Below are positions 1 through 64,000 of a stretch of DNA of 64,000 bases, one piece after another. The stretch spans positions 3,159 to 67,158 of the forward strand of contig CALZGZ010000120.1 of the NCBI GenBank assembly GCA_945787105.1, written 5' to 3'. The notes beneath the pieces were generated by a model. The model had not been told where the DNA came from, did not search any database, and worked only from the letters and a program-made list of their open reading frames with translations. Made by a program: the position numbers and the translations under genes. The first letter of the stretch is position 1, and each line of letters starts with the position of its first letter. Source of the stretch: an uncultured Gammaproteobacteria bacterium. GTDB lineage: Bacteria; Pseudomonadota; Gammaproteobacteria; Arenicellales; JAANXG01.

Positions 1-2065
1 GTGGTTGCGCCTGATTGTGCAGATATTGGACGAAGTAGCTGCCGGTAACGTAACCTGGTTCTATGCTTGCCTGAATCTGATTGCGCGCGAAGTGGGCCGC
101 CAAGGCCTGGCGCCCGCACTCATGGCTCTGCGCGGCGGCGAAGTGTTTCGTGTTTGCAGGGTCACGATGGTACAGCACATCCGCGATGTGCCCGATGCTT
201 GCTTCCCCGAATTGGTCGAGGACTTTCAGTGTGAGATCATAAGTCTCACAGCCATTGACAGCGCCTATGCCCCCCAAGTCACGCCACGTATCGGCGCGTA
301 TGAGACAAAAGCGGCCTAGGTAAGGCACTGACCTCAACAGGTCCAAATTGAAATCGGGTTTAAACCTGGGATTATGGCGTTTGCCATCCACGTCGATTTC
401 ATCCTCATCCGTGTAAATGAGCCGCCAGTGCCGATGTAGGTCCATATACGCGGCACAGGTCATCAGCGAATGCGGAGACAAGCGGTCTCCGGGATCGAGA
501 ACTGCTACCCAGTTGCTCTTGGTTCTCTCCACGATGCGGTTTATGGCGCCTACTGGATCACCATGGTGAATGATGCTGCGCACCCGCTTGTGCGGCGCGT
601 CCGCCCGGCGGCGTGCGAATGCGCAGATGACGGTCAAGCGCCAGTTCTCGTATAGCTGGCCGCGCAACGACGCTACCGTCCTCGCCACTGCTGCATCGTT
701 TTCGTCCTCAACCACCATGAGCACCTCAATCTTGCGCCGAGACTGGGGCTTTTTTGCCGATCTCCCGGCACGGATCCGTCGATGAGGCTCCGGCCACGCA
801 TGTTTGTCCATCCACAATCGGTACAACTCCACAGAATCCGACTGCCCCGATGCAGCGTTGCGCAAACTCTGTTGGCGTCTTAATCGATCCAGCGTCAACG
901 CTCTGGTCTGCTGCACGGTGGCGTCAGTAACGGCATAGCGTCGGTAGATCTCTGCATACGGATCGGGAGATTCGTGTTCCGCGGCATACACCGGCTGATG
1001 GATCTCGACAGTGACCCTGGGCATGTGTGTAAACTCGAGCTGTGCGCTGTACCTGAGCAACAAGTCCCAATCTTCGCCAGCAGTTAGTTCTTGATCAAAG
1101 GCCCCCAATGCATCAACGCAAACCCGGCGGTGTGCGCAGGACGTGATCGGAATATAGTTTTGGATCAATAAATTATCCCGACTAAATTCGATACCTTGAA
1201 AGGGCAGATCGGTAAATACCGCAGTCCGTTGCCCATCCTTTACCGCCTCCGTTACCCACCGGGCATCCGTATACACAAAAACCGCTCGCGTCCCCTGCAT
1301 CAGCGCCACCACCGCGGACAGGTGATCCGGAAGATAGAGGTCTGTGGGATTCAAGTAACAGATGATCTCTCCACTGGCTGCATGTATAGCGGCGTTCCTA
1401 TCGGCCGCGGCATTGAAGGGCACACAACGATTGAGATGCAAAACCCGTCTACTGCCGCTGAATTCGGAGCTCGTCGGAACATCCGCACTTTCGTCGCCGA
1501 CGACAATGATCTCCCAGTTTTCATAGTCCTGCGCGAACACCGACCGCAGGGCGTGTCGCAAAAACAGTGCCTGGCCGTGCACAGGGATGACCACAGTGAC
1601 TAGGGGTTGTTCACCAAGCGGTGGCACCGACCTGATTTGGTCACGCGGCGAACGTCGGGACGCGGCCATCGATTTCTCATTACAGGACTGACCTTTGGAT
1701 TCGATCCCGCTAGGTCGTTGTGGTACCGTTTCAGTCGATCGTCGCTTGCGGTAGGCCGTGTGCAGATTCTCCGCGTCCTCGGTCAAACCGAGTTCACGCA
1801 GCAGCGTACACGCGTTGTTCACGAGTTCGGCATGCCCAGAAGATAACTCCAATCCCTGGACAAAGTGTTGCAACGCACGATTCGTGTCACCGAGTTGCAG
1901 AAAACACACGCCGAGGTTATTCAACGTCTCGGGATTCTCGTCATTGATCGCGAATGCGTGTTCAAACTTGACTACGGCTTCGGAAATTTCACCCCGTTCA
2001 AAAAGCAATTCACCTTCACGGTTCAATCGTGAACAGGTTTCTTTTGTCGTTTCGTTATTGTTCAT
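1..2065 (-). CDS. TPR-repeat + family-2 glycosyltransferase multidomain protein (N-terminal ~688 aa; C-terminus runs off the window start)
   Basis: Minus-strand frame is open from ATG at 2065-2063 down to base 1. It is absent from the ORF track, presumably because it has no stop inside the window. My translation gives MNNNETTKETCSRLNREGELLFERGEISEAVVKFEHAFAINDENPETLNNLGVCFLQLGD (TPR-like), then PLVTVVIPVHGQALFLRHALRSVFAQDYENWEIIVVGDES (GT2 signature), then WVAVLDPGDRL...LIYTDEDEIDVDGKRHNPRFKPDFNLDLLRS. I checked the frame at three separate positions (codons at 1603, 370 and 319). The last block parallels aa ~965-1025 of the protein at 28374-33710. Confidence 0.8.
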   Translation of the reverse strand, partial: MNNNETTKETCSRLNREGELLFERGEISEAVVKFEHAFAINDENPETLNNLGVCFLQLGDTNRALQHFVQGLELSSGHAELVNNACTLLRELGLTEDAENLHTAYRKRRSTETVPQRPSGIESKGQSCNEKSMAASRRSPRDQIRSVPPLGEQPLVTVVIPVHGQALFLRHALRSVFAQDYENWEIIVVGDESADVPTSSEFSGSRRVLHLNRCVPFNAAADRNAAIHAASGEIICYLNPTDLYLPDHLSAVVALMQGTRAVFVYTDARWVTEAVKDGQRTAVFTDLPFQGIEFSRDNLLIQNYIPITSCAHRRVCVDALGAFDQELTAGEDWDLLLRYSAQLEFTHMPRVTVEIHQPVYAAEHESPDPYAEIYRRYAVTDATVQQTRALTLDRLRRQQSLRNAASGQSDSVELYRLWMDKHAWPEPHRRIRAGRSAKKPQSRRKIEVLMVVEDENDAAVARTVASLRGQLYENWRLTVICAFARRRADAPHKRVRSIIHHGDPVGAINRIVERTKSNWVAVLDPGDRLSPHSLMTCAAYMDLHRHWRLIYTDEDEIDVDGKRHNPRFKPDFNLDLLRSVPYLGRFCLIRADTWRDLGGIGAVNGCETYDLTLKVLDQFGEASIGHIADVLYHRDPANTKHFAAAQSHECGRQALAAHFARNQIQASIEPGYVTGSYFVQYLHNQAQP

Positions 2066-2306
2066 GTACCAAGGGCACTAGAACGCAAAAAATGGGATTG
2101 GAGTGAACAACTCCGACCCCAGTTTTTCTTTAGATAGAAGCCCAAGTGCAGGCATCGGAGATCGAGTTCGGGCCGGGATAGCCCCGCCTTAAATGATACC
2201 AAGCAACCCGGAGAATCGGATGTCGCTGTTGCCCGCGGAAGACGCTTCGGGTGTCCCCGGTGTGTAGCCATGAATAGGGGCGGGACGCCTCGGTGCAAAA
2301 TGCGGG

Positions 2307-3503
2307 TTAGATGAACTGGAACAGGGACAGGTTCTGAATGCGGGCGAAACTTTGTTGAGCCACCTCCAAGGCAAGCAATTGCCGGTTCAAACGGCTCACC
2401 GCTTCCGCGAGATCGACGTCTTCGATATCCGATATCGATTGCTGGAGCTGAACGCTCATACCCGCATTCAAATTGGATTGGTCATCCAGGACATTGAGCC
2501 TGGCGCCGATTTCGGAGCGCGTGCCAGTTACCTTGTTTAGGACCTGATCCAGGTTGATCAACGCACGATTAACGCCCTGGGTCACTGCGGCCAAGTCGGC
2601 GTCGTCCGACACCGGGATCCTCAGAGCCGTGATGAGGTCGGACACCGTAGTAAACATATCCTGATTCTGGCTCGGCTCAATCGAGAAACTATCGCCTGAC
2701 GCAGGCGCACCTGTGATACGCACTTCGATACCGCTAAAATTGATAGTGTCATTGACAACATACGTCCCACTCGTCACCAACCCCCCTCCACCGTCACGAA
2801 CTTCGTAGGAGTTCGGTGTGATAAATGTGACGGAGTACGTATCCGGAATCCAGAGAGTCGGATCCATGACACTACCGTTGTCCATCACCCCCGATCCCAT
2901 ATTCAGCGCACTCGCACTCACCGTAAACGTGCCATTTCCGGTTCTAATGTCGCGGAAGATTTCCGCTCCCGAATCGGTGACTGGAATCTGTAGCGAAGGG
3001 CTGACCCGTAGATGGCGTTGACCTTCGTCGCCATTATAGTCAAAACCAGATCCCGAGTTCGGCGTAAACGACCGCGTACGGGCTTGAAATCCGGAAAAGA
3101 TGTATTCACCGTTGCTGGCCCTGGTATTGGCGAGCGCCAACAACTCGTTCAGCCGCTCATCAAGCTCCACGGCCATCACAAATCGTTCCTCGTCGGTCAA
3201 CGTACCATTGTTTGCCCCGACTGCGAGTTCACGAACACGCTGCAAAACGTCACTCACGTTCCCCAATACCGACTCCTCGAGAACGATAGAGTTGCGCGCG
3301 CTCATAATGTTTAATTCGTACTGCTCCGTTTGTGCGAGCATATCCCTCTTGTTGAGCGCCTTTGTGGCTCCCGTTGGATCGTCGGACGCCGTTAAGATCC
3401 GTTTCCCGGTGGCGACCTCAATTTGCGTACGGGCCGCACTCGATTGCTGTTTGAGGATCGCGTCCAGGCCCTGGGTAAAAATCTGCGAGGTACTAATGCG
3501 CAT
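2307..3503 (-). CDS. flgL: flagellar hook-associated protein 3 (hook-filament junction) FlgL
   Basis: 398 aa. N-terminus MRISTSQIFTQGLDAILKQQSSAARTQIEVATGKRILTASDDPTGA and a flagellin-like C-terminal helix. Starts 3 nt after the flgK stop. Confidence 0.9.
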   Translation of the reverse strand: MRISTSQIFTQGLDAILKQQSSAARTQIEVATGKRILTASDDPTGATKALNKRDMLAQTEQYELNIMSARNSIVLEESVLGNVSDVLQRVRELAVGANNGTLTDEERFVMAVELDERLNELLALANTRASNGEYIFSGFQARTRSFTPNSGSGFDYNGDEGQRHLRVSPSLQIPVTDSGAEIFRDIRTGNGTFTVSASALNMGSGVMDNGSVMDPTLWIPDTYSVTFITPNSYEVRDGGGGLVTSGTYVVNDTINFSGIEVRITGAPASGDSFSIEPSQNQDMFTTVSDLITALRIPVSDDADLAAVTQGVNRALINLDQVLNKVTGTRSEIGARLNVLDDQSNLNAGMSVQLQQSISDIEDVDLAEAVSRLNRQLLALEVAQQSFARIQNLSLFQFI

Positions 3504-3506
3504 GGC

Positions 3507-5465
3507 TTATCCCCTTACGGCAGCCAATAGTTCCTGAAAGATTTCATTGGCAACGACAATCACCCGTGCCGACGCTTGGTAGGCTTGTTGATAGCGAAGT
3601 AGGTCGGCCGCTTCCTCGTCCAGATTGACCCCCGAGAAAGATTCACGGGTTTCGAGAATAAAATCGCGAGCGCTCTGTTGCGTGTCGCGACTGATTTCCG
3701 TTTGCCTGGTCATCAACCCGCTGTCCCCCACCAGCTGAATGTAAGCGTCCTGGTAGGATGCGCTGCCATTGCTCAACGTCAAGGCATCGCGCAGTTCCGC
3801 CAACATCAATACGTTGCGATTATCTCCGACGCCGTTGATGTTGTCCTGCAGCACGAAGTAGTCGCCTGCAACGGGGATCCCGGAAATCGTGAATGAAAGG
3901 CCGCCGAACGGCGGCGCCAACACGAAAGTCTTGCCGGCACTCTCGGTAGCCGGATCATAGGCCAAGGTGCCGCCTGGACCCCCAGCGACAACAAAGCCCG
4001 GGACCCCGGCACCCATTGCGTCGGGATCAAACGTCAAGGTGATGTCGCCGCCGTTGGAAGACAATGGTATCGACGTTGTATCGGTCACAATCACGTTTGA
4101 AATCGCCCCGGTTCCAAGGTTCGCGGACACCGACTCGCCGCGTACCGGGGACGCTGCCGCGATCCTATCCGGATCGGTAATCGCTTGCGTGATCTGCCCC
4201 GCAACAGCACGTGTGGGTCTGACCAGAAATCGATAGTCATCACCGGCCACTGCACCGAGCGCTTGCACACTGATGCTCAACCCGTCGGCGACAAATGGAT
4301 CGGCATCGGTACCGGTGCCACTCATTGATACCGGCTGGCCGTTTGACTGGCGCGTCAGACTCCATACGGCACCATCGAATCGCAGCAAGTAGTCCGATAC
4401 GGTGAGCTGACCGACATCCGTAATTGTCACCGTCGGGCCACTGGCAGTGGTGTTTTGGGGATGCGGCAATAGCTCCGGACCGGCGGTGTTGAAAAACACC
4501 TGCCCCAGAACGCCATCCAGGTCCTGGCCAAGCTGATGCTGTTGATTGAACGTCTCGGCCAGCCCGATGGCTACACGGCCCAACCCGTTGAAAGCGGGAT
4601 CAAGCATTTGATCGCGAAACCCGAGCAAACCTCCAATGCGTCCGCCGGTCAGTGACTCGGTTATCTCGGTGCCAAACCCGACGGTCATCTCCAACCGTGA
4701 TGGATCGAGAGGGTTATTCGTCACCGAAAGCGGCTGACTCTCGAATCCAAGCACCAGCGATTGCCCGTTTCCAACAGACACCGAGACCGAGCCGTCATCC
4801 AGAGCGACGGTTGATACATCGACGAGTTTGGACAGCTCCAGGATCAATTGGTCACGTTTGTCTAACAGATCGTTGGGGGGCTGATTTGATGCCCGACTCT
4901 GCGCGAACACGATATCGCGATTTATCTTAGCGATGGAGTTTCCGAAGCTGTTGATTTCACTGACTACATTCCTAAGCTCGCCATTGAGTTCCGATCCGAT
5001 GCTTTGCAAGGCTTGATGAAGCAGGTGAAACTGGCCGACCAGCATTTGTCCGCTTCCAACCATGGCACTGCGTGCTGCGAGTGACGACGGGTCGTTGGCG
5101 ACGGTTTCCACCGCGCTGAAGAAATCGTTGAATGTTTGGTTCAAGCCGGTGTCGGGGTCGCCCAACACGGATTCGACACGGCGCGCGAATCCATACAGCA
5201 TGTCGAAATACTCAAACGTGCTGGTATTACTTCGTATCTCCACTTCAAGGAACTGGTCGCGCATGCGCTTCACGGTCGCGATGTCAACGCCATTACCAAT
5301 AAAACCGGCGGCACTGCCGCTCGTGGGCCGTGAAACCAGTTCGGCACGCTGGACGCTGTACCCTTCGGTGTTGACGTTTGCGATATTATGACTGGTCGTG
5401 GCCAGCGCGCGTTGAAACGTCAGCAGCGCAGAAACGCTATTTCCCAGTAAGTCACCAATTGCCAT
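3507..5465 (-). CDS. flgK: flagellar hook-associated protein 1 FlgK
   Basis: 652 aa. N-terminus MAIGDLLGNSVSALLTFQRALATTSHNIANVNTEGYS; C-terminal LDEEAADLLRYQQAYQASARVI axial-protein motif. Confidence 0.95.
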   Translation of the reverse strand: MAIGDLLGNSVSALLTFQRALATTSHNIANVNTEGYSVQRAELVSRPTSGSAAGFIGNGVDIATVKRMRDQFLEVEIRSNTSTFEYFDMLYGFARRVESVLGDPDTGLNQTFNDFFSAVETVANDPSSLAARSAMVGSGQMLVGQFHLLHQALQSIGSELNGELRNVVSEINSFGNSIAKINRDIVFAQSRASNQPPNDLLDKRDQLILELSKLVDVSTVALDDGSVSVSVGNGQSLVLGFESQPLSVTNNPLDPSRLEMTVGFGTEITESLTGGRIGGLLGFRDQMLDPAFNGLGRVAIGLAETFNQQHQLGQDLDGVLGQVFFNTAGPELLPHPQNTTASGPTVTITDVGQLTVSDYLLRFDGAVWSLTRQSNGQPVSMSGTGTDADPFVADGLSISVQALGAVAGDDYRFLVRPTRAVAGQITQAITDPDRIAAASPVRGESVSANLGTGAISNVIVTDTTSIPLSSNGGDITLTFDPDAMGAGVPGFVVAGGPGGTLAYDPATESAGKTFVLAPPFGGLSFTISGIPVAGDYFVLQDNINGVGDNRNVLMLAELRDALTLSNGSASYQDAYIQLVGDSGLMTRQTEISRDTQQSARDFILETRESFSGVNLDEEAADLLRYQQAYQASARVIVVANEIFQELLAAVRG

Positions 5466-5514
5466 TGAGCTTGCGTCTTCTCAAATCATCGCCCGGTCCG
5501 GGCCTTTGTTCGCG

Positions 5515-6582
5515 TTAAGTCGAAGCAGAGCCGGCTCCGTCAGGTTCAAGCTCCGCGATATTGCTCCGCATGATCGATTTAATCTTACTCGCATAGTTCG
5601 GATCGGTAGCAAATCCGGCCCGCTGCAGTGCGCCCGCAAAGGCTTCCGGTTCATCGGCAACCCTCAATACCTCGCGATAACGAGGATTGCCCTTCAGAAA
5701 GTTCACATAGTCGTCGAAACTCTCCGCAAACGAGTCGTAGGCCCTAAACGCCGCGGTCCTCGAAATGTACTGACCGTCGATGACCTCCCGCGTATGCGCA
5801 GTAATCTGCTCACCGTGCCAATTTCCGCCGGCCTTGATGCCAAAGAGATTGTGCGCACTGGTGCCGTCTGCGCGTTGCATTACGGAGCGCCCCCAGCCGG
5901 TTTCCAATGCCGCCTGCGCCAGCAACACGTTGGGGGACACACCGAGTTGCTCTCCGGCGCGTTCGGCCAAAGGCCACAGAGCGCGGACAAATGCTTCCTG
6001 TGAACCAGCGATTTCATGGGCGGACACATCGCTGTCTGCTTCACCGCTGCCGGGCTCCGGTGCGTGAATTGCCGGTCCGCGTCCAGCATTGTGCGTTTCG
6101 GTCTGCTTTGGAGTCTCATCAGCGCGATACAGGTTCTGGACATCTATGTATCGATTAACGGCATGGGTGGACGCGTTCTTTAGCGTTTGTGTCTCGCCGC
6201 GCTGAGATGGGTGTTCCCCCAAGCCGTTGTCGCCGCCGTACGAGCCCGTTTGCGCTCTCAGCTGGCGGGCAATGACATCGGCCAGGCCCAGGTTTTTACC
6301 ACTTACGCTCATAGTCAAGGCAATCTGCTGATCCAGCAGTCCCTGATAAAAACGACTCTGGTCGTTGTCCAGCAGGCCGTCGTCGAAACTGGTCTGCCGC
6401 ATCGCTTTGAGTGCAAACTGGAGGAATATGGACTCGAACTGCGATGCAATCTGCTCCACGGCCTGCGTCGATCCACTTCGCGCCATCGAGCGCAGTCCAT
6501 GAAAGCCGGAAAAATCCAGATAGAAGCGCGCCGTCGGATCAGCTTCGATCAAACTGTTTGTACCTCCGAGTCCTAACATCAC
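5515..6582 (-). CDS. flgJ: flagellar rod assembly protein / peptidoglycan hydrolase FlgJ
   Basis: 355 aa. N-terminal rod-binding region ([17 protein letters not shown]) and C-terminal glucosaminidase ([31 protein letters not shown]). Overlaps the flgI stop by 4 nt. Confidence 0.9.
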
Positions 6583-7682
6583 ATGACCACCAGCTTCGCA
6601 CGTAACGCCCCGGCTTCTCTCAACGCCTCCATAATGGCGACCAGGTCTCCCGGCGCGGCGCCAACTTCGTTGACGGCGCGAACAATCTCGTCCAGGGTGA
6701 CCCCGGGTTGAAATAGGAACATACGGTTTCCCTCTTCGCTGATTTCGATTTCGCTGCGCGGCACGACCACCGTATCACCCTCGGAGAATGGACGGGGTTG
6801 ACTGACGATAGGATCGCTGGTGATGGTCACCGTCAAATTGCCGTGGGAAACTGCCGCCGGGAGGACGCGTACGTGCTGACCGATTACCACCGTGCCGGTG
6901 CGCGCGTTGATGATGACCTTGGCCGGGGATTCCCCAGGATCGATGGTCAAATTCTCGACAACGGAGACAAACTCGACACGGCGGGCCGGGTCCACGGGGG
7001 TCATAACCTCAACGGTCGAACCGTCGATGGCTCGTGCCTGTCCCGCTCCAACCACGGCGTTGATCGTATCGGTCATGCGTTTAGCGGTGGTAAAATCCAT
7101 GTCGTGCAGCTGCAACACGAGGCGATCATTGAATACAAACGGACTCGGTACGCCGCGTTCCACAATAGCGCCGTTGGGAATTCGCCCGGCACTCGGTACG
7201 TTTACGGTGATGCTCGATCCATCGGCTTCGGCGCCAAAACCACTCACGATCAGCTCGCCCTGTGCAATCGCGTACACGCGACCATCGATACCCTTGAGGG
7301 GTGTCATTAGTAAGCTACCACCCCGCAGGCTCTTGGCATTACCCAGCGATGATACCGTCACATCGATGGTGTGGCCGGATTTTGCAAACGGCGGCAACGT
7401 GGCGTGAACGACTACCGCCGCGATATTTTTTGTTTGCGGATCCCTGTTCGGCGGCAGGTTGACTCCGAACTTCTTCAAGAAACTTTTGAGGCTCTGGGTC
7501 GTGAACGGGGTCTGACTGGTCTGATCACCACTCTGATCCAGACCCACCACCAGCCCGTATCCGATCAACTGATTCGTGCGCACGCCGGCGATATTGGCCA
7601 GATCCTTGATTCTTTCAGCCTTGGCGGGTACTGCCAACAGCGCTAGCACCACAAAACCTGTCCACATCCTTTTTCCTTTCAT
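6579..7682 (-). CDS. flgI: flagellar P-ring protein FlgI
   Basis: 367 aa. Signal peptide ([16 protein letters not shown]) followed by [26 protein letters not shown], typical of FlgI. Confidence 0.95.
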
Positions 7683-7705
7683 TTCATTTCACCTTGGTAC
7701 CGGCG

Positions 7706-8416
7706 TCAGTACGGCCATATCGGGGACAGGAAGAAACGCGTTAACCAGCCCAACTTGCTCGCGCTCGCTACCGGACCCTTGCCTTGATATACGATCCGGG
7801 CATTGGCTACCTGGGTGGACAAAACGGTATTTTCAACGCTGACATCCTCAGGGCGGACTATCCCGGCGATCTGGATATACTCGTTGTCCTGATTGAGGCT
7901 GATCCACTTCTGACCACGAACGACCAGGTTTCCATTCAGTAACACGTTTGCCACCGTCACGGTAATTGTGCCGGTCATTGAGTTTCCCTGCTTGCGTTTT
8001 CCTTTCCCGCTAAATTCCTGTGACGATTTGAGCTCCTGGTCAAGGGTGAAGGTCGCGTTACCCCGGGGCAAGGTATAGCCGAACAACTTGGGACTATCGA
8101 TATCGATGTCATTTTCTTTACTGGTATTGGCCTCGGATTCGTTGTCGGCGCTGATCTCTTCGTTGAGAATGACGGTGATCACATCACCAACACCTCTCGC
8201 TCTGCGATCCTCAAACAAATACAGCCTCGTGTAACCCTCCCGGTAGATTGCGCCGTTGATCTGCGGTAGCGGTGTCGCCGTCTCGGGATACGTAACCTCG
8301 AAACCAGACTTCGGTTCGTAATAACTCGCGCACCCAGTCACGACCAGCACGGCCCCCACACACGTCAAACGAAGACATCGACGGACGCCCATCAAACCCG
8401 CTCCGCAAATCGTCAC
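7706..8416 (-). CDS. flgH: flagellar L-ring lipoprotein FlgH
   Basis: 236 aa. Lipobox LVVTGC. FlgH-like blocks [10 protein letters not shown] and [10 protein letters not shown]. The GTG start overlaps the flgG stop; an internal start (MGVRR) is possible. Confidence 0.9.
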
Positions 8417-9198
8417 AGGTTGTTGTTCACGTAAGCGAGCATTTGATCCGTCGCCGATATCGCCTTCGAATTCATTTCGTAGGCCCTTTGGGTTTCAATC
8501 ATATTGACCAGCTCCTCCACCACATTGACGTTGGAACTCTCCACCGACCCTTGGACCAACGTGCCCAAACCGTTCAGACCGGGGGTGCCGGTCTGTGGAG
8601 AACCGCTCGCCGCCGATTCCAGAAACAAGTTCTGACCAACTGCCTGTAACCCGGTCGGATTGATGAAATCCGCGAGCTGAATACTCCCGACCTGGGTTGT
8701 CGCCGCGGAACCTGGCGTCAGCACCGAGACGATGCCGTCGGAGCCCAAGGTTATGGTAATCGCGTTGTCCGAAACGGTAATACTGGGTTGTAACTGATAG
8801 CCGCCGGCGGTGACTATCTCGCCGTCCGCGTTGACCTGAAACGACCCATCCCGGGTATACGCGAGATTGCCGTCGGGGAGTAGGATCTGGAAAAAACCGC
8901 GCCCCTGTATCGCCATATCGAGTGGATTATCGGTTTGTTCGAGATTGCCCTGGCTGTGCAGTTTTTCGGTGGCGACCACGCGCACGCCGGTCCCCAGCGC
9001 GAGACCGGAGGGCAACTGCGTATCCTGCGAGGACTGCGCCCCAACCTGGCGGATGTTTTGATACAACAGATCCTCGAACACGGCGCGATCACGCTTGAAT
9101 CCCGTGCTATTCACGTTTGCGAGATTGTTGGAGATCACCGACATCCGCGTCTGCTGAGCATCCAATCCCGTCTTCGCGATCCACAGTGCTGGGTTCAT
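8413..9198 (-). CDS. flgG: flagellar distal rod protein FlgG
   Basis: 261 aa. [36 protein letters not shown]-terminus; C-terminal [24 protein letters not shown]. Confidence 0.95.
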
Positions 9199-9239
9199 AA
9201 ATCTGCTCCTTTATTCGATCTGTTCGATGTTGCCGGGTG

Positions 9240-9980
9240 TTAACTTATCTGCATCAACTGGGTTGAGGCGCGATCGTTGTCCACGGCAATCTTCATGAGT
9301 TTGATCTGCATCTCGAATTGCCGCGATCGTTCGATAAGCCTGACCATTGCATCCACCGCATTGACATTACTGTTCTCCAGCGCGCCGATATCGAGCCGTA
9401 CGCCGCCATAAGCCGGTGCAATGCTACCGTCTTTGAGACGTATCAAACCGTCGACTCCCTTTGCCAGACTGTCCAGTGGCGGTTTCACCAGCTTGATTCG
9501 ACCGATGATAGCCAGGTTGGCGGGACCCTGGCCGCGTGGCTGGATGGAGATCGTGCCGTCGGGAGCGATCTCCAGCTTCTCGGATGGAGGTATGGCGATC
9601 GGCCCGGCGTCTCCGAGAACCGGATGCCCGGCGCCGGTTTGCAGCAGTCCGTTCGGGGTTAAGCGCAAGTCGCCGGCCCGCGTATACGCCTCTTTACCAT
9701 CCGCACCCTGAACCGCGATCCATCCCGCACCCTGAACCGCGATATCCAGGTCGCGACCGGTCCGTTGCAGACTGCCCGCTGACAAGTCGGCGACCGGTGG
9801 TTCGACGACGCCGTAGACACGCGTTGGATGGCCGGGTCCGAACACCGGCTTGCTGCGGAACGCCGTCAGATCGGCGCGAAATCCCGGAGTACTGACGTTC
9901 GCTAGATTTTGACTGGTCACCGCCTGGTCCAGCATCGCCTCAGTGGCACCGGTCATTGCGATGTAGATCATGTGATCCAT
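9240..9980 (-). CDS. flgF: flagellar proximal rod protein FlgF
   Basis: 246 aa. MDHMIYIAMTGA...SQNLANVSTPGFRADL; C-terminal ENSNVNAVDAMVRLIERSRQFEMQIK. Confidence 0.9.
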   Translation of the reverse strand: MDHMIYIAMTGATEAMLDQAVTSQNLANVSTPGFRADLTAFRSKPVFGPGHPTRVYGVVEPPVADLSAGSLQRTGRDLDIAVQGAGWIAVQGADGKEAYTRAGDLRLTPNGLLQTGAGHPVLGDAGPIAIPPSEKLEIAPDGTISIQPRGQGPANLAIIGRIKLVKPPLDSLAKGVDGLIRLKDGSIAPAYGGVRLDIGALENSNVNAVDAMVRLIERSRQFEMQIKLMKIAVDNDRASTQLMQIS

Positions 9981-10007
9981 GTCAAAACTCCTCGTTGCGG
10001 GTCAAGA

Positions 10008-11297
10008 TTATCTGAGATTGACGATGGTCTGCGTGACGTCGTCGGCGGTGCGGATCACCTGGGCGTTGGCCTGGAAATTGCGCTGGGAGACAATCAGTTT
10101 TACCAGTTCCAAGGTCAGTTCCACATTGGAGTCCTCCAGCGCGCCCGACTGAATCACGCCTAGGCTGGCGGTTGCCGGTGCGCCCAACAGCGCCGGTCCG
10201 GAGTCGGTGGATTCCGCCCACACCGTCTCCGACAGGGGCCGCAAACCCTCTTGATTCGAAAAATTGGCCAGCGCGACCTGGCCCAACACCTGGAGTTCGC
10301 CGTTGGTGTATCGTGCGATCAACTGGCCAGTGTCGTCGACCTCGATGCCACTCAATCGACCAGTGGTGAAGCCGTCCTGTACCAGGGCATTGACGCCGAA
10401 CGCGCTTCCAAATTGCGTAACCTCGGAGAGATCCAGGGCGAAATTGAGGTCCGCAGCGCCACTTCCGACCGGGATGGCGGCATAGTTCAACTCACCAAGC
10501 GGCGGCCCGGCTGGCACGATGACGTTACCGACGTTATCGAACTGAAGGTTGATGCCTTCCGCCGGGACGGTAAACGCCTGATTGTCGATGGACATCTGCA
10601 TTTCCCAATCATTGTCGGCATTCTTGCGGAAATACAACGACCCGCTATGCGGAACGCCGAGGCTGTCGAACACCTGAAACGTCGCCGTGTGGTTGTAGCT
10701 GCTGGGGTCGGGCGATTCGAATCGCGCCGGCACAAAGGGATTACCGTTTGCGTCCAACAAAGGCACGCCCATGGCAAGCACGGGATCACTGGCGATCTTG
10801 GCGTTTTCACCGGCGTCCAGATTGGCGACGAATTCCACATTTGTCGTCGTCTTCGGCGCACTGTCGGCGGCGTCAATCTGCAGATCCTCCACGATGCCGC
10901 TGATGTTGCCGTTTTCAGCGCCAAACCCGGTCAAGCGCATGCCCGACGCGTTGACGACATAGCCCGCCTCATCGACGCCGAAGGCCCCTGCCCGTGAGTA
11001 GATAATCTCGCCACCATTGCTCAGGCGAAAAAAACCGGCACCGTTGATCGCCAGGTCCAGATTATTGTTGGTAAAGGTGGTAGCTCCCTGGGAAAACTGT
11101 TGTCTAACATTGTTGAGGCGGACACCGCCGCCAATCGCGAACGAGCTTGCCCCGAACTGGCTCGCCGGGTACACGTCGGCAAACTCGGCGCGCGACGATT
11201 TGAATCCCGTCGTGTTGCTGTTCGCAACATTATTGCTGATGACCTTTAGGTCGGATTGCGCGGCACTCAGTCCACTCACTGCGGTACGAAAAGGCAT
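10008..11297 (-). CDS. flgE: flagellar hook protein FlgE
   Basis: 429 aa. MPFRTAVSGLSAAQSDLKVISNNVANSNTTGFK; C-terminal LEDSNVELTLELVKLIVSQRNFQANAQVI. Confidence 0.95.
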   Translation of the reverse strand: MPFRTAVSGLSAAQSDLKVISNNVANSNTTGFKSSRAEFADVYPASQFGASSFAIGGGVRLNNVRQQFSQGATTFTNNNLDLAINGAGFFRLSNGGEIIYSRAGAFGVDEAGYVVNASGMRLTGFGAENGNISGIVEDLQIDAADSAPKTTTNVEFVANLDAGENAKIASDPVLAMGVPLLDANGNPFVPARFESPDPSSYNHTATFQVFDSLGVPHSGSLYFRKNADNDWEMQMSIDNQAFTVPAEGINLQFDNVGNVIVPAGPPLGELNYAAIPVGSGAADLNFALDLSEVTQFGSAFGVNALVQDGFTTGRLSGIEVDDTGQLIARYTNGELQVLGQVALANFSNQEGLRPLSETVWAESTDSGPALLGAPATASLGVIQSGALEDSNVELTLELVKLIVSQRNFQANAQVIRTADDVTQTIVNLR

Positions 11298-11526
11298 GAT
11301 CTACCCCCTATAAGGTTGACTGTCGGTGTATTTGCACTAGCCGGCCTTACTCACCGGATCCTATCGCGAGGGACCGCAGGGGCGCGTGGATACAAGGCGT
11401 GCGACAGTTCAGGCGCGCAGACGTACTCGACGGTACGTGGCGCACCCGGAACGAGCGCAACGCAGCAGACATGCGCGCTTGCGGTTCCGCAGCAAGGAGC
11501 TGGGGAGAAATGCGGACTGGGTTCAT

Positions 11527-12210
11527 TTACAAGATCTCATCGACATCAGCCAATGATACGGGACCCACTCCCGCGACATTGAGGGTGATGTCCTGCGCAC
11601 TTCCCTGTCCAAGACTGACGCTTTCGACTTTGGACGCGATCAATGTCGGCACCGCCGACACCTCTCCATCCACCATCGCATCCACACGGATTCGATAATT
11701 GCCGGGCGCGAGCGGCTGGCCAGTATCGCTCAAACCGTCCCAGGTAAACTTCACCTGACCTTCCGGCTGTGGACCGAGTTCAAAGCTGCGCACGGTCTGA
11801 CCGGATTTATCCTGGATGCTCACCGTTGTTGCGGTGGCCGTGGAAGGGACAACCGCCGCGCCCTGGACCACACCGCCCGCTTCCAGGGCCGCTTGATCTC
11901 CGTGCACCATCACTGAGCGACCCACCAGACCGGAGGCTTGCAAGGCTCTATTCGACTGCAGCGAACTCGCGAAATCGTTGAACGCCTCGCTCAAATCCTG
12001 AATGCCGCTAACCGTACTGAATTGGGCCATTTGTCCAATGAATTCTCCATTCTCCAATGGCTTGAGTGGATCTTGATGGCGAAGTTGCGCCAACATCAAC
12101 TGCAGAAAGTCTTCCTGGCCCAGCTTGTTACTAGGCTTGGCGTCATCCTGCTTTAATCCAATTCCAAGACCTTCAAAGGGAGAAGAACTTTTATCGATCG
12201 GGTTCACCAT
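11527..12210 (-). CDS. flgD: flagellar hook capping/assembly protein FlgD
   Basis: 227 aa. LGQEDFLQLMLAQLRHQDPLKPLENGEF motif and a C-terminal beta-rich domain. Confidence 0.9.
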   Translation of the reverse strand: MVNPIDKSSSPFEGLGIGLKQDDAKPSNKLGQEDFLQLMLAQLRHQDPLKPLENGEFIGQMAQFSTVSGIQDLSEAFNDFASSLQSNRALQASGLVGRSVMVHGDQAALEAGGVVQGAAVVPSTATATTVSIQDKSGQTVRSFELGPQPEGQVKFTWDGLSDTGQPLAPGNYRIRVDAMVDGEVSAVPTLIASKVESVSLGQGSAQDITLNVAGVGPVSLADVDEIL

Positions 12211-12244
12211 GGCCGTATCCAGTGCGTTCGTTTGGATTTTCTGC

Positions 12245-12676
12245 TCATTGCCCCAAAGCTAGCGTACGTAGCAATAATTGTTTCGATGTACTGATCAACT
12301 CCACATTCGTTTGGTACGTGCGCGAAGCGGACATCATGTTCGCCATCTCCTCGATAGTGTTTACATTGGCATGGAAAACATAACCCTCGTCGTCCGCAAG
12401 CGGATGTTCAGGTTGGTAACGCCGGTGCGGCGGGGCGTCGCTCTCAACTATGCCTGCGACTCGGACACGGGCTAACGACTGCGCATCGAAATCGTTCATC
12501 ACGTCGATAAAACGAGGCGTCTCTGCAGCAAACACCGGATGTCGCGCACGATAGACCTGGCTGCTGTTTCCGGCCACCGCATCCGCATTGGCAAGGTTGC
12601 TCGCGATCACATTCAATCGCAACGCCTGGGCGCTCATCCCGGATCCCGCAACATCAAACACCGATAATAAGGACAT
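12245..12676 (-). CDS. flgC: flagellar basal-body rod protein FlgC
   Basis: 143 aa. SLLSVFDVAGSGMSAQALRLNVIASNLANADA; C-terminal SNVNTIEEMANMMSASRTYQTNVE. Confidence 0.95.
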   Translation of the reverse strand: MSLLSVFDVAGSGMSAQALRLNVIASNLANADAVAGNSSQVYRARHPVFAAETPRFIDVMNDFDAQSLARVRVAGIVESDAPPHRRYQPEHPLADDEGYVFHANVNTIEEMANMMSASRTYQTNVELISTSKQLLLRTLALGQ

Positions 12677-12678
12677 AC

Positions 12679-13089
12679 CTAATCCCCCTTAACCGCACTG
12701 AGCATCGACTTGAACTTACCTCCCAGCAGCCGCAGGCTGACCAGATAAGCAACGGAGTTCTTGGTAAACTCGCTTCGTTCCACGTCGGCATCCACAGTAT
12801 TCCCGTCCAACGAAGCTTGGGTAGGCACCCGGTATAACGCAGTCGTTCCAAACCACGACTGACCTGCGCCAGTGACATGGTTGGCGTGAGTCCGGATCAG
12901 GCGAATCGATTTTGCAACGTCGGTGTCCGGCTGGGATTGTCGCAGGACATCCTTGAAGTCGAGATCACGTGATTTGTAGTGCGGCGTATCAGCGTTGGCG
13001 AGGTTCGACGCCAGAATCTCGGCCCGCCGCACCCGGATGAGCAGGGCGTCGTCGTGTATTCCCATGGCGCTATCTAAGCTTATTCCCAT
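12679..13089 (-). CDS. flgB: flagellar basal-body rod protein FlgB
   Basis: 136 aa. LLIRVRRAEILASNLANADTPHYKSRDLDF. GGAGA Shine-Dalgarno 4-5 nt upstream of the ATG. Confidence 0.95.
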   Translation of the reverse strand: MGISLDSAMGIHDDALLIRVRRAEILASNLANADTPHYKSRDLDFKDVLRQSQPDTDVAKSIRLIRTHANHVTGAGQSWFGTTALYRVPTQASLDGNTVDADVERSEFTKNSVAYLVSLRLLGGKFKSMLSAVKGD

Positions 13090-13127
13090 CAGTGTCTCCG
13101 CGTATTGAAATCCACGCTAGAGACAAA

Positions 13128-13142
13128 GCAAGTAGCGTGCCA
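13128..13142 (-). promoter_or_regulatory. sigma54 (-24/-12) promoter for flgBCDE...
   Basis: The minus strand reads TGGCACGCTACTTGC, an exact fit to TGGCAC-N5-TTGC. It lies 39-53 nt upstream of the flgB ATG. Confidence 0.75.
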
Positions 13143-13279
13143 ATGCTAAGATCGGGGCGAATTCTGGTGCCGGCCTCACGCAAACCCGCGTGGATTCCCG
13201 CACAGCGGCAAAGAATTACCGCCGGAACGGCAACGCCGAGACGCTCTGGGATAGGGCTGCGTGCATTTCACGCGAACAA

Positions 13280-13894
13280 CTACTTGGGCTTTTCGTGTCG
13301 AAGTTTTGCCGCCTGGCACTTTAGTATGTGTTTAATGAGGATGTCTCGATCGCTCTCATTGATCACTTCGAATTCAACCGCAATCCGATAAGGATGCGTG
13401 GGCAGATACCTCGATCGTCGCTCGCTGCGCACGACGGTCCCTCTGCACATAAGCGCAACGCAGGAGGACATCAGCAACAACTTCAGTTGCAGGTAAACAC
13501 CCGGGCTAATTCTCTCACCGGCGTAGAACGCCAGACCTCCGCCACTCAGACTTGCTTCCTTAACGCTGCCGTAGCCGGTTTCAACTTCCTGCAAAAGCAA
13601 CAGCCGGTACATCTCGTCCACACGAGACTCAAGATGCCGCAGATACTGCGCAACATCGGGCGATTGCTGCTCAATGCGAGAAAGTATCAAATCCTGGTTC
13701 CCGAGCAGACGCTTGGAGCCGCCCCGCAGTGAGTATAAGTCATCGGTATCGCCGTGATCGTCCTGCGCTTCACTGATGACGCGGTATTTGATGACGACTT
13801 GATCAGTGATCCTGAAATAACGCCGCCGCTCGCAACCCTCAAGATCCCCGTCCCGGTTGCGTGCTTGAACAGATTTTTCGATTCCGGTACTCAC
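13280..13894 (-). CDS. PilZ-domain (c-di-GMP receptor-type) protein with a long insertion between the two binding motifs
   Basis: 204 aa. RRxxxR motif (RRRYFR, aa 23-28) and a D/NxSxxG-like motif (SLSGGG, aa 115-120). Starts 20 nt after the motB stop, on the same strand. Confidence 0.7.
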   Translation of the reverse strand: MSTGIEKSVQARNRDGDLEGCERRRYFRITDQVVIKYRVISEAQDDHGDTDDLYSLRGGSKRLLGNQDLILSRIEQQSPDVAQYLRHLESRVDEMYRLLLLQEVETGYGSVKEASLSGGGLAFYAGERISPGVYLQLKLLLMSSCVALMCRGTVVRSERRSRYLPTHPYRIAVEFEVINESDRDILIKHILKCQAAKLRHEKPK

Positions 13895-13914
13895 TTACTA
13901 GTGCCCCAAAAAAG

Positions 13915-14919
13915 TCAATCGGTTTGCGTCGACCCGGTAGAGTTACGCGGCCGATCCTCGCCCCGATCCATGGAGTTGATCATCTCGTCAACGATTCTGG
14001 TGTTTGCCTCCAGGATTCCAAGCGTATTGACCCGAGGGGTACCCGGCGCGCTGACTGAGAAGGCTTCGCCCTGTTTGTCGTCACCACGGATGATCGTCAG
14101 CTCGACACGACGATTCTTTGCGCGTCCAGCTGCAGACTTGTTCTCGCCTATGGGCCGGGTGTCGGCGAATCCGGCTACCTGGAAACGTACCGGATCGAGC
14201 TTTCGGTCGTGGAGCAACTCATGCAGAACAGTCACCGCGCGGGCTGCCGATAACTCCCAGTTGGACCGGTACCGCGCAGTCTTTATCGGTACGTTGTCGC
14301 TATGTCCGGCAATGGTCACCTCGCCCGGGGTGTACTCGAGCACCGCTGCGATCTTTCCCAGAATCGGCTTGAACTGTTGCATCAATTGGGCGCCGCCGGA
14401 TGGAAACGCACCCTTTTCGCGGATGCGGATGACGAGTTTTTTCTCTTCAGTGTCGAGCTCGATCAACCCGCGATCGATCTCCGCCTGCAGCGCATTTTCG
14501 ATCTGCTTTAGCTCGGCGTCGGTCTGGTCACCCGCTCTGGGATCGGCCTGGGTGACGTTGACCTGCGGGTCTCGCTTTGCGCGCATATAGTCCGGCACAT
14601 CCAGGTAATGCTTGAGGTGATCCACCGTCTGTTGCCTGACCCGATTCAGTATGGTTGGATTGGGGCGCCCGGCACTGAATTCTTGGGCAATTACGTTTAC
14701 CCCACGGGGCGGATCCTTGGTTTTCACTTCGCGTTGCAAGCCGAATGCCTCCCGCAGGGAACCCGCCATCTGCTTGTATTTGATCAGGTCCATCTCGGAG
14801 AAACTCAAGATCAAAACAAAGAAACACATCAACAGCGTGGCCAGGTCTGCAAAGGTCGTCATCCACATCGGCGCACCGCCGCCGCCGTCGTTTTTCGGTA
14901 ATGCAACTGGCTCGTCCAT
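13915..14919 (-). CDS. motB: flagellar stator protein MotB/MotD/PomB type (OmpA-like C-terminal domain)
   Basis: 334 aa. N-terminal PMWMTTFADLATLLMCFFVLILSF contains the conserved stator Asp. C-terminal OmpA-like block GHSDNVPI...NWELSAARA...NRRVEL. Confidence 0.85.
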   Translation of the reverse strand: MDEPVALPKNDGGGGAPMWMTTFADLATLLMCFFVLILSFSEMDLIKYKQMAGSLREAFGLQREVKTKDPPRGVNVIAQEFSAGRPNPTILNRVRQQTVDHLKHYLDVPDYMRAKRDPQVNVTQADPRAGDQTDAELKQIENALQAEIDRGLIELDTEEKKLVIRIREKGAFPSGGAQLMQQFKPILGKIAAVLEYTPGEVTIAGHSDNVPIKTARYRSNWELSAARAVTVLHELLHDRKLDPVRFQVAGFADTRPIGENKSAAGRAKNRRVELTIIRGDDKQGEAFSVSAPGTPRVNTLGILEANTRIVDEMINSMDRGEDRPRNSTGSTQTD

Positions 14920-14967
14920 ATTTCGTCGTCACGTGTAATAAGGTTTAAAACCGGGAGATAAGCTGAA

Positions 14968-15744
14968 TCAAGCCGCTTTCTTGGCGTTACGCTGGCTGAC
15001 CGGTAAGTATGTTTTGAGCAAATCCTCCATTACGTGTGGATTAAGGCCTTCTTGTATGGCGCCAACCGTTTCCAGAATAAGGGATTTGTTCGTCCGCTCT
15101 TCTTTGCTGCGGTGTGCCAGTTTCGCCGCGATCGGAATCGCAATGGCGTTCGCGATGACTGCGCCATAAAGCGTCGTGAGCAGTGCGACGGCCATGGCCG
15201 GCCCGATTTTTTTCGGGTCGTCCATGTTGGAAAGCATTTGCACCAAACCCACCAATGTCCCAATCATCCCCATGGCCGGGGCGACATCAGCAATGGCTTT
15301 GAAAATTGCCTGCCCTTCATCGTGGCGTTCGATGGTCAGATTGATGTCTTTCGCCAGCAATCGCCGCACCAACTGTGGATCGTGGCCATCGACGCACAAC
15401 TGAATCCCCTGGCGCAGGAAATCGTTACTGACGTTGGCGTCCTCCAAAGCCAGCAAGCCGCCCTTGCGCGCAATATTGGCAAGTTCAACACCGTTCTTTA
15501 TGAGTTCGTCTGGTTTCTCTGATTTGTGAAAGAAGGCCTTGACCGCGACCTTGAACGCACCCAGCGTGGTGGCCAACGGAAACTTGACCAGGGTCGCCAT
15601 AAAGGTCCCACCTAACACGATAAACAGCCCCGGCAGATTGACGAATATCAGGGCATTTGGCCCCATCAACACGGCGGCGCTAATAATCGACAAACAACCG
15701 ATCAAGCCAATTAATGTTGCGGGATCCACATTTTTCTCCACCAA
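14968..15744 (-). CDS. motA: flagellar stator protein MotA/MotC/PomA type
   Basis: 258 aa (PomA/MotC-like length). Four predicted TM segments. PAMGMIGTLVGLVQML and ALLTTLYGAVIANAIAIP motifs. Confidence 0.9.
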   Translation of the reverse strand: MVEKNVDPATLIGLIGCLSIISAAVLMGPNALIFVNLPGLFIVLGGTFMATLVKFPLATTLGAFKVAVKAFFHKSEKPDELIKNGVELANIARKGGLLALEDANVSNDFLRQGIQLCVDGHDPQLVRRLLAKDINLTIERHDEGQAIFKAIADVAPAMGMIGTLVGLVQMLSNMDDPKKIGPAMAVALLTTLYGAVIANAIAIPIAAKLAHRSKEERTNKSLILETVGAIQEGLNPHVMEDLLKTYLPVSQRNAKKAA

Positions 15745-15876
15745 AACACACGATCATCACCGGCATAATGAGCCAGCATTGTTGGCTCGGCGTGGTTGGC
15801 GCGCGAACCTTTGTACACGCATGCAACCGGGGTGCTGAACAACCTCCATCCCCGCCAGCCGCTAACCTCGTTTGTG

Positions 15877-15904
15877 TTATCGGGAGCGGATGGGAATTTC
15901 TTTA
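15877..15904 (-). promoter_or_regulatory. candidate sigma28 (FliA) promoter for the motA-motB-PilZ operon
   Basis: The minus strand reads TAAAGAAA-N12-CCCGATAA (consensus TAAAGTTT-N11-GCCGATAA), 133 nt upstream of the motA ATG. The spacer is 1 nt long. Confidence 0.45.
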
Positions 15905-15989
15905 GCCCGCATATCGCACCAGCAAATCCGGAATCGTTGCAACAGGATCCTCAGTGCAAATTGCGGGTTGAGTCTTCCATCGTCATTGA

Positions 15990-16005
15990 TGGCATGAAGA
16001 TTGCT
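15990..16005 (+). promoter_or_regulatory. candidate sigma54 promoter for the FliK-like gene at 16050
   Basis: TGGCATGAAGATTGCT has correct GG-N10-GC spacing. It ends 45 nt upstream of the ATG. Confidence 0.55.
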
Positions 16006-16049
16006 TAACACTCCAAACAAACATTTAACGAACGGACCTGGAGATTCTC

Positions 16050-16964
16050 ATGAACTATCTACTTTCCCCGCTGATTGGATCGAACACGCAGACTGCGGTG
16101 CCGGCGAGCGGAGCGGAAGCCGCTGTCCAGGCTGCGCGTTTGAACGAAGGGCAACTGCCGTTCCATTCACTGTTCAATCAGCAACTTCAGTTACTGCAGC
16201 AGCCTGGAATATTGGCGGGTCAGTCTCCTGCCATGATGGCACCCGCACCGTGGCAACCCTTTGCCATGGGCGGCCAAAGCTTGCCGCTGTCGTCCGCTGG
16301 CATAACGCCGTCTTCGGGTATCACTATAGAATCAGTGACCTACTCACGGATTTCAATGAACGGAAACGGAATTCTCAACACGGTCTACGATGGCTTGGAA
16401 CGGGATCCACAAAACGCCCTTGCCCAATTGCTGGCAAATATCGGTGAACCACCATCCAACGAACTATTGGTTACCGGGAAACCGGAAGGGGTAGCGTCGC
16501 ACACCGAGGCCGAGAAGTCGGATGCCAAGGCGGTGAACCGGTTGGCGCCCGGCTCCGACGAACTGAAGAACCCGGAATATCTCGGTGAAAAGATCGCGAA
16601 GGCGGTCGCCAATATCTCTACCGCGCAAGTTCCAAACGCCCAATTCGCTGTCGACCACCCAACGTATGGGCACGTTGAAGCAAGGGTCGATATCACGGAC
16701 GAGTCCGTCGATTTAGCGTTTGCGGTCCAGGACCCGGAGCTGCGCGCGGCACTCGAAGCGGCGAAGACGGCCATTGAACTCGCTCTGAGCAAACAAGGGT
16801 TAACCCTCGCCAAACTTGAAGTGGGGCCACCCCAGGACGTACCCGAAGTGATCACTCCGGGGACCCGCGAAGAATTGTTTGCATCCTACACTTCGCAACT
16901 CGACGCGGCATTGAACCGTATCATCAGTGACCTGGCGCTGGGTGTCCCCGACAATCGTGCGTAG
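16050..16964 (+). CDS. FliK-like protein (C-terminal flagellar hook-length control 'Flg_hook'-type domain)
   Basis: 304 aa. Low-complexity Q/P/A-rich N-terminal half. C-terminal GHVEARVDITDESVDLAFAVQDPELRAALEAAKTAIELALSKQGLTLAKLEVG resembles the FliK C-terminal domain. GGAG Shine-Dalgarno 7 nt upstream. Confidence 0.6.
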   Translation: MNYLLSPLIGSNTQTAVPASGAEAAVQAARLNEGQLPFHSLFNQQLQLLQQPGILAGQSPAMMAPAPWQPFAMGGQSLPLSSAGITPSSGITIESVTYSRISMNGNGILNTVYDGLERDPQNALAQLLANIGEPPSNELLVTGKPEGVASHTEAEKSDAKAVNRLAPGSDELKNPEYLGEKIAKAVANISTAQVPNAQFAVDHPTYGHVEARVDITDESVDLAFAVQDPELRAALEAAKTAIELALSKQGLTLAKLEVGPPQDVPEVITPGTREELFASYTSQLDAALNRIISDLALGVPDNRA

Positions 16965-16993
16965 CCGCATTGTTTCGCCCCGTATCACCGAAA

Positions 16994-17009
16994 TGGCACA
17001 AATTTTGCT
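16994..17009 (+). promoter_or_regulatory. sigma54 (-24/-12) promoter for flgA
   Basis: TGGCACAAATTTTGCT is an exact fit to TGGCAC-N5-TTGCW, 60 nt upstream of the flgA ATG. Confidence 0.75.
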
Positions 17010-17068
17010 GCTATCAACTGCGTAGCGACCGAAACGCCGGAATTTCGACACCGGGATAGGTATTCAAC

Positions 17069-17824
17069 ATGAACAACGGACCTAGCCACATGAGAACTGC
17101 ACGGACTTGGCGACCACACTGGGTTACCGCCCTGATCGTGGCAATGTGTATCGGTGATGGCATCGTATCCCACGCGTCCACTACCGCCTATGCAGTGCAC
17201 GATCTGGACGAGGTGCGCAAAGCGGTGAGCGAGTTTCTTTATTCCAGCAACGGCAGCGTCGCGTCACCGGACCACGTGGAAGTGGGGGTCATCGACTCGC
17301 GATTACGGCTTGCGCGTTGTGGCCAGCCGCTGAAGTTGTTTTTTTCTGCGGGCGGGGCGACTTCCGGAAATACGACCGTTGGCGTACGTTGTCTTGGCCC
17401 ATCGCCGTGGCTGATCTACGTGCCGGGTCGGATCAAAGTGTACCGTACGGTGGTGATAACCACGCGTGCCGTTCCGCGCAAGACCGTCGTCAGTAAAGAC
17501 CACATCAAGCTGGAACAGCGGGACGTATCGAATCTTACCGCCGGTTATCTTGAGGAGACCGACCAGGCCCTGGGTCACGTCACGAGGCGGCCGATGCCGA
17601 TCGGAAGTGTGATCGAACCGGCAGCGCTGGAAAAGCAGCGGCTGGTCAGACGCGGGGAACGGGTGACGATTCTTGCCGATGCCGGTCGGCTAACGGTGCA
17701 AATGAAGGGCAAAGCGTTGATGGATGGCGCCTCTGGAGATCACGTACGAGCAAAGAATCTCAGTTCCGGGCGGGTCGTCGAGGGTACGGTGACCGCCGCC
17801 GGGACAATCCATGTTCGGCATTGA
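17069..17824 (+). CDS. flgA: flagellar P-ring formation chaperone FlgA
   Basis: 251 aa. Signal-like N-terminus. C-terminal RGERVTILADAGRLTVQMKGKALMDGASGDHVRAKNLSSGRVVEGTV is typical of FlgA. An internal start at 17090 is possible. Confidence 0.85.
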   Translation: MNNGPSHMRTARTWRPHWVTALIVAMCIGDGIVSHASTTAYAVHDLDEVRKAVSEFLYSSNGSVASPDHVEVGVIDSRLRLARCGQPLKLFFSAGGATSGNTTVGVRCLGPSPWLIYVPGRIKVYRTVVITTRAVPRKTVVSKDHIKLEQRDVSNLTAGYLEETDQALGHVTRRPMPIGSVIEPAALEKQRLVRRGERVTILADAGRLTVQMKGKALMDGASGDHVRAKNLSSGRVVEGTVTAAGTIHVRH

Positions 17825-17857
17825 GTGTAACCCCTGGATGTTAAATGGGAATCAAGC

Positions 17858-17884
17858 TAAAGTTCTCCCCGAACCGGCCGCTAA
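17858..17884 (+). promoter_or_regulatory. sigma28 (FliA) promoter for flgM-flgN
   Basis: TAAAGTTC-N11-GCCGCTAA (consensus TAAAGTTT-N11-GCCGATAA). It ends 30 nt upstream of the flgM ATG. Confidence 0.7.
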
Positions 17885-17913
17885 TATACATGAACAGCTA
17901 GGAGAAAAAAGCC

Positions 17914-18243
17914 ATGTCCGTCAATGATATTGGTTCCCCTACCACCGGCGCACCCGCTGCGCGCGTCGGGGACGGGTCCGGTGCAGAGCCAAAATCTCAA
18001 CCCACCAGCGAGTCCAGCCGGGGTTCGGGTGAAGCGGGCACAGACGATCGTGTGAGCCTCACATCCACGGCCACCGCACTCCAGCAGGTCGAAGAACAAT
18101 TGGCCAAGCTGCCCGATGTTGACAGTAAGCGGGTTGAAGCCATAAAGCAGGCGATTGAAAATGGGAGTTTTGAGATCGATTCGAACCAGGTTGCCGAAAA
18201 GCTCGTAGCATTCGACAGCGCGCTCGGCAATCGTGGACGCTAA
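17914..18243 (+). CDS. flgM: anti-sigma-28 factor FlgM
   Basis: 109 aa. C-terminal VDSKRVEAIKQAIENGSFEIDSNQVAEKLVAFD is the FlgM signature. GGAG Shine-Dalgarno. Confidence 0.85.
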   Translation: MSVNDIGSPTTGAPAARVGDGSGAEPKSQPTSESSRGSGEAGTDDRVSLTSTATALQQVEEQLAKLPDVDSKRVEAIKQAIENGSFEIDSNQVAEKLVAFDSALGNRGR

Positions 18244-18739
18244 GCTCTCACCGGACCAAATCGCACGTTACGCGGAGTCGCTTCTGACCTTATTCCAGCG
18301 GGAGCATGAGCTCTTGTGCTGTTTGCTTGAATCCATTGATTTGGAATTGGCCGCACTCCAGGCAACCGATGTTGCGGAGATTGAAAACGCCGCCGAGAGT
18401 AAACATCGCCTCATAGAAGAGTTGGAGCAACAGGACAAGGTACGTCGGGCACTGCTGACTGAGGCTGGGTTTATGTCCAATCCTTCCGGCATCGATCAGT
18501 TCATACTGCGATGCGACCCCGAACTCCGTCATGCTTTAAGAGGCACCTGGGACGAGATCCAGGCGCTAATCAGACGCTGTCAAAATGACAATACGAGAAA
18601 TGGTGAACTCAACGCCCTGTCTCAACGGATTGTGAAGCATATGTTGTCTTTTCTACGTGGAGAGTCGCCCGACAACAACGTCTATAACCAGGACGGTCAA
18701 GTTCCAGATATCACACAGAAAGTTTTGGGACGCGTCTAA
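18233..18739 (+). CDS. flgN: flagellar export chaperone FlgN family
   Basis: 168 aa helical protein. Its GTG start overlaps the flgM stop. The FlgN-like N-terminal coiled region and the gene order support the call. Confidence 0.75.
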   Translation: MDAKLSPDQIARYAESLLTLFQREHELLCCLLESIDLELAALQATDVAEIENAAESKHRLIEELEQQDKVRRALLTEAGFMSNPSGIDQFILRCDPELRHALRGTWDEIQALIRRCQNDNTRNGELNALSQRIVKHMLSFLRGESPDNNVYNQDGQVPDITQKVLGRV

Positions 18740-21090
18740 CGAGCCCGGTTGTAAAACGCGTCGATATTTTGTGCCGTGAGCGGCAACGGCCGGGCGACAC
18801 CAAATCCTTGCGCGAAGTTGACGCCTATACGGCGTAACATGTCCAACGCCGGTTTACTCTCCACGTATTCCGCTATGGTCTGCTTCCCCATCAACTGACA
18901 GATTTGATTGATTGCCTTCACCATCGCAAATTCAATTGGATCTTCCTCGATGTTCTTGATGAACAAGCCGTCGATTTTCACATAGTCGACCGGCAACGTC
19001 TTGAGATATGCGAACGACGATAAACCACTGCCGAAGTCATCTAGGGCGAACCGGCAACCGCGTGCTTGAAACACCTGCATGAACGATGCGGTATTGGTGA
19101 GATCGGCGACCGCGGCAGTTTCCGTGATTTCGAAGCAGATCCTGTCCGCAGGAATGCCTTTTTGGTCGAACTGTTCTTCGAGAAAAGTGAGAAACTCGCG
19201 ATCACCGATTGAGTGTCCGGAAAGATTGATCGAACACGAACGCAGCTTTTCAACATGACCAGGATGCTCGACCAACCACGTCAGGCTGGCATCCACGACC
19301 CAGCGATCGATGCGGGTTGACATGGAATAATGTTCGGCGGCGGGCAGGAATTCACCGGGCATTATCAGCTTCCCCGCCTCGTCCCGCATTCTGACCAGGA
19401 TTTCGTATCTGATACCTTGTTCGTAGTAAGGCAGTACGCTGACAATGGGCTGGAAAACAAGCTGAAACCGGTTTTCCTCCAAAGCCCGAGTGATCTCGGA
19501 GACCCACAGCATTTCGCGCCTCCGGCGCACCAACTTTACACCGTGTTCGTCATTGATATGGATGCGATTGCGCCCTTCGCTCTTCGCCACATAGCATGCC
19601 GTATCCGCGGCGCTGAGCACACTCGTAACGCTTTTCGTATGTTCGTTTATCGGAACCACGCCGATGCTGACACCCAAGCTGAATACGGAGGAATCCCAGG
19701 AAAACCGGAATGTTTGGATAGCTTGATACAATGAGTTGGCGATACGCGTCGCGTCTTCGGCTGAACAGTTTTTGATTAGCAATCCGAACTCATCCCCACC
19801 GAGTCTCGCAAGCACGTCTTCTCTCCGGACTTGTTTTGGCAACGACTGTGCCAGTCGACATAACAACGCGTCACCCGCCTCATGTCCACACGTATCGTTG
19901 ATGACCTTGAACTGATCCAGGTCAAGATAACAAAGGTAGTGCACGGATCGATGATTCTTCGTCTCTGCGATGAGCTGCTGCAGATTGACCTCAAACTGCT
20001 GCCTGTTTAACAGGCCAGTCAACGGATCGTGGATCGCGTTATAGGCGAGTTCATCCGATAACTTGTGCGTTTCGGTGACATCCTGGCCGGCACCACGGTA
20101 ACCACGAAACACCCCGTCTTTATCGTAAACCGGCTTTCCATTGACACTCAGTATTCGCGAGTTGCCGTCAGGCCAGCTTGCGACAAACTGGAAGTTTTTG
20201 AAGGGCCGGTGCAGTTCCAGGTCATGGACATGTTTTCCCCATCCTTCGATCTCGTTGTGGTTGGGGATGAATTGGTAGGGTTGCCCGATGACGGTGTGTG
20301 GATCGATGCCGGTGACCCGTTGATAGCGTTCCGAGAGGAAGGTCACGCCGAGATCCGGTCCGGTTTCCCAGAACCAGTCTGCGGCCACCTCAGCGAAGTC
20401 CTGGAAGCGCTCCTTGGCGTCGCGCACCTGGTTTTCGATCCGTTTGCGAACCTCGATTTCCTGCCTCAGGCGATCATTGGCATCGGCGATTTCGCGAGTC
20501 TTCGCATCAACCAGAGATTCCATATCATTGAACAGCCGATGGCTTTTCATCATCTGCCCGAGAAAGCTGCTGAACACCACAAGGGTGCGCCGGCGTGATG
20601 CTTGCTGATCACCCGGATCACGACTGTAGGCGTGGATGACCGCAACCTCGCCGCCGAAAATGCGGACCGGGACACACGCTGGATCATCGGCTTCATGGAG
20701 ACATTTCTGGAATGTTATCGGCGGATCGCCGAGACAGTCTCCGCACAGCGGCGAGAGCTCAACATCCGACAAACATGTTGGGTCGTCACCGGAATCCGCC
20801 GGTGCCAGGTCAGATTGACCACCGGGCTCTGTACATTGCGCATGCACATTGACAACAGTTTCAGCCTGGCAGTCACGCAGCAGAATGAACTTGCAGCGCT
20901 CGAAATCCAGACGTTCGACCACGGCCTCCGCGGCGCACGACAACAGTTCACGTTCCGTCACATTCCGCAGATCGATATCGGACAGCGCCCTGATCGCCGA
21001 TAAGGCCTCGACCAGTGTGTAATACTCAGTGCGAATACGACGTGCCGCCTCAATGCTCGCTAACGAACCGGATATGTGCGTCCTGGTCAT
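18736..21090 (-). CDS. GAF-like/PAS-GGDEF-EAL c-di-GMP turnover protein
   Basis: 784 aa. GGDEF motif RLGGDEFGLL. EAL-domain blocks YEILVR, FEITE, DDFGSGLSS, KIDG and QGF are all present. A PAS-like region (WFWETGPD...) sits upstream. Confidence 0.9.
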   Translation of the reverse strand: MTRTHISGSLASIEAARRIRTEYYTLVEALSAIRALSDIDLRNVTERELLSCAAEAVVERLDFERCKFILLRDCQAETVVNVHAQCTEPGGQSDLAPADSGDDPTCLSDVELSPLCGDCLGDPPITFQKCLHEADDPACVPVRIFGGEVAVIHAYSRDPGDQQASRRRTLVVFSSFLGQMMKSHRLFNDMESLVDAKTREIADANDRLRQEIEVRKRIENQVRDAKERFQDFAEVAADWFWETGPDLGVTFLSERYQRVTGIDPHTVIGQPYQFIPNHNEIEGWGKHVHDLELHRPFKNFQFVASWPDGNSRILSVNGKPVYDKDGVFRGYRGAGQDVTETHKLSDELAYNAIHDPLTGLLNRQQFEVNLQQLIAETKNHRSVHYLCYLDLDQFKVINDTCGHEAGDALLCRLAQSLPKQVRREDVLARLGGDEFGLLIKNCSAEDATRIANSLYQAIQTFRFSWDSSVFSLGVSIGVVPINEHTKSVTSVLSAADTACYVAKSEGRNRIHINDEHGVKLVRRRREMLWVSEITRALEENRFQLVFQPIVSVLPYYEQGIRYEILVRMRDEAGKLIMPGEFLPAAEHYSMSTRIDRWVVDASLTWLVEHPGHVEKLRSCSINLSGHSIGDREFLTFLEEQFDQKGIPADRICFEITETAAVADLTNTASFMQVFQARGCRFALDDFGSGLSSFAYLKTLPVDYVKIDGLFIKNIEEDPIEFAMVKAINQICQLMGKQTIAEYVESKPALDMLRRIGVNFAQGFGVARPLPLTAQNIDAFYNRAR

Positions 21091-21093
21091 GGC

Positions 21094-21969
21094 TTACACA
21101 AACACATCGACCAATTCCAGAACACTTGCGAGCTCCTTTACCGTTCGTTGCGAGACGGCGGCGACCTCATCCGGGGTTATCCGTAACTTCACCAGATCGG
21201 GAAACCGCAGCTCCGCGTCATCATCGCGGTTTAGTATTTGTGAGGCGACATTAGCGCTTGCGCCTACCAGCATACACGATGACCAAAATGTCCCCCAGTA
21301 ATCAACGTCCCGGTGCTTCTCGATCACCGTGCGTACATCTGACGAAAGCTGCCACCGTCGCGCCAATACACCACCGGCCTGTGTGTGATCGAACCCAAGC
21401 ATCTTGGATTCCGCGTCCATCAACGTGCATGCAGGATCTTGCGCTGCCTCTGCGAAGACCATGGACATATCGTCAGGGCACAAATGAGCCAGGACCAGCA
21501 CTCCGATGTTGTGCAGCAGACCGCACAGATAGCACTCATCCGGGTGGGGTCTGTGGAGCGGCGCAGTAATCCTTGCCAGCGAACGCGCCAGGGTTGCGCT
21601 CAACACGGCGCTTGACCAGAAAAGCCGTGAGTTGAAACCGGGGCATCGTCCCGGAGGAAACGAACCGCTCATAATTATGCCGATTACCAAACTCTTGACG
21701 AGGCTGAACCCGAGCACCCGCACGATCGCATCGTGAATCGACCGGCACGGGATACGCTGGGCGAAATACGCCGATCGGGCGAGCCCTAGGATCCGCGCCG
21801 CGACCTCAGGACAGGTCTCGATCGCGTCGGCGAGATCCCGGGCATTCGTGTCGTCGTTCAACACGCTCATCAAACGTTGATGACTTTCGTGTACCGGAGG
21901 GAGTTCGCGCCAACGGCGAATCCCATTCGCTATCTCCAGAGGGAGAACTGTCGAATGCATTGCGTTCAT
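21094..21969 (-). CDS. HDOD-domain signalling protein
   Basis: 291 aa. LPPVHESHQRLMSVL...ADAIETCPEVAARILGLARSAYF...LLHNIGVLVL blocks are typical of HDOD. Its stop lies 3 nt from the start of the GGDEF-EAL gene. Confidence 0.85.
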   Translation of the reverse strand: MNAMHSTVLPLEIANGIRRWRELPPVHESHQRLMSVLNDDTNARDLADAIETCPEVAARILGLARSAYFAQRIPCRSIHDAIVRVLGFSLVKSLVIGIIMSGSFPPGRCPGFNSRLFWSSAVLSATLARSLARITAPLHRPHPDECYLCGLLHNIGVLVLAHLCPDDMSMVFAEAAQDPACTLMDAESKMLGFDHTQAGGVLARRWQLSSDVRTVIEKHRDVDYWGTFWSSCMLVGASANVASQILNRDDDAELRFPDLVKLRITPDEVAAVSQRTVKELASVLELVDVFV

Positions 21970-22073
21970 CCGGACCTCAAACCTTTTTATCGTTAGCGGC
22001 CCCAGGATCCGGATCTTGAGCGCCTTACTACTCGGACTACTCCGATAGTCGAAGCGCTCGATTCGGCGACGGC

Positions 22074-22100
22074 TTTAGTTTTCGTCCAACTGGCCGACTA
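22074..22100 (+). promoter_or_regulatory. weak sigma28-like promoter candidate
   Basis: TTTAGTTT-N11-GCCGACTA, scoring 6/8 and 6/8 against the consensus with correct spacing. It ends 55 nt upstream of ATG 22155. Confidence 0.35.
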
Positions 22101-22154
22101 CTCTCATTAAAGAGCCGCATCGCGAAAAAGTCATCGACCTGAGAGGGATAGGGC

Positions 22155-22502
22155 ATGAATCGGGCTAACCATTGTCAAAACGACACCGACTTAGTGGCGA
22201 ACATCGCACGCATTCGGGGATGGAGTGAATTCGACGTCTTTAAGGCCGCACATAGGGACTGGTTCGAAACCCCCGCAACCGATCGGGAGATCGAGCGCTT
22301 CTTTGTGCCGTATCTGTTTTATCAAGAGGCGCCGCACTGGGTCCGTCATTACGCACGAAATGCTCAACCTAAACCGTCCAGCGACGCGTCCGTCCGCGAG
22401 TTTGACTCCTGTTTCGCGGTGGTCTGCGTGTGGGTGGCCTTGGCCAACGTAATTCGAACGTGCTTGCGGCAATCGAAATCGGACGCACTGCTGGTCGCCT
22501 GA
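22155..22502 (+). CDS. hypothetical small protein (C-terminal hydrophobic segment)
   Basis: 115-aa ORF with a GAGAGGGATAGGG purine-rich stretch just upstream of the ATG. I recognised no family. It is co-directional with the downstream FliK-like/FlhB-like pair. Confidence 0.4.
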   Translation: MNRANHCQNDTDLVANIARIRGWSEFDVFKAAHRDWFETPATDREIERFFVPYLFYQEAPHWVRHYARNAQPKPSSDASVREFDSCFAVVCVWVALANVIRTCLRQSKSDALLVA

Positions 22503-22620
22503 TGCCCGTAGATGCCACGCGCCGGGTCAACCCGATCCATAGTGCCGCACAGACACTGCGCGTTCAAAAACCTTGTATTGAACTGTATGCGTGTCGAGAT
22601 AACACCATGAGACCGTAGTC

Positions 22621-23802
22621 ATGGAATCCATATCAAACTCACTCGTCACCCAGCAGCTGCTCACGGTGTCGTCGAACCATGCCCAGCTCCGTGGGCTCGC
22701 GATCGGGCAGCAGCTCACGGGCACCGTTCTCACTGTGGCGCAACAGGGCACGGTTACACTCCAGGTGAACCAATCCACGTTCAACGCACGGACCACCTTA
22801 CCGTTGATTGCCGGTCAGACCCTGACGCTGGTTGTCGACAAGATTGGCCCGGAGATCCGGCTCAGAATACTGGACCAACAACTTCATTCCTCGAGTCTGG
22901 TCCAGGCAATTCGGCAACAACTGCCGAGACAGGGATCGGTCATTATGTTGTTGATGAATCTTCATCGTATCGCGCGTCAAACCGGCGGGATGCGACTACC
23001 CGGTTCGATTACGCAATTGGCCCGCCAGATCACGCAGGGACTGATGGAGGTCAGCGGTTCTTTGTCCGGGGAAATCGTGAAGCAGGCATTGTTGAACAGC
23101 GGTCATTTCCTGGAGCAACGCTTGTCGAAGCTACTTTCCGAGTTGCGTGACGGCACGTTGGAACGCGATTTCAAGGCAGGCCTAATGCGTCTGCGTACGG
23201 CGCTGTCGAGTGCTCTAGAGCAGATCAGGGCCCAATCCGGGCGTCACGAGAAAAAAACCAGCGTGCCTTCACGGCCGGGCCAACAAACGCGAGGGCCGGC
23301 AAATCCCAATCCGGTTTCGGCACGGGAAGCCGCGTCTCTCAAGGCATTGATCGAATTATCGCAACAGGTGGAAAGTGCGCTTGCCCGAATTCAACTGCAT
23401 CAACTCACCTCCTTGATCGAACAGGAGGGCGCGCGGTCCGTTTGGATGCTGGAACTGCCGGTGCGGGATGGCGAAACGGTACAACTCGTGCGTTTTCGTA
23501 TCGAAAAAGAGCAATCGCGGGACGAACAACAGCCAGATGGGTCTTTTTCTATCGTATTTTCGGTCCAATTACAGGCGCTTGGTGGGGTGCAGGCGCGGCT
23601 TACCTTGTCGGGCAGTTCGATTTCGGTGGTGTTGCAGGCGGAGCGCGATGGGACGGTAAAACTTGCCCGGGCCCATCTCGATGACCTGTGCGGACGCCTG
23701 CAGCAAACCGGGCTGACAGCGGAATCTGTCGTGTGTCTGCATGGACTTCATCTCGAGGAAACCCCAGACTTCCATACACCACTGGTGGATATTCAGGCGT
23801 GA
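22621..23802 (+). CDS. FliK-like hook-length-control family protein (second copy, different subfamily)
   Basis: 393 aa. C-terminal VWMLELPVRDGETVQLVRFRI...FSIVFSVQLQALGGVQARLTLSGSSISVVLQAERDGTVKLARAHLDDLCGRLQQTGL resembles the Flg_hook domain. Confidence 0.65.
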   Translation: MESISNSLVTQQLLTVSSNHAQLRGLAIGQQLTGTVLTVAQQGTVTLQVNQSTFNARTTLPLIAGQTLTLVVDKIGPEIRLRILDQQLHSSSLVQAIRQQLPRQGSVIMLLMNLHRIARQTGGMRLPGSITQLARQITQGLMEVSGSLSGEIVKQALLNSGHFLEQRLSKLLSELRDGTLERDFKAGLMRLRTALSSALEQIRAQSGRHEKKTSVPSRPGQQTRGPANPNPVSAREAASLKALIELSQQVESALARIQLHQLTSLIEQEGARSVWMLELPVRDGETVQLVRFRIEKEQSRDEQQPDGSFSIVFSVQLQALGGVQARLTLSGSSISVVLQAERDGTVKLARAHLDDLCGRLQQTGLTAESVVCLHGLHLEETPDFHTPLVDIQA

Positions 23803-24086
23803 ATAAGAACCGGCACAATGAGTATCGCAACGCGGTCGCGCTTCAGTATGAACGTGACCAAGGTGCGCCCCGGGTGGTGGCGAAGGGACGGGGACTGATC
23901 GCCGAACAAATCATCGGCATCGCCAAACAAGCGGGCGTGCCGCTGCACGAAGATCCCGAACTGGTCGGCCTGCTCGCGCAAGTCGAACTCGATGCCGAAA
24001 TCCCGGTGCAACTCTACCAGGCTGTGGCCGAAGTGTTGGCGTTCATCTACCAGCTGGAAAAATACCAGAACCCTTCAGCAATCTGA
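23799..24086 (+). CDS. free-standing FlhB C-terminal (FlhB_CC)-like protein
   Basis: 95 aa from a GTG that overlaps the upstream stop (GTGA). AVALQYERDQGAPRVVAKGRGLIAEQIIGIAKQAGVPLHEDPELVGLLAQVELDAEIPVQLYQAVAEVLAFIYQL aligns with the FlhB segment just after the NPTH cleavage site. NPTH itself is replaced by NEYR, and there is no TM region. Confidence 0.8.
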   Translation: MNKNRHNEYRNAVALQYERDQGAPRVVAKGRGLIAEQIIGIAKQAGVPLHEDPELVGLLAQVELDAEIPVQLYQAVAEVLAFIYQLEKYQNPSAI

Positions 24087-24289
24087 TAGCGATTTCAACG
24101 ATTCAGATTCTTTGGAAACTGCCGATGTTACCGATATCGGTGCAGTAGTAAATCAGCACCCAGGAACCTAATCCGCATTTCTCTCCAGGAATCCGGATGC
24201 CGCCGTCGTATTCGCGCCGGTGTGCGAGGCGCCGTGGGCTGACGCCGCTGGGTGAGAAATGTGAGCTGACCATTATACGGGGAATCGTG

Positions 24290-24858
24290 ATGACGACCGG
24301 CCGTCAAGCCTCTACAGGATCGAGCACATCGTCGGCAGCTCGCCAGATACTCTGGGGCCATTTCCTGGATCCCGAGTTCTGCCGGCACCCGACGCGGTAT
24401 ATCGCGCAGTGCGGCATCGCAACGCTGACGATATTCATTGTCTTGTTGCTGTTGGACTCGGTGAAACAAACGGTGCTGATTGCCTCGCTGGGAGCAAGCT
24501 CCTTCATCGCCTTCACCATGCCCCATGTCAACGCATCGAAGCGACGCTACCTCATTGGTGGGTACATCGTCGGCACCTGCGTGGGCTGCTTGTGGGCGGG
24601 CACCGCCTCCTTGCTCATGCAAACGGGTATCTGGACCAGCACCGGACCGCTACTCATCGTGTTCGGAGCCGTCGCGACAGGCAGCCGATCCTCGCCATGG
24701 TCGTCACTAAGACCGAACACCCCTCGGCCGCAGCCTTGGCCTTAGGATACGTTCTGAATGAGTGGGATTTCAGCACGATTCTGGTCATCCTGGCCGGGAT
24801 CGTCGCGATCTCAATAGTGAAGGAAGTCTGCAAACCTTTTTTGATCAATCTGTTATAG
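24290..24858 (+). pseudogene. HPP-family membrane protein, reading frame broken by an apparent 1-nt frameshift near 24675-24690
   Basis: Frame A (24290-~24680) gives LIASLGASSFIAFTMPHVNASKRRYLIGGYIVGTCVG. Frame B (to 24858) gives ILAMVVTKTEHPSAAALALGYVLNEW. Together they make one HPP-family protein. Confidence 0.6.
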
Positions 24859-25020
24859 AAATCGGTTTTCTTGGGCGCAATTCGGGGCGTGGCCACGGTG
24901 TTGCCAGCAACCCGATTGACGGTGGATGCACGTCGAAGATTTGCCGCGCCAGGCAACCCTTTGCCGCTTTGGCGCGTCAAATCCTTGACGTATTGCGGAC
25001 CAGCCCGCAGTTTCCAGCAG

Positions 25021-25036
25021 TGGTACGGAACTTGCA
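25021..25036 (+). promoter_or_regulatory. candidate sigma54 promoter for the sugar-modification/glycosyltransferase operon
   Basis: TGGTACGGAACTTGCA has correct GG-N10-GC spacing and one mismatch to TGGCAC. It ends 41 nt upstream of the only available in-frame start (TTG 25077). Confidence 0.55.
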
Positions 25037-25076
25037 CTCGTGAGGATGAAACCAACGGAACAAAAAGACAACGCAA

Positions 25077-26282
25077 TTGGTTCTGCCCGCACCATCGCCG
25101 GCTCATCCTTCGCCACGCCTAGTTGACACCGGTCGCCGGGGCGCCGAGGCGTTTCTAGTCTTTGGCGGGACCAATCTGAGGGCAATTATTGCATTTTGCC
25201 GCGAATTGGAACGGCTGGGGCGGAGTTTTTCGATTATTACCCGCGGCGTAGAAGACGCGTTGCAAAAGACATGCTTCAAGAGCCACATCCATGCAGTGCG
25301 GCGTAAAGACCAGTTGGACTGGACCGATATCTCCCGCGCCATCACCCAGGCTCAACACCAAAGCGGCAAGCATTCCTTTTGTATCTGCCCCTCCTCCGAG
25401 GCGCTCAACCGGTTTTTGCTGGACCATCGCACCGAACTCGCGAAACTCGGATGCACACTGCCGCTCGTGAATGCCGAGACCTATCATCGGATATCCGATA
25501 AGTACAGCTTCCAGTCGATCTGCCAATCCAAAGGACAGCCCGTGCCACGCATGTACTTATCCGTTAATGCTCTCGAATTCCCCTGCGTGGCAAAGCCGTA
25601 TCGGAATCTCGTTGATGGCCGGATTCTGTATCCGGTGATATTGCGCGGCGATACCGACCTTCAGGCGTTCCACCACCAGTGCGATGCAGGAGAGTATTTC
25701 TATCAGGCTTACGTTGCCGGGCCCAGCCACTATCTTTTGTTCTATGTCCGGCGGGACGGAAGCGATGTCCGGTTTTCGCAGGAGAATCTGTTGCAACAGG
25801 CCGGAGGTAAATCGATCGTCATGGCGCGCAGCGCGAATCTGCATCAAGCGCCCATCGCCGAAAGCTACAAGTCCATATTAATCGGACTCGAATTTCACGG
25901 CCTGATAATGATCGAACTGAAAGGAGGCGGCGGTCACTATACGATGATCGAGGCCAACCCGAGGTTGTGGGGACCGCTGCAATTGTCAATGGACGGCGGT
26001 AGCAATCTCGTGCGGGCTTTCATACAGGATCAGTTGGCTGTCCGCGCAATGAGTTCGGGGGCCACCGATATCCGCAGCGCGCGATATTTCTGGCTGGGCG
26101 GCGTACTGCAAAACCTGCTATCACAACATGCTCTGCAGAAACACCCTGATAATCGTCGGCTGCGCTTTTCGGACATTGCTTGTGGCGTGTGCTCCGATAT
26201 CTACCTGCGTCCGGGCACCGCGCGATTATTTCTTCACGAGATCATCCACACGTTCACGATGCGAAGACGGAGGGAAATATGA
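25077..26282 (+). CDS. ATP-grasp fold ligase-like protein
   Basis: 401 aa. N-terminal Rossmann-like FLVFGGTNLRAIIAFCREL; central PCVAKPY...YFYQAYVAG...HGLIMIELKGGGGHYTMIEANPRLWG resembles ATP-grasp. TTG start with a weak RBS. Confidence 0.65.
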   Translation: MVLPAPSPAHPSPRLVDTGRRGAEAFLVFGGTNLRAIIAFCRELERLGRSFSIITRGVEDALQKTCFKSHIHAVRRKDQLDWTDISRAITQAQHQSGKHSFCICPSSEALNRFLLDHRTELAKLGCTLPLVNAETYHRISDKYSFQSICQSKGQPVPRMYLSVNALEFPCVAKPYRNLVDGRILYPVILRGDTDLQAFHHQCDAGEYFYQAYVAGPSHYLLFYVRRDGSDVRFSQENLLQQAGGKSIVMARSANLHQAPIAESYKSILIGLEFHGLIMIELKGGGGHYTMIEANPRLWGPLQLSMDGGSNLVRAFIQDQLAVRAMSSGATDIRSARYFWLGGVLQNLLSQHALQKHPDNRRLRFSDIACGVCSDIYLRPGTARLFLHEIIHTFTMRRRREI

Positions 26283-27154
26283 GGGCGGCGACCGACCTGA
26301 TAACGGAGTTGCGTGCGCTGTACTTCGATGGATCGAAACACACCTCGTATCAGAACGTGCCCGCCTTCGTTGAGGACGCGTTAGGCTTTCAGGTTTCGAT
26401 TGATGAGTGCTGGCGCAGTGACAAACCCCGCTACCGGTATCTGTTGGAACATTGTCCCCCGCAACCTGGTGAGCACGTCATCGACATCGGGGCAAATACC
26501 GGCTATTTCGCACTGAGCCTTGCACAACGCTTTACAAAGTGCCGCTTCACTGCTTACGAGTTCCATCCACAACACGTGGGATTCATGAGGCTTGTGCGCA
26601 TCGCATTTCAGCTGCACAACCTCGAAATCGAACCGAAACCGGTCAAGGTGGCGGATTCACACCGTCTGCCGCCCTACGATCTGGTGCTGTTTATGAACGT
26701 ATTGCACCACCTGGGTTGCGACTTCGACATCGACGTCGGGCGGAGCAACGACGAGTTCCGGGAAATGGCGGTGGCGATGCTAGGCGGTTTGAGGCAAGCG
26801 GGAAACCGAATGCTATTTCAGATGGGCACGAATCGTGGGGGGGATAAGTCCAATCCGATTGTCGACGCCCGAGACGAACCGCGCAAACTCGCCTATCTTA
26901 CCGACCTGCTCCTGGCCGCCGGGTGGGACATTGACCACATCGCCTTTGCACAAAAGCTCCCAGACGGTGACATCCGATTTCGAAACCTTCCGCGGACCCT
27001 GATCAAAGAAATCTGCGACCGGGCTCGCTCGTCCTCGGCAATCACTGCGAAGACCTTGCACGCACGAGCACCGTGGCTCGACCTGGACTGCTTTCCCGGT
27101 GAGTTTTACCGGCGGCCACTGATCGCATGCCGGGCGGTCGGAGGACCATCGTGA
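26279..27154 (+). CDS. class I SAM-dependent methyltransferase
   Basis: I moved the start to ATG 26279, which forms an ATGA overlap with the upstream stop and has GGAGGG 6 nt upstream. SAM motif VIDIGANTGYFALSLAQ; FMNVLHHL block. Confidence 0.75.
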   Translation: MRAATDLITELRALYFDGSKHTSYQNVPAFVEDALGFQVSIDECWRSDKPRYRYLLEHCPPQPGEHVIDIGANTGYFALSLAQRFTKCRFTAYEFHPQHVGFMRLVRIAFQLHNLEIEPKPVKVADSHRLPPYDLVLFMNVLHHLGCDFDIDVGRSNDEFREMAVAMLGGLRQAGNRMLFQMGTNRGGDKSNPIVDARDEPRKLAYLTDLLLAAGWDIDHIAFAQKLPDGDIRFRNLPRTLIKEICDRARSSSAITAKTLHARAPWLDLDCFPGEFYRRPLIACRAVGGPS

Positions 27155-28377
27155 GCATCAAGCGGCTCACCTTGTTCGGCGGTGATCCGGAATTCAGCCG
27201 CACGCTCCATGTCGGTACGCCAAACATCGGCGACACCAAGCGATTTCTAACGCGGGTCGAAAACCTGCTGAACAGGCGCGTACTCACCAACCGCGGTCCA
27301 CTGGTCCGCGAACTGGAGAGTCGCATGACTGAGCTGCTGAGCGTCAAACACTGCGTAACCATGAGCAACGGTACCGCGGCATTGGAAATCGCCACACGGG
27401 CCCTCAATTTCAAGGGCAACGCAATCGTCCCCGCACTGACGTTTGTCGCCACCGCCCATGCGTTGGAATGGCAACGCGTGCGGCCGATATTCGCGGACAT
27501 CATGCCCACCACACACCATCTGGACCCCCGCTGGATCAGACGCTTGGCCACTTCACTGACCAGCGGTGTCATCCCGGTGAATCTGTGGGGGCGCACCGTG
27601 GACATCGACGCGGTCGTGGCAGAGGCTACTATGCGCGACCTGGCCGTCGTGTTTGACTCCTCTCACGCTTTCGGTTGCACCTACAAGGGAAAGCCAGTCG
27701 GTGGATTCGGCGATGCGGAGATTTTTAGCTTCCACGCCACCAAATTCGTCAACACCTTCGAGGGCGGCGCGGTCACAACTAACGACGACGCGTTGGCGGA
27801 ACGGATCAGGTTGATGCAGAACTTCGGTTTCGCGGATCGCGATGAAGTCATACACGTGGGCATCAATGGAAAAATGAATGAAGTCCAAGCCGCCATGGGT
27901 CTCACGTCGGTAGAGGCAATGAAAGGCTTTATCTCACACAATCACGAGAACTATTGTGCCTATCTCGAGGGCCTCAGATACCTGGACGGTATCAACCTCA
28001 TTGAATATGACGCAGCGGAACGAAACAATTACCAGTACATAGTGATTGAAGTCGATGACGTCGTGACCGGACTACACCGGGACCAACTCATGCAGGTGCT
28101 ACATACCGAGGGCGTGGACGCCAGGCGTTACTTCTACCCGGGGTGTCATCGTATGGAACCCTACCGCTCGCGGCCAAAACCCAATGGCCAGGATCTTAAG
28201 CTGACGGACGAGATGCTTGCTCGCGTTTTGACACTGCCCACCGGGACCGCGGTGACCACGGGTGATATACGTCGCGTCGTTGCGCTGATGCAACGCATAC
28301 ACGAACGGCGAAACGACATCTCCCGCAAACTCGCGAAAAACGACCGCACTACTAGATTGACGAACTCGAGAAGGTGA
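27151..28377 (+). CDS. DegT/DnrJ/EryC1/StrS-family PLP-dependent sugar aminotransferase
   Basis: I moved the start to GTG 27151, which forms a GTGA overlap and has GGAGG 7 nt upstream. SNGTAALEIA and FDSSHAFG...EIFSFHATKFVNTFEGGAV are present, the latter holding the PLP-lysine context. Confidence 0.9.
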   Translation: MSIKRLTLFGGDPEFSRTLHVGTPNIGDTKRFLTRVENLLNRRVLTNRGPLVRELESRMTELLSVKHCVTMSNGTAALEIATRALNFKGNAIVPALTFVATAHALEWQRVRPIFADIMPTTHHLDPRWIRRLATSLTSGVIPVNLWGRTVDIDAVVAEATMRDLAVVFDSSHAFGCTYKGKPVGGFGDAEIFSFHATKFVNTFEGGAVTTNDDALAERIRLMQNFGFADRDEVIHVGINGKMNEVQAAMGLTSVEAMKGFISHNHENYCAYLEGLRYLDGINLIEYDAAERNNYQYIVIEVDDVVTGLHRDQLMQVLHTEGVDARRYFYPGCHRMEPYRSRPKPNGQDLKLTDEMLARVLTLPTGTAVTTGDIRRVVALMQRIHERRNDISRKLAKNDRTTRLTNSRR

Positions 28378-31300
28378 ACGACATGGCAGGTCAAATACTC
28401 GTAACCGTGGTGATTTCGACCTACAACCACGAACATTTCATCGGCCGCTGCATTGAAAGTGTTCAACTGCAGAACGTTTCGCCAATGGAGATCATTATTC
28501 TGGATGACTACTCCTCGGACAACACCCCCGGCGTCATCGAAGATTTCCGATGTGACAAACGAATCACCTACGTAAGAAACCCGGAAAACATCGGACCACG
28601 CCTGAACAACACCCGCGCCCTCGAAGTAGGGAGCGGACGATATCATGTCTGGTTGCATGGGGACGACTACCTGCTCCCCGGCCACCTCGAGCGGATCATC
28701 GGTGGTCTCGAACAACGTCCCGAGTGTTCCCTGGGATACGCGCCGCCGGTGTTTGTCGATGCGGCCGGGGAGACCTTACAAACCCCGGACCATCCCGGCC
28801 GTTCCAAACAGGATTATGCCGGTGGCCGCAATGAACTGGCGTTACTGCTCATTCATGACAACTATATTGTCCCTTCGTCCGTGGTGTTCCGGCGGAGCGA
28901 GTTAAACCGGGTCGGCAACTTCCATCCATCCATACCTGGCGCCGACTGGGACCTGTACACGCGTGTCGCGATACAAAATCCCAATTTCTACTACACGAAC
29001 ACCCTCGGCGTCGGCTATCGTTTTCACCCGGGGCAAGTATCGGTGCAGTTCTACGCCAATACCGATCCGCTCAAGGCACATCTCCATGTGGTAGAACAGG
29101 CCATGTATTCCAAAGCCGCCGGCCGGTTGCAGGGTCGCGAACTGGAGATCCTGGACTATCTCAACCGGCGCATCCAATCCTTTGGCGCGGCGGCCTGGAC
29201 ACAAGACCAAGACATACGCCGCGTCCGGGGAATGCTTGCGCGGCACTCATCAGTGCGAACGCCGGCGGCTGTTGGCCGAACGCCAACGATCAGTATCGTT
29301 ATTCCCTGCTACCGGCAGGCGCAGTACCTGACCGACGCGTTGGACAGCGTACTGGCTCAGGGCTTTGAAGACTGGGAGTGCCTGGTTGTCGATGATGGGA
29401 GTCCGGACGACACGGCGCAGGTAGTGACCAGATTCATTAAAGACCACGGCGAATCCAGAATCCGCTTGATCACCAAATCTAACGGCGGGCTCGCCAGCGC
29501 CCGTAACGCCGGCGCCGCGGAATCCCGCGGCCGCTACATCCTGCCGCTGGATGCTGACGACAAACTGCATCCGGACTACCTTACAGAAACGGTAGCCGTT
29601 CTTGATCGCGACCCTGAGACCGATATCGTTTATGTGGACGAACAGAATTTTGGTTTGGCCGGCCACGTGCATGTCAAAACCCAGGTATCCCTGGAAGCGC
29701 TCAAACAGCACAACGTCCACGACTATTGCAGCCTGTACCGCCGCAAAGTCTGGGAGCAAATCGGCGGATATTCGCCGGCCATGTATCTGGGCGGCGAAGA
29801 CTGGCAATTCTGGCTCGCGGCGTCGGCTCACGGTTTCCGGTCGCACCATCTGCGCAAGCCGCTGTTTTTGTACCGAAACCGCGAGCACACCATGGTCAGC
29901 GAGACCCAGGCACATCTCGGTCTCGTACGTGCACAGCTTGTCCTGCATCATCCAGGGATAGTTGGATCCGGTGAGATTCGCGCTGCAGAAGACACTGTGA
30001 AACGGACCCCGGCCCCACTTCGGGAAAAACTCCGGCAGGCGCTGCTTAAGCATACGGACAATCCTTTGTTGTGCCGGTTCAGCCAGCTGGCCGATGCGGG
30101 CGCACGAGACGCCCCGCTGGAACTGCCGTCACTCATTGATCCGCCGCTGGTTTCGGTCATCGTGACGACCATGGACCGTCCGGAGTTTTTAAAGGACGCG
30201 GTAGACTCGTTGGTGAGGCAAACCTACGAGAATTGGGAGGCGATCATCGTCAACGACGGTGGGGATGATATTGGCGATTGGATTACCACCGCCGATCCAA
30301 CCGGCCGGATTCATTACATTCGACATCCGCAAAATTGTGGGCTGTCGGCGGCACGGAACACCGGCATTTCGCTGTCCTCGGGAGAGATTCTGTGCTACCT
30401 GGACGACGATGACCGTTTGTTTCCGGACCACCTTGAAACCATTGTCGACGCCATGCAGACGAACAATACCAGTCTGGTCTATACCGAGGCCGAGTACGTG
30501 CGGGAACTCATCGAAGACGGCCAGCGCAGAGACCTGTCGCGCACGTCGCCGTATTCGCATATCGATTATTCCTTGGAACGGTTGCATATCGGTAACTTCA
30601 TCCCGGTAAACACCTGGGCCCACCGGCGGGAGCTGATCGCTTACGCCGGGGACTTCGACGTGACGCTCCATGCCCTCGAGGACTGGGACCTGTTGCTGCG
30701 GCTCGCGCGCATTACCACACCTGAGCACATCCCGAGGATCACGGCAGAGGTGCGGCTCCGTCCGGGAACGGTGAACGATAACATGAGCCAAAGAGCGCGC
30801 GGCGACTTACCCGCCCTGCATCGCAAGATCTATGCCCGCTACGCAATGCCGGGAAACCACAATGTGGACCGGCAACGAGAACGAATGCTAAAGCAACTCG
30901 AGACGGATCCGGCACCAACCAAACCCGCTGCAGCCACGCAACACCGCTATGACCAATGGCGGCAACGCCACACGCTAACTGAGAGCCAGGCACAGTACAT
31001 GGCGGAGCGAATGATGCTGACGTGGCAGGTACGGCCAAGCATTCAACTTATCGTCACCCACCAGGCGGGACAGGAGGACGCACTGGCCGACACCCTCGAC
31101 AGCCTGGGCCAGCAGTTGTACAAAGGGTGGGGCCTCAGCGTTGTGTCTCCGTGTCCCTGCCCCGACGACAGCTTCAATCGATTACCCAACCTGGAGTGGG
31201 TGGAGGCGCAAGGCGACCGCATCGCCGGTATAAACGGTGTCGTCGGCGATTCTCAGGCTGACTGGATCGTTCAACTCGACGCAGGCACGCGTTTTTCCCC

Positions 31301-33710
31301 GGACGCACTGTTTCGATGGGTCGATTACATCAATCTGCATCCGCATTGGCAGTTGTTCTACTGTGATGAGGACCGCGTTTCGGCCGATGGGATACACCAT
31401 GACCCGCTGTTCAAACCGGACTTTAACTTGGATCTATTGCGATCGACATCCTATATGGGAGATGTGGTACCAGTGCGACGCGAGTTGCTGGCCCGGCTCG
31501 ACGGCTACGGCAGGAGAACGGGTGCTGGTGTCTACGACATGGCGCTGCGCGTGCTCGATGCCGAGGGCGAGTCGATCATCGGTCACATTCCGGAGGTGTT
31601 GATTCACTGCAGAGACCGCCCGGACCCGCAACGCGACGAACAGACCGTCGCCGAGAATCGGCGTCTCACCGTTGAAGACCATTTGCAGCGCAACCACATC
31701 CGGGCAACCGTTGGCCACAATCTGGTCCCCGGTACGTTCTTCGTCGACTATGCCTTAAGCGAGTCGCCGATGGTGTCGATCATCATCCCCTACGGGGACC
31801 AAATCGACCCATCGCGGTTGTGTCTATCGAGCGTACTCGAAAAGACCGACTATCCCCACTACGAGGTCATCGTGGTCGACGATCGTGGTTCGGATTCGGT
31901 CGCCACAAGCGAAATTGGAATGATCAACCAAAGCGCGCGAAACGTACGCGTGGTGCGGAATCCCGAGCCGGGAGGGATCCCGGCGATGCTCAATTTTGCC
32001 GCGCGCGAGGCGCAGGGAGTGTTCCTATTGCTGTTGGATCCCGGAACCCAAGCCATACATGCCGAATGGTTGGCTCGCATGGTGGCGGTCGCACTACGGC
32101 CCGAAGTCGGCGCGGTGGGCGCCAGACTGGTCGATCTCAATGGCCGTATCAAACAGGCGGGACTCGTACTCGGCATGCAGGACGGCGTGGGCCGCCCGTT
32201 CGCCGGAGCCGACATGCAGGCCGCCGGATACCTGGGACGCCACCAGGTGACGCAGAATTACTCCGCGCTTGAAGCGGGGTGCATGCTTGTCAAGCGTGAT
32301 CAGTTCTTACAGCTCGGCGGCTTGAACGCGCAAGAATTCAAGCAATCGTATTTTGACGCCGATTTCTGCCTACGATTGCAGGACGTGGGATGCAAGTTGG
32401 TGTGGACGCCGTTTGCAACCTTGCTGCACCACGGGACCACGGCGGTGCAGGGACAACCGAGCCCTGCGCACAGCAATACCCTTGCTGCGGAACTCACCGC
32501 CTTCCAGCAGCGTTGGCTAACCAGGCTCGCCAGCGATCCGGCGCACAACCCCAATCTGTCACTGGTGGAACAGACTATGCAAATCGAGGTCGAGCTCGCC
32601 GTTCCGTGGCTCGACAGACATCATCCCCGCCCACGGATCTGGGCCTTCCCGCTCAACGACCAGGGTGTCGGACAGTACCGGGTGCGTCAACCGCTTGACG
32701 CTTTGGATCGTGCGGCGCTCGCCGAGCATGCGTTGTTGCCACCCCACGAAAGGGTCGAAAGGGCACGCGTGCCAACGGTGTGCGAACTCGCCCGGGCCGA
32801 TGCCGATACGTTACTGATTCAACACGGATTCAGTGATCTGTTTCTGCGCTGGCTGCCAAAATATCGTGCACTGGATATCGCGTTTCTGGTATTCGGGTTG
32901 GACGATAACCTGCTCGAGATCCCCGAAACAAACGACCGGCGCGATAAACTACCGGCGGATCTCGAGCGGCGCATTCGGGAGGCCTTGTCCCATTGTCACC
33001 GGCTCATCGTGCCGACAGAACCTCTGGTAGAGGTTTACCGGAGATTCATCGACGACGTTCGCGTCGTTCCCAACCAACTTGAACAATGGCGGTGGCAACA
33101 CCTGCGGCCAGACCGTCGGCCAATGAAGGGCAGCGGCGGAAAGCCGCGCGTGGGCTGGGTCGGCGCCCAGCAGCACCGCGGTGATCTGGCTTTGCTGGCG
33201 CCGGTAATGAAGGCCCTGCACGAGGACGTCGATTGGGTCATGATGGGGATGTGTCCCGCGGCGCTTCGGCGCTACGTGCGCGAATTTCACCAACCTGTGC
33301 CCTATAGCCGTTATCCGGAAAAGCTGTCCTCGTTGAACCTGGATCTGGCCGTGGCGCCCCTGGAAATCAATGTGTTCAACGAATGCAAAAGCGATCTGCG
33401 CATCCTCGAGTACGGGGCGCTCGGCTGGCCGGTCGTTGCCACGGACATACATCCGTACCGTGGTAAACCGGTCACCCGCCTGTCGAATAGCGCAACCTTG
33501 TGGATCGACACGATCCGCGAGCGGATCAATGATCTAGAGGCGCTGGCCGCCGAGGGCAGAGCGCTGCGCGAGTGGGTTCACCAACATCGCTTCCTGGAAC
33601 ATCAGCTCATGCCGTGGTTCGAGGCAATGTTATCTGATGCGGTGCTCGGGCGCTTTCCGATGACTTATGGGAACGAGCAGAATGGTATTCCTTCCGCCGT
33701 GGCAAGATGA
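28374..33710 (+). CDS. giant multi-module glycosyltransferase (five GT2/GT-A-type modules + one GT-B-like C-terminal module)
   Basis: 1778 aa. The GTG start overlaps the aminotransferase stop (GTGA). Repeated GT2 signatures: VVISTYN..ILDDYSSDNT..HGDD; SIVIPCY..VVDDGSPDDT..LDADD; SVIVTTM..IVNDGGDD..LDDDD; LDAG..YCDED..FKPDFNLDLL; SIIIPYG..VVDDRGSD. The C-terminal CKSDLRILEYGALGWPVVATD is GT1/GT4-like. Confidence 0.9.
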   Translation: MNDMAGQILVTVVISTYNHEHFIGRCIESVQLQNVSPMEIIILDDYSSDNTPGVIEDFRCDKRITYVRNPENIGPRLNNTRALEVGSGRYHVWLHGDDYLLPGHLERIIGGLEQRPECSLGYAPPVFVDAAGETLQTPDHPGRSKQDYAGGRNELALLLIHDNYIVPSSVVFRRSELNRVGNFHPSIPGADWDLYTRVAIQNPNFYYTNTLGVGYRFHPGQVSVQFYANTDPLKAHLHVVEQAMYSKAAGRLQGRELEILDYLNRRIQSFGAAAWTQDQDIRRVRGMLARHSSVRTPAAVGRTPTISIVIPCYRQAQYLTDALDSVLAQGFEDWECLVVDDGSPDDTAQVVTRFIKDHGESRIRLITKSNGGLASARNAGAAESRGRYILPLDADDKLHPDYLTETVAVLDRDPETDIVYVDEQNFGLAGHVHVKTQVSLEALKQHNVHDYCSLYRRKVWEQIGGYSPAMYLGGEDWQFWLAASAHGFRSHHLRKPLFLYRNREHTMVSETQAHLGLVRAQLVLHHPGIVGSGEIRAAEDTVKRTPAPLREKLRQALLKHTDNPLLCRFSQLADAGARDAPLELPSLIDPPLVSVIVTTMDRPEFLKDAVDSLVRQTYENWEAIIVNDGGDDIGDWITTADPTGRIHYIRHPQNCGLSAARNTGISLSSGEILCYLDDDDRLFPDHLETIVDAMQTNNTSLVYTEAEYVRELIEDGQRRDLSRTSPYSHIDYSLERLHIGNFIPVNTWAHRRELIAYAGDFDVTLHALEDWDLLLRLARITTPEHIPRITAEVRLRPGTVNDNMSQRARGDLPALHRKIYARYAMPGNHNVDRQRERMLKQLETDPAPTKPAAATQHRYDQWRQRHTLTESQAQYMAERMMLTWQVRPSIQLIVTHQAGQEDALADTLDSLGQQLYKGWGLSVVSPCPCPDDSFNRLPNLEWVEAQGDRIAGINGVVGDSQADWIVQLDAGTRFSPDALFRWVDYINLHPHWQLFYCDEDRVSADGIHHDPLFKPDFNLDLLRSTSYMGDVVPVRRELLARLDGYGRRTGAGVYDMALRVLDAEGESIIGHIPEVLIHCRDRPDPQRDEQTVAENRRLTVEDHLQRNHIRATVGHNLVPGTFFVDYALSESPMVSIIIPYGDQIDPSRLCLSSVLEKTDYPHYEVIVVDDRGSDSVATSEIGMINQSARNVRVVRNPEPGGIPAMLNFAAREAQGVFLLLLDPGTQAIHAEWLARMVAVALRPEVGAVGARLVDLNGRIKQAGLVLGMQDGVGRPFAGADMQAAGYLGRHQVTQNYSALEAGCMLVKRDQFLQLGGLNAQEFKQSYFDADFCLRLQDVGCKLVWTPFATLLHHGTTAVQGQPSPAHSNTLAAELTAFQQRWLTRLASDPAHNPNLSLVEQTMQIEVELAVPWLDRHHPRPRIWAFPLNDQGVGQYRVRQPLDALDRAALAEHALLPPHERVERARVPTVCELARADADTLLIQHGFSDLFLRWLPKYRALDIAFLVFGLDDNLLEIPETNDRRDKLPADLERRIREALSHCHRLIVPTEPLVEVYRRFIDDVRVVPNQLEQWRWQHLRPDRRPMKGSGGKPRVGWVGAQQHRGDLALLAPVMKALHEDVDWVMMGMCPAALRRYVREFHQPVPYSRYPEKLSSLNLDLAVAPLEINVFNECKSDLRILEYGALGWPVVATDIHPYRGKPVTRLSNSATLWIDTIRERINDLEALAAEGRALREWVHQHRFLEHQLMPWFEAMLSDAVLGRFPMTYGNEQNGIPSAVAR

Positions 33711-33719
33711 AATGAAAAC

Positions 33720-33745
33720 GGGGTTGCAGTGATGACTCCGACCCC
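33720..33745 (+). terminator. candidate terminator hairpin after the glycosyltransferase operon
   Basis: GGGGTTGCAGT-gatg-ACTCCGACCCC forms an 11-bp stem with 2 mismatches, 10 nt after the stop. It is followed by ATATTCTCC, which is only a weak U-tract. Confidence 0.4.
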
Positions 33746-33846
33746 ATATTCTCCTATGGATCTCGCTCCAGGCGCGGCCTCAGCTGCACGCGTCCTGCGC
33801 CAGCATCCGGGAGCCTGGTGAGCAATGCGGGCGGACCGGTCGTTGC

Positions 33847-36324
33847 TTATCTCCCGCGCGCCGCGGCTGTTTGCGGGGACAGTGTGACAAGCTTTTTCTG
33901 ATAGTCAGACCTTGAACGGCTGGTGTTTTTCTCGTAGCTGAACCGTCCGACCATTTGTTGGAGATTGACGGCCGTCTTGGACAGTTCGACGGCCGCCTGC
34001 TGCGCCTGTGTCGCGCCGCTCAGGGTATCTTGTGCAACCTGGCTCACGCTGGTGATGCTGTGGGCGATCTCGGCACTGCCGGTCGCGGCCCCGGCCAATA
34101 CACGCATGATTTCATCGGTTGTTGTCGCCTGCTGCTCCACACCGCTGGCGATACCTTCCTGTATTTCATGGATCTTGCCAATAATTTCGCCGATCTTCTC
34201 TATTGCCTCGACCGCGCTTCGGGTATCCACCTGAATGGCCTCGATCTTTCTGCTGATGTCATCCGTGGCCTGACCGGTTTCCTTGGCCAGGTCCTTCACT
34301 TCGTTGGCCACCACCGCGAACCCCTTTCCGGCCTCGCCGGCGCGGGCGGCCTCGATGGTTGCGTTCAACGCCAGCAGATTGGTCTGTTCGGCGATGGTCG
34401 TGATCATCTTGATGACGTTGCCGATCTCGTTGCTGCTCTCACCCAGCTTCGCCACCGTGGCGTTGGCGGTTCTTGCGATCTCGACCCCCTGGGTCGCGAC
34501 ACTGGAAGCTGCGTCGGCGCTATCAGCCACAACTCGGATGCTGGCATTCATCTGTTCCGCCGCCGCGGCCACGGTCTCCACGCTGTTGCTCACCTCTCCG
34601 GCAGCCGCCGACACCGCACTCGCCCGATCGGAGGTCGTCTCCGCGTTGTCACTGATCTGCTGTCCGATCGAGGTCAACTGTTCCGATGATGCGGTAAGTC
34701 CCTGGGCATTCAGCGCGATGGTGCCGATGTTGTGTCGTAGTTCCGTTAGAAATCCTTGCAAACCATCTCCCATCTGACCAATTGCGTCCGAACCCAGCAC
34801 CTTTACTTCTTTGGTCAGATCGCCCTTTGCCGCGGCACTGACCACGGAAAGCAATTGATCCACCTTGCTGCGCAGCTTGGCGTTGTTCTGCTCCAGAGCC
34901 ATGGATTGCGTTACCGCCCGCAGACTTACGCCTATATGCACCGCAGCGTGTTTGAGAAAACGTTTTTCCGCCTCACTCGGATCAGCCGCAAACATAAGCA
35001 TCAGTGTGACGGTTTGATTGTCGTCCGGATTCAGCACACTGGTATAGATCTTCTGACCCGAGGCGTGTCCCCGAATTTCCGTCCACTGACCATCACCGTG
35101 GCTCGATACCTCATTCGAAGTACCAACTTCGCCGACCAGCGCGTCGTCACCGTCGCCGTACACCGCCAGTACTGAAGTTTCGTCACCCACCCGGCGTCGC
35201 ACCCAGGCCCCGACCAGGTCGAGCCGTTCATACAAGAACCCGACAGCCTGGTCGAGGAGTTCCTCAATCTGCGCTTCTTCCTGTATCGCTTCCGCTATGA
35301 GACGCAGACTCTCGTTCGTCCAGTTTTCCTGCTCAGCCTGCGCCTGCGCCTTCCGGGCTATCTCGGTCTGCGCCTTTCCCTCACTAACGAGCTTGGCCAG
35401 GTTTCTTCCCATCCGTCCCACCGCCTCCGCGACACCACCGATTTTATCCTTGGAGGTCACCTCGATATGTGCGTCAAGGTCCCCGTCGGCAATGCGTTTT
35501 GCGTATGCCACCACGCGACCCAGACGCCGGTCCAGTAACCGGTATAGCAACAGCATAGCGGCTACGACCACGAGGAGATTAACACCGAGACTCCAACCCG
35601 CACCGTGCTCGACATTACGGAGTATGGCGTGTTGCGCCGCCACGTTGTGGCGCGCTTTGGAAGTGTTTGCCGACGCGAGGTGGGTCCAGCGTTTACTTTC
35701 GGCCTCCAATTGCGTCGCGGCCTGCCTGATGGTCGACTGCAACTGTTGCTGCATATCCTCGGCGTCGTAAAGTAAATCGAACCGTTCATTGTGATCCTCA
35801 GTCGCCAGCAGCTCGTCGGTCATCATCACCATCACCCTGGTATATTCCTTGAGGTCCGCCAGCAACTTCTCTGACATTAGGCTATCGTCGACCAAATCAA
35901 GCGCCTGCAACGTCTGCTGGATCTTGCCTGAGGCAGTGGCCAAAGCCTCGGGGTCACGGTCGGTGTCGATCACCAACATCTCAAATTCAAAGCCATGGAA
36001 TTGCACTGCGTGCTTGAGGTGGTTCAATGACCGCATCATCGGCAGCAAAGCCTGACCCAGCTTACCTACGTTGCGATCGGTCTTCTCGATCAATTCGAGG
36101 TTTTCCCTGGCGTGTTTAGAGGCTTCATCGAGTTTGGTGGCAACATACAGACCACCCACCACGGCGATTAACACCATCACAAACAGGGCAGCACCGATTG
36201 ACCAGGTGACGGCGACTCCCCTTTTGGTTCCGTGAGCCGGCGCGCCGGCATTGATTGGGGCTTTTGCAGGCGCGGTCTCGATGACTTCCTTTGTTTCCGC
36301 TTCGGCTGTGTTTCGATCAGTCAC
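33847..36324 (-). CDS. methyl-accepting chemotaxis protein (periplasmic helical domain, HAMP, cytoplasmic GAF-like insert, MCP signalling domain)
   Basis: 825 aa. Two TM segments flank a helical region of ~200 aa. HAMP (IADGDLDAHIEVTSKDKIGGVAEAVGRM). Hairpin-tip block [35 protein letters not shown]. Confidence 0.9.
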   Translation of the reverse strand: MTDRNTAEAETKEVIETAPAKAPINAGAPAHGTKRGVAVTWSIGAALFVMVLIAVVGGLYVATKLDEASKHARENLELIEKTDRNVGKLGQALLPMMRSLNHLKHAVQFHGFEFEMLVIDTDRDPEALATASGKIQQTLQALDLVDDSLMSEKLLADLKEYTRVMVMMTDELLATEDHNERFDLLYDAEDMQQQLQSTIRQAATQLEAESKRWTHLASANTSKARHNVAAQHAILRNVEHGAGWSLGVNLLVVVAAMLLLYRLLDRRLGRVVAYAKRIADGDLDAHIEVTSKDKIGGVAEAVGRMGRNLAKLVSEGKAQTEIARKAQAQAEQENWTNESLRLIAEAIQEEAQIEELLDQAVGFLYERLDLVGAWVRRRVGDETSVLAVYGDGDDALVGEVGTSNEVSSHGDGQWTEIRGHASGQKIYTSVLNPDDNQTVTLMLMFAADPSEAEKRFLKHAAVHIGVSLRAVTQSMALEQNNAKLRSKVDQLLSVVSAAAKGDLTKEVKVLGSDAIGQMGDGLQGFLTELRHNIGTIALNAQGLTASSEQLTSIGQQISDNAETTSDRASAVSAAAGEVSNSVETVAAAAEQMNASIRVVADSADAASSVATQGVEIARTANATVAKLGESSNEIGNVIKMITTIAEQTNLLALNATIEAARAGEAGKGFAVVANEVKDLAKETGQATDDISRKIEAIQVDTRSAVEAIEKIGEIIGKIHEIQEGIASGVEQQATTTDEIMRVLAGAATGSAEIAHSITSVSQVAQDTLSGATQAQQAAVELSKTAVNLQQMVGRFSYEKNTSRSRSDYQKKLVTLSPQTAAARGR

Positions 36325-36338
36325 GGGGAGATCCGCTG

Positions 36339-37202
36339 TTAGAATTGGAATACCAGGTTGTCTGAGACCGTGTGGTCATCGTCGGCCGAGTGGTCGTAAA
36401 TGGCGATGCCGCCGACCAGCGTGCCACTGGTTGGAAATACGACGTCGTCCGGGTGACCGGTGTCGCGCTTGCGGCGGATCTCCAAACACCATTTGCCGTT
36501 TTGCCACTTCCCTTTGACCTTGACGTCGGCTACCGAACCCTGCGGGTCATTGGCAAGCAAATACTTGGGCATCACGTCTTTCTCGAACTTGGCGTAACGC
36601 TTGGTCGTGTACAACTTGTCCCCGGCGTCGCTGGGACGCGATATATAGACCTTTGCGCCGTTGGCACCGGGAAAATCCCGCGACTTCGTCAGCTTCTTGG
36701 TGCTGATGAACGTCTGTTTATCGTGAATCAGGCCCAGGGGATTGGAGCGCACAGACTTCCAATGCCACATGTCGGCCTTGTACTCCTTGCCCGACAGCCA
36801 GTCGGTCGAATACTCCCCGTCCATCACGAACTGCATTGCGAAACGGTCCTCGCGCTGGGGCCCCGCGACGTATTTGCCTGTTTCCTTGTCCCACACCCAC
36901 GGTTTGTGGACCTTGTCTTCGCTGGAGTCCTCCCACTCAACCAAGAAATAGACATAGTCGCGGTGTAAGCCGCCCTTTACATCGACGCTGTTCACCGCGG
37001 TGGTTACGCCGGACCTGCTCGGCTTAAGCGCGACGCGGGTGACCGGCACATCCGCCCACTCCTTGCCGTCTCCGTCCAGCGCCGGTTCGGACGTCAGCGC
37101 ATGCATGGTGACGGTTGTGGCCACCGCATCCGCCGCCGGCGCCAAAGTGGACGAAAATCCCAAAATCAAACAAATGGTAAAGCTGCTTCGCATCGTAGAC
37201 AT
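36339..37202 (-). CDS. secreted EB_dh/DOMON-like (ethylbenzene-dehydrogenase gamma-like, putative haem- or ligand-binding) protein
   Basis: 287 aa. Signal peptide MSTMRSSFTICLILGFSSTLAPAADA. The blocks LDGDGKEWADVP, EDRFAMQF and ADMWHWKSVRSNPLG resemble my memory of the EB_dh family. Ends 14 nt before the MCP start. Confidence 0.6.
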   Translation of the reverse strand: MSTMRSSFTICLILGFSSTLAPAADAVATTVTMHALTSEPALDGDGKEWADVPVTRVALKPSRSGVTTAVNSVDVKGGLHRDYVYFLVEWEDSSEDKVHKPWVWDKETGKYVAGPQREDRFAMQFVMDGEYSTDWLSGKEYKADMWHWKSVRSNPLGLIHDKQTFISTKKLTKSRDFPGANGAKVYISRPSDAGDKLYTTKRYAKFEKDVMPKYLLANDPQGSVADVKVKGKWQNGKWCLEIRRKRDTGHPDDVVFPTSGTLVGGIAIYDHSADDDHTVSDNLVFQF

Positions 37203-37292
37203 CGGTTGGGTACCTCCTTACCTGGAAATTGCATAATCGACCCAGCCCGGGCATCCCCAACGCCGGGTCGTACGACGTGATATTTAGTAGGG

Positions 37293-37319
37293 CTATCGGC
37301 ACCGACGTGCCTAACTTTA
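37293..37319 (-). promoter_or_regulatory. sigma28 (FliA) promoter for the EB_dh-like/MCP operon
   Basis: The minus strand reads TAAAGTTA-N11-GCCGATAG (7/8 + 7/8, exact spacing), ~90 nt upstream of ATG 37202. Confidence 0.65.
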
Positions 37320-37697
37320 GGACCTGTTCTGCGGTCATCCGACCCCCGCCCGAATACCATTGAACTGCACCCGGACCCCGTGATCCGGCTACAAGCCGGG
37401 AGCGTAGTCTAGGTGCCAACGTTTTGATCAAGTTTCCCGTCGGGCGACCGATATACTTCATTGAACCGATCGCGGCGCGGTCCATACCGTGACGACGCCA
37501 CGATTCCGCCCGCATATCGAACCGGGACAAGTACTGGAAACGCACACAAAGCATTCGACGTAAGTAGTGGGATAGCCGGTAATTCGGAAACCAAGGGGGC
37601 CGAATTGAGTTTAGACCCCAGCTTCCCGAACCCACGAGGACACTGAAATCCATGATAATGAAGCGATTACTGAGTGCGTCGTTGAAGGAGGTGCCCA

Positions 37698-39008
37698 ATG
37701 CGTCAGGCTAGAGCGCCCGCATCATCCAACGAGGCGCATGCGCCACATACCCTCGATCAGGCAGAATCCATTACCGGTGCGGATACCGCAACCATACGGC
37801 GATTCAAGCAGTTCGCGGTACTTTCGGATTCGGCGCTTACTGCAATCGCTGCGCAGTCGGTGGTCGAGAAGATACCGGCGGGACAGCAACTGATGGAAAT
37901 CGGAACCCGCGGAGACTCGGTCTTGTTTCTGTTAACGGGGCGCTTGGAGATGACCTCCGCGAACGGCGCGCCACACGAGATCGAGGGTAGTAGCGCTGAA
38001 GCCGATTACGCGATCTCGTATCTGCAACCACACCGTTATACGGTCACTACCAGCTCGCCCGCGGTGATCCTGCGCGTCAACCGCACCACCTTGGAAAAGT
38101 ATGTCAACGAACGGAATTCCTCCACCTACGACGTCGAGGAGATCGAAGCTGGTGAACAACTCCGCGACAGCCTGTTGTTTCATGAGTTGTACGAAGGTTG
38201 CCGCTCCGATCGCTTGAGGTTGCCGAGTCTGCCGGATATCGCCTTCAAGGTTCGAAAGGCATTCGAAAATAAGCGCTCGGATTTGTGGAGCATCGCGTTG
38301 ATCATCGACTCTGATCCGGCCATCGCGGCAAAGTTAATCCGGGTGGCGAACAGCGCCAACTATCGCGGAGAAAATCCGGCCGACACCACGACCGGGGCAG
38401 TCATCCGCCTGGGCGCGGCGACAACCAAAGAACTGGTCATGAGCTTTGCTATGCGTGAGCTCTTCAACACCCGCTCCGCAACGCTCAATCAGCGCATGCA
38501 CAGTCTATGGAAACACAGTATCGATATAGCGGCGACGTGTTTTGTGGTCGCCGGCAGAACCGCTGATTTCGAGCCGGAAACCGCGTTACTCGCCGGCTTG
38601 CTCGAGTATATCGGCGCCATAGCAATCATCAGCTATGCGGAGAAGTATCCGGAGATCACCGATAACTCAGCCGAGCTCGAGAGAGTAATCAACACGCTGC
38701 ATCCCCATGTCGGTGGGATGATTTTGCATTCCTGGGGATTGCCCGAAAACATTTCCATCGTGCCCGCCGCATCGGAAGACTGGTTCCGGTGCTCAACACA
38801 TACCCCTGATTATTGCGCTCTGGTCATGTTCGCGAAACTGCTCAACCGGCTGCGGCGGGACCAGCATGCGGACGCTCTCCCGCCGATACACGAGTTGCCA
38901 TGCCTGGCGGCCTTGGGTTTCGGCGACTTGACGGTCGAATCCACCTTAGCGATGGCCGCCACGATCAAGGATCAGATCGACAAAATGCGGCGGCTGTTGA
39001 ACACGTAA
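37698..39008 (+). CDS. cyclic-nucleotide-binding-like domain + HDOD domain protein
   Basis: 436 aa. GAAGGAGG Shine-Dalgarno. N-terminal CAP-effector-like IPAGQQLMEIGTRGDSVLFLLTGRLEM. C-terminal HDOD (LPSLPDIAFKVRKAF...DPAIAAKLIRVANSANY...LLEYIGAIAI). Confidence 0.8.
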   Translation: MRQARAPASSNEAHAPHTLDQAESITGADTATIRRFKQFAVLSDSALTAIAAQSVVEKIPAGQQLMEIGTRGDSVLFLLTGRLEMTSANGAPHEIEGSSAEADYAISYLQPHRYTVTTSSPAVILRVNRTTLEKYVNERNSSTYDVEEIEAGEQLRDSLLFHELYEGCRSDRLRLPSLPDIAFKVRKAFENKRSDLWSIALIIDSDPAIAAKLIRVANSANYRGENPADTTTGAVIRLGAATTKELVMSFAMRELFNTRSATLNQRMHSLWKHSIDIAATCFVVAGRTADFEPETALLAGLLEYIGAIAIISYAEKYPEITDNSAELERVINTLHPHVGGMILHSWGLPENISIVPAASEDWFRCSTHTPDYCALVMFAKLLNRLRRDQHADALPPIHELPCLAALGFGDLTVESTLAMAATIKDQIDKMRRLLNT

Positions 39009-39098
39009 GCCATCCCGTATCGTCACCGTCCTCCCCGCATGGCGTTTAGCCGTGCAATCCCTTCGCCATCACCCGGGATCATTGGTGCAATATGCGCG

Positions 39099-39491
39099 CT
39101 ACAGGGCGAAACCCAGTTCTATCAGTTTTTCGCGCAGCTCGTCTTTTGAAAACGGTTTCGTTAAATAATCGGTCGCGCCCAAGCTGATCGCCTCCAGCAT
39201 TTCGTCCAGCTCATTGCGCGTGGAGATCATCAGAATACTCATTCTCTGGTAATTAGGCTTTGCACTCAGGGCGGTAAGCAAACTCAACCCGTTCATCACC
39301 GGCATATTCCAATCAACCATCGCCAGGTCGTAAGGACCGTGAGCGGCGCAACAATTGAGCGCTTCCTGTCCTTGGGTGGCTTCATCCACCTTGAACCCCA
39401 GATCCTCCAAAGTCCGGCGAACGAGCATACGCGTGGCGCTGCAGTCGTCCACGACGAGTGTACAGCGTTTGTAACTAGAATTATTGACCAT
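39099..39491 (-). CDS. single-domain CheY-like response regulator
   Basis: 130 aa. TLVVDDCSATRMLV...DLAMVDWNMPVMNG...MISTRNE...YLTKPF. GGAGA Shine-Dalgarno. Confidence 0.9.
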   Translation of the reverse strand: MVNNSSYKRCTLVVDDCSATRMLVRRTLEDLGFKVDEATQGQEALNCCAAHGPYDLAMVDWNMPVMNGLSLLTALSAKPNYQRMSILMISTRNELDEMLEAISLGATDYLTKPFSKDELREKLIELGFAL

Positions 39492-39576
39492 AACTGTATC
39501 TCCTGGAGCCGAATTAAGGCTTGATTACTCGCAAGGAAGCGTCATCAACCACGCCGACAAGCGGCGGCCATACGGT

Positions 39577-39604
39577 CTATCGGCATCATCGGCGCCTGGC
39601 TTTA
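39577..39604 (-). promoter_or_regulatory. weak sigma28-like promoter candidate upstream of the CheY-like gene
   Basis: The minus strand reads TAAAGCCA-N12-GCCGATAG, 86 nt upstream of ATG 39491. The spacer is 1 nt long and the -35 match is weak. Confidence 0.35.
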
Positions 39605-39650
39605 ATTGCGGTGACGACTCTGCCGATCCAAACGTGTCGCGCGGCGCCAC

Positions 39651-40022
39651 TCAGGATCTATTTTTCCGCATACGCTCCAACAGCATTGCATCGTACTTCT
39701 GCTCCTCTTCCGGAAACTGTGCGACGAATTCCTTGGCCTTAGAACCCAACGTTCGGTGATAAAGTTTATACACTTCACACGCGACACAGTTGCGCTCCTT
39801 TTGCGCCACACTGCCCTGGACCACGCCGCCGCACAGCGTACCCGCGATGGCCCAGCAGCTGTGGCCCAGGCCCTCGATCGCGGCAATACACTCGCCTAAC
39901 TCAGTCACTTTTGCGCCGCCGCTTTCACGCCCACATTGTTTGATATCCCAGCAATTCTTCAACAATTTCGTCATCGTAATTCTGCCTTTTGGTTTGCAAT
40001 ATGTTGATTCATCGGCGCGCAT
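39651..40022 (-). CDS. small Cys-rich 'two-CW'-type domain protein
   Basis: 123 aa, or 107 aa if it starts at ATG 39974. NCWDIKQCGRESGG...GECIAAIEGLGHSCWAIAGTLCGG...RNCVACEVY has 7 Cys and two C-W dipeptides. GAGGG Shine-Dalgarno 6 nt before ATG 40022. Confidence 0.6.
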   Translation of the reverse strand: MRADESTYCKPKGRITMTKLLKNCWDIKQCGRESGGAKVTELGECIAAIEGLGHSCWAIAGTLCGGVVQGSVAQKERNCVACEVYKLYHRTLGSKAKEFVAQFPEEEQKYDAMLLERMRKNRS

Positions 40023-40071
40023 TACTGACCCTCGCGGGCAGGCAACTCAAGGACGCACCGCAACACGTTTG

Positions 40072-40098
40072 TTATCGACATGAAGCGCGAAAACTTGA
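40072..40098 (-). promoter_or_regulatory. sigma28 (FliA) promoter for the two-CW gene (and possibly the CheY-like gene)
   Basis: The minus strand reads TCAAGTTT-N11-GTCGATAA (7/8 + 7/8, exact spacing), ~50 nt upstream of ATG 40022. Confidence 0.6.
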
Positions 40099-40213
40099 AT
40101 CCGATTCCCGCCCTCCAGCCCGGCTTTCTAGAAACAAAGGCCAGCGTTAGCCGAGACCCACGAGTCCCGCGTCTGCGTTTGGAATCCGGGTGACAAATGT
40201 GAGCGCCACACCT

Positions 40214-40240
40214 TAAAGGCTCGTTCGAAGCTGCCGATAT
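40214..40240 (+). promoter_or_regulatory. sigma28 (FliA) promoter for the MCP at 40311
   Basis: TAAAGGCT-N11-GCCGATAT (exact spacing, -10 element 7/8), ~70 nt upstream of the start. Confidence 0.6.
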
Positions 40241-40310
40241 CAGCAATAAGTCACGAACATATACGTCTCCAGCCTGCCTCTCGAAATACTGGTAGACCCA
40301 TGAGGAGGCG

Positions 40311-42923
40311 TTGCTGGCTATGACGCGACGAGGTTCCTATAAACCGGGAGATAACACATTGAAGAACGTTCGTCCCGCACAGGGATCATCTGCATCCGGT
40401 TCGACCACCCCAAATCGGGCCGGCGTATTAGGTATCCGAGGCAAGCTGCTCACGGCCTTCCTGGTCATGGCGGGTACCACCGTGATTGCCAGCGCCGTCG
40501 GTCTGGTGTCCTACAGCAAATTGGGGGACCGCTTCACGCATATCACCAAGGAAAGCGTACCGACCATGTTCCACGCCCTCGAACTCGCAGAATATGGCGC
40601 CAAGTTTGACAAAGGCATCGCCGCGTTTGTCGAATCCGCAACCGACGACGAGCGCCAACACCGGTTGATGATGCTCAGAGAAATCTCCGACGGAATTGTC
40701 GAACACTCGGGACATATTCATAGCCAACGGCATCCCAAACACGACGAAGTCTCCGAGGAAATCGTCGCACCCACGGAACATAGTGTCAGCGAACAGGCGG
40801 CCGTCCACAGCGAACCCTCCTATGCAACCGTGGAACACACCAGCCCTGGTCCCAGCGAACCGGGATCCATCCACAGTAATGCATTGTTGCCGGTCGTCCT
40901 GGCGCGAATCGATCACTTGGGCAAAGAGCGGATACCCACCATCATCGCCTCCCTGGACGAACTGGTGCGGACACGTGTGACGACCAAGGGCGCTCTTGCG
41001 GGACGCCTTGGGGCGCTACGCGCCGACCACGTCGACCTGTCTCAATACCTGAATATCGCCATTTCGGACGCGGTGATGGCCGGCGTGCCGGTAAGCGAAG
41101 TCCAGCAATCGGACCCCCGCCCGGGATTGCTGATGGCGTTACTGGAGACCCAGGCGAGCGTAAACCTGATTCTCAGCGCGTTGTTAGAGGAGAGGTATCT
41201 CCCTGTCGACGCCGACGCCGAGCCCTTGCGGGCACGCTTTGAGGCCGCGATTGGCGCGGTTCGGATGGCGGGGGATAACCTGAAGACCACCGAGCCGGGC
41301 CGGCTCGCCTATGAAAAAACTCTCGCGTTCCTCAACTATGGGTCGGGAGAAAACAACATTGTCGATCTGCGCGTCGCGGAACTCGCCGCCATCGACCGGC
41401 TCACGGCATCGCGCAAAGATCATTCGTCGACTATCGCGAATTACAAGTCCCTGGTCTCCGATCTTATTGCCACCAGTAACACCCAGGTGGACGAAAATTT
41501 CGCCCGGGTCGAGGTGATGATTGCCAATGGCAAGCTGCTGCTGCTGGCGCTCGCCGGGCTCAGCATGCTGATTGCAGCGCTGTTGGGCTGGTTGTACGTC
41601 GGCCGTAATCTCTTGGGCAGGCTGGCCCGCATCACCGGTCAAATGCGCCGCCTGAGTCAGGGGGATTTGGGGTCGCAAATCCGCGTATCCGGGAGCGATG
41701 AACTCGGCGAAATGGCCGTCATCGTTGAGGATTTTCGATTGAAAGGACTAGAGAACCGGCAATTACAGGAGCAACGGCAGATCGCCGCGGCGGAGCGCGA
41801 AAAGGCTGTCGCGGAGACACAACAACAGGAAGAAGCGCGCCTCGAAGCGGAGCAACGTCACCGACACGTCGTACAACAGGCCGCCGAGCGCGAGCAACAC
41901 AAAGCCGCAACGCTGCGGGCTAAGGTGGACGCGCTGCTGGAGGTGGTCAACGCGGCCGCGGAGGGCGACTTGACGGGCAAGGTATCGGTCGGTGGCGATG
42001 ACGCCATCGGCAGGATGAGTAGGGGTCTCGCAGAATTTATCCAGAAACTGCGCACCAACATTGAGACCCCCGCAGAAAACGCGGTTGCGCTGACCGGTTC
42101 CGCAAACGAATTAACCAAGATCCGCGAGAACATAAGCATCAATGCGGAGCAAAACTCCGCCAAGGCCACAGCGGTATCCAACACAGCGCAACAAGTCAGC
42201 AAGAACGTGGAAACCGTGGCAACAGCTGCGGAAGAGATGGATACCAGCATCCGCACCATCGCGAACAACGTTGTACATGCCTCGGAGGTCGCAACCTCCG
42301 CGGTGGACATCGCCAGAGAAACTAATGCCAGTGTTAGCCAGCTGGGCGAGAGCAGCGCCGAAATCGGTAATATCAGCAAGGTCATCACCTCCATCGCGCA
42401 GCAGACTAACCTGCTTGCCCTCAACGCGACCATCGAAGCGGCCCGCGCCGGTGAGGCCGGGAAAGGATTCGCCGTCGTCGCCGGCGAAGTCAAGGACCTC
42501 GCCAAGGCGACCAGCCGGGCAAGCGAGGATATCAGTAAAAAGATCGAAACCATTCAAAAAGACACGGAAACCGCAGTGAAGGCGATCGCGAAAATCGGCA
42601 CGATCATTGATCAAGTCAACGATATCCAAGTGGGTGTGTCTGGAGGCATGGAGGAGCAGACCAAGGTGGCCCGTGACATTGCCAAGGCGGTGTCGGAAGC
42701 GGCGATCGGAAGCGCCGAGATTGCACACAATATATTGAAGGTCAGCGAGACCGCCGGCGGGACGTTGAAGGCCGTCAATGAGGCACGGACCTCACTGAGG
42801 GAGCTGGCGCAAATGGCTACCCAGCTACAGGATTTCGTCGCCCGTTTCAAATATCAAACACACCCGGAGCCCATCCATCTTACCCAGCATCCAGCCTTGA
42901 GCTCCGCAGCCGCGGAAGGTTAG
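40311..42923 (+). CDS. methyl-accepting chemotaxis protein with a large periplasmic domain carrying a His-rich insert
   Basis: 870 aa. TM1 at ~aa 47-68 and TM2 at ~aa 405-430. HAMP ([22 protein letters not shown]). Tip block [35 protein letters not shown]. The start is TTG 40311 or ATG 40320, after a GAGGAGG Shine-Dalgarno. Confidence 0.9.
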
Positions 42924-43229
42924 CCCGAATACTACACCAAGGCGGCAAAAAGAGGCGCCATCAATTTGTTTGCGATGAGGACTTCAATTATTGTTGCGCG
43001 CCACGTTTCGCACCTGGAGCTGGGCCTACTCTAACGCTGGCTTGGTCTCGAACGCCTAACCTTGCACTTCACTCTACCCTTTACCGCGATGCAATTCGCT
43101 CAAGGGGGCGCTTGTCCCCGCCTTGTCCCCGCACAGCAGGGGAACAGCAGGGGGAACCAGCCATCCGATCCGATCGCTATCATCCGGGGTCCTGGGCGCA
43201 CTAGGCGTATTACCAATCTGCCAAAGTGC

Positions 43230-44078
43230 CTACGTAAGCATCTTCGCAAGATCGATAATCGACTGCACTTCCTGGTGGGCGCTGTCGATCACCGCGTTCA
43301 GATCTCCGGCATCCATCTTAAGTTCGCCGACCGCCGTCGTGTCTAGCCGCACGTCGGCCGCTCCCGCGAGGGACTGCCGGGTCCATTCGGCGCATACTCT
43401 TGTTAGCATGCACGCAGGCCATTGCGGGCCCCGGTAGTCCAACGTAGCGAAATTACCAATATTGGTCTGGATCGTATCGGGCATCCCCCACTGCGCAGCG
43501 ATTAACACCCCTGCCTGCCGGTGGTCCAGGCCGATCATCTGTGTTTCGATGTCGTGCAATGGCCGTTCCGGTTCGCGCTTTGCGAGTGTAAACACTGCGT
43601 CCATCTCCTCAGGTGAGACGTGGGCCAGCGCGATCACCCCGATGTTATGGAGGAGTCCATTCAAATAGGCGTCCTCCGGATCCGGCGCCCCCTCGATCCC
43701 AATCACCCGCGCGAGCCTGCGCGCAAGATGGGCGGTAAGTAACGCGCTGCACCAGTACTGATGGGTATCGAAACCGGGACATTTGTCCGTCCGGAAGCTA
43801 GAGCTCGCCGCGAGCGCGACGACCAGACTTCGCACCAGGTCCAGGCCGAGCACGCGAATGATGGCATCCTTGACTGAATTGGCGCGCGAGGGCAGACCGT
43901 AAAAAGCGGAATTTGCCACCTTGATGATACGCGCCGCGATCGGGGGGCTCGACTCGATAACCTTGGCAAGCTCCTGGAAATCCACATTATCGTCGCTCAC
44001 TGCTTTCAGCATCGACTGCATCTCAGCAAGCGGCGGAATTTCCTTGAGCCTGCGAACCAGTGGCTCTACGTCGGACAT
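43230..44078 (-). CDS. HDOD-domain signalling protein (paralog of 21094-21969)
   Basis: 282 aa. IESSPPIAARIIKVANSAFYG...DAIIRVLGLDLVRSL...LLHNIGVIALAH. Collinear similarity to the HDOD protein at 21094-21969. Confidence 0.85.
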   Translation of the reverse strand: MSDVEPLVRRLKEIPPLAEMQSMLKAVSDDNVDFQELAKVIESSPPIAARIIKVANSAFYGLPSRANSVKDAIIRVLGLDLVRSLVVALAASSSFRTDKCPGFDTHQYWCSALLTAHLARRLARVIGIEGAPDPEDAYLNGLLHNIGVIALAHVSPEEMDAVFTLAKREPERPLHDIETQMIGLDHRQAGVLIAAQWGMPDTIQTNIGNFATLDYRGPQWPACMLTRVCAEWTRQSLAGAADVRLDTTAVGELKMDAGDLNAVIDSAHQEVQSIIDLAKMLT

Positions 44079-44169
44079 CTGCCTATCTCGCGCATGGTGT
44101 CGTTAATATATTTCTCTACACATGCGCGAAAGAGTACCAGATAAACGGCGAAATTTGTTCCGCTTTTAC

Positions 44170-44196
44170 TAAATTTTCCAACTCTCGGGTCGATAA
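44170..44196 (+). promoter_or_regulatory. sigma28 (FliA) promoter for the cheA operon
   Basis: TAAATTTT-N11-GTCGATAA (7/8 + 7/8, exact spacing), ~150 nt upstream of the cheA ATG. Confidence 0.65.
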
Positions 44197-44347
44197 CTAA
44201 CTTAGACAACGGCATTCATCAATTCTTGAGGCAGCCAGGTGTGCCAGAGAATAATCCAAGCGAAACCGGGGTTTTAAAACAATTGAAAACTCGGGGCCTG
44301 TGTTTGCGTACACACAGTCTCCAACCGATTGGACACAATTAGGTGTA

Positions 44348-46675
44348 ATGGCGAACAACGAAAACCTACTCGACGGAATGGAAGAGGTGATCCAGGAGTT
44401 CCTCGCCGAGAGCGTGGAAGGACTGGATCAGATGGACAACGATCTTGTTGCCCTGGAAGCCGATCCCGGCGATCCGGACTTGCTCGCCAACATCTTCCGC
44501 ACCATCCACAGCATCAAGGGTACCTGCGGTTTCTTCGGCTATGCCAAGCTGGAGTCGGTCTCCCATGTCGGCGAGAGTCTACTCAGCCAGCTGCGGGACG
44601 GTGAACTGGTGCTAACCCAGGAAATCGCCACGGTGTTACTCAATCTGGTGGACGCGATACGGGAAATGCTGACGGCGATCGAGTCCACGGGTACCGACGG
44701 CGAAAACAAGTACGTGGACCTGGTTGCGACACTGGGGCGACTGAAGGACGGGGCGTCGGCGACACCCGGCCCCCCGGCCAGTAAGTCGAAGAAAGCAAGC
44801 AACCACGCTAAAACAACCCGTAAAAATAAATCGAGCGATACCGAAGCGGCAACGGCCGAGGACGAACAGGCTCCGAGCGTCAAGCCGCAGCGAACCGGAA
44901 AGGACAGCCCTAAACCTGACGCCACAAGCGGCGAACAACCAAACCAGTCGACGCGCGGTGTTGTGTCCGTAGCGGAAAGCGCGATCCGGGTCGATGTGGA
45001 CATACTCGACAACCTAATGAATCTGGTAGGTGAGCTGGTGTTGGCGCGCAACCAGATCCTGGCATCTCCGGTTACCCAAGAAGACCCACTACTCACCAAC
45101 GCCTGCCAACGGTTGAACCTGATAACCAGTGAGCTTCAGCAGGACGTGATGAAGACCCGGATGCAGCCCATCAACACCATATGGAACAAATTCCCGCGGG
45201 TCGTCCGCGACATTGCCAAGGCCTACGGCAAACAGGCCAAGGTGGAAATGGAGGGTAAAGAAACCGAACTCGACAAGAGCCTGATCGAGGCGATGAAGGA
45301 TCCGCTCACTCACCTGATCAGAAATGCGGTGGATCACGGAATTGAAACGCCCGACGAGCGCGTGGCAAATGGGAAACCCGCCGAGGGGCGTGTTGCACTC
45401 ACCGCCTATCATGCGAGCGGCCAGGTGATCATCGAAATCGCTGATGACGGCGCTGGTATCAACGTGGCCCGGATCCGGGAGAAGGCCATCGAACTGGGAT
45501 TGATCACCTCCACCCAGGCATCCCAGATGAGCGAGCGCGATATCACTCGGTTGATATTCGCCCCGGGTATGACGACCTCGAAAAAGGTCACCAATATTTC
45601 CGGCCGCGGGGTAGGCATGGACGTCGTCAGGACCAACCTCGAAAAAATTGGTGGTTTTATTGAACTCGACAGCACACCGGGTCGTGGTTCGAGTTTTCGC
45701 ATCCAGCTGCCGTTGACGCTGGCCATCATCCCCGCGCTGCTGGTACGTAGCGGCAATGAATCTTTTGCTATTCCCCAGGGCAGCATCCTGGAGCTCATCC
45801 GCATAAATCAAGACGACTCCAGTTCCAGCATTGAGATGATTCACGGCGTTCCGGTATTCCGCCTGCGCGGCAAGCTGTTGCCGTTGGTCTACCTGAACCG
45901 CGAGTTGGAGCTGGGCGACACGCGCCAGCCGGACGGCATGTTGAACATCGTCGTGCTTCAAGTTGATCAGAGGAAATTCGGGCTCGTCGTCGAAGCGGTG
46001 GATGACTCCACGGAGATCGTGGTCAAGCCGCTGTCAGAAATCTTAAAGGCAATCCCGGTCTACGCCGGGGCAACAATCACCGGTAACGGTAAGGTGGCAC
46101 TTATTCTCGACGTGCTGGGTCTGGCGCAGCGTGCCAAGCTACTCTCGGAAAGTCAGGATCGATATATGGACGCGAACGCCGAGTCAACGACGCACGGTGG
46201 AGAGGCGGATCGTCGACCGTTCATCATCGCGAACACCACGGACGGTGGACACATTGCCATCCCCGTGGATTCCGTCGTCAGACTGGAGGAGTTCAAACGC
46301 GGTTGCCTGGAACAAGCCGGCAGCCGGACGGTTGTTCAGTACGGCGGCAAGATACTCCCGCTTATCAACCTGGCGGAATTGCTACAGGAGCGGCGCCGAA
46401 AACCCAGGAAAATAGTCGGCCAAGATACCAAGACCGCAAACGACGTCGTGCATGCCATCGTCTATTCCGTGGACGGCTACTCGGTAGGACTGATTGTCGA
46501 CCGAATCCAGGACATCGTGGATCACTCGCAAACAATGCAGGGCCCTCCCACACGCAAGGGAACGCTGGGCACCATAGTCATCCAGGAACGGATCACCGAG
46601 GTGTTCGACGTGGGATCGCTGCAGCGGGAAATCTGCTCCATGCACAAAACACCCCAACGCGCCGCGGGAGGATAG
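44348..46675 (+). CDS. cheA: chemotaxis histidine kinase CheA
   Basis: Hpt motif FRTIHSIKGTCGFFG. HATPase blocks HLIRNAVDHGIE, DDGAGI and GRGVGMDVV. C-terminal CheW-like domain. I placed the start at ATG 44348 (MANNENLL...); the ORF-track GTG at 44300 is also possible. Confidence 0.93.
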   Translation: MANNENLLDGMEEVIQEFLAESVEGLDQMDNDLVALEADPGDPDLLANIFRTIHSIKGTCGFFGYAKLESVSHVGESLLSQLRDGELVLTQEIATVLLNLVDAIREMLTAIESTGTDGENKYVDLVATLGRLKDGASATPGPPASKSKKASNHAKTTRKNKSSDTEAATAEDEQAPSVKPQRTGKDSPKPDATSGEQPNQSTRGVVSVAESAIRVDVDILDNLMNLVGELVLARNQILASPVTQEDPLLTNACQRLNLITSELQQDVMKTRMQPINTIWNKFPRVVRDIAKAYGKQAKVEMEGKETELDKSLIEAMKDPLTHLIRNAVDHGIETPDERVANGKPAEGRVALTAYHASGQVIIEIADDGAGINVARIREKAIELGLITSTQASQMSERDITRLIFAPGMTTSKKVTNISGRGVGMDVVRTNLEKIGGFIELDSTPGRGSSFRIQLPLTLAIIPALLVRSGNESFAIPQGSILELIRINQDDSSSSIEMIHGVPVFRLRGKLLPLVYLNRELELGDTRQPDGMLNIVVLQVDQRKFGLVVEAVDDSTEIVVKPLSEILKAIPVYAGATITGNGKVALILDVLGLAQRAKLLSESQDRYMDANAESTTHGGEADRRPFIIANTTDGGHIAIPVDSVVRLEEFKRGCLEQAGSRTVVQYGGKILPLINLAELLQERRRKPRKIVGQDTKTANDVVHAIVYSVDGYSVGLIVDRIQDIVDHSQTMQGPPTRKGTLGTIVIQERITEVFDVGSLQREICSMHKTPQRAAGG

Positions 46676-47173
46676 GTGAACGCATTGCGGCAAGTTTGCA
46701 CATTCATCGTCGATAGCCACCTGATCGGGTTGGACACGAAACATGTCCGCGAGGTGCTTCGGTTTCAAGAGCTGACCAACGTGCCTCTGTCGCCGCTTAC
46801 GGTCAGTGGGCTCATTAACCTCCGCGGTGAGATCGTAACCGCATTAGATCTGCGCATACGCCTGGAGCTACCCCCGCGGGCCAGCGATCAACCTCCCATC
46901 AACGTCGTAGTGCGGAACAACAGCGAGACGGTGAGTCTGCTCGTCGATGAAATCGGTGACGTGCTCGAAGTCACAGAGGATACCTTTGAACCAGCACCGG
47001 AGCACCTCGAAGGGGCAGCGCATGACCTAATCGTGGGAACCTATCAACTGGAGGATAAGCTTTTGCTCATGCTGAACTTGAAAAACACCATGGATCTCAG
47101 CGATTCGACGACTTCCACACGCAGTGTACACGCCAGTCGAGTCGCGGAAACAGACCTGAGGCAAACACAATGA
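46676..47173 (+). CDS. cheW: chemotaxis coupling protein CheW
   Basis: 165 aa. [22 protein letters not shown]...[15 protein letters not shown]. The GTG start follows the cheA stop immediately. Confidence 0.9.
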
Positions 47174-49338
47174 ACAGGATGCTTGTCCAAATCGGGAATC
47201 TCGGACACTCAACCAAGATACTTATCATCTCAGCAGTCAGCGGTTGTATGATTTTGACCGGCTTTGTGCTCACAGCTTATCGACTGTCCGGATCACAGGA
47301 GGAACCGATCACGCTGCTTCTGGGATTGGGCGCATGGGTGTTACTGATGGGTCTACCGGTGGCAATCGCCGCGCACCGATTCGCACGGCGGATTCGGCCA
47401 GTCACAGGGGCCCTGAAGGCGTTGGCCGCCGGGGACCTGAGTCCCAGAATCGGGTACACGGGGCACGACGAACTCGGTCAAATGGCCGAGGCCGTCAACG
47501 AAACCAATGCCACATTAGGTGAAGTATTCCGCGCGACGAGAGTCGATTGGGGCGAAATCACATTACAAAGTAACGAGTTGTTGCGATTTATGGCGATGAT
47601 AGAAAGTGCATCGGTGAATTTCATCTATGCCGATCGAGATCTCGTGATCCGTTACCTCAATCCATCATCCCGACACACGCTGGCGAAGCTCGCGCCGCAT
47701 ATCTCCCACCCGGTGGATGCGCTGATAGATCAGCCTCTAAAAATACTCCACGCGAAGCTTGAGCCAATCTGGGAGGCACTCGTAGAGCCCAAGGATGCGC
47801 CAGAGCATATGTCGCTGGAATTCGGTCCCGAATCGGTCCGCATCGCGGCATCGCCGGTTTACGAAGCCGATGACAAATGCATCGGAGTCTTGCTGAGTTG
47901 GGAATTGAATACGGATATGCTCAACATGGAGAGCCAGATGCGGGCGTTGCGTGATCAAGAGCGCCTTCTGAATGACGATCTACGAAACAAGCTCGGCAAT
48001 ATTCTGGAAGTGGTACGATCCGCCAACGACGGTGACCTGACCAAGGAAGTGTCATTCACGGGCGAAGACACGGTGGGGCAACTGGGTGAGGGCGTGAGAA
48101 AACTAGTCAGCGGCATGCGTAGCCGGCTGTCCGCCATCGACGAAAGCGCGGATGCAGTCACCTCGTCGTCGGATAGCCTGATGCACATCAGCAAACACAT
48201 ATCGACCACTGCCAACGAGGTCCTCGATGGTGTTAACACGGTGTCCGCCACAACCTTGAACTTGAATGAACGGGTCCAATCCGTGGCTGCCGCAACCGAG
48301 CAGATGACAGCGAGCGTTGCCGAGATCTCAAAAAACGCCGGAAACGCCCTATCGGTCGCGGTAACCGCCATGCAGGCGGCGGAAGACACCAACGAGACGA
48401 TCGGCCGTCTGGGTCAACGGGGCGCGGAAATCGGTGACGTCGTAAAGATGATCACCGCGATCGCCGAACAGACCAACCTACTTGCCCTTAACGCCACTAT
48501 CGAAGCCGCCCGGGCGGGTGACGCGGGCAAGGGATTTGCGGTGGTCGCCAACGAAGTCAAGGAACTCGCGAAACAGACCGCCTGCGCCACCGAGGATATC
48601 GGACAGAAGATCGCCGGTATCCAAGTCGACACCAACATGGCGGTGGACGCCATCGGCGAGATCCACGACATTGTCAATCAAATCAATGATATTCAGACCA
48701 GCATCGCGACCGCAATGGAGCAGCAGATGGTGGTGACTAAAACGATAGCCAAGGATGTTGCCGAGGTCGCCAAAGGCGGTACGCAGATCCCCTCCAACCT
48801 GTCAGGTTTGGCGGAGGCCGCCCAAGGCCCAGTGGATGGCAGCCGGGGAATCGAAGCGGAAGCCGAGCGTCTGACCCGCATGACCTCCGAGTTGAAGGCC
48901 CTGATCAGGCATTTCAGATTCCAGGACGATTTTCAGCCGTCGATTATGTGGGAAGAGGAACTATCGATCGGCGTAGACTCGCTGGACCGGCAACATGAAG
49001 CGCTTGCCAGTTTGATCAACCAGCTCAACCAGGCTGCGGGCGCCGGTCAATCAGCAGACCGACTGATCATGATCCTCGGGATCATTGCCGAGCAGGTGGA
49101 TTCTCACCTCGACCATACGAAAGATCTAATTCGGGAGCTCGGCGATAACGACAGTGACACACCCCTCCCCGAGCACGAGCAATTCGCGCGGGAGTGCTCG
49201 ACGCTGCACCAACAATGTCTGCAAGGTGAGACAACCGTAGACGGAAACTTGGTAGATGTCATCACGCAGCGTTTCCGGTCACATCTGTGCGAAGACAAGA
49301 CCCTGTCAACTCGATTGGTTCACTCACACGCTGCCTGA
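47170..49338 (+). CDS. methyl-accepting chemotaxis protein: TM hairpin-HAMP-PAS-MCP signalling domain-C-terminal hemerythrin-like domain
   Basis: 722 aa. ATGA overlap with cheW. HAMP ([22 protein letters not shown]). PAS-like ([19 protein letters not shown]). Tip block [36 protein letters not shown]-terminal [27 protein letters not shown]...FRSHLCEDK. Confidence 0.9.
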
Positions 49339-49364
49339 TTATCGGATACCCAAGGATCACAAAT

Positions 49365-50489
49365 ATGGAACCCACTCGAGTGCTATTAGTCGATGACGAC
49401 AAGACGGTGACGCGGCTGCTCGTCATGCTGCTGACGGAGGACCCGGAGATCGAAGTGGTCGGCACCGCGCTAAACGGTTTGGAAGCGCTCGCGAAGGTCC
49501 CCGAATTACATCCGGATGTGATCATTCTGGACGTCGAGATGCCGGTCATGGATGGCCTGGAAACGGTGTCTGTGCTTCATAAACGGCATCCGCACGTGAT
49601 CGTCATAATGTTCAGCACATACACCCAACGTGGCGCATCTCAGACCCTGAAGGCCCTCGCACGGGGCGCGAGCGATTACATAACAAAGCCCACCACCGGA
49701 TTGGACGAGGCACGAAACGTCATAAATTTGGAGCTGCGGCCGAAAATCACGGCACTGATGGACCACAAGGTGGGACTAACAAAAAAGTACTCGGTACAAA
49801 ACATCGAGAAACCCAAGGTTCCGGTAGTTGCGCCTGCACCTGTTACGGCCGTCCCCTACCGGCCGACTACGACACCCACGGTGCTGGTGATCGGCGCTTC
49901 CACCGGGGGACCGCAGGCGCTCAGCACGTTATTCGCCACACTACCACCGACTTTCCCGGCCCCGATACTAGTCGTACAACATATGGCGGCGACGTTCACG
50001 CGCTTGTTCGCCCAGCGCTTGGCGCAAAGTTGCGCGATCCCGGTCTCCGAAGGTGCAGACGGCGACCTTGTTCGACCCGGTTGCGTTGTCATAGCACCCG
50101 GCGACTACCACATGGAGCTCGGGAAAAACGGCGAGCAGATCACCGTAAGCTTGAACCAGGCACCGCAACAGAACTTCTGCCGGCCGTCGCTGGACCCCTT
50201 ATTTGTTTCCGCCGCCAGACAATACGGACGCCGCGTGTTAGCAGTAGTCCTCACCGGTATGGGACACGACGGCCTGCGGGGTTGTCAGGCGGTGCGTGAT
50301 GCCGGTGGCCAGGTACTGGTGCAAGACGAAGCGAGCAGCGCGGTGTGGGGAATGCCGAAACACGTTGCTAAAGCAGGACTCGCCGACAAGGTCTTGACGC
50401 TCGATGACCTGGCCCCGTCGATTATGAACATCATGGCGCCGACAGGTACCGCCGGATGGAGCCGGGTAAGCGACGATGCGGCGTCATGA
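49365..50489 (+). CDS. cheB: chemotaxis response regulator protein-glutamate methylesterase CheB
   Basis: I moved the start to ATG 49365 (MEPTRVLLVDDD...). REC domain (DVIILDVEMPVMDG). Esterase blocks VIGASTGGPQAL and GMGHDG. Confidence 0.9.
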   Translation: MEPTRVLLVDDDKTVTRLLVMLLTEDPEIEVVGTALNGLEALAKVPELHPDVIILDVEMPVMDGLETVSVLHKRHPHVIVIMFSTYTQRGASQTLKALARGASDYITKPTTGLDEARNVINLELRPKITALMDHKVGLTKKYSVQNIEKPKVPVVAPAPVTAVPYRPTTTPTVLVIGASTGGPQALSTLFATLPPTFPAPILVVQHMAATFTRLFAQRLAQSCAIPVSEGADGDLVRPGCVVIAPGDYHMELGKNGEQITVSLNQAPQQNFCRPSLDPLFVSAARQYGRRVLAVVLTGMGHDGLRGCQAVRDAGGQVLVQDEASSAVWGMPKHVAKAGLADKVLTLDDLAPSIMNIMAPTGTAGWSRVSDDAAS

Positions 50490-51357
50490 CATCCACTACA
50501 TCTGCGATCTAATCAGATCGTGTGCGGGGATTGAACTCGACGCAAAAGAGTATCTGATGGAACAACGTCTGCAGCCGCTGTGTTACCGTGAAAAGCTGGA
50601 CACCATTGAACAGTTGGTTGCTGTCATGCGTTCACAGACCGATGGGGACTTACTGGATCGGGTGGTCGACGCGTTTACGAACAACGAAACATCGTTCTTT
50701 CGTGATGTGCGCCCGTTTGAGGTATTGTCATCGTCGGTACTACCGGAGATCTTCGAGCGCGTGTACGGGGGACGGGTCAATATCTGGTCCGCCGGCTGCT
50801 CGGCCGGACAGGAAGCATACAGCATCGCCATGTCGCTCAAAGAGCGTTTCACGTCCGCGCAACGACGTCGCGTTCGCATTCTCGCCAGCGACATCTCAGC
50901 GACCATGATCGCACTGGCCAAGAACGGCGTGTACAGCGATTACCAAATTAGCCGGGGTCTCGCTCCTGAATTCAAAGACAAATACTTTGGAAATGATGGC
51001 GGGCTTTGGCGCGTCAACCGCACACTCGCTTCGATGATTGATTTTCGAAAAATCAATTTTCTGGCGCTACCGCCTGACCTGCCGAGAATGGATGTGGTGT
51101 TCCTGCGTAACGTGTTGATATATTTTTCCGAGGAAACCCGCATGCGTGTATTGACACAAATCCACGAGATCCTGCGTCCAGGAGGTTACCTCTTTCTCGG
51201 TGTTCCTGAAACAAACGTCAAGGCGATGGGCAAGTTTGAGAGAATAATCGAGAACAAGACGATGTATTTTCGAGTACCCAACCCATCGGTTGCGACCATC
51301 GATAAAGATTCGCGGCCGACGACCGATAATCCCATTAAAGGTCAGAACACGGGATAG
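50476..51357 (+). CDS. cheR: chemotaxis protein methyltransferase CheR
   Basis: 293 aa. TNNETSFFRD, IWSAGCSAGQEAYSIAM and VFLRNVLIYF blocks. Overlaps cheB by 14 nt. Confidence 0.9.
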   Translation: MRRHDIHYICDLIRSCAGIELDAKEYLMEQRLQPLCYREKLDTIEQLVAVMRSQTDGDLLDRVVDAFTNNETSFFRDVRPFEVLSSSVLPEIFERVYGGRVNIWSAGCSAGQEAYSIAMSLKERFTSAQRRRVRILASDISATMIALAKNGVYSDYQISRGLAPEFKDKYFGNDGGLWRVNRTLASMIDFRKINFLALPPDLPRMDVVFLRNVLIYFSEETRMRVLTQIHEILRPGGYLFLGVPETNVKAMGKFERIIENKTMYFRVPNPSVATIDKDSRPTTDNPIKGQNTG

Positions 51358-51377
51358 ACCGACAAGCTGGAGAAGCC

Positions 51378-51740
51378 ATGAAGATACTGATCGTAGATGA
51401 CAGCAAAGCAATGCGCCTGCTCGTGAAGCGCACCTTGCGAATGGCGGGATTTGGCGACCACGACACCATCGAAGCCACCAACGGCGCGGAGGCGATCGGC
51501 GTGGTGCAGAAGGAGAAACCCGATCTCGTACTTTCCGATTGGAACATGCCGGAGATGAACGGCATCCAGTTGTTGCAGGCACTCAGAGATCAGGGCACCG
51601 ACGTAAACTTCGGATTCGTGACCACAGAGGCCTCCGACGAGATGCGGAAGATGGCCACCGAGGCGGGTGCCAGTTTCTTTATCACCAAGCCGTTTACGCC
51701 GGAATCCATGGAACAGACGTTGGCGCCGGTTATCGGCTAG
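51378..51740 (+). CDS. cheY: chemotaxis response regulator CheY
   Basis: 120 aa. MKILIVDDSKAMR...DLVLSDWNMPEMNG...ITKPF. GGAGA Shine-Dalgarno. Confidence 0.95.
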   Translation: MKILIVDDSKAMRLLVKRTLRMAGFGDHDTIEATNGAEAIGVVQKEKPDLVLSDWNMPEMNGIQLLQALRDQGTDVNFGFVTTEASDEMRKMATEAGASFFITKPFTPESMEQTLAPVIG

Positions 51741-51825
51741 CCCGTATTCCTTGTACAGGCAAGCCGGTAAAATAGACCGGGGATCCGTGAACCGATTCAT
51801 CATTCGATTGTGAGGATTTACCGCT

Positions 51826-52302
51826 ATGGGTGGGGTTTTTTCGTTTCCAAGCTTGAATGAAATTGCCAAGACGTTGACCCTGCTTTTGGGCAAGGACGTT
51901 TCCGTGGCTGCAGGGACACCAATCACCACATCACCGAAGATCGCTGGCGCGTATATCGATCCGCAGGGACAACTCGGCGCGCTGGGTCTGGTCGATCTTC
52001 CCCTGGCCAGCTACAGCGGAGCGGCGCTGACCATGATCCCCTGTAACATGGCTACCACAAACATCAACGCCGGTAAGCTGTCGGATGAGATCCGCGACAA
52101 CCTCCAGGAGGTCTTCAACGTTATGGTCGCCTTCTTTAATCAGGGCGATGTACCGCATATTCGCTTCTCCGAAATGCATATCACGCCACCGGCGTTGCCT
52201 GGCGACATTGATGCGTTATTGGGCGGGGCAGTGCAGCATGCCGACCTCGATGTTGACATTTCGGGATACGGTGGGGGTAAGCTATCGCTGTACGCCATAT
52301 GA
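51826..52302 (+). CDS. CheX/CheC-family CheY-P phosphatase-like protein
   Basis: 158 aa. Contains an exact D-X3-E-X2-N-X22-P motif (DNLQEVFN + 22 aa + P, with E95 and N98). Last gene of the che operon. Confidence 0.55.
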   Translation: MGGVFSFPSLNEIAKTLTLLLGKDVSVAAGTPITTSPKIAGAYIDPQGQLGALGLVDLPLASYSGAALTMIPCNMATTNINAGKLSDEIRDNLQEVFNVMVAFFNQGDVPHIRFSEMHITPPALPGDIDALLGGAVQHADLDVDISGYGGGKLSLYAI

Positions 52303-52325
52303 CGCAAGGCGGCGCGAAAGAATCC

Positions 52326-52356
52326 GGGTCGAAGTGGGACGCTTCGACCCTTTTTT
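52326..52356 (+). terminator. rho-independent terminator of the che operon
   Basis: GGGTCGAAG-tgggacg-CTTCGACCC is a perfect 9-bp stem with a 7-nt loop, followed by TTTTTT. It begins 24 nt after the stop at 52302. Confidence 0.85.
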
Positions 52357-53188
52357 ACGCTGCATCGGTGCTCTGCTGCCGGGCCCCGCAATGGGGACAA
52401 TATGCGAACCGGACCTCGATGGACCTACCGCAGAGCGTGCATTGCGTGCGATTGGTCATCGTGCTGGCGATCTTGTACGACACCACGCCAGTAATCATGG
52501 CAAACATGGCGATCCCCATGATCATCAACAGGGCGGCCAGCAGCTTGCCCGCGGTGGTGTGCGGCACGATGTCGCCATACCCAACCGTGGTCATCGTCAC
52601 TAGGCTCCACCATACACCGCCGAAGGCGTTGGCGACGGTTTCCGGTTCAAGCAGATAAATCACGTTGCCCGCCATCAGCACCGCGACCCCGATGCTGGCG
52701 ACGGCAACCAAAACGATTTCGACGACATCGCGCATGGATGCGATAAACAGCCACAAGGTGCTGAGGTAACGCGCCAGCTTCAGCAGGCGGACGATTCTCA
52801 ACAAGCGCAGTGCGAGCGCCGGATCTCCGGTAAGCAGTAACGGCAATACCGTGAACAGATCCACCAGTCCAAAGAAACCGAAGGCGTATTCTCGACGCCG
52901 CTGGGCGGCGTACAATCGCAGCAGGTATTCGACGGCAAATGCACCCGTTATCGACACCTCTGCGATCCAGATCATCCGGCCCCATCGATGGTGAATTTCC
53001 GGCACAGTGGCCAGCATGGACAGCAGTACCCCACCGATGACAACAAAAATAATAAAGAGATTGACGTTACGGCCGACGGGGTTCTTGAGGTCAAAAAGCA
53101 ACCGGTTGAGCCGTGCACGCAGCGCGCCGAAAAACCCCACCAGGGTTGCTCGGCTTGACGGGACGCGTTCCATGGCACCGCGGTTCAT
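52355..53188 (-). CDS. voltage-gated-type (6TM) potassium channel with C-terminal zinc-ribbon
   Basis: Selectivity filter TTVGYGD. S4-like LRLLRIVRLLKLAR. C-terminal CTLCGRSIEVRFAYCPHCG. The ORF-track start (53419) adds a non-channel-like, R/G-rich 77 aa, so I used internal ATG 53188; 53173 is also possible. Confidence 0.8.
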   Translation of the reverse strand: MNRGAMERVPSSRATLVGFFGALRARLNRLLFDLKNPVGRNVNLFIIFVVIGGVLLSMLATVPEIHHRWGRMIWIAEVSITGAFAVEYLLRLYAAQRRREYAFGFFGLVDLFTVLPLLLTGDPALALRLLRIVRLLKLARYLSTLWLFIASMRDVVEIVLVAVASIGVAVLMAGNVIYLLEPETVANAFGGVWWSLVTMTTVGYGDIVPHTTAGKLLAALLMIMGIAMFAMITGVVSYKIASTMTNRTQCTLCGRSIEVRFAYCPHCGARQQSTDAA

Positions 53189-53645
53189 CGGACATGACCG
53201 GCCGTTGGAGCTCGACGGCCTACATGGCCTACCACCCAGCCCGGTTGCCCGAGCAAAGCAGCGACCGAATCCCGGATTCCAAACAACGTGCCAACCTCGC
53301 TTGCGTGCGGTTTTTGTGAAATTTGTGGGCCGGCGCGGACTCCCACTTTCCGGCTCCCATAATCCATTATCGGCCCGGTGGACAGCGAGCTTTAGCACTA
53401 TTAGTCCTAACCCGCGCATCGCACTAAGGCGGCGAAAAAAACAGCGGTTACATTGACTCCAACCGGCAAGAAAATGAGGTCTGAATTGAAATCAACCGCC
53501 GATTCTCAAAGCGTCGGTGATGGGAGGGAATCAAGAGACAGCGGTAGGTCACCGGCGGGCGCAGGGTGTTCAGATATGGCCAGGTATCGTAACCTCAATT
53601 GTCATCGCACGCAGCTTCCCGGCCCCGGGGGTCGCGCCATCCAGA

Positions 53646-54104
53646 TCATTCCGCAATCGGGCTGTCGATTGCGTTGCCGGCGGAATCGAAAAATCGCACC
53701 GTGTAACAACGATCCTGATCGTATAGATACTCCTCGTAGGACGTCAGTTTACCCTGCGGATCAACGTAATCTCCCCTGGTGGGCCGACCATTCTCATTGA
53801 GCTTGTAGCGTTTGTTGTAGACTGGGCTTTTGTGCTTGTCAAAAACGGACATCGACGACTCATGGATGTTGTTCCCTGCGTAGCGATATGTCGCGAAATG
53901 ATCCACCTCTCCGTTATCCAGGTACTTTACATACTCGGTTAGACGTCCTTTGTCATCGTACACACAGATCGTGTGATTCTTCATGACATGCCGCGCGTCG
54001 TAGTTGGCTATGTGTACCTTCAAACCACTCGCGTTACGGGTTATCACCGTGTGCGCGCCATCCTCCCACTCGTGTACCTCTGTGCTCATGTCCGGAGAAC
54101 GCAT
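53646..54104 (-). CDS. hypothetical protein with YD-repeat-like motifs
   Basis: 152 aa with no signal peptide. ICVYDDKGRLTEYVKY, ATYRYAGNNI and YLYDQDRCYTVRFFDSAGN resemble YxYDxxGRL repeats. Lies in a locally AT-richer, coding-sparse stretch. Confidence 0.45.
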   Translation of the reverse strand: MRSPDMSTEVHEWEDGAHTVITRNASGLKVHIANYDARHVMKNHTICVYDDKGRLTEYVKYLDNGEVDHFATYRYAGNNIHESSMSVFDKHKSPVYNKRYKLNENGRPTRGDYVDPQGKLTSYEEYLYDQDRCYTVRFFDSAGNAIDSPIAE

Positions 54105-54875
54105 CTCTACTCACGTACCTTTGTTCGTCTCACTCATTTGGTTTCTGATTTTTACCTTATGCGTAGAGGCTGCAGTGTTAACCGCTAACGCGCTCCGCAT
54201 TGCATGCCCGTATATAGCAAACGATCAATAAACTTCAACTTTGCAGTACTTCCCGCTGCTGCAAACGCGCGGAACATGCAGATCAACACCATCCGGCGGC
54301 AGAGGTATCATCGCGTCCTCCCATTGCCCGCATCACACCAAACACGTGAGAGCTAACTGATTGTCAGTTATTATTAATCCGTTCTTGAGGGGAAAGTTTT
54401 TCATCATTTTGAACAGCGGTGCCGCTAGCGCCGACTGCGGATTTCCAATTACCCGCGTGGATTGTCTCCGACCTTCCGCATTTACCACGCATCGGTAAAA
54501 AGCTATCGTTCATCAATTCGCTGCCACGTGCCTAATCTACGCGCTAGAGATAACCTCCTGTTATTGAGTGAAGTTTTTGCCGAGCAAAATAGTTATTCAA
54601 TTTTCTGAAAATGCGGTGACGGACATCGCCGCATCCACCTTCGATCTCATGACCATTCCATCAACCCGCGGATTGGCAAACGTATTTCCTCCCCCGGGCT
54701 ATGCCCACGCATACAACGAATTGGGGAGACGCCCGGTGGGCAATGATTCGCTTTATTATCTCGCTACGGGCGACACCGTCGATGTCGCCGGCGTGAATGG
54801 CGAACTCAATAAATGTGGCGGGTGTACTAATCGAGGACTACGAGCAACTAAAATGACGAATCGGACACCCCCAGG

Positions 54876-55316
54876 TCAGTGACCTAAGCGATTGGCTCTC
54901 TCCCTTGCCGCGCGTGCCTTAACCGGGTCCCCCGCACCCTGGTGGGCATCGGCGATCAACCACCAGTTAGCTGCTTGCAGGCGTCTATCCCGGGACAATG
55001 CATTGGACTTCGCCGCGAGCTGCACCGCTTGATGATAGCGTTGTTGCTGGATGCGGACTTTTGCCAATTCATGCCATAACCAGGCATTGCGAGGCTCGAT
55101 GCGCAACGCCTGCTCCAGGGCGAGCACCGCTTGCGAATACTGTCCGGCAGCCGAAGATTGTGTCGAGTCGCGCATTAGGTTGAGCACTACCGGCTTGGCG
55201 GACGCCGGTGCCGGCTCCGGGGCGGGGCTGGTCGGCGTGCCCACGGTCACGCAGCCCGCCAGCGCCGCGATGATCAACAAGGAAACTTGGTGCGATATGC
55301 AGGCCGGATGTCTCAT
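54876..55316 (-). CDS. TPR-repeat lipoprotein
   Basis: I moved the start to ATG 55316 (MRHPACISHQVSLLIIAALAGC, with a lipobox), which shares 1 nt with the PBP1B stop (TGATG). TPR-like AVLALEQALRIEPRNAWLWHELAKV. Confidence 0.65.
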   Translation of the reverse strand: MRHPACISHQVSLLIIAALAGCVTVGTPTSPAPEPAPASAKPVVLNLMRDSTQSSAAGQYSQAVLALEQALRIEPRNAWLWHELAKVRIQQQRYHQAVQLAAKSNALSRDRRLQAANWWLIADAHQGAGDPVKARAARERANRLGH

Positions 55317-57697
55317 CAGCGGCGGAACAGCCGTTCTAACCAATTACGTAGTTTGCCGCCAACCTTACCGTTGACTTGCGGCGCCGCACAGGGCGCCCGC
55401 TCGGTAGGCGCAGAGCCCACGATGAACGGCAACTCGATCACGTTCTCGCAGTGCTTATCTGCCAGACGGCCGGTGCCCGGGTCCACCGCCACCAATTCTA
55501 CATCCAGCGGCAGCGGGAACTCCTCGCGGTGTAAATCCAGCCGGTGCATGATGTCGGCCCACACCAACATCGCACCGGATGCACCGCTCAACCCAACCGG
55601 CTCGTTGTCGTCGCGACCCAACCATACCACCGTTAGATAGCCGCCCGCGTAGCCCGCAAACCAGCTATCCCGGTAGTCGTCGGTGGTTCCGGTCTTACCC
55701 GATACCCGTATAGCTTCAGGGAACCGTCCGCGCAAGACCCGGGCCGTGCCAGAACGCACCACTTCCTGCAAGCCATAGTTCAACAACGCCATGGGGCCGG
55801 GCTGTATGACCTGCTCGACCGACAATGGATAGCGCGCCAGCGGCTGTTGGTCTTGGGACAAGACCGAGCGGATTGATCGCAACGGGGTACGAAAACCACC
55901 GCTGGCAAAAGTGAGATACATCTGCGCCACCTCTACTGGAGTCAACTCTATGGCGCCCAATAACAAAGACGGAAACGGCTGCAAGCGGCGACTGATACCG
56001 AGTTGCCTCATTTCCGCAATGACTGCGTCGACCCCCACTGCCATACCCAATCGCGCCGTCGACACGTTATAGGATTGCGCCAGCGACTGAATCAATAACA
56101 CTTGGCCATGAAATTGTTCATCATAGTTCTTCGGCGTCCAAACCGGACTACCGGCTTGCTTGACACGCAGCGGGGCGTCCTCCAATAAGGTTGCCAAGGT
56201 ATAACGCTGCGGCTGCTGCAGCGCAGCCAGATAGACCACCGGTTTGATCAACGAACCCACCGGCCGCTGCGCATCCAGTGCCCGATTGAAACCCGCGAAC
56301 CGGGACTTTCGCGCGCCCACCATTGCCGCGACCTCACCGCTGTCACTGCGAATCACCACCGCCGCCGCCTCCAACGTGCCGTCCGGCAGTTTGCGGGCGC
56401 GCTCAATAGCTGTGACACGCCGCCGCACCGCGCTTTCGGTTGCTCGCTGGACATCGGGATCAAGCGTGGTAAATATGCGCAGTCCCTCGGTTCTCAGGTC
56501 TTGTTCCCGGTAATCCTGGCGCAACTGCTGACGCACGAAACCCAGATAGGCGGGATACGCGAGTGCCGACTGCACGCCTTCGCTGGAAACGCCCAGCGGC
56601 GCTATCTTCGCCCGTTGTGCGGTCTTATGATCAATAAATCCCAACTCGTTCATCTTGTCCAGTACCAGATCGCGCCGCTCGCGGCTACGCTCGGGGCGGC
56701 GATAAGGATTATAGTGTGAGGGCCCCCGCACCAGGCTCACCAACAGCGCGATCTCGGGAAGCTTAAGTTCGCGTAACGGGCGTCCGAAATAAAACAAACT
56801 GCCAAGACCAAAACCATGGATCGCACGGCTGCCGACCTGGCCCAAGTAGACTTCGTTTAGATAGGCCTCCAGGATCTCGTTTTTTTCATAATGGATTTCC
56901 AGCAACACCGCCATCAGCATTTCATTCAGTTTGCGCGTGAATGTCCGCTCAGCGGTGAGGTAAAAATTCTTGACCAGTTGTTGGGTGAGCGTGCTGCCTC
57001 CCTGGACGACGCGCCCGGCGCTAAGGTTGGCCCACAACGCACGAGCAAGTCCTCTGGGATCTATTCCAATATGACGGTAAAAATCCCGGTCCTCGACGGT
57101 CAGCAGGGCATGAATCAATTCCGGTGGAACCTGATCGAGTTGCACTAGGGTTCGGTCTTCGTGATCTAGCGAAGACACACTGCCAAATAAACGCGGCTCG
57201 AGACGCAACAGGTCAATGGGTCCACCGTCACCAGTCAAACGATCCACTCTACCGCCGCGAAACTGAACTTCAAACGGCAGCTCCGGCCGGGCACCATCCC
57301 AGAAAACAAACGGCCGCGCCATCACTTGTATGACGTTGTTTCCCATCGCATAGCTTCCCTGCTGCTGGGCGTTCTCAACACGGCGGTATCCCAATTCCTG
57401 CAGCTCTTCGATAAAGCGTTCGCGACTGAGGCGTAGTCCCTGGTACAGCTCTAACGGGCGCGTGTAGACATGAGCCGGGATCGGCCAGCGTTGACCCTCG
57501 AAACGATTGCGGATGGTGATATCGAGGTAAACGATATAGGCAAGACACATCACCGCCAGCGCAATACCAAGACGCGAGATCACATAACCCGCACCCGGCC
57601 GGCGCCGGCGGGAAGCGCTTTTACGGCGTCCTCGACGTCGTTTGGTGGTTTTGCTTGTTCTCTTGCTCGACGCGGTGCGTTTCTTGGCTATGGGCAT
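55316..57697 (-). CDS. mrcB: bifunctional penicillin-binding protein 1B (glycosyltransferase/transpeptidase)
   Basis: 793 aa. N-terminal basic tail plus a TM segment. GT51 blocks EDRDFYRHIGID and GGSTLTQQLVKN. Transpeptidase motifs SLIKP, SYN and KTGT. Confidence 0.9.
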   Translation of the reverse strand: MPIAKKRTASSKRTSKTTKRRRGRRKSASRRRRPGAGYVISRLGIALAVMCLAYIVYLDITIRNRFEGQRWPIPAHVYTRPLELYQGLRLSRERFIEELQELGYRRVENAQQQGSYAMGNNVIQVMARPFVFWDGARPELPFEVQFRGGRVDRLTGDGGPIDLLRLEPRLFGSVSSLDHEDRTLVQLDQVPPELIHALLTVEDRDFYRHIGIDPRGLARALWANLSAGRVVQGGSTLTQQLVKNFYLTAERTFTRKLNEMLMAVLLEIHYEKNEILEAYLNEVYLGQVGSRAIHGFGLGSLFYFGRPLRELKLPEIALLVSLVRGPSHYNPYRRPERSRERRDLVLDKMNELGFIDHKTAQRAKIAPLGVSSEGVQSALAYPAYLGFVRQQLRQDYREQDLRTEGLRIFTTLDPDVQRATESAVRRRVTAIERARKLPDGTLEAAAVVIRSDSGEVAAMVGARKSRFAGFNRALDAQRPVGSLIKPVVYLAALQQPQRYTLATLLEDAPLRVKQAGSPVWTPKNYDEQFHGQVLLIQSLAQSYNVSTARLGMAVGVDAVIAEMRQLGISRRLQPFPSLLLGAIELTPVEVAQMYLTFASGGFRTPLRSIRSVLSQDQQPLARYPLSVEQVIQPGPMALLNYGLQEVVRSGTARVLRGRFPEAIRVSGKTGTTDDYRDSWFAGYAGGYLTVVWLGRDDNEPVGLSGASGAMLVWADIMHRLDLHREEFPLPLDVELVAVDPGTGRLADKHCENVIELPFIVGSAPTERAPCAAPQVNGKVGGKLRNWLERLFRR

Positions 57698-57730
57698 GAG
57701 TCAGTGGGCACAAATTAACTCGCCATCTCG

Positions 57731-58036
57731 CTATGGCCGTAATGCACCACAACTCCAGCATAAATCAAATGTTTCGGGATTCTGCTCGCCACAGTGCGCG
57801 CATGTAAACGATTTCAGTGGCCCTTGGGGCTGCTCAAACCGCTCAACGATCCCACGGGCGCGCTCCACATCATAATCCTCCACCCAAAGTTCGGGGTAGG
57901 TGTGGGTGAACGGTAACTCGCCGACACCACCTTGCGCATTTTCGTTGAATACCTGCGCTGCTATCCCCTCGGTTTCCAGCATATGCAACAGCAAGTACGC
58001 TTCGGGTAGATTGCTGGCTGTGTATAATCGTCGCAT
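57731..58036 (-). CDS. DUF2007-like small protein with C-terminal zinc-ribbon
   Basis: 101 aa. LYTASNLPEAYLLLHMLETEGI... followed by CAHCGEQNPETFDLCWSCG. Confidence 0.55.
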   Translation of the reverse strand: MRRLYTASNLPEAYLLLHMLETEGIAAQVFNENAQGGVGELPFTHTYPELWVEDYDVERARGIVERFEQPQGPLKSFTCAHCGEQNPETFDLCWSCGALRP

Positions 58037-58108
58037 GCGAGCGTATCTTCTGTGATGCGTTAGTTTAACCCAGTCACGGCGGTACTGACTAAATCCAGAG
58101 ACCAGTGC

Positions 58109-58711
58109 ATGAACAATACCATTGAATTCTATTTCGACTTTTCGTCACCTTATGGTTACATCGCCAGCACGCAAATCGATGCATTGGCCAACCGCTTTGA
58201 CCGTACCGTGGTATGGCGACCGTTTCTGGTCGGCGCTTCGTTCAAACTCACGGGCCGCAAGCCCTTGCTCGAAGTGCCATTGGTCAGAGAATACATGGCG
58301 CATGACATTGAACGCTTTGCGCGGTTACTAGAGATACCCTTCACGCTTCCCGATCGATTCCCGATCGCCGCAATCACCGCGAGCCGTGGTTTTTACTGGT
58401 TGGAAGAGCAGGATGCCGAGCTTGCCAGATCCTTCGCAAAACGGGTTTACCACGCATACTTCGCCAAGAATCTGGACATCACCAGCAAGGAAGAACTGGC
58501 GGAATTGGCAACATCGTTACGGGTGGATCGCGATCAATGGATCGCGGCAGTGCAATCACAGTCGATCAAAGACCGGTTCCGCGAGGAGAACGATCGCGCA
58601 TTGGAGCGGGGTATCTTCGGATCGCCATTCATCATCATCGATGACGAGGCATTCTGGGGCGCCGATCGTCTACCGCAGGTCGAACAGTGGCTCTCGCGCG
58701 GTGGATGGTAG
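58109..58711 (+). CDS. 2-hydroxychromene-2-carboxylate isomerase family (DsbA-like) protein
   Basis: 200 aa. IEFYFDFSSPYGY N-terminus and C-terminal GIFGSPFIIIDDEAFWGADRL. Confidence 0.85.
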   Translation: MNNTIEFYFDFSSPYGYIASTQIDALANRFDRTVVWRPFLVGASFKLTGRKPLLEVPLVREYMAHDIERFARLLEIPFTLPDRFPIAAITASRGFYWLEEQDAELARSFAKRVYHAYFAKNLDITSKEELAELATSLRVDRDQWIAAVQSQSIKDRFREENDRALERGIFGSPFIIIDDEAFWGADRLPQVEQWLSRGGW

Positions 58712-58740
58712 TAGTTTTTTGTCGCACTGCGATCGGTTAT

Positions 58741-60015
58741 TCAGTCGGCGCCATAGATATACTTTCTCGACCACGGTAGGCGATTATCGTCGCCACGACT
58801 GAACAGCAGTTGAAACAATTGCAGGTCACCGAGCTTGAATGCGCAGATAGATCCGGTTAGATACAGGCGCCATGCACGGACGAAGCGTTCATCGAACTCC
58901 TCGGATATGCCCACGCGATGCTCTTCGAAACGCTGCAACCAGTGCTCAAGTGTCTTAGCGTAGTGCAGACGCAGGTTTTCAATATCGAGAATCGACAAAT
59001 CATAAGGCTCGAAAATGCTCATCATCTCGCTCAGGGCCGGTGGATACGCACCTGGAAAAATTCTCTTTTCGATCCAACGGTTCATTAGCCGTGGCGCGTT
59101 GCGCCCAATGGAGTGGATCAGCCCGCGGCCGTGGGATTTGAGGCAGCGGTCAATTACGCCGCCGAGGGCCCTATAGTTTCGTCTTCCCACATGTTCCAAC
59201 ATGCCGACGGAAACAAAAACGTCGTATTCACCGGTGATATTGCGATAGTCCTCCTCGATATACTCGACCTTTCCTTGCAAACCGGACAGTTTGGCCTTTT
59301 CGATCGCAAAGCTGACCTGCTCGTGGGAAATGTTGTAGGCCCGCACCGTTACCCCGTAACGCTCCGCCATATAGTGCGCCAAGCCGCCCCAGCCACAGCC
59401 TGCCTCGACAACCGTGTCACCCGGTTTGAGCTGCAACTTCCGGCATACGTGTTCCATCTTTGCTACTTGAGCATCCTCCAGGATCATGGCCGGATCGGGA
59501 AAATAGGCGCAGGTATACTGCATATATTGGTGGTCCAACCACAACCGGTAAAAATCGTTACCCAGGTCATAGTGATGGTGAATGTTGTGCCGCGACGCCT
59601 TCAGGTTATTGGTGCGCGGGGTAGGGGCCAACAGCCTTATTGACAGTCCCAGTGGACCGGTCTCGCCGACCAGCTGTGGCCGGTGGAGGGTGGCCAGTTC
59701 GATCATGCGCAACAGATCACCGTCCACCTCGATAGTGCCGTCACTGTAAGCATCGCCGAAATACAGATCCGGATTGGCCAAGATCCCCCACAAAGCTTGG
59801 GGTTCCTTGATGTGCAGGGTCACCTCGGAGGGCTGTGAGGAACCATGTATCTGTTCGCCACTCCATAGTCTCAAGGTCAGCGGCGGATCGCGCATTGCCT
59901 TTAATAATCTGCGCAACAGCCATTTCTCTATCCCGAAGGCGGGACGTGAATTGGCCGCGAATCGCCTCGAACGAGGCTCAAGATTTAACGGTACCTCTTT
60001 GGTCTTAGTGGTCAT
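58741..60015 (-). CDS. cyclopropane-fatty-acyl-phospholipid synthase family SAM methyltransferase
   Basis: 424 aa. HYDLGNDFYRLWLD, VVEAGCGWGGLAHYMAE and SVGMLEHVG blocks. Confidence 0.85.
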   Translation of the reverse strand: MTTKTKEVPLNLEPRSRRFAANSRPAFGIEKWLLRRLLKAMRDPPLTLRLWSGEQIHGSSQPSEVTLHIKEPQALWGILANPDLYFGDAYSDGTIEVDGDLLRMIELATLHRPQLVGETGPLGLSIRLLAPTPRTNNLKASRHNIHHHYDLGNDFYRLWLDHQYMQYTCAYFPDPAMILEDAQVAKMEHVCRKLQLKPGDTVVEAGCGWGGLAHYMAERYGVTVRAYNISHEQVSFAIEKAKLSGLQGKVEYIEEDYRNITGEYDVFVSVGMLEHVGRRNYRALGGVIDRCLKSHGRGLIHSIGRNAPRLMNRWIEKRIFPGAYPPALSEMMSIFEPYDLSILDIENLRLHYAKTLEHWLQRFEEHRVGISEEFDERFVRAWRLYLTGSICAFKLGDLQLFQLLFSRGDDNRLPWSRKYIYGAD

Positions 60016-60093
60016 CGGTCCGGAATCCTTAGCGCAAATATCCTATAGCGAACTTGCGCCACTGACAACACACATCGGTCAACGCAACGCGCT

Positions 60094-60465
60094 TTATTCG
60101 TTGTCCAGTACTTCCAGCCGTTCCCTGGCACCCAACATCACGCGCCGCCCATCGACGGTTCGCAGGTGTCTACCCTCGATCGAGTGGCGAAAGACCTGAT
60201 AAGTGGCAAGGTTTCCGGTGCCACTGTCGATCACCCGGACCGACACCACTTGCCGCTGTGACTGCCAGTGGAAATAGTAGGCCACGGCGGAGATCAAAAT
60301 GAGTACGCCGGCAAAGCCATAACTGACCAGTCGTCCAAAGCGGTTATCCGCATGGTTGTCTGGTTTCGCGGGCTGCGGCCCAGTCCGGCTCCGAAACCGG
60401 TATAGCGCATACACCCCGGCAACGACGAGTGCAGTAAACAACAGCTTGGTAAGCATAGCGCGCAC
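60094..60465 (-). CDS. hypothetical membrane protein (2 TM)
   Basis: 123-aa ORF with two hydrophobic segments (LLFTALVVAGVYALY; VSYGFAGVLILISAVAYYF). I recognised no family. Confidence 0.45.
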   Translation of the reverse strand: MRAMLTKLLFTALVVAGVYALYRFRSRTGPQPAKPDNHADNRFGRLVSYGFAGVLILISAVAYYFHWQSQRQVVSVRVIDSGTGNLATYQVFRHSIEGRHLRTVDGRRVMLGARERLEVLDNE

Positions 60466-60489
60466 CCTAGCATACTTGCCCGTGGATAC

Positions 60490-61086
60490 TCAGCTGAGCA
60501 GCGCGAAAACTCTTGCCCTGACGGTAAACATGCGGTGGTGAGGCAGGCCCCGCCGCAACGCATCGACACGCGCCAACGTGGCGGCCAGCGCCGTCCATTC
60601 GTCATCGACCGGATCGTATCGCAGCAAACGGCCCGACGGGCCGTCGCCGCCGACTGCGAAGATATAGCCGCCCAAGGGAACCGCGGTGCCCGCGTAACGC
60701 GGCTCCGGCATCGATGCAAGGATTGCCCATTTATCGGTGTTGGGGTCGTACGCCCACGCGGTATTGGTAGCACGCCAATTATCGTCGGCGCCGCTAAATA
60801 CGAAGATTCTTCCGCCGTGGGCCGCCACCATCAAGTGGTGTCGACCCGCGGGTAGCGGCGCCAACCCTTGCCAACTATCGGTGGCGATATCATAGGCCTC
60901 AAACGTGCGCATTCCGCCGAGCCCGCCGGGCACGTAGATCTTTCCCTGCCAGTAGGCCGCGGCCATCTCCGAGCGGGGCGTTGGCATAGCTGCCAGTTCC
61001 TCCCAACCCGCCAACGCGGAACCGAGCATCATCCACAGGACGACGCCAGTGCCGCAAGCTGACCCCATAATCACAAATCTTGGCAT
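60490..61086 (-). CDS. Kelch-repeat protein (short, ~3-4 blades)
   Basis: 198 aa. Signal/TM-like N-terminus. Repeated P.PR...aa....g.i.v.GG pattern (MPTPRSEMAAAYWQGKIYVPGG; LPAGRHHLMVAAHGGRIFVFSG; MPEPRYAGTAVPLGGYIFAVGG). Confidence 0.7.
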   Translation of the reverse strand: MPRFVIMGSACGTGVVLWMMLGSALAGWEELAAMPTPRSEMAAAYWQGKIYVPGGLGGMRTFEAYDIATDSWQGLAPLPAGRHHLMVAAHGGRIFVFSGADDNWRATNTAWAYDPNTDKWAILASMPEPRYAGTAVPLGGYIFAVGGDGPSGRLLRYDPVDDEWTALAATLARVDALRRGLPHHRMFTVRARVFALLS

Positions 61087-61275
61087 CGAATCAGGCCTCG
61101 AATCGGAATGGTCGGGGAACCCTTAATCAATCGATTCCGCAACATAACAGACCACACGATCGATGAACCGTTCCTATGTCTATAGCACTGCGCACGGTCA
61201 TCGATCATGCTGAAGGTGTATCGCAGGTGAGCGAAAGTGGCATCACGCGCAAACGTGAGACACCGATAAAATGAA

Positions 61276-61761
61276 TCATTTCCCCCGGGTATGGTCGACA
61301 CGGTAATCCCAATTCAGATTGCCCTTGGGACGCATGTTGGCGAACACAAATTGGTCGGTGATATCCCGCGCCTGCAGTGGCGGTATCACGATATGGATCT
61401 GTTTGGATTGCTGACCGATAACTTCACATTGAACCGAACCCTCGGTAGCGGCGCAGTCGGAGGCAATGACGGTCAGCGCAAAGCGAGTAAGAGTGCGGTC
61501 GGGCGCGGTATTCTTGACCCGCGCTTTGAGTTCGTAGCTACCACCATAAGCCGGCGTCATCTTAGTATTTATGAGTTGCACCGCCGCCACCGGTATCAAA
61601 TCGGATTTTTCTTCGACGCCGACTTCCGCATACCAAATTAAACCGACAATTGATACCAAGACCACCGCCAAGATCAGCAAGATCGACCAACGCAGTCCAA
61701 GCACAATTACCAGTGTCGCCACGGTGAGAGCCGCAGCGATAATCAACAGCACCCAAGCCAT
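61276..61761 (-). CDS. hypothetical membrane protein
   Basis: 161-aa ORF. Two N-terminal TM segments followed by a beta-rich soluble region. I recognised no family. Confidence 0.5.
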   Translation of the reverse strand: MAWVLLIIAAALTVATLVIVLGLRWSILLILAVVLVSIVGLIWYAEVGVEEKSDLIPVAAVQLINTKMTPAYGGSYELKARVKNTAPDRTLTRFALTVIASDCAATEGSVQCEVIGQQSKQIHIVIPPLQARDITDQFVFANMRPKGNLNWDYRVDHTRGK

Positions 61762-61953
61762 TCTTAGTTTTCTATGCTAATTGTTTTGTGTCGCCTTTTC
61801 CGGCTCATCTATGCTTTTTATATTACAAAGCGCGGCGCTAATTTCAAACAGGCTTCTTTCCCCGGGAGTTTACCCCAGCCCTGGATCAAGACGTGACCGT
61901 GATCTACTATCAGCATAACAGTCCGAGAATCATCTTACCGAAGGTAACACAGC

Positions 61954-63753
61954 TTGGTTACGACCTCTCCTGTTAAATCCAAGGACATCGACGACACCTT
62001 GTCGGTTCGTGGCCTACTCGAAGATCTGGTGGCGGACGCCATGATTTCGCCGGAGGAGGCCAAACGGGTGTACACGAACAGCCGAATGAAAGCCGATTCC
62101 ACCAACCATCCGCTAGTCATCATCGCGACATTGCAGCCGGCGGATGCGCGAAGTCCCGGCAAGATTCTGTTGTTGGAGCATCTCGTGGCCTGGTTGGCAA
62201 AGCGGATCGGCATGCCCTACGAACGTATTGACCCGTTGAAGGTCGACGTGCGCAAGGTCGCGCATTTGATTTCCTACGCGTACGCCGCGAAAAGAAATAT
62301 CCTGCCCATTCAGGTCTCCCGCGATACAGTGGTTATCGCCTGCGCCGACCCCTTCAAAGTCGACTGGAAAGACGAAATCAGTCAATTGCTGCGTAAGAAT
62401 GTGTCGTTGGTACTGTCCAATCCATTGGACATTGTACGCTACCTGGACGAATTTTATGACATCGCCCGATCCATCAAGCGGGCCACACGTGAAGGGGATG
62501 AGTCGGGACGACAGATCATCCAAAATCTGGAACAACTCATCGAGCTCGGCCGCCTGGGTCAACTCGATGCCGAAGATCACCATGTCGTTCACATTGTCGA
62601 CTGGTTGTTGCAATACGCGTTCGAACAACGCGCCAGCGATATCCATTTAGAGCCACGACGTGATCAAGGGGAAATCCGGTTTCGCATCGACGGCGTTTTA
62701 CATTCAGTGTATCAAGTGCCGCCTAATGTGATGAATGCCATTATTGGACGCATCAAGACCTTGGGCAGAATGGACATTGCGGAAAAGCGCCGACCCTTGG
62801 ACGGGCGGTTGAAAACTAAAACGCCGGAAGGCAGCGAGATAGAGTTGCGGTTGTCGACGGTCCCAACCGCTCTTGGCGAAAAGATGGTTCTGCGCATCTT
62901 CGATCCGGCGGTGATGCGGCGTAGCTTCGAGGACCTGGGATTATCCAGCCAAGAGTTGGACATCTGGGGAAGCCTGGTACAGCAGCCGCATGGCATTATT
63001 CTCGTCACCGGTCCCACCGGATCCGGTAAGACCACCAGCTTATATTCCACGCTCAAGCAGCTGGCCACCCCGGATGTCAATGTGTGCACCATTGAAGACC
63101 CCATTGAAATGGTGGAGCCGACTTTCAACCAGATACAAGCTCAGCCCAGTATCGACCTCAATTTTGCAGCCGGTGTGCGTGCGTTACTTCGCCAGGACCC
63201 AGATATCATCATGATTGGTGAGATACGTGATCTACAAACCGCGGAGATGGCCGTTCAGGCCGCACTGACGGGCCACCTGGTATTTTCCACCCTGCATACG
63301 AACGACGCACCTTCCGCGATAACCCGTTTGCTCGAGATCGGCGTGCCGGCATATTTGATCAATGCCACGTTATTGGGAGTGGTAGCACAACGCCTGGTGC
63401 GCACCCTCTGTTCGCACTGTAAAACCGAAATGCCGCTTGCAGAGGACGCTTGGCAGGTGTTGGTCGCCCCCTGGGACTTGTTGCTACCGATACCGGCATA
63501 CGGCCTCAAGGGATGCCTGGAGTGCCGGAATACGGGATATTTCGGCCGCATCGGACTGTTCGAAATCTTGCGCATGACGCCGATGCTGCGAAAGCGGGTG
63601 ATATCGTCCGCGGATATTGCCGCCATCCGCGAACAGGCGCTCAAAGATGGCATGCAGCCATTACGGATCAGCGGAGCGAAAAAGATAAGTGCCGGCGTAA
63701 CCACGCTCACGGAAGTCATGCGGGTGATACCCAAAGAAAAACCGGAAATCTAA
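61954..63753 (+). CDS. GspE/PilB-family secretion/pilus assembly ATPase
   Basis: 599 aa with a TTG start. T2SSE N-terminal-type domain. Walker A GPTGSGKTT; Asp box and Walker B (DPDIIMIGEIRD); tetracysteine CSHC...CLEC. Confidence 0.9.
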   Translation: MVTTSPVKSKDIDDTLSVRGLLEDLVADAMISPEEAKRVYTNSRMKADSTNHPLVIIATLQPADARSPGKILLLEHLVAWLAKRIGMPYERIDPLKVDVRKVAHLISYAYAAKRNILPIQVSRDTVVIACADPFKVDWKDEISQLLRKNVSLVLSNPLDIVRYLDEFYDIARSIKRATREGDESGRQIIQNLEQLIELGRLGQLDAEDHHVVHIVDWLLQYAFEQRASDIHLEPRRDQGEIRFRIDGVLHSVYQVPPNVMNAIIGRIKTLGRMDIAEKRRPLDGRLKTKTPEGSEIELRLSTVPTALGEKMVLRIFDPAVMRRSFEDLGLSSQELDIWGSLVQQPHGIILVTGPTGSGKTTSLYSTLKQLATPDVNVCTIEDPIEMVEPTFNQIQAQPSIDLNFAAGVRALLRQDPDIIMIGEIRDLQTAEMAVQAALTGHLVFSTLHTNDAPSAITRLLEIGVPAYLINATLLGVVAQRLVRTLCSHCKTEMPLAEDAWQVLVAPWDLLLPIPAYGLKGCLECRNTGYFGRIGLFEILRMTPMLRKRVISSADIAAIREQALKDGMQPLRISGAKKISAGVTTLTEVMRVIPKEKPEI

Positions 63754-63755
63754 AT

Positions 63756-64000
63756 CTACGCCTGGCAGCTGCGGTTGAACACCATCTCACGGGCTCGTTG
63801 CTCGATGTCGGCGCCAAACACCCGCCTGAGTACCAATGACAAAGCTATGGATCCGCCGGAAAGCAGCTGATCGTGAAAAGTACGCAGGTTAAAACCTGGG
63901 TTTTCCACGCGACAACGATCACGCGCCGCGTTTATCAAAGACCATCCGGTGGCATAGCCCAGGGGTACCGTCGGAGACCGGCTGTACCAGGTCAAGTCCG
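63756..64000 (-). CDS. DUF885-family protein, C-terminal fragment (N-terminus beyond window end)
   Basis: The frame stays open to base 64000, so the TTG 'start' in the ORF track is an edge artefact. PLGYATGWSLINAARDR...GFNLRTFHDQLLSGGSIALSLV resembles the DUF885 C-terminus. Confidence 0.55.
   Translation of the reverse strand, partial: DLTWYSRSPTVPLGYATGWSLINAARDRCRVENPGFNLRTFHDQLLSGGSIALSLVLRRVFGADIEQRAREMVFNRSCQA

Follow-up and report, generated by a model that had tools for sequence, protein, structure and literature searches.

The closest described systems are three flagellin glycosylation systems. In Pseudomonas syringae pv. tabaci, fgt1 and fgt2 lie beside fliC and are complemented by a viosamine island (vioA, vioB, vioM, vioR, vioS, acp and vioT), the product being mVio, D-Quip4N(3-hydroxy-1-oxobutyl)2Me (PMC3927599). 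The type B flagellin locus of C. difficile comprises GT1–GT3 and CDR20291_0244–0247, with an ATP-grasp gene beside a sugar aminotransferase gene; by mutation, the ATP-grasp gene CDR20291_0245 is needed for the terminal Fuc3N with its amide-linked amino-acid cap (PMC5207246, PMC5207245). In Helicobacter pylori and Campylobacter jejuni, enzymes of flagellin glycosylation are reported to be RpoN-dependent and to belong to the sigma-54 (middle) flagellar class (PMC3930126).

Here we describe a four-gene operon (ATP-grasp ligase, methyltransferase, DegT aminotransferase and giant glycosyltransferase) located within a flagellar gene cluster of an uncultured Gammaproteobacteria bacterium, in a window (the whole stretch of DNA analysed) of 64,000 nucleotides. 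We consider it likely that the operon belongs to the flagellar regulon and that its product, a tailored amino sugar, is attached to flagellin. Systems of this kind are known, but the three genes for making the sugar form a cassette that occurs widely and on which a literature search found no paper.

Operon layout and the sigma-54 type element

The four genes follow one another on the forward strand, encoding the ATP-grasp ligase (25077–26282; 401 residues, TTG start), the methyltransferase (26279–27154; 291 residues), the DegT protein (27151–28377; 408 residues, GTG start) and the glycosyltransferase (28374–33710; 1778 residues). As the initial annotation had described, they are chained by three stop/start overlaps of 4 nt each (ATGA at 26279–26282, GTGA at 27151–27154 and GTGA at 28374–28377). 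The ribosome-binding sites of the methyltransferase (GGAGGG) and of DegT (GGAGGA) are each located 6 nt 5' of the respective start codon. An alternative glycosyltransferase start, ATG 28383 with an AAGGTGA ribosome-binding site, lies just 5 nt past the DegT stop, so the two genes are tightly packed whichever start is used. Inside the operon, neither a promoter-like nor a convincing terminator-like site was found. All four genes would be carried on one message, with the last three translationally coupled.

The ATP-grasp gene has, as first claimed, a single canonical start, TTG 25077, because an in-frame TGA (25047–25049) lies upstream and the next ATG, GTG or TTG is codon 44, which falls within the conserved N-terminal domain. 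The pattern of divergence in the related genome L001, where a 2-nt indel occurs in the 5' UTR and synonymous changes start past the TTG, supports this choice. The TTG is preceded only by a weak AAAGA-like ribosome-binding site, which counts against our best explanation.

The −24/−12 element TGGTAC-N5-TTGCA noted earlier is present at 25021–25036 of the forward strand (TGGTACggaacTTGCA, i.e., TGGTACGGAACTTGCA), 40 nt from the TTG. Of the 11 positions that TGGCAC-N5-TTGCW specifies, 10 are matched, the sole mismatch being T for C at position 4, in the −24 hexamer, and the GG-N10-GC spacing is as required. Sigma-54 RNA polymerase, activated by a flagellar enhancer-binding protein, would start about 12 nt past the TTGCA that ends at 25036; the start is thus predicted near 25047, leaving a 5' UTR of approximately 30 nt.

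Given the mismatched hexamer, the element might be no working promoter, and the operon might be transcribed by read-through from fliK/flhB', whose genes are on the same strand, or from a sigma-70 or sigma-28 promoter that escaped recognition. The total of near-consensus sites (at most one mismatch) in the window, six against 2.5 expected, is not significant either. Their placement, however, is strongly non-random: four of the six are correctly oriented and lie 37–59 nt before gene starts, where 0.036 would be expected (Poisson P = 7e-8). Besides the element of the operon, these are a perfect consensus 37 nt 5' of flgB (TGGCACgctacTTGCT, 13127–13142, reverse strand), a sigma-54-like site 44 nt 5' of the fliK-like gene at 16050 (TGGCATgaagaTTGCT, 15990–16005, forward strand) and another perfect consensus 59 nt 5' of flgA (TGGCACaaattTTGCT, 16994–17009, forward strand), the latter two being kept both in L001 and in a second related genome, L087.

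Conservation bears on the same question. In L001 the element is identical at 16 of 16 positions, although the 5' UTR just 3' of it has diverged, with indels. In L087 the similarity to the window stops exactly at the last base of the element (25036) and resumes within the glycosyltransferase gene; this genome is without the three tailoring genes, yet keeps the element and the glycosyltransferase. The L087 version (TGGTATGGAAATTGCA) has two mismatches and stands 235 nt from the glycosyltransferase start, which favours the absence of a working promoter. An independent case is L088, where a perfect TGGCACAAGCGTTGCA occurs 41 nt before a DegT-glycosyltransferase pair. Furthermore, the intergenic region yielded no sigma-70-like site, and between the operon and flhB' lie a decayed HPP gene, roughly 0.7 kb long, and a 220-nt spacer. 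Transcription from elsewhere is therefore unlikely in our judgement. The element looks real, and the sigma-54 dependence proposed for the operon in the initial annotation gains support from the equally placed sites at flgB, the fliK-like gene and flgA, from the retention of the element in L001 and L087, and from a sigma-54 activator gene (Sigma54_activat and HTH_8 domains) on the same contig, just outside the window edge.

Two blocks lie further upstream on the forward strand. The first (24941–24966) is TTGCCGCGCCAGGCAA, a TTGCC-N6-GGCAA palindrome, with another TTGCCG after it; the block sits 55–80 nt 5' of the sigma-54 element and is kept in the window, L001 and L087. The arrangement TTGCCG-N14-16-TTGCCG occurs three times in the window against 0.27 expected, one other copy being at equal distance 5' of the flgB sigma-54 site; we infer that the block is a candidate activator-binding site. 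The second, the palindrome CGTCAAatccTTGACG (24975–24990), is unique in the window and lies about 30 nt 5' of the element; it is kept in L001, its right half is degraded in L087, and its significance is uncertain.

The tailoring enzymes and their predicted sugar

The DegT-family protein (PF01041, E 3e-95) is a DesI/VioA-like sugar 4-aminotransferase. Its best relative in sequence and in structure is DesI of Streptomyces venezuelae (2PO3; 361 bits, E 8.5e-107, nearly full length, with the next PDB entry at 167 bits), and the two have the PLP lysine in common. This lysine, K198 of an FHATK motif, is invariant, as is D169. DesI acts as a dTDP-4-keto-6-deoxyglucose 4-aminotransferase in making an antibiotic sugar, desosamine, and not in protein glycosylation. 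From the likeness to DesI, the amino sugar is probably dTDP-4-amino-4,6-dideoxyglucose (dTDP-viosamine), although the score against the DesI model TIGR04427 (474 bits, next model 198 bits) is below the equivalog cut-off of 650, so that substrate and stereochemistry could differ.

The ATP-grasp protein belongs to an uncurated family. Its best Pfam match, ATPgrasp_Ter, reaches 22.7 bits against a cut-off of 29.1, its NCBIfam matches are at about 20 bits against cut-offs above 270, and a PDB sequence search gave no match. The AF2 model (pLDDT 92), on the other hand, has the ATP-grasp fold (Foldseek probability 1.0, TM ~0.6 to biotin carboxylase and carbamoyl-phosphate synthetase), with the ATP-binding lysine and the Mg-binding E-x-N conserved; K173, E280, E292, N294 and R296 are invariant among 65 homologues. 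It is predicted to use ATP to form an amide on the amino sugar. The methyltransferase is a class I SAM-dependent enzyme by its PF08242 match (32.3 bits, cut-off 30), its invariant SAM motif I (DIGANTG) and its AF2 model (pLDDT 93), for which every Foldseek match is a class I methyltransferase.

In the pathway that we propose, dTDP-4-keto-6-deoxy-D-glucose would be supplied by RmlA and RmlB, whose genes would lie elsewhere in the genome (neither rmlA nor rmlB was found in the window), and the DesI-like aminotransferase would convert it to dTDP-4-amino-4,6-dideoxy-D-glucose. The ATP-grasp enzyme would then turn a free carboxylic acid into an acyl phosphate and transfer it to the 4-amino group as an amide; an amino acid or a small hydroxy acid is the most likely donor. 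The methyltransferase would act on a sugar hydroxyl or on the acyl group. The final product would be an N-acylated, methylated viosamine. The nucleotide sugar is the one suggested by the DesI likeness, whereas the identity of the acyl donor and the site of methylation are guesses, since the structure searches return only generic ATP-grasp and generic methyltransferase folds.

The three enzymes also travel together. The cassette of DesI-like aminotransferase, ATP-grasp enzyme and methyltransferase occurs in 58 of 79 other genomes, in 66 of the 79 loci a methyltransferase homologue comes directly 3' of the ATP-grasp gene, and the DesI model scores best for the DegT partners in the five other cassette loci examined (L003, L004, L017, L043 and L088). 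About ten loci have RmlA and RmlB orthologues next to the cassette, among them that of Bacillus sp. FJAT-49736, where the cassette is located between the flagellin gene and fliD. The reading of the operon as a sugar-tailoring toolkit is borne out by the DesI-like aminotransferase and by its fixed partners in this conserved cassette.

The same survey raises the possibility that the sugar is destined for a polysaccharide of the cell surface, be it LPS O-antigen, capsule or EPS, and that its location in a flagellar cluster is incidental. Flagellar genes adjoin the cassette in 18 of the 79 loci, and the other 61 are without any within 10 kb; many are polysaccharide loci of non-flagellated Bacteroidota, so the cassette product is not intrinsically flagellar. 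A Polysacc_synt flippase stands beside the cassette in some loci (e.g., L003 and L043), and polysaccharide synthesis also uses multi-domain GT2 proteins. In this operon, by contrast, all four proteins are free of membrane segments, and its promoter matches those of flgB and flgA in kind and in position. The surroundings contain no flippase, polymerase, chain-length regulator, ABC exporter or priming phosphoglycosyl transferase.

The giant glycosyltransferase and its probable acceptor

The last gene of the operon encodes a giant soluble glycosyltransferase that comprises four GT2 domains and, at the C terminus, a conserved module; by homology it is a candidate for the transfer of flagellin glycans. 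As in the Pseudomonas-type islands, it is a large GT2 protein, with homologues whose genes stand between flgL and fliC: it shares 32% identity over 83% of its length with the 1470-residue protein of the flgL-fliC island of P. entomophila (L086), and its C-terminal half is 35% identical to a 1189-residue glycosyltransferase of the same island. It is 43% identical to the glycosyltransferase encoded directly 5' of fliC in L088, and L089 has a homologue in an island before fliC. The full-length homologues whose neighbourhoods were examined all belong to flagellar clusters, and for three the setting is an island beside fliC. L087, as noted above, has retained the promoter and the glycosyltransferase although the cassette is missing there, implying that the transferase is not strictly dependent on the cassette sugar.

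The operon itself lies about 22 kb from flgL, adjoining fliK/flhB'. The classical position between flgL and fliC is held only by a TPR and GT2 glycosyltransferase of 1311 residues, 40% identical to residues 578–1755 of the giant one; its 5' part (first 688 codons) occupies 1–2065 of the reverse strand and the gene runs off the window. This second flagellar glycosyltransferase gene, at the left window edge (2065 down to 1), had been overlooked in the initial annotation. The paralogue is a probable partner or initiating flagellin glycosyltransferase. The window contains no flagellin gene, as stated at the outset, FlgL being the sole protein there with flagellin domains; the search for fliC that had been suggested located it on the same contig, 2.2–3.0 kb past the left window edge.

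The homologues in flagellin islands and the paralogue between flgL and fliC in the source genome itself, together with the Bacillus cassette, the soluble proteins and the lack of export genes, uphold the earlier preference for a flagellar target over LPS, and we regard a polysaccharide destination as quite unlikely. The glycan might instead be placed on another flagellar or surface protein (hook, cap, hook-associated or a secreted repeat protein), or the ATP-grasp enzyme and the methyltransferase might modify a protein itself, as RimK-type ATP-grasp enzymes do. In keeping with this, the operon adjoins fliK/flhB' and not fliC, and in L001 a sigma-28-driven gene comes after the glycosyltransferase gene and encodes a repeat protein (more than 775 residues) with a flagellin IN motif. 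That repeat protein, however, is absent from the window, and the glycosyltransferase homologue of L088 directly precedes fliC. Moreover, the ATP-grasp enzyme and methyltransferase accompany a sugar aminotransferase, in many cases together with RmlA and RmlB, and are found in non-flagellated organisms too, which points to a nucleotide-sugar substrate for both. We regard another acceptor, or a protein substrate, as quite unlikely.

Flagellin as the target of the operon is well supported, if indirectly. As the acceptor, the 282-residue flagellin would receive an O-linked glycan built or extended by the four-domain soluble glycosyltransferase in the cytoplasm before export, with the TPR-bearing paralogue working alongside it.

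Comparison with known flagellin glycosylation systems

The operon has much in common with the P. syringae pv. tabaci system. Both have a DegT aminotransferase of the dTDP-viosamine type, a methyltransferase and very large soluble glycosyltransferases (VioT has 1173 residues). In both there is also a step, predicted for the operon, that N-acylates the 4-amino group, and in both the Ser/Thr residues of flagellin would be modified in the cytoplasm. The likeness of the giant glycosyltransferase is by sequence for the P. entomophila island, and by description for Fgt1, Fgt2 and VioT. The systems differ in how the acyl group is added: no domains of a VioB-type acyltransferase, ketoacyl-ACP synthase III, reductase or ACP were found in the operon or its flanks, and the ATP-grasp ligase takes the place of this machinery, which implies a free-acid donor rather than acyl-ACP or acyl-CoA. 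In addition, the methyltransferase is from a different family, and the genes of the operon form one unit beside fliK/flhB', behind a sigma-54 type element. The operon may work like the viosamine island without being a member of the vio family.

The C. difficile type B locus likewise has a sugar aminotransferase together with an ATP-grasp enzyme, a likeness of gene class, and its glycan is methylated too. Its aminotransferase, however, is FdtB-like (a 3-aminotransferase) and not DesI-like, its methyltransferase is a domain of GT2 (the second of GT1–GT3 of that locus), and it also has FemAB-like and ornithine-cyclodeaminase-like genes; the organism is Gram-positive and the locus is without a sigma-54 element. 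With H. pylori and C. jejuni, the operon would share the tie between flagellin glycosylation genes and the sigma-54 class, whereas the enzymes there, for pseudaminic acid and Maf-type transfer, are unrelated to those of the operon in chemistry and in protein.

A probable promoter element and operon architecture

The genes for the ATP-grasp protein, the methyltransferase, the DegT aminotransferase and the giant glycosyltransferase (25077–33710, + strand) are linked by three overlapping stop and start codons (ATGA at 26279–26282, GTGA at 27151–27154 and GTGA at 28374–28377), as the initial annotation had described. The ribosome-binding sites of the second and third genes, GGAGGG and GGAGGA, both lie 6 nt ahead of the start, and the glycosyltransferase gene has an alternative start at ATG 28383, with an AAGGTGA site, 5 nt past the DegT stop. 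The sigma-54-type element that had been placed before the only start of the ATP-grasp gene is likewise present: TGGTACGGAACTTGCA occupies 25021–25036 (+ strand), departs from TGGCAC-N5-TTGCW at one position, keeps the GG-N10-GC spacing and is separated by 40 nt from TTG 25077. This TTG is the first canonical start in the ATP-grasp frame after TGA 25047–25049, which closes it; the next ATG, GTG or TTG is codon 44, within the conserved N-terminal domain, which starts near residue 25 across 65 homologues. No sigma-70-like site was found in the intergenic region before the operon, no convincing terminator within the operon, and no Rfam match within the window.

Two other gene models in this region were set aside. 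A 26-codon upstream open reading frame (ATG 25046, window 25046–25126, preceded by GAGG), which overlaps the ATP-grasp start in another frame, was considered as a leader peptide; it is absent as a conserved frame in the closest relative, L001, and probably has no meaning. The 462-residue ATP-grasp gene call in L001, which would span the promoter, is ruled out by the in-frame stop at 25047 in the window and a 2-nt indel between the two genomes.

The window contains six near-consensus sigma-54 sites against 2.5 expected, a total that is not significant. Four of the six are intergenic and correctly oriented, located 37, 44, 59 and 40 nt ahead of flgB, the fliK-like gene, flgA and the ATP-grasp gene, respectively, where 0.036 such sites are expected by chance (Poisson P = 7e-8). 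In L001, whose ATP-grasp protein is 78% identical, the 16-mer element is unchanged and the DNA just downstream is diverged, with indels. This non-random placement and the identical 16-mer uphold the element as a promoter candidate, and the operon would accordingly be read as RpoN-dependent. A more distant genome (L088; glycosyltransferase 43% identical) carries a perfect TGGCACAAGCGTTGCA 41 nt ahead of a DegT–glycosyltransferase gene pair, with fleQ-fleS-fleR a few kb away, and the window's own contig has a sigma-54 activator gene.

Further upstream, a conserved block with two TTGCCG hexamers (24941–24966, + strand) lies 55–80 nt ahead of the operon's sigma-54 element. The direct repeat TTGCCG-N14–16-TTGCCG occurs three times in the window against 0.27 expected, and copies are found 53–62 nt upstream of the sigma-54 elements of both the operon and flgB (the latter copy at 13206–13233, − strand). 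The block may be a shared activator-binding site, which we offer as a lead only. A FleQ-box-like palindrome, GTCAA-N4-TTGAC at 24976, was not adopted, being unique in the window and decaying in L087, a relative that has the glycosyltransferase and lacks the three tailoring genes.

The flagellar setting of the operon

The operon sits in a flagellar and chemotaxis supercluster. First in window order, on the − strand, are flgL, flgK, flgJ, flgI, flgH, flgG, flgF, flgE, flgD, flgC and flgB, followed by a PilZ gene, motB, motA, the fliK-like gene, flgA, flgN, a GGDEF-EAL gene and an HDOD gene, then by a gene for a 115-residue protein, fliK, a short flhB C-terminal-like gene, a decayed HPP gene and the operon itself, past which lie MCP, cheA, cheW, cheB and cheR genes. 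Several of these genes deserve a brief description. The 115-residue protein (22155–22502), encoded just upstream of fliK, matches no Pfam or NCBIfam family, has a gene of equal length at the same position in L001 and L087, and could be a flagellar component or chaperone that has escaped recognition. Two genes encode FliK hook-length-control domains (16050–16964, 304 residues; 22621–23802, 393 residues), and 3' of the longer one lies a gene for a 95-residue protein that matches the C-terminal part of FlhB only. The gene for an HPP-family membrane protein (24197–24858), just upstream of the promoter, comprises two overlapping reading frames (24197–24745 and 24409–24858), both matching PF04982, and appears frameshifted in the window; it is intact in L087, and L001 keeps a 3' remnant only.

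The fliC gene, which the initial annotation had noted as absent from the window, does lie outside it, on the same contig: it encodes 282 residues (L091, 15668–16516), 2.2–3.0 kb beyond the window start, behind a canonical sigma-28 promoter, TAAAGTTT-N11-GCCGACAA. Past the left edge, the contig carries flgL, a gene for a 1311-residue TPR and GT2 protein, fliC, flaG, fliD, fliS, fliT, one unrelated gene and the sigma-54 activator gene. The 5' part (688 codons) of the 1311-residue glycosyltransferase gene occupies 1–2065 (− strand) and runs off the window; the first 2.3 kb, taken as poor in open reading frames, thus belongs to a gene extending past the edge. The 1311-residue protein is 40% identical to residues 578–1755 of the giant glycosyltransferase, and the position of this paralogue between flgL and fliC gives the genome two paralogous flagellar glycosyltransferases, as in Pseudomonas.

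Full-length relatives of the giant glycosyltransferase are found in Burkholderiales, Zoogloea, Alcaligenes and Pseudomonas. The homologue in P. entomophila resides within a classical flgL-fliC glycosylation island, adjoining a second large glycosyltransferase; in L088 the homologue is immediately ahead of fliC, and in another genome (L089) it is part of a large pre-fliC island. None of the four operon proteins has a predicted membrane segment, and the HPP and MCP controls do have them. Together, the homologues beside fliC, the paralogue in the flgL-fliC gap and the predicted soluble character of the operon proteins argue for a flagellar target rather than lipopolysaccharide, the choice made in the initial annotation.

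At the 3' side of the glycosyltransferase gene, L001 (19385–21389) encodes an internally repetitive protein of more than 775 residues that includes a flagellin IN motif, behind a sigma-28 promoter, TAAAGT-N13-GCCGATAT. This gene is missing from the window, where an MCP gene takes its place, and its product may be a secreted substrate of flagellar type.

The enzymes and a variable tailoring cassette

The DegT protein (408 residues) is a PF01041 aminotransferase that keeps the PLP lysine. Among NCBIfam models it scores highest against DesI (TIGR04427), with 474 bits, under the 650-bit equivalog cut-off but far ahead of the next model at 198 bits, and its best solved relative is again DesI (PDB 2PO3; 361 bits versus 167 for the next entry). 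The likely product, judging from this similarity, is dTDP-4-amino-4,6-dideoxy-D-glucose (viosamine). The ATP-grasp protein matches no curated family, and a PDB sequence search returned nothing useful; its AF2 model (pLDDT 92) has the ATP-grasp fold, and the ATP-binding lysine and the Mg-binding E-x-N are invariant. The methyltransferase belongs to the class I SAM enzymes, and its DIGANTG motif is invariant. When the models of the ATP-grasp protein and the methyltransferase were searched with Foldseek, the hits were generic folds only (TM 0.45–0.6), which indicate neither the substrate nor an N- versus O-methylation site. The glycosyltransferase (1778 residues) contains four GT2 domains and a conserved C-terminal module. 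The predicted folds and family assignments are in keeping with the earlier reading of these genes as a toolkit for an amino sugar.

The giant glycosyltransferase of L087 is 59% identical, and gene order is identical there, but the ATP-grasp, methyltransferase and DegT genes are missing. Similarity between L087 and window DNA extends over the HPP gene and a promoter block (24928–25036), breaks off with the element's final base and returns only at 28441, inside the glycosyltransferase gene. In L087 (9600–10001) the promoter block and the glycosyltransferase are kept, and the sigma-54-like element, TGGTATGGAAATTGCA, is ~235 nt from the glycosyltransferase start. Because similarity breaks at the end of the element and restarts in the glycosyltransferase gene, the three tailoring genes represent an insertion or deletion exactly between the conserved promoter and that gene. 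Set against L087, the window and L001 indicate that glycan diversity can arise through a tailoring cassette that is present or missing behind a fixed promoter. L088 (6345–9981) has a different set upstream of its glycosyltransferase, i.e., a methyltransferase, a sulfotransferase, a WbqC-family protein and a DesI-like DegT; tailoring genes are here exchanged as modules around a constant DegT–glycosyltransferase core.

Scanning one genome per species yielded 160 proteins related to the ATP-grasp protein, and 79 loci were analysed, with the close relative left out. A methyltransferase homologue is immediately 3' of the ATP-grasp gene in 66 of the 79 loci, a DegT gene lies within 4 kb in 67, and the full trio is present in 58, in genomes that span Bacillota, Bacteroidota, Calditrichota, Verrucomicrobiota, Spirochaetota and Pseudomonadota. 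DesI is the top model for all DegT partners tested (L003, L004, L017, L043 and L088), and in ~10 loci the cassette has RmlA and RmlB orthologues as neighbours. Flagellar genes are found within 10 kb in 18 of the 79 (Bacillaceae, Clostridia, Calditrichia, Marinimicrobia, Verrucomicrobia/Opitutia and Halomonadaceae), and in Bacillus, Clostridium, Vreelandella and Caldithrix the neighbours of the cassette include flagellin genes. Cultured carriers of an orthologous cassette include Bacillus sp. FJAT-49736, Priestia iocasae, Robertmurraya korlensis, Vreelandella songnenensis and Caldithrix abyssi. The FJAT-49736 locus runs from flagellin through two GT2-TPR genes, an unknown gene, GT2, ATP-grasp, methyltransferase, an unknown gene, DegT, RmlA and RmlB to fliD, which follows a short gap, so that a predicted complete dTDP-sugar pathway is encoded between the flagellin gene and fliD. 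The non-flagellar loci are mostly polysaccharide loci, in Bacteroidota and other groups. Its occurrence in both settings marks the cassette as a mobile sugar-tailoring unit that serves both.

Sigma-54-like sites show no overall enrichment across the 79 loci (12 in 1.39 Mb), and cases just ahead of the cassette are anecdotal, namely two Spirochaetia MAGs (L044 and L068) and NOR5-3 (L052). The two Spirochaetia sites are near-identical, CGGCACgGATATTGCT (L044, 8202–8217) and CGGCACaGATATTGCT (L068, 8194–8209), ~60 nt ahead of the cassette DegT gene.

A predicted pathway and its known counterparts

Flagellin glycans differ greatly in chemistry among strains, and they influence motility and filament assembly as well as immune recognition and phage attachment. 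Given the observed gene identities, operon structure, promoter conservation and genomic associations, we consider it probable that the operon is a flagellin glycosylation locus with a tailored amino sugar; the sugar, acyl donor, methylation site, acceptor and RpoN dependence are our predictions. The four genes would be transcribed as one unit by sigma-54 RNA polymerase, with a flagellar enhancer-binding protein as activator. The DegT enzyme would convert dTDP-4-keto-6-deoxyglucose, made by RmlA and RmlB encoded elsewhere in the genome, to dTDP-viosamine, the ATP-grasp enzyme would form an amide between a free carboxylic acid and the 4-amino group, and the methyltransferase would then methylate the acylated sugar. 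Soluble glycosyltransferases would assemble the glycan on flagellin in the cytoplasm.

No characterisation or biochemical description of the cassette turned up in literature searches on ATP-grasp enzymes together with Qui4N, dTDP, amino sugars or flagellin glycosylation. We tentatively suggest, as a possibility, that this widespread uncharacterised unit has a new activity, in which the ATP-grasp enzyme uses a free amino or hydroxy acid to acylate a dTDP-4-amino-4,6-dideoxyhexose directly. The outcome would be a new family of viosamine-type sugars, methylated and N-(amino)acylated, on flagellins and surface polysaccharides. In this reading the unit, which some relatives have and others lack, lies in this lineage precisely where a flagellar sigma-54 promoter meets the gene for a flagellin glycosyltransferase. 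The breadth of the cassette, the predicted activity on a nucleotide amino sugar and this exact placement are what make the locus of interest. Work on the ATP-grasp enzyme would establish by what means a free acid becomes attached to a nucleotide amino sugar and let annotators predict glycan decorations that are invisible at present. The locus itself is a compact, testable glycosylation operon, apparently in the sigma-54 tier of the flagellar hierarchy outside Epsilonproteobacteria.

By logic, the nearest system is the modified-viosamine pathway of P. syringae, which uses VioA, VioB, VioM, VioR, VioS, an ACP and VioT with Fgt1 and Fgt2 (PMC3927599). The operon lacks VioB, VioR, VioS and the ACP and thus falls outside the viosamine islands, having an ATP-grasp enzyme in place of the VioB/ACP acylation machinery, and it lies away from the classical flgL-fliC location. 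The nearest precedent for an ATP-grasp gene adjoining a sugar aminotransferase gene is the type B flagellin locus of C. difficile, where mutation showed that the ATP-grasp protein is needed for the terminal Fuc3N capped with taurine, alanine and glycine (PMC5207246, PMC5207245). In H. pylori and C. jejuni, flagellin glycosylation enzymes are reported to be under RpoN control (PMC3930126). The operon would work like these systems of P. syringae, C. difficile and H. pylori/C. jejuni.

Follow-up and report, generated by a model that had tools for sequence, protein, structure and literature searches.

The window analysed here, a 64,000-nt stretch of DNA from an uncultured gammaproteobacterium, encodes a giant glycosyltransferase (GT) as the last gene of a sigma-54-type operon (ATP-grasp-like gene, methyltransferase, DesI-like aminotransferase, GT), together with part of a paralogous GT that carries tetratricopeptide repeats (TPR).

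1..2065, minus strand: TPR-GT paralogue, N-terminal 688 of 1311 residues, cut by the window edge
25021..25036, plus strand: sigma-54-type -24/-12 promoter motif TGGTACGGAACTTGCA, 40 nt 5' of the operon's first gene
25077..26282, plus strand: first operon gene, 401 aa, weakly ATP-grasp/carbamoyl-phosphate-synthase-like (weak matches only)
26279..27154, plus strand: SAM-dependent methyltransferase, 291 aa
27151..28377, plus strand: DegT-family sugar aminotransferase (PF01041, E 3e-95)
28374..33710, plus strand: giant GT open reading frame, 1778 uninterrupted codons from GTG 28374

The promoter motif is matched four times in the window, against 0.25 matches expected, and the other three matches precede flagellar operons. 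The gene for the 401-aa protein is also kept upstream of the giant GT homologue in loci L002 and L006, and its product possibly modifies a sugar. The best match of the aminotransferase is DesI, a dTDP-4-dehydro-6-deoxyglucose 4-aminotransferase (TIGR04427, E 3e-142, 474 bits, below the 650-bit cut-off); judged by this similarity, its product would be a viosamine-type sugar. The aminotransferase gene stops 5 nt ahead of an ATG at 28383, which is also where the database gene call for the giant GT begins (P0001; 1775 aa, 100% identity) and which follows a ribosome-binding site, GAGAAGG, by 8 nt. Thus, 28383 is probably the true start and 1775 aa the likely length. The possibility that the reading frame is an assembly chimera, raised in the earlier note, can be set aside, because four other genomes encode the protein at full length and in collinear form (73, 68, 59 and 45% identity); it is also present on two contigs. 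The giant GT is therefore a real protein of 1,775–1,778 residues.

Domain parsing with Pfam, AF2 and Foldseek resolves five GT-A-type domains and one GT-B-type domain, the same count as was first proposed from the sequence. The module boundaries drawn at that time are essentially retained: Pfam GT2 (PF00535) recognises four modules, at aa 10 to about 210, 304-510, 591-800 and 1132-1360, with E-values from 1e-12 to 2e-34.

28395..29063, plus strand: M1, canonical GT2/GT-A, aa 8-230 (PF00535, E 1.5e-23)
29283..29903, plus strand: M2, canonical GT2, aa 304-510 (PF00535, E 2.1e-34)
30144..30773, plus strand: M3, canonical GT2, aa 591-800 (PF00535, E 1.2e-29)
31035..31748, plus strand: M4, GT-A fold, active site degenerate, aa 888-1125 (AF2, Foldseek, HMM, alignment)
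31767..32453, plus strand: M5, GT2 with a non-canonical DxD, aa 1132-1360 (PF00535, E 2.3e-12)
32631..33653, plus strand: C domain, GT-B (GT4-like), aa 1420-1760 (AF2, Foldseek)

The earlier note had assigned a DxD-type motif to every GT-A module, which holds for M1, M2 and M3 and fails for M4 and M5. The canonical modules carry HGDDY (aa 95-99) and DWD (aa 191-193) in M1, a conserved LDADD (aa 392-396) and EDW (aa 475-477) in M2, and LDDDD (aa 676-680) and EDWD (aa 769-772) in M3. The DxD and ED motifs of all three are retained in at least 95% of homologues; for M1, the DD is kept in at least 95% of 24 homologues, and the M3 motif is kept in 35. M3 is, moreover, the opening module of a cassette common to Fgt1-like proteins. 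In comparison with the close relative P0002, M1–M3 are the top-conserved segments (84-86% identity), which points to purifying selection on catalysis.

M4 (here taken as aa 871-1125) has no Pfam match, even at E<=10. Its AF2 model (pLDDT 92.8) is nevertheless that of a GT-A fold, with chondroitin polymerase K4CP (2z86) as the top Foldseek match (E 1e-16, TM 0.73) and SpsA, heparosan synthase 2 and WrtF among the others; the family HMM likewise reaches K4CP at E 4e-5. The active site is degenerate across the family at every nucleotide- and metal-binding motif. In the family alignment, M4 shows neither P-x-Y-N at β1 nor the nucleotide-binding DD, and the DxD has been lost to LDAGT (aa 968-972), with Gly in place of the second Asp in 76 of 78 relatives. 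What is conserved instead is Tyr996/Asp998 within a C-D-E-D stretch, KPDFN and GH, and the invariant Tyr, Asp, Asn and His thereby retained indicate that M4 is under selection. By its motifs, M4 is a probable pseudo-glycosyltransferase and most likely serves as a non-catalytic scaffold or acceptor-binding domain. It should be noted that, by analogy with the GT-A fucosyltransferase WrtF, for which metal-free activity is known (PMC12595478), a missing DxD is no proof of inactivity.

M5 represents a different kind of departure. Its DxD position reads LDPGT (aa 1221-1225), i.e., DPG, whereas the M5 of 51 of 78 relatives (65%) retains [DN]x[DE], mostly NND. Identity to P0002 is 54% in M5 versus 73-86% in the remaining modules, making it the least conserved and fastest-evolving module in this clade, where it is probably inactive or non-canonical. 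The C domain is the hallmark of the family and its best and most widely conserved domain, with 36 invariant columns in an alignment of 20 sequences. Pfam gives only a sub-threshold Glyco_trans_1_4 match (19 bits; cut-off 27), and the AF2 model (pLDDT 89) retrieves the GT-B enzymes GlgM, PimB', PglA, MshA and BshA by Foldseek (E 4e-12 to 1e-10, TM about 0.6-0.66). Its motifs are RVGWxGxxxH and E1670-X8-E1679, a spacing that corrects the EX7E initially read there. The C domain is probably catalytic. Taken over the whole protein, three to five of the six domains are probably active, so that the original description of six catalytic-type domains was an overcount: M4 is degenerate family-wide, and M5 lacks the DxD in this clade.

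Giant enzymes of this kind form a family that is widespread and little studied, with genes lying beside those for flagellin; the present GT is one of its large members. The family is defined by a C-terminal tri-domain core of M4 (degenerate GT-A), M5 (GT2) and C (GT4-like GT-B). This core terminates 78 of 87 related ORFs, in which the module number varies from three to seven. A search with the C-domain profile retrieves 1,904 cluster representatives (E<=1e-30), and in nearly all of them the match lies at the C-terminus of a protein of 1,100-2,500 aa; together with the six- and seven-module relatives, these dispose of the uniqueness that the earlier note implied. To our knowledge, biochemical characterisation of the individual domains has yet to be reported for any member of this exact family.

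Scanning of species-representative genomes returned at least 554 relatives, and synteny was counted in the best 79 loci. Filament genes lie within 10 kb in 60 of these and fliC in 59, with a median gap to fliC of 187 nt in these loci of other species and a gap of at most 1 kb in 48, so that the flagellar link suggested at the outset proves firmer than first thought. No flagellar neighbour is found at the other 19 of the 79, including the Parabeggiatoa and Thiomargarita loci, and fliC is absent within 10 kb of the two closest relatives (L006 and L008). Some of the fliC-linked loci are flagellin glycosylation islands of Pseudomonas. Three homologues, P0035 (P. entomophila), P0021 (Ectopseudomonas composti) and P0008, are situated within flgL-fliC glycosylation islands and adjoin DegT aminotransferases. 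In P. entomophila, the flgL-adjacent GT (1189 aa) shares the M3-M4-M5-C cassette with the giant GT, and the C domains of the two are 39% identical (E 6e-69). The flgL-adjacent protein is conserved at about 1186-1190 aa in P. putida, fluorescens, protegens and chlororaphis, and GT2-M4-M5-GT-B is the architecture of this roughly 1,190-aa GT across Pseudomonas.

In the present genome the giant GT gene lies about 25 kb from fliC, without direct adjacency, and it is the TPR paralogue that occupies the corresponding position, in the order flgK, flgL, TPR-GT (1311 aa), fliC (282 aa), flaG, fliD, fliS, fliT. The full paralogue gene (L085:11439-15374) encodes TPR, GT2, M4-like, M5-like (LLLNNDT) and GT-B domains. 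The module sharing previously noticed between the two proteins extends to M3 (37% identity, E 5e-46), M4 (36%, E 1e-46) and the C domain (48%).

The analysis establishes the folds, motif states, family distribution, synteny and promoter motif; flagellin as the acceptor, the order of action and the set of active modules are inferred. The giant GT is, in our opinion, likely to be a soluble cytoplasmic multi-domain flagellin GT in which catalysis resides in M1–M3 and probably in the GT-B domain, with M4 most likely a scaffold or acceptor-binding domain and M5 probably inactive or non-canonical; as part of the same likely reading, the family would include the Pseudomonas Fgt1/Fgt2/VioT-OrfN type, a grouping judged by synteny and size. 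The enzyme would transfer sugars from nucleotide sugars directly onto glycans that are Ser/Thr-linked to the 282-aa flagellin, ahead of its export via the flagellar secretion apparatus. Among these sugars would be a 4-amino-4,6-dideoxyhexose, methylated or acylated, whose synthesis would fall to the products of the co-transcribed genes: the DesI/VioA-like aminotransferase, the methyltransferase and the ATP-grasp-like enzyme. The TPR paralogue between flgL and fliC would act as a partner and, having kept a canonical M5, would be the likelier priming enzyme. The giant GT carries three canonical inverting-type GT2 modules ahead of the M4-M5-C core.

Three other readings deserve consideration. It is improbable that the protein is a six-station assembly line, with all domains active and each adding one sugar, so that a complete hexasaccharide arises from one polypeptide. 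The confident GT folds of all six domains, the selection evident in M4 and the existence of metal-independent GT-A enzymes (WrtF; PMC12595478) are consistent with such a device, but M4 has lost P-x-Y-N, DD and DxD nearly throughout the family, and M5 in this clade combines DPG, at a position where NND/DxD persists in most relatives, with much faster evolution than the other modules. The conservation of M1–M3, in both their DxD and ED motifs and their identity to P0002, argues against the opposite extreme, namely a single-step transferase like VioT, restricted to adding the terminal modified viosamine, with the remaining modules as vestigial scaffolding. An aminotransferase and a methyltransferase do accompany the gene, as for VioT (PMC3927599), degeneration has already reached two of the six modules, and some relatives, in which M5 is degenerate and no GT2 can be recognised upstream, have just one obvious active site, that of the GT-B domain; for the present protein we consider this reading unlikely.

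A cell-surface polysaccharide polymerase (O-antigen, capsule or EPS), with a merely coincidental flagellar neighbourhood, would be comparable with K4CP, heparosan synthase and the multi-module enzymes of ABC-transporter-dependent O-antigen assembly, a pathway in which multi-module GTs are typical (PMC11231755). K4CP is indeed the top structural match of M4, NCBIfam yields only sub-threshold matches to the giant GT, all of them to polysaccharide GT2 enzymes, and a quarter or so of the counted loci (19 of 79) are without a flagellar gene. Yet the operon and protein are devoid of an ABC transporter, Wzx/Wzy, an initiating phosphoglycosyltransferase and any transmembrane segment (maximum Kyte-Doolittle 19-residue mean, 1.26). 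The close proximity of fliC to most related loci, the paralogue between flgL and fliC, and the promoter motif common to this operon and the flagellar operons make a polymerase very unlikely.

A flagellin GT would have its closest counterparts in Pseudomonas. Fgt1 of P. syringae transfers rhamnose to Ser (PMC3927599); deletion of fgt1 leaves flagellin non-glycosylated, and deletion of fgt2 leaves it partly glycosylated (PMC12915359). Compared by gene position and size with Fgt1/Fgt2 of P. syringae pv. tabaci/glycinea, the present genome has a TPR paralogue in the same flgL-fliC position as the Pseudomonas flgL-adjacent GT and a flagellin of the same size class. The giant GT itself differs in its distance from fliC and its own sigma-54 operon, in its degenerate M5 (a difference also from the ~1,190-aa Pseudomonas GT) and, relative to the latter, in two extra N-terminal GT2 modules, M1 and M2. 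Its operon resembles the vioA–vioM–vioT island of P. syringae, which lies apart from flgL-fgt1-fgt2-fliC and encodes a VioT of 1,173 aa that attaches the terminal modified viosamine to the flagellin rhamnose chain (PMC3927599). As with VioT and OrfN (P. aeruginosa PAK), a large GT is accompanied by a viosamine-type aminotransferase and a methyltransferase at a locus separate from flgL-fliC. The giant GT is about 600 aa longer than VioT, and homology to VioT/OrfN is suggested by context. Unlike the vioT island, its operon contains an ATP-grasp-like gene in place of acyl-carrier or ketoacyl genes, so the sugar decoration probably differs.

FgtA (PA1091) of P. aeruginosa PAO1 (b-type flagellin), loss of which leaves flagellin non-glycosylated (PMC11833859), likewise modifies flagellin and combines more than one domain, its GT2 being joined to a second activity; that activity is a phosphotransferase (CD0244 homologue), and PA1091 has neither further GT modules nor a GT-B domain. 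Several successive GT active sites on one polypeptide are likewise found in K4CP, on whose GT-A domain M4 superposes best, in heparosan synthase 2, and in chlorovirus PBCV-1 A064R and A111/114R, the last of which assembles a protein-linked glycan by means of three GT functions (PMC7826918). These enzymes differ from the giant GT in having two or three modules, all active, and from its family in having no conserved pseudo-GT-A domain; they act on polysaccharides or on the glycans of viral capsids, with no flagellar link in any of them. Finally, FlmG (Caulobacter) and GmaR (Listeria) are cytoplasmic enzymes that O-glycosylate flagellin directly and couple TPR to a GT domain (PMC7591256). FlmG uses pseudaminic acid and has a single GT domain, whereas the giant GT has six GT-fold domains and no TPR; it is the paralogue at 2065..1 that, like FlmG and GmaR, bears TPRs, at its N-terminus.

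The giant GT, the protein encoded at 28374..33710, is a large new member of the giant glycosyltransferases of flagellin islands, an already known kind of system. The more interesting by-product, in our opinion, is the three-domain core that runs through the whole family and contains a conserved, apparent pseudo-GT-A. The protein is divided here into modules M1-M5 and a C-terminal domain, C, all encoded without interruption:

28374..33710, + strand, giant GT ORF, 1778 codons counted from GTG

The GTG overlaps the stop codon of the upstream aminotransferase gene. Judged by the sequence, the true start is more likely the ATG at 28383, because a ribosome-binding site (GAGAAGG) lies 8 nt upstream of it and the identical protein has 1775 aa in the public gene call. 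Collinear full-length homologues at 73, 68, 59, and 45% identity keep all six segments in order, and the identical protein is present on two contigs; an assembly chimera or frameshift, which the earlier note had named as a refuting case, is thereby ruled out. Pairwise identity among M1-M5 is just 23-34%, which rules out a recent internal duplication of modules.

The earlier note had read the protein, from sequence alone, as five GT-A modules and one GT-B module, and at the level of fold this is correct: the domain parsing and structure modelling that it proposed find six GT folds. Matches to PF00535 (GT2) cover aa 10-~210, 304-510, 591-800, and 1132-1360 (E about 2e-12 to 2e-34), i.e., M1, M2, M3, and M5, with 84, 119, 104, and 47.6 bits, respectively (gathering cut-off 23.3). 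A Pfam search of the M4 region (aa 871-1125) gave nothing, even at E<=10, and the C-terminal 380 residues gave a sub-threshold match to Glyco_trans_1_4. M4 and C were each aligned with 19 homologues and modelled with AF2. Foldseek places K4CP chondroitin polymerase at the top for the M4 model (pLDDT 92.8; E 1e-16, TM 0.73), with further GT-A matches to heparosan synthase 2, SpsA (E 1e-12), WrtF, and TarS; K4CP is also reached by sequence from the M4 profile (E 4e-5). The model assigns M4 to the GT-A fold. The best sequence-only match of the C-domain profile among solved structures had an E of about 0.02, to unrelated proteins, and a comparison of folds was therefore needed. The C model (pLDDT 89) has 259 Foldseek matches at E<=1e-3, foremost among them GlgM, PimB', PglA, MshA, and BshA (E 4e-12 to 1e-10, TM about 0.6-0.66). 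By its modelled fold C is a GT4-like GT-B domain, a description that does not establish CAZy family membership, because the Pfam GT1-family match is sub-threshold.

The catalytic motifs divide the modules. The DxD-type motif that had been assigned to every GT-A module is present in M1 (HGDDY, aa 95-99, with DWD), M2 (LDADD, 392-396, with EDW), and M3 (LDDDD, 676-680, with EDWD), and is absent from M4 (DAG) and M5 (DPG). For M1-M3, >=95% of homologous modules keep both the DxD and the acidic ED/DW positions that follow it. M4 reads LDAGT at the site where K4CP reads LDSDD, with the Gly at the second Asp position nearly invariant (76 of 78 relatives); M4 likewise lacks both the β1 "PxYN" and the "DD" nucleotide motif. 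Residues of another kind are invariant (Tyr996/Asp998, a Pro, the Asn in KPDFN, and a His), so that M4, to judge from its conservation, is under selection, though not as a canonical GT, and we take it for a pseudo-glycosyltransferase. In M5 of the giant GT, the DxD site has the sequence LDPGT. Among 78 relatives, [DN]x[DE] is kept at this site in 51, mostly as NND, and lost in a third. M5 is also the module least conserved relative to the closest homologue (54% identity; 73-86% for the others), which suggests relaxed constraint. A test of whether M5 degenerates in step with the count of GT2 modules ahead of it gave no significant association (Mann-Whitney p 0.55 and 0.82, Fisher p 0.48); all four sampled relatives that combine >=3 such modules with an M5 lacking [DN]x[DE] nevertheless agree with such a link. 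Loss of DxD is suggestive of inactivity rather than proof of it, since metal-independent GT-A enzymes such as WrtF exist (PMC12595478). The C domain has 36 invariant columns over 20 sequences at 37-70% identity, RVGWxGxxxH and E1670-X8-E1679 among them, with E1679 invariant and E1670 conserved at >=90% in the C-domain alignment; the motif is thus EX8E and not the EX7E of the earlier reading.

When the six segments of the giant GT are mapped on database matches, 36 cluster representatives prove to share a conserved cassette, GT2-M4-M5-C, whose GT2 module corresponds to M3 of the giant GT. The additions that precede the cassette vary and include extra GT2 modules, methyltransferases, TPRs, and a sulfotransferase. 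M4-M5-C forms the C-terminal end of the giant GT, of 78 of 87 related ORFs, and of a flgL-adjacent GT of P. entomophila. The family is very large: out of 1.84 billion cluster representatives, the C-domain profile retrieves 1,904 at E<=1e-30, with the domain almost always at the C-terminus of proteins of 1,100-2,500 aa, and the C-domain alignment finds at least 554 relatives when one genome per species is searched. In the best 79 of these at least 554 loci, filament genes lie within 10 kb in 60 and fliC in 59, and the gap to fliC has a median of 187 nt and is <1 kb in 48. Sampled relatives have three to seven modules, typically three or four. Six are found in the two closest relatives and one Thiogranum MAG, and seven in the following ORFs of the fetched loci, both adjoining fliC:

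L053:2936-11107, seven-module ORF, 2724 aa
L018:4739-11119, Thiogranum MAG, seven-module single ORF, 2127 aa, cassette duplicated (M3-M4-M5-C-M4-M5-C)

The giant GT is an upper-tail member of its family, and the uniqueness that had been implied for its architecture does not hold. At the locus of the closest relative, the giant-GT homologue is immediately followed by a gene (L002:15905-18232) for a protein of 775 aa, segments of which weakly resemble HAP3 and HAP2 (Flagellin_IN-type); the gene is absent at the corresponding place in the window. Parabeggiatoa, Thiotrichaceae, and Thiomargarita MAGs (L007, L009, L020, L023, and L065) encode M4-M5-GT-B core proteins of 1,386-1,498 aa. The flanking DNA fetched for these loci contains no flagellar gene, and the family may act on substrates other than flagellin in these giant sulfur bacteria.

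The giant GT is encoded inside a flagellar/chemotaxis supercluster, at a distance of about 25 kb from flgL. It is not adjacent to fliC, unlike its paralogue, the TPR-GT, which the left edge of the window (1-2065, minus strand) cuts so that the N-terminal half of its 1311 aa is included. The full gene (L085:11439-15374) encodes TPR, GT2 (LNPTD at the DxD position), M4-like, M5-like (canonical LLLNNDT), and GT-B segments, and its C domain shares 48% identity with that of the giant GT, which bears out the module sharing that the earlier note had proposed. Gene order there is flgK-flgL-TPR-GT-fliC(282 aa)-flaG-fliD-fliS-fliT; the window itself contains no fliC, which lies just beyond its left edge. 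The giant GT is encoded in the following operon:

Gene 1: 401-aa protein, weakly ATP-grasp-like
Gene 2: methyltransferase
Gene 3: DegT aminotransferase; best model DesI (dTDP-4-dehydro-6-deoxyglucose 4-aminotransferase), E 3e-142, 474 bits, below the 650-bit equivalog cut-off
Gene 4, last: giant GT

A σ54-type -24/-12 motif (TGGTACGGAACTTGCA) lies 40 nt upstream of this operon. Exact matches to TGGYAYN5TTGCW number four in the window (0.25 expected):

13127-13142, - strand, σ54-type motif
15990-16005, + strand, σ54-type motif
16994-17009, + strand, σ54-type motif
25021-25036, + strand, σ54-type motif of the giant-GT operon

Of the other three, one each stands before the flgB operon, a fliK-like gene, and flgA. 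Because each of the four matches stands 40-60 nt before an operon start, the motifs suggest a σ54-driven flagellar hierarchy that takes in the GT operon. The σ28 core GCCGATA is absent upstream of the operon and weakly enriched in the window (16 matches, 8.6 expected); σ70 and terminator scans gave nothing informative.

Three homologues are encoded between flgL and fliC, in flagellin glycosylation islands, and adjoin DegT aminotransferases:

P. entomophila, homologue of 1470 aa
Ectopseudomonas composti, homologue of 1697 aa
P0008 (database homologue), 1475 aa

The flgL-adjacent GT of P. entomophila (1189 aa) carries the same cassette as the giant GT, with a C domain 39% identical (E 6e-69), and is kept at about 1186-1190 aa throughout P. 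putida, fluorescens, protegens, and chlororaphis. Its position is that published for fgt1 (PMC3402453, PMC3927599); no P. syringae entry appears among the top 120 homologues of this Fgt1-like protein. In P. syringae pv. tabaci, the interval from flgL to fliC contains fgt1 and fgt2, and the genes for VioA (aminotransferase), VioM (methyltransferase), and VioT make up a viosamine island of their own. VioT, a transferase of 1,173 aa, adds a modified viosamine cap to the rhamnose chain at six flagellin serines (PMC3927599, where accessions AB061230, AB499894, and AF332547 are given for P. syringae Fgt1/Fgt2/VioT and P. aeruginosa PAK OrfN). Deletion of fgt1 leaves flagellin unglycosylated, and deletion of fgt2 leaves it partly glycosylated (PMC12915359). 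The present genome mirrors this arrangement, with a GT between flgL and fliC and a separate aminotransferase/methyltransferase/GT locus; the likeness is one of gene context.

Because of this mirrored arrangement, we propose that the TPR paralogue would prime flagellin and that the giant GT would elongate and cap the glycan in the cytoplasm. Its active sites would be M1-M3 and probably the GT-B domain, M4 would serve non-catalytically as a scaffold or in acceptor binding, and M5 would here be vestigial or non-canonical. The donor sugars would include a modified 4-amino-4,6-dideoxyhexose made by the operon's own enzymes. Folds, motif states, family distribution, synteny, and the promoter motif are direct results of the analysis; flagellin as acceptor, the order of action, and the activity of each module are predicted.

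Three other accounts of the protein fit less well than flagellin glycan elongation by a partly active chain. The six catalytic domains of the earlier note, i.e., a line in which all six stations are active, overcount the active sites: the motif states of M4 and M5 argue against it, as does the fast evolution of M5. Degeneration could be carried further, to a single-step, VioT-like cap transferase whose other modules are vestigial, but the catalytic motifs of M1-M3 are strongly conserved. Synthesis of a surface polysaccharide by a polymerase is disfavoured by the relatives that adjoin fliC, by the lack of a flippase, ABC transporter, or initiating transferase at the giant-GT locus, and by the giant GT sequence, in which a hydrophobic segment for membrane association was looked for and none seen.

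A broader reading, which we consider improbable, gives the family a modular, roughly collinear logic for building protein-linked oligosaccharides. The invariant core would be a flagellin-docking and priming unit made of M5, GT-B, and the pseudo-GT-A M4, the last serving as a clamp or ruler for the acceptor; the GT2 modules at the variable N-terminus (zero to four) would be plug-in elongation stations, whose number and order would predict the length and sequence of the glycan. The TPR paralogue combines a canonical M5 (NND) with a degenerate M3-like DxD (NPTD), and the giant GT a canonical M3 (DDDD) with a degenerate M5 (DPG). On the same reading, the two paralogues would have degenerated in complementary ways and would therefore share out priming and elongation.

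Flagellin glycans influence motility, surface adhesion, and immune recognition. To our knowledge, the large glycosyltransferases of Pseudomonas-type islands have been studied by genetics and not domain by domain. The family plan, a fixed tri-domain core with its apparent pseudo-glycosyltransferase behind a variable train of GT2 modules, may allow the complexity of a glycan to be predicted from sequence and gives a concrete basis for such dissection.

The surroundings of the operon deserve brief mention. The window has two separate FliK-like (Flg_hook domain) ORFs, at 16050-16964 (+) and 22621-23802 (+), the second followed by a small FlhB C-terminal-domain-like ORF (Bac_export_2, 95 aa; L001 5417-5704). 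Genes for a PAS-GGDEF-EAL protein and for three proteins with HDOD domains, one of which also has a cNMP-binding domain, lie at 18736-21090 (-), 21094-21969 (-), 37698-39008 (+), and 43230-44078 (-); their interleaving with flagellar and chemotaxis genes points to dense second-messenger control of motility. An 825-aa MCP and then a protein with an EB_dh (ethylbenzene-dehydrogenase-like, haem-binding) domain, at 33847-37202 (-), may form a sensor-accessory pair. Downstream of the flagellar genes, a complete chemotaxis cluster at 44300-51357 (+) encodes CheA (with two CheW-like domain stretches), a PAS-MCP, CheB, and CheR.

Follow-up and report, generated by a model that had tools for sequence, protein, structure and literature searches.

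A secreted EB_dh-fold protein and the chemoreceptor (MCP) encoded directly after it in this uncultured gammaproteobacterium probably form a FliA-dependent two-part chemoreceptor, in which the EB_dh protein would be the signal-recognising subunit and would dock on the tip of the receptor's periplasmic helical bundle. Since the pairing of EB_dh protein and sensor domain recurs in more than 50 loci (mostly from marine bacteria, going by record titles) and with varied output domains, the pair appears to be a periplasmic sensor in two parts that has so far gone undescribed; we found no description of it in the searchable literature. The evidence, drawn from comparative sequence analysis and structural models, supports a dedicated periplasmic co-sensor that would dock on the bundle tip, while the docking site, the direction of signalling and the stimulus are what we infer from it.

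Conservation of the gene pair

At 44 of 47 close-homologue loci the gene following the EB_dh gene begins with an unclassified module made of a transmembrane (TM) helix, a four-helix-bundle (4HB) periplasmic domain, a second TM helix and a HAMP domain (TM-4HB-TM-HAMP). Behind this module lies an MCP, GGDEF-EAL or histidine kinase output, or a GAF domain only. Among the EB_dh-paired relatives, GGDEF-EAL proteins and histidine kinases make up the majority, the former being commonest. Where the partner is full-length, the gap between the two genes is usually -4 to +84 nt (outliers of 184, 246 and 269 nt), and in five loci the genes overlap by 4 nt; at L011 the receptor partner is 4.5 kb away from the EB_dh gene, and at L025 the EB_dh gene has no receptor partner. 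The association also holds in the other direction: a reverse search with the periplasmic domain alone returned a called EB_dh gene directly upstream of five of six receptors, the upstream gene of the sixth being cut by the contig end. The same arrangement was seen in three of three metagenome loci, although L063, one of these, possibly duplicates the L044 contig. Divergence of the EB_dh protein covaries with that of the receptor bundle (r=0.71, Mantel 0/2000), and both proteins pick out the same nearest-neighbour locus 30 times out of 40, a signal to which shared descent may contribute in part. Conservation of the pair in both directions, and across different output domains, lends strong support to the two-part receptor that an earlier note on this DNA had suggested. 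That an MCP is just one of several outputs was not seen in that note.

Known characterised EB_dh members are electron-transfer subunits (EBDH, NXR and an EbdC-like protein of a perchlorate island), and the protein could accordingly be no more than a conventional electron carrier of the periplasm, or an enzyme subunit, whose adjacency to a receptor gene reflects regulation or chance, with no receptor complex. We consider this very improbable. No molybdoenzyme alpha or beta subunit gene was present among the scanned ORFs of at least 200 aa in the window (the whole 64,000-nt stretch of DNA analysed here) or among the genes listed for six related loci, the pair has no conserved third gene beside it, and the protein scores 21.5 bits against TIGR03477, for which the cutoff is 169.85. 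An MCP or a GGDEF-EAL enzyme moreover has no direct means of regulating a neighbour's transcription, and the adjacency described above, 4-nt overlaps included, is specific to one type of periplasmic domain. More distant EB_dh homologues (L048-L058) lack a downstream gene matching the HMM of this periplasmic-domain family, which likewise counts against this reading.

Promoter and operon layout

Flagellar and chemotaxis genes, cheA, cheB and cheR among them, characterise the window, and the CheA/CheW/CheB/CheR system is encoded 8-15 kb from the MCP gene. Features of the gene pair are given in Table 1.

Table 1. Coordinates in the window of the features discussed in the text
Feature	Position	Strand	Remarks
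Sigma-28 (FliA)-type -35 box, TAAAGTTA	37312..37319	-	Motif match and ortholog conservation
Sigma-28-type -10 box, GCCGATAG	37293..37300	-	11-nt spacer; ATG 91 nt downstream
Shine-Dalgarno, AAGGAGGT	37212-37219	-	10 nt 5' of EB_dh ATG at 37202; read off sequence
EB_dh-fold secreted protein gene, 287 aa	36339..37202	-	Signal peptide ~ residues 1-24
Intergenic gap, 14 nt, EB_dh stop to MCP start	36325..36338	-	
MCP gene, 825 aa, GTG start	33847..36324	-	Source-contig gene calls concur
Periplasmic four-helix-bundle sensor domain, MCP residues 64-242	35599..36135	-	AlphaFold2
Tip motif 1, MCP residues 110-123, HGFEFEMLVIDTDR	35956..35997	-	Consensus F..EFEL..LDPDR; helix-1/helix-2 turn in model
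Tip motif 2, MCP residues 167-188, MMTDELLATEDHNERFDLLYDA	35761..35826	-	Family consensus DI..ELLET.S.N.R.QL..DS; helix-3/helix-4 turn in model
HAMP domain, MCP residues 266-309	35398..35529	-	PF00672 E=9.7e-13, 48.7 bits (cutoff 25)
Cytoplasmic insert, unclassified, MCP residues ~330-500	34825..35337	-	Followed by HAMP-like stretch
MCP signalling domain, MCP residues 600-764	34033..34527	-	PF00015 E=1.4e-32, 113 bits (cutoff 34.6)

The near-consensus sigma-28 motif proposed earlier, TAAAGTTA-N11-GCCGATAG (37293-37319, minus strand), was confirmed. Scored against boxes of the type TAAAGTTT-N11-GCCGATAA it matches 14 of 16 consensus positions, and the window has a single instance of its core pattern while 100 shuffles have none. 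Orthologous loci of the MCP type retain both boxes 76-116 nt 5' of the EB_dh gene, with divergent flanks: the -35 box reads TAAAGTC- (L001, L002, L009), TAAAGAT- (L018) or TTTAGTT- (L005), and the -10 box of the MCP-type loci reads GCCGATA(G/C) or GCCGCTAT at an equal distance to the EB_dh gene. These five loci, all MCP-type, match at 13-14 of the 16 positions, scores that are reached by 0-1 of 200 shuffles; two further MCP-type loci, L003 and L027, are without the motif. No such motif was found upstream of the EB_dh gene in GGDEF-EAL or kinase loci, and the association of motif with MCP-type output is significant (Fisher p=1.7e-5, or 8e-4 with close relatives collapsed). Sigma-28-like motifs also precede flgM, a second MCP gene (MCP2) and cheA, and fliA was not identified within the window. 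The 14-nt gap between the EB_dh and MCP genes, on which the ORFs agree with the earlier reading, contains no promoter-like or terminator-like site. We predict from these sequence features that the two genes constitute a single FliA (sigma-28)-dependent operon.

The secreted protein

The N-terminus of the 287-aa ORF is of the Sec type. The ORF also includes the blocks ADMWHWKSVRSNPLG and EDRFAMQF, for which the earlier note had proposed a resemblance to EB_dh/DOMON proteins. By sequence and predicted fold the protein is clearly an EB_dh (PF09459)/DOMON-like member. Its match to the Pfam profile (E=5.5e-22; 79.4 bits, gathering cutoff 33.3) spans positions 4-229 of 236, and PF09459 was detected in all 96 homologues of the family assembled here. 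The AlphaFold2 model has the EB_dh fold (pLDDT 92.9, pTM 0.86), and its top Foldseek matches are NxrC (7b04_C, E=8.5e-11) and the EBDH gamma subunit (2ivf_C, E=4.4e-10, TM 0.72), followed by CBM9 sugar-binding modules. Forty-six positions are at least 95% conserved, with Arg, Lys and Asp frequent among them, and the invariant residues include many Trp, Asp and Arg.

The receptor and its periplasmic bundle

The partner is an MCP by its signalling domain, its HAMP domain and the two TM helices that surround a periplasmic domain. The latter has no match to any Pfam family; the AlphaFold2 model resolves it, in line with the helical domain of the earlier note, as a four-helix bundle (helices 39-119, 126-143, 152-174 and 178-279, block-mean pLDDT 83-93) with the helices spanning TM1 and TM2 present. 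An HMM of the periplasmic-domain family scores 174 bits on this MCP and has no match in the window's other receptors. Foldseek relates the bundle to 4k0d (TM 0.78), LytS-N (5xsj_L, TM 0.79), Tsr, NarQ and TorS; LytS-N and TorS have both been solved in complex with periplasmic partners, a resemblance in favour of the proposed docking. Conservation across a 40-sequence alignment, placed on the model, peaks at residues 110-123 and 167-188, the two distal turns of the bundle. These two stretches, acidic motifs at the tip farthest from the membrane, are the only part of the bundle under strong conservation.

An additional segment of ~170 aa, kept in the three closest orthologues (L001, L002, L009) and limited to the closest MCP relatives, lies between HAMP and the signalling domain. 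The earlier note had called it GAF-like: the extra segment does exist, but the label finds no support, as no Pfam GAF was matched in the insert at E<=10 in four orthologues, and comparison with the genuine GAF domains of L026 and L020, related receptors that carry them at the equivalent position, gave an hhalign probability of 0.9%. There was also no PDB sequence match for the insert, and AlphaFold2 predicts a helix-strand-strand-strand-helix-strand-helix alpha/beta pattern at low confidence (pLDDT 40-58). With GAF identity unsupported by profile searches, the suggested second cytoplasmic input is unsupported as well.

The distribution of conservation bears on whether the EB_dh protein senses the stimulus at all. 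It might instead be a periplasmic modulator that inhibits, stabilises or helps to assemble the receptor, in a relation like that of CpxP to CpxA or of YfiR to YfiN, leaving the bundle or the insert as the true sensor; sensor kinases with accessory proteins in the periplasm have ample precedent (CpxP, QseG), and conservation of the gene pair is equally compatible with such a role. We nevertheless regard it as improbable, given that the EB_dh protein is much the more conserved partner (mean identity 49%, versus 19% for the receptor bundle), its near-invariant positions fitting a fixed pocket or cofactor, whereas the bundle is conserved at the tip only and has no recognisable signature of a ligand-binding family. 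The insert, being confined to the closest MCP relatives, cannot be a sensor common to the family.

Cofactor or ligand

Whether the EB_dh protein holds haem is a separate question. The axial haem ligands of EBDH are Met108 and Lys201. Those of NXR-C are Met155 and Lys305 (PMC8387239). Mapped by ungapped sequence offset, taken from local HMMER alignments and not from 3-D superposition, the axial Met position corresponds to residue 136, which is L, F, R, A, I or P in 127 sequences, and the axial Lys position to Ser280 (98% Ser) or residue 281 (D, E or Q). The canonical Met/Lys pair is thus not conserved in the family by sequence offset, so haem remains putative and the haem binding or redox role envisaged earlier is not supported. 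CBM9 modules are the next-best structural neighbours, and the ligand could therefore be other than haem.

One possible reading, of which we are doubtful, is that the pocket contains no fixed haem and reversibly binds a diffusible periplasmic ligand whose occupancy controls docking to the receptor, after the manner of PruR-DcpA or of binding-protein-dependent receptors. Candidates would be a free tetrapyrrole, a pterin-like or other planar metabolite, a sugar, or a metal at His99, His147, His277 and Met211. The absence of both canonical ligands by sequence offset, the lack of a CxxCH motif in the protein and the CBM9 likeness all fit, as do the numerous Trp, Asp and Arg residues that do not vary in the family, such residues being frequent in ligand-binding beta-sandwiches; PruR, which has a truncated cofactor site and binds free pterin, provides a precedent (PMC11194511). 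However, in both sequence and fold the protein is most like the haem-b subunits NxrC and EBDH-gamma, more so than CBM9, the W-H-W-K strand of these subunits is retained (the alignment covers W-[HY]-W-K and also the C-terminal block), and the three His and one Met named above are invariant in the family and could still ligate haem.

Our best guess is that the stimulus is a redox or small-molecule cue in the periplasm, which the EB_dh protein would read in the pocket that accommodates haem b in NxrC and EBDH-gamma. His99, His147, His277 and Met211 are possible substitute haem ligands, judging by their invariance, and we would give somewhat short of an even chance to haem being held in the pocket by non-canonical ligands, the candidates being His99, His147 and His277. 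It is tempting to speculate further that an EB_dh/DOMON protein carrying haem or another tetrapyrrole, in non-canonical and possibly open coordination, reports to a dedicated four-helix-bundle receptor, a reading that we offer tentatively and consider rather unlikely as a whole. If true, the cue would be periplasmic redox state or a small ligand (O2, NO, sulfide or free haem itself), and the protein would represent an unrecognised class of periplasmic sensor descended from a molybdoenzyme haem subunit: a periplasmic counterpart of H-NOX/NosP that feeds chemotaxis, c-di-GMP or phosphorelay in marine redox-gradient bacteria.

Proposed mechanism

We hypothesize that the EB_dh product is exported to the periplasm, where its rigid, highly conserved EB_dh/DOMON-type beta-sandwich would recognise the signal and dock at the conserved membrane-distal tip of the MCP bundle. 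A change of state in the EB_dh protein (ligand-bound or free, oxidised or reduced) would then pass through TM2 to HAMP, and from there through the ~170-aa insert and the MCP signalling domain to CheA/CheW/CheB/CheR. The EB_dh protein and its cognate bundle may be regarded as a portable input module that elsewhere would feed GGDEF-EAL enzymes or histidine kinases.

Comparison with known systems

The protein shares its beta-sandwich fold, PF09459 and a periplasmic location with the haem-b gamma subunits of type II DMSO-reductase-family enzymes (EBDH-gamma, 2IVF chain C; NXR-C, 7B04 chain C). Unlike them it has no alpha/beta partner genes, does not conserve the Met/Lys ligand positions and falls far below the TIGR03477 cutoff, and its conserved neighbour is a signalling protein.

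The stand-alone haem sensors H-NOX and NosP, whose genes adjoin those of kinases, c-di-GMP enzymes or MCPs, are cytoplasmic and demonstrably bind haem. The EB_dh gene resembles theirs as a small stand-alone sensor gene that adjoins signalling genes whose output class varies by species, whereas its product is periplasmic, of a different fold and a candidate haem binder at most.

In Tar-MBP, TorS-TorT (3O1I) and LytS-XylFII (5XSJ) a separate periplasmic protein signals to a four-helix-bundle periplasmic domain, and this periplasmic-partner logic serves chemoreceptors, kinases and c-di-GMP enzymes alike (PMC8050422). The MCP bundle modelled here likewise has four helices, as in LytS and TorS. The partners in those systems are solute-binding proteins with a periplasmic-binding-protein fold and are often shared with a transporter, whereas the partner here is an EB_dh/DOMON-type beta-sandwich, dedicated to its receptor and encoded immediately upstream. 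In Agrobacterium tumefaciens, secreted PruR shares an operon with the transmembrane GGDEF-EAL protein DcpA and acts on its periplasmic domain; PruR is periplasmic, has a sulfite-oxidase-like MoCo-domain fold and binds pterins (PMC11194511). The secreted protein described here similarly derives from a cofactor-binding module of a molybdoenzyme, with a modified cofactor site but with the EB_dh fold in place of the MoCo-domain fold, and GGDEF-EAL, the output of DcpA, is also the commonest in the EB_dh-paired family. The closest counterparts of the EB_dh-receptor pair are the binding-protein-dependent receptors and PruR-DcpA.

Conservation of the gene pair

On the minus strand of the window, a gene for a secreted EB_dh-family protein directly precedes that of an MCP receptor (see table), an arrangement that an earlier note had read as a two-part chemoreceptor, and the pairing is conserved well beyond this locus. 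The EB_dh protein has 96 homologues in a large protein collection, mostly of 280-300 aa and, where named, mostly from Gammaproteobacteria, and 59 loci with an EB_dh homologue came out of a scan that took a single genome for each species. Among the 47 loci that we define as the close family (L001-L047, 39-76% identity), 43 have as their next same-strand gene one that opens with a module (transmembrane helix, periplasmic four-helix bundle, transmembrane helix, HAMP) homologous to the first ~300 residues of the MCP, as judged by a locally built HMM (119-305 bits on the 43 partner genes); a module fragment in L029 brings the total to 44 of 47. At the three remaining loci a partner-like gene is present but 4.5 kb downstream (L011, at ~11381), no partner is found (L025), or the locus ends at a contig edge (L042). 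Most full-length partners are separated from the EB_dh gene by -4 to +84 nt, with three outliers of 184-269 nt and 4-nt gene overlaps in five loci. No downstream gene of the distant EB_dh homologues in L048-L058 matches the periplasmic-domain HMM. A third gene was considered as part of the module, and none is conserved around the pair.

The reverse test used the periplasmic domain alone (residues 40-262) against 1.84 billion representative proteins and gave 14 matches. For five of the six that were looked up, an EB_dh gene is called 9-97 nt before the receptor; at the sixth, the contig end cuts through the 5' gene. A metagenome scan with a 9-sequence subset of the bundle alignment (bundle motif EFEL..LDP) found EB_dh directly 5' at 3/3 loci, one of which (L063) possibly duplicates the contig of L044.

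What follows the module is of several kinds: an MCP signalling domain at seven loci and in the window, GGDEF-EAL at about 24, a histidine kinase or hybrid kinase at nine, and GAF only at one (L020). The receptors looked up in the reverse search likewise carry GGDEF-EAL, PAS-GGDEF-EAL and several kinase types. Pairwise identities of the EB_dh protein and the bundle correlate (r=0.71; Mantel, 0/2000), and the two have their nearest relative in the same locus in 30 of 40 loci; because shared descent contributes, we take this co-variation as consistent with a functional unit and not as proof of one. Carriers of the pair are sulfur oxidisers, magnetotactic bacteria, SAR324, Desulfobacterota and many Oceanospirillales; Amphritea sp. 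HPY, Marinobacterium jannaschii and Motiliproteus are examples in culture. On the whole we consider it likely that the EB_dh protein is a periplasmic co-sensor of its paired receptor.

Several loci depart from the common layout. The partner in Zooshikella ganghwensis DSM 15267 (L029, 6837-7463) is an ORF of only 207-208 aa in which the periplasmic domain is retained, pointing to a truncated gene or an assembly fault. In L056 (4750-7577) the gene after a very distant EB_dh homologue (22% identity) encodes a histidine kinase that matches the full N-terminal HMM and not the periplasm-only HMM, perhaps a remoter form of the pairing. Tandem EB_dh paralogues, two in L048 (790-3169) and three in L049 (76-5145), have no downstream match to the sensor module.

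Promoter and surrounding motility locus

Both ORFs of the pair match the gene calls of public contig CALZIS010000001.1 (GCA_945787705.1), and consensus scans found neither a sigma-70-like promoter on the minus strand nor a terminator-like site in the intergenic gap. The FliA-type promoter proposed in the earlier note withstood scrutiny: its core, TAAAGTT-N12-GCCGATA, is found just once in the 64 kb and in 0/100 dinucleotide-preserving shuffles. When the 300 nt 5' of every EB_dh homologue were scored against TAAAGTTT-N10-12-GCCGATAA (16 positions), L001, L002, L009, L005 and L018 reached 13-14/16 at sites 76-116 nt before the EB_dh start, scores equalled by 0-1 of 200 shuffles. All five are MCP-type, and of the 38 testable loci whose output is of another kind, unknown or lacking, none scores at least 13 (Fisher p=1.7e-5 for motif against MCP-type output; 8e-4 when three close relatives are counted as one). 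The motif is missing from two MCP-type loci, L003 and L027. Sequence flanking the two boxes diverges between loci; the boxes themselves are kept. A relaxed search of the window returned 15 sites against 3.1 expected by chance, among them those before flgM, MCP2, the two-CW-domain gene and cheA. Besides the EB_dh-MCP motif, the table lists six sites with 0-2 mismatches to TAAAG-N14-GCCGATA. Because the motif is kept in five MCP-type loci and similar sites precede motility genes of the window, the sigma-28 reading of the putative EB_dh-MCP promoter is well supported.

Features of the window, with positions, strands and particulars
Feature	Position	Strand	Particulars
Sigma-28 motif	37293-37319	minus	TAAAGTTA-N11-GCCGATAG, read from sequence
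Shine-Dalgarno	10 nt 5' of ATG at 37202	minus	AAGGAGGT, from sequence
EB_dh ORF	36339-37202	minus	287 aa
MCP ORF	33847-36324	minus	825 aa; GTG start 14 nt past EB_dh stop codon
Sigma-28-like site	17858-17883	plus	31 nt before flgM (17914)
Sigma-28-like site	21994-22019	minus	just 5' of HDOD gene (21969)
Sigma-28-like site	37428-37453	plus	just 5' of HDOD/cNMP gene (37698)
Sigma-28-like site	40073-40098	minus	50 nt before two-CW-domain gene (40022)
Sigma-28-like site	40214-40239	plus	72 nt before MCP2 (40311)
Sigma-28-like site	44170-44195	plus	104 nt before cheA (44300)
FliK domain (Flg_hook) protein	16050-16964	plus
FliK domain (Flg_hook) protein	22621-23802	plus
GGDEF-EAL gene	18736-21090
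HDOD protein	21094-21969	minus
HDOD protein	37698-39008	plus
HDOD protein	43230-44078	minus
Probable glycosylation island	25077-33710	plus	includes 1778-aa protein
CheY-like gene	39099-39491		single domain
Two-CW-domain protein	39651-40022	minus	123 aa, Cys-rich
Third MCP	47170-49338	plus	HAMP at 68-111, signalling domain 390-545

The pair sits in a motility locus with hook, rod, ring and hook-associated genes (flgD-E-F-G-H-I-J-K-L, by Pfam), motAB, flgA, flgM, genes of flagellin-glycosylation type, and a chemotaxis set of three MCPs, cheA, cheB and cheR. Other features of this locus deserve mention. The Cys-rich protein matches NCBIfam two_CW_domain (NF045718, E=1.2e-20) and zero Pfam families, and its gene adjoins that of a single-domain CheY-like protein. 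Three HDOD proteins lie among the motility genes, one encoded directly 5' of a GGDEF-EAL gene and one carrying a fused cyclic-nucleotide-binding domain; the gene of the latter diverges from the EB_dh operon, a layout kept in L002 and L009. A probable flagellin glycosylation island lies inside the flagellar locus; its genes include those for a DegT-type aminotransferase, a methyltransferase and a protein of 1778 aa in which several GT2 glycosyltransferase domains occur. The FliK hook-length-control domain occurs in two separate proteins. The third MCP has almost no periplasmic domain and about 280 residues without assignment between HAMP and signalling domain.

The EB_dh protein and its receptor

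The EB_dh protein begins with a basic and then a hydrophobic stretch ending APA/AD, and contains the sequence blocks by which it had been likened to the EB_dh/DOMON family. It is a member of Pfam EB_dh (PF09459, E=5.5e-22, 79.4 bits against a gathering score of 33.3), and is not a molybdoenzyme gamma subunit (TIGR03477, type II DMSO-reductase gamma-subunit, 21.5 bits against a cutoff of 169.85). AlphaFold2, given 33 homologues, predicts an all-beta protein (pLDDT 92.9, pTM 0.86) whose top PDB match is nitrite oxidoreductase subunit C (7b04_C, E=8.5e-11), followed by ethylbenzene dehydrogenase gamma (2ivf_C, E=4.4e-10, TM 0.72) and then by CBM9 carbohydrate-binding modules.

In the MCP, Pfam assigns residues 266-309 to HAMP and 600-764 to the signalling domain, and covers the periplasmic part with no family. 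The helical periplasmic domain described from the sequence is recovered as a predicted four-helix bundle: AlphaFold2 on residues 1-520 (block-mean pLDDT 83-93 over 41-280) gives helices at 39-119, 126-143, 152-174 and 178-279, that is, TM1, the bundle, and TM2 continuing into HAMP. The nearest solved structures are all four-helix-bundle sensors, with an E. coli chemoreceptor, NarQ sensor-TM-HAMP fragments, Tsr, the kinase sensor 4k0d (TM 0.78), LytS-N of the XylFII-LytS complex (TM 0.79) and TorS, from the TorS-TorT complex, among the matches. Of five signalling proteins of the window tested with a periplasm-only HMM, this MCP alone is matched. The window's second MCP had been a candidate for sharing the sensor domain on account of a match to the full N-terminal HMM, but that match is lost with the periplasm-only HMM.

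The earlier note also placed a GAF-like insert between HAMP and signalling domain. The insert itself (residues ~330-500) is kept in L001, L002 and L009 and missing from the remaining MCP-type partners, but its identity as a GAF domain is unconfirmed. Neither GAF nor any other Pfam family matches it at E<=10, BLASTP against the GAF of L026 finds no match, an hhalign comparison with the true GAFs of L026 and L020 yields a probability of 0.9%, a PDB sequence profile search returns zero matches, and the insert is unmatched among the best 50 listed fold matches of the MCP model. AlphaFold2 predicts three strands, a helix and a further strand between two long helices, at a pLDDT of only 40-58. The GAF idea was reasonable, because two related receptors have a true GAF domain at that position.

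A candidate docking site

Mean identity is 19% in the bundle versus 49% in the EB_dh protein, which has 46 positions at >=95% conservation. Bundle conservation peaks at residues 110-123 (consensus F..EFEL..LDPDR) and 167-188 (DI..ELLET.S.N.R.QL..DS), which are the helix-1/2 and helix-3/4 turns at the membrane-distal tip of the AlphaFold2 model. Acidic residues abound in both stretches, and among the invariant residues of the EB_dh protein Arg and Lys are frequent (R120, K149, R152, R189, R244), as are Asp and Trp. From this conservation pattern, the two proteins probably meet at the bundle tip, on which the EB_dh protein would dock.

Haem or a diffusible ligand

The earlier note likened the EB_dh protein to a haem-b-binding family; haem in this protein is not established. 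The haem ligands of EBDH we take to be Met108 and Lys201. In NXR-C they are Met155 and Lys305, "as in EBDH" (PMC8387239). In local HMMER alignments of both reference proteins, the Met lies 9 residues ahead of the residue preceding W-[HY]-W-K, and the Lys 11 residues past the aromatic closing the "AVW" strand; since near Met155 only residues 159-169 of NxrC were recovered, the mapping rests on ungapped, sequence-only offsets. These put the Met and Lys positions at Leu136 and Ser280 of the window protein, and among 127 family members L/F/R/A/I/P occupy 136, Ser occupies 280 in 98%, and D/E/Q occupy 281. By this mapping the canonical ligand pair is missing, and the window protein has no CxxCH motif. 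A serious rival, drawn by analogy with PruR-DcpA, is that the pocket takes a diffusible ligand. On the side of haem, the invariant His99, His147, His277 and Met211 could provide a different ligation. Haem is tentatively the single most likely occupant of the pocket, at somewhat less than an even chance, because the canonical ligands are missing by offset, yet the invariant His and Met may ligate; that the protein is a haem-based periplasmic redox or gas sensor is rather unlikely. A distant homologue (P0095, 28% identity) carries a 13-residue insertion with CAVMCH, a CxxCH haem-c motif, in the loop that holds the Met ligand in canonical members.

Significance and comparison with known systems

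Few bacterial receptors have a known stimulus, and assignment is particularly difficult for four-helix-bundle sensor domains. The pair described here defines a compact two-gene input module, a secreted EB_dh-fold protein with its cognate bundle, that feeds chemotaxis, c-di-GMP turnover and phosphorelays. An EB_dh protein that carries haem would add a new fold to the periplasmic redox or gas sensors; one without haem would be, after PruR, the second molybdoenzyme cofactor module to be reused as a co-sensor that binds a ligand. In both cases the EB_dh family would gain a signalling role hidden by annotation as "ethylbenzene dehydrogenase-related" or "hypothetical". In the searchable literature we found no account in which receptors are paired with an EB_dh or DOMON protein.

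Receptors that sense via a periplasmic partner include Tar-MBP, TorS-TorT and LytS-XylFII (PMC8050422), and the EB_dh/receptor pair follows the same logic. The partner fold differs, being EB_dh/DOMON here and a solute-binding protein in those three systems; unlike in them, the partner gene here is dedicated and adjoining, and the bundle subtype is unclassified. Especially close to the EB_dh/receptor pair is PruR-DcpA (PMC11194511).
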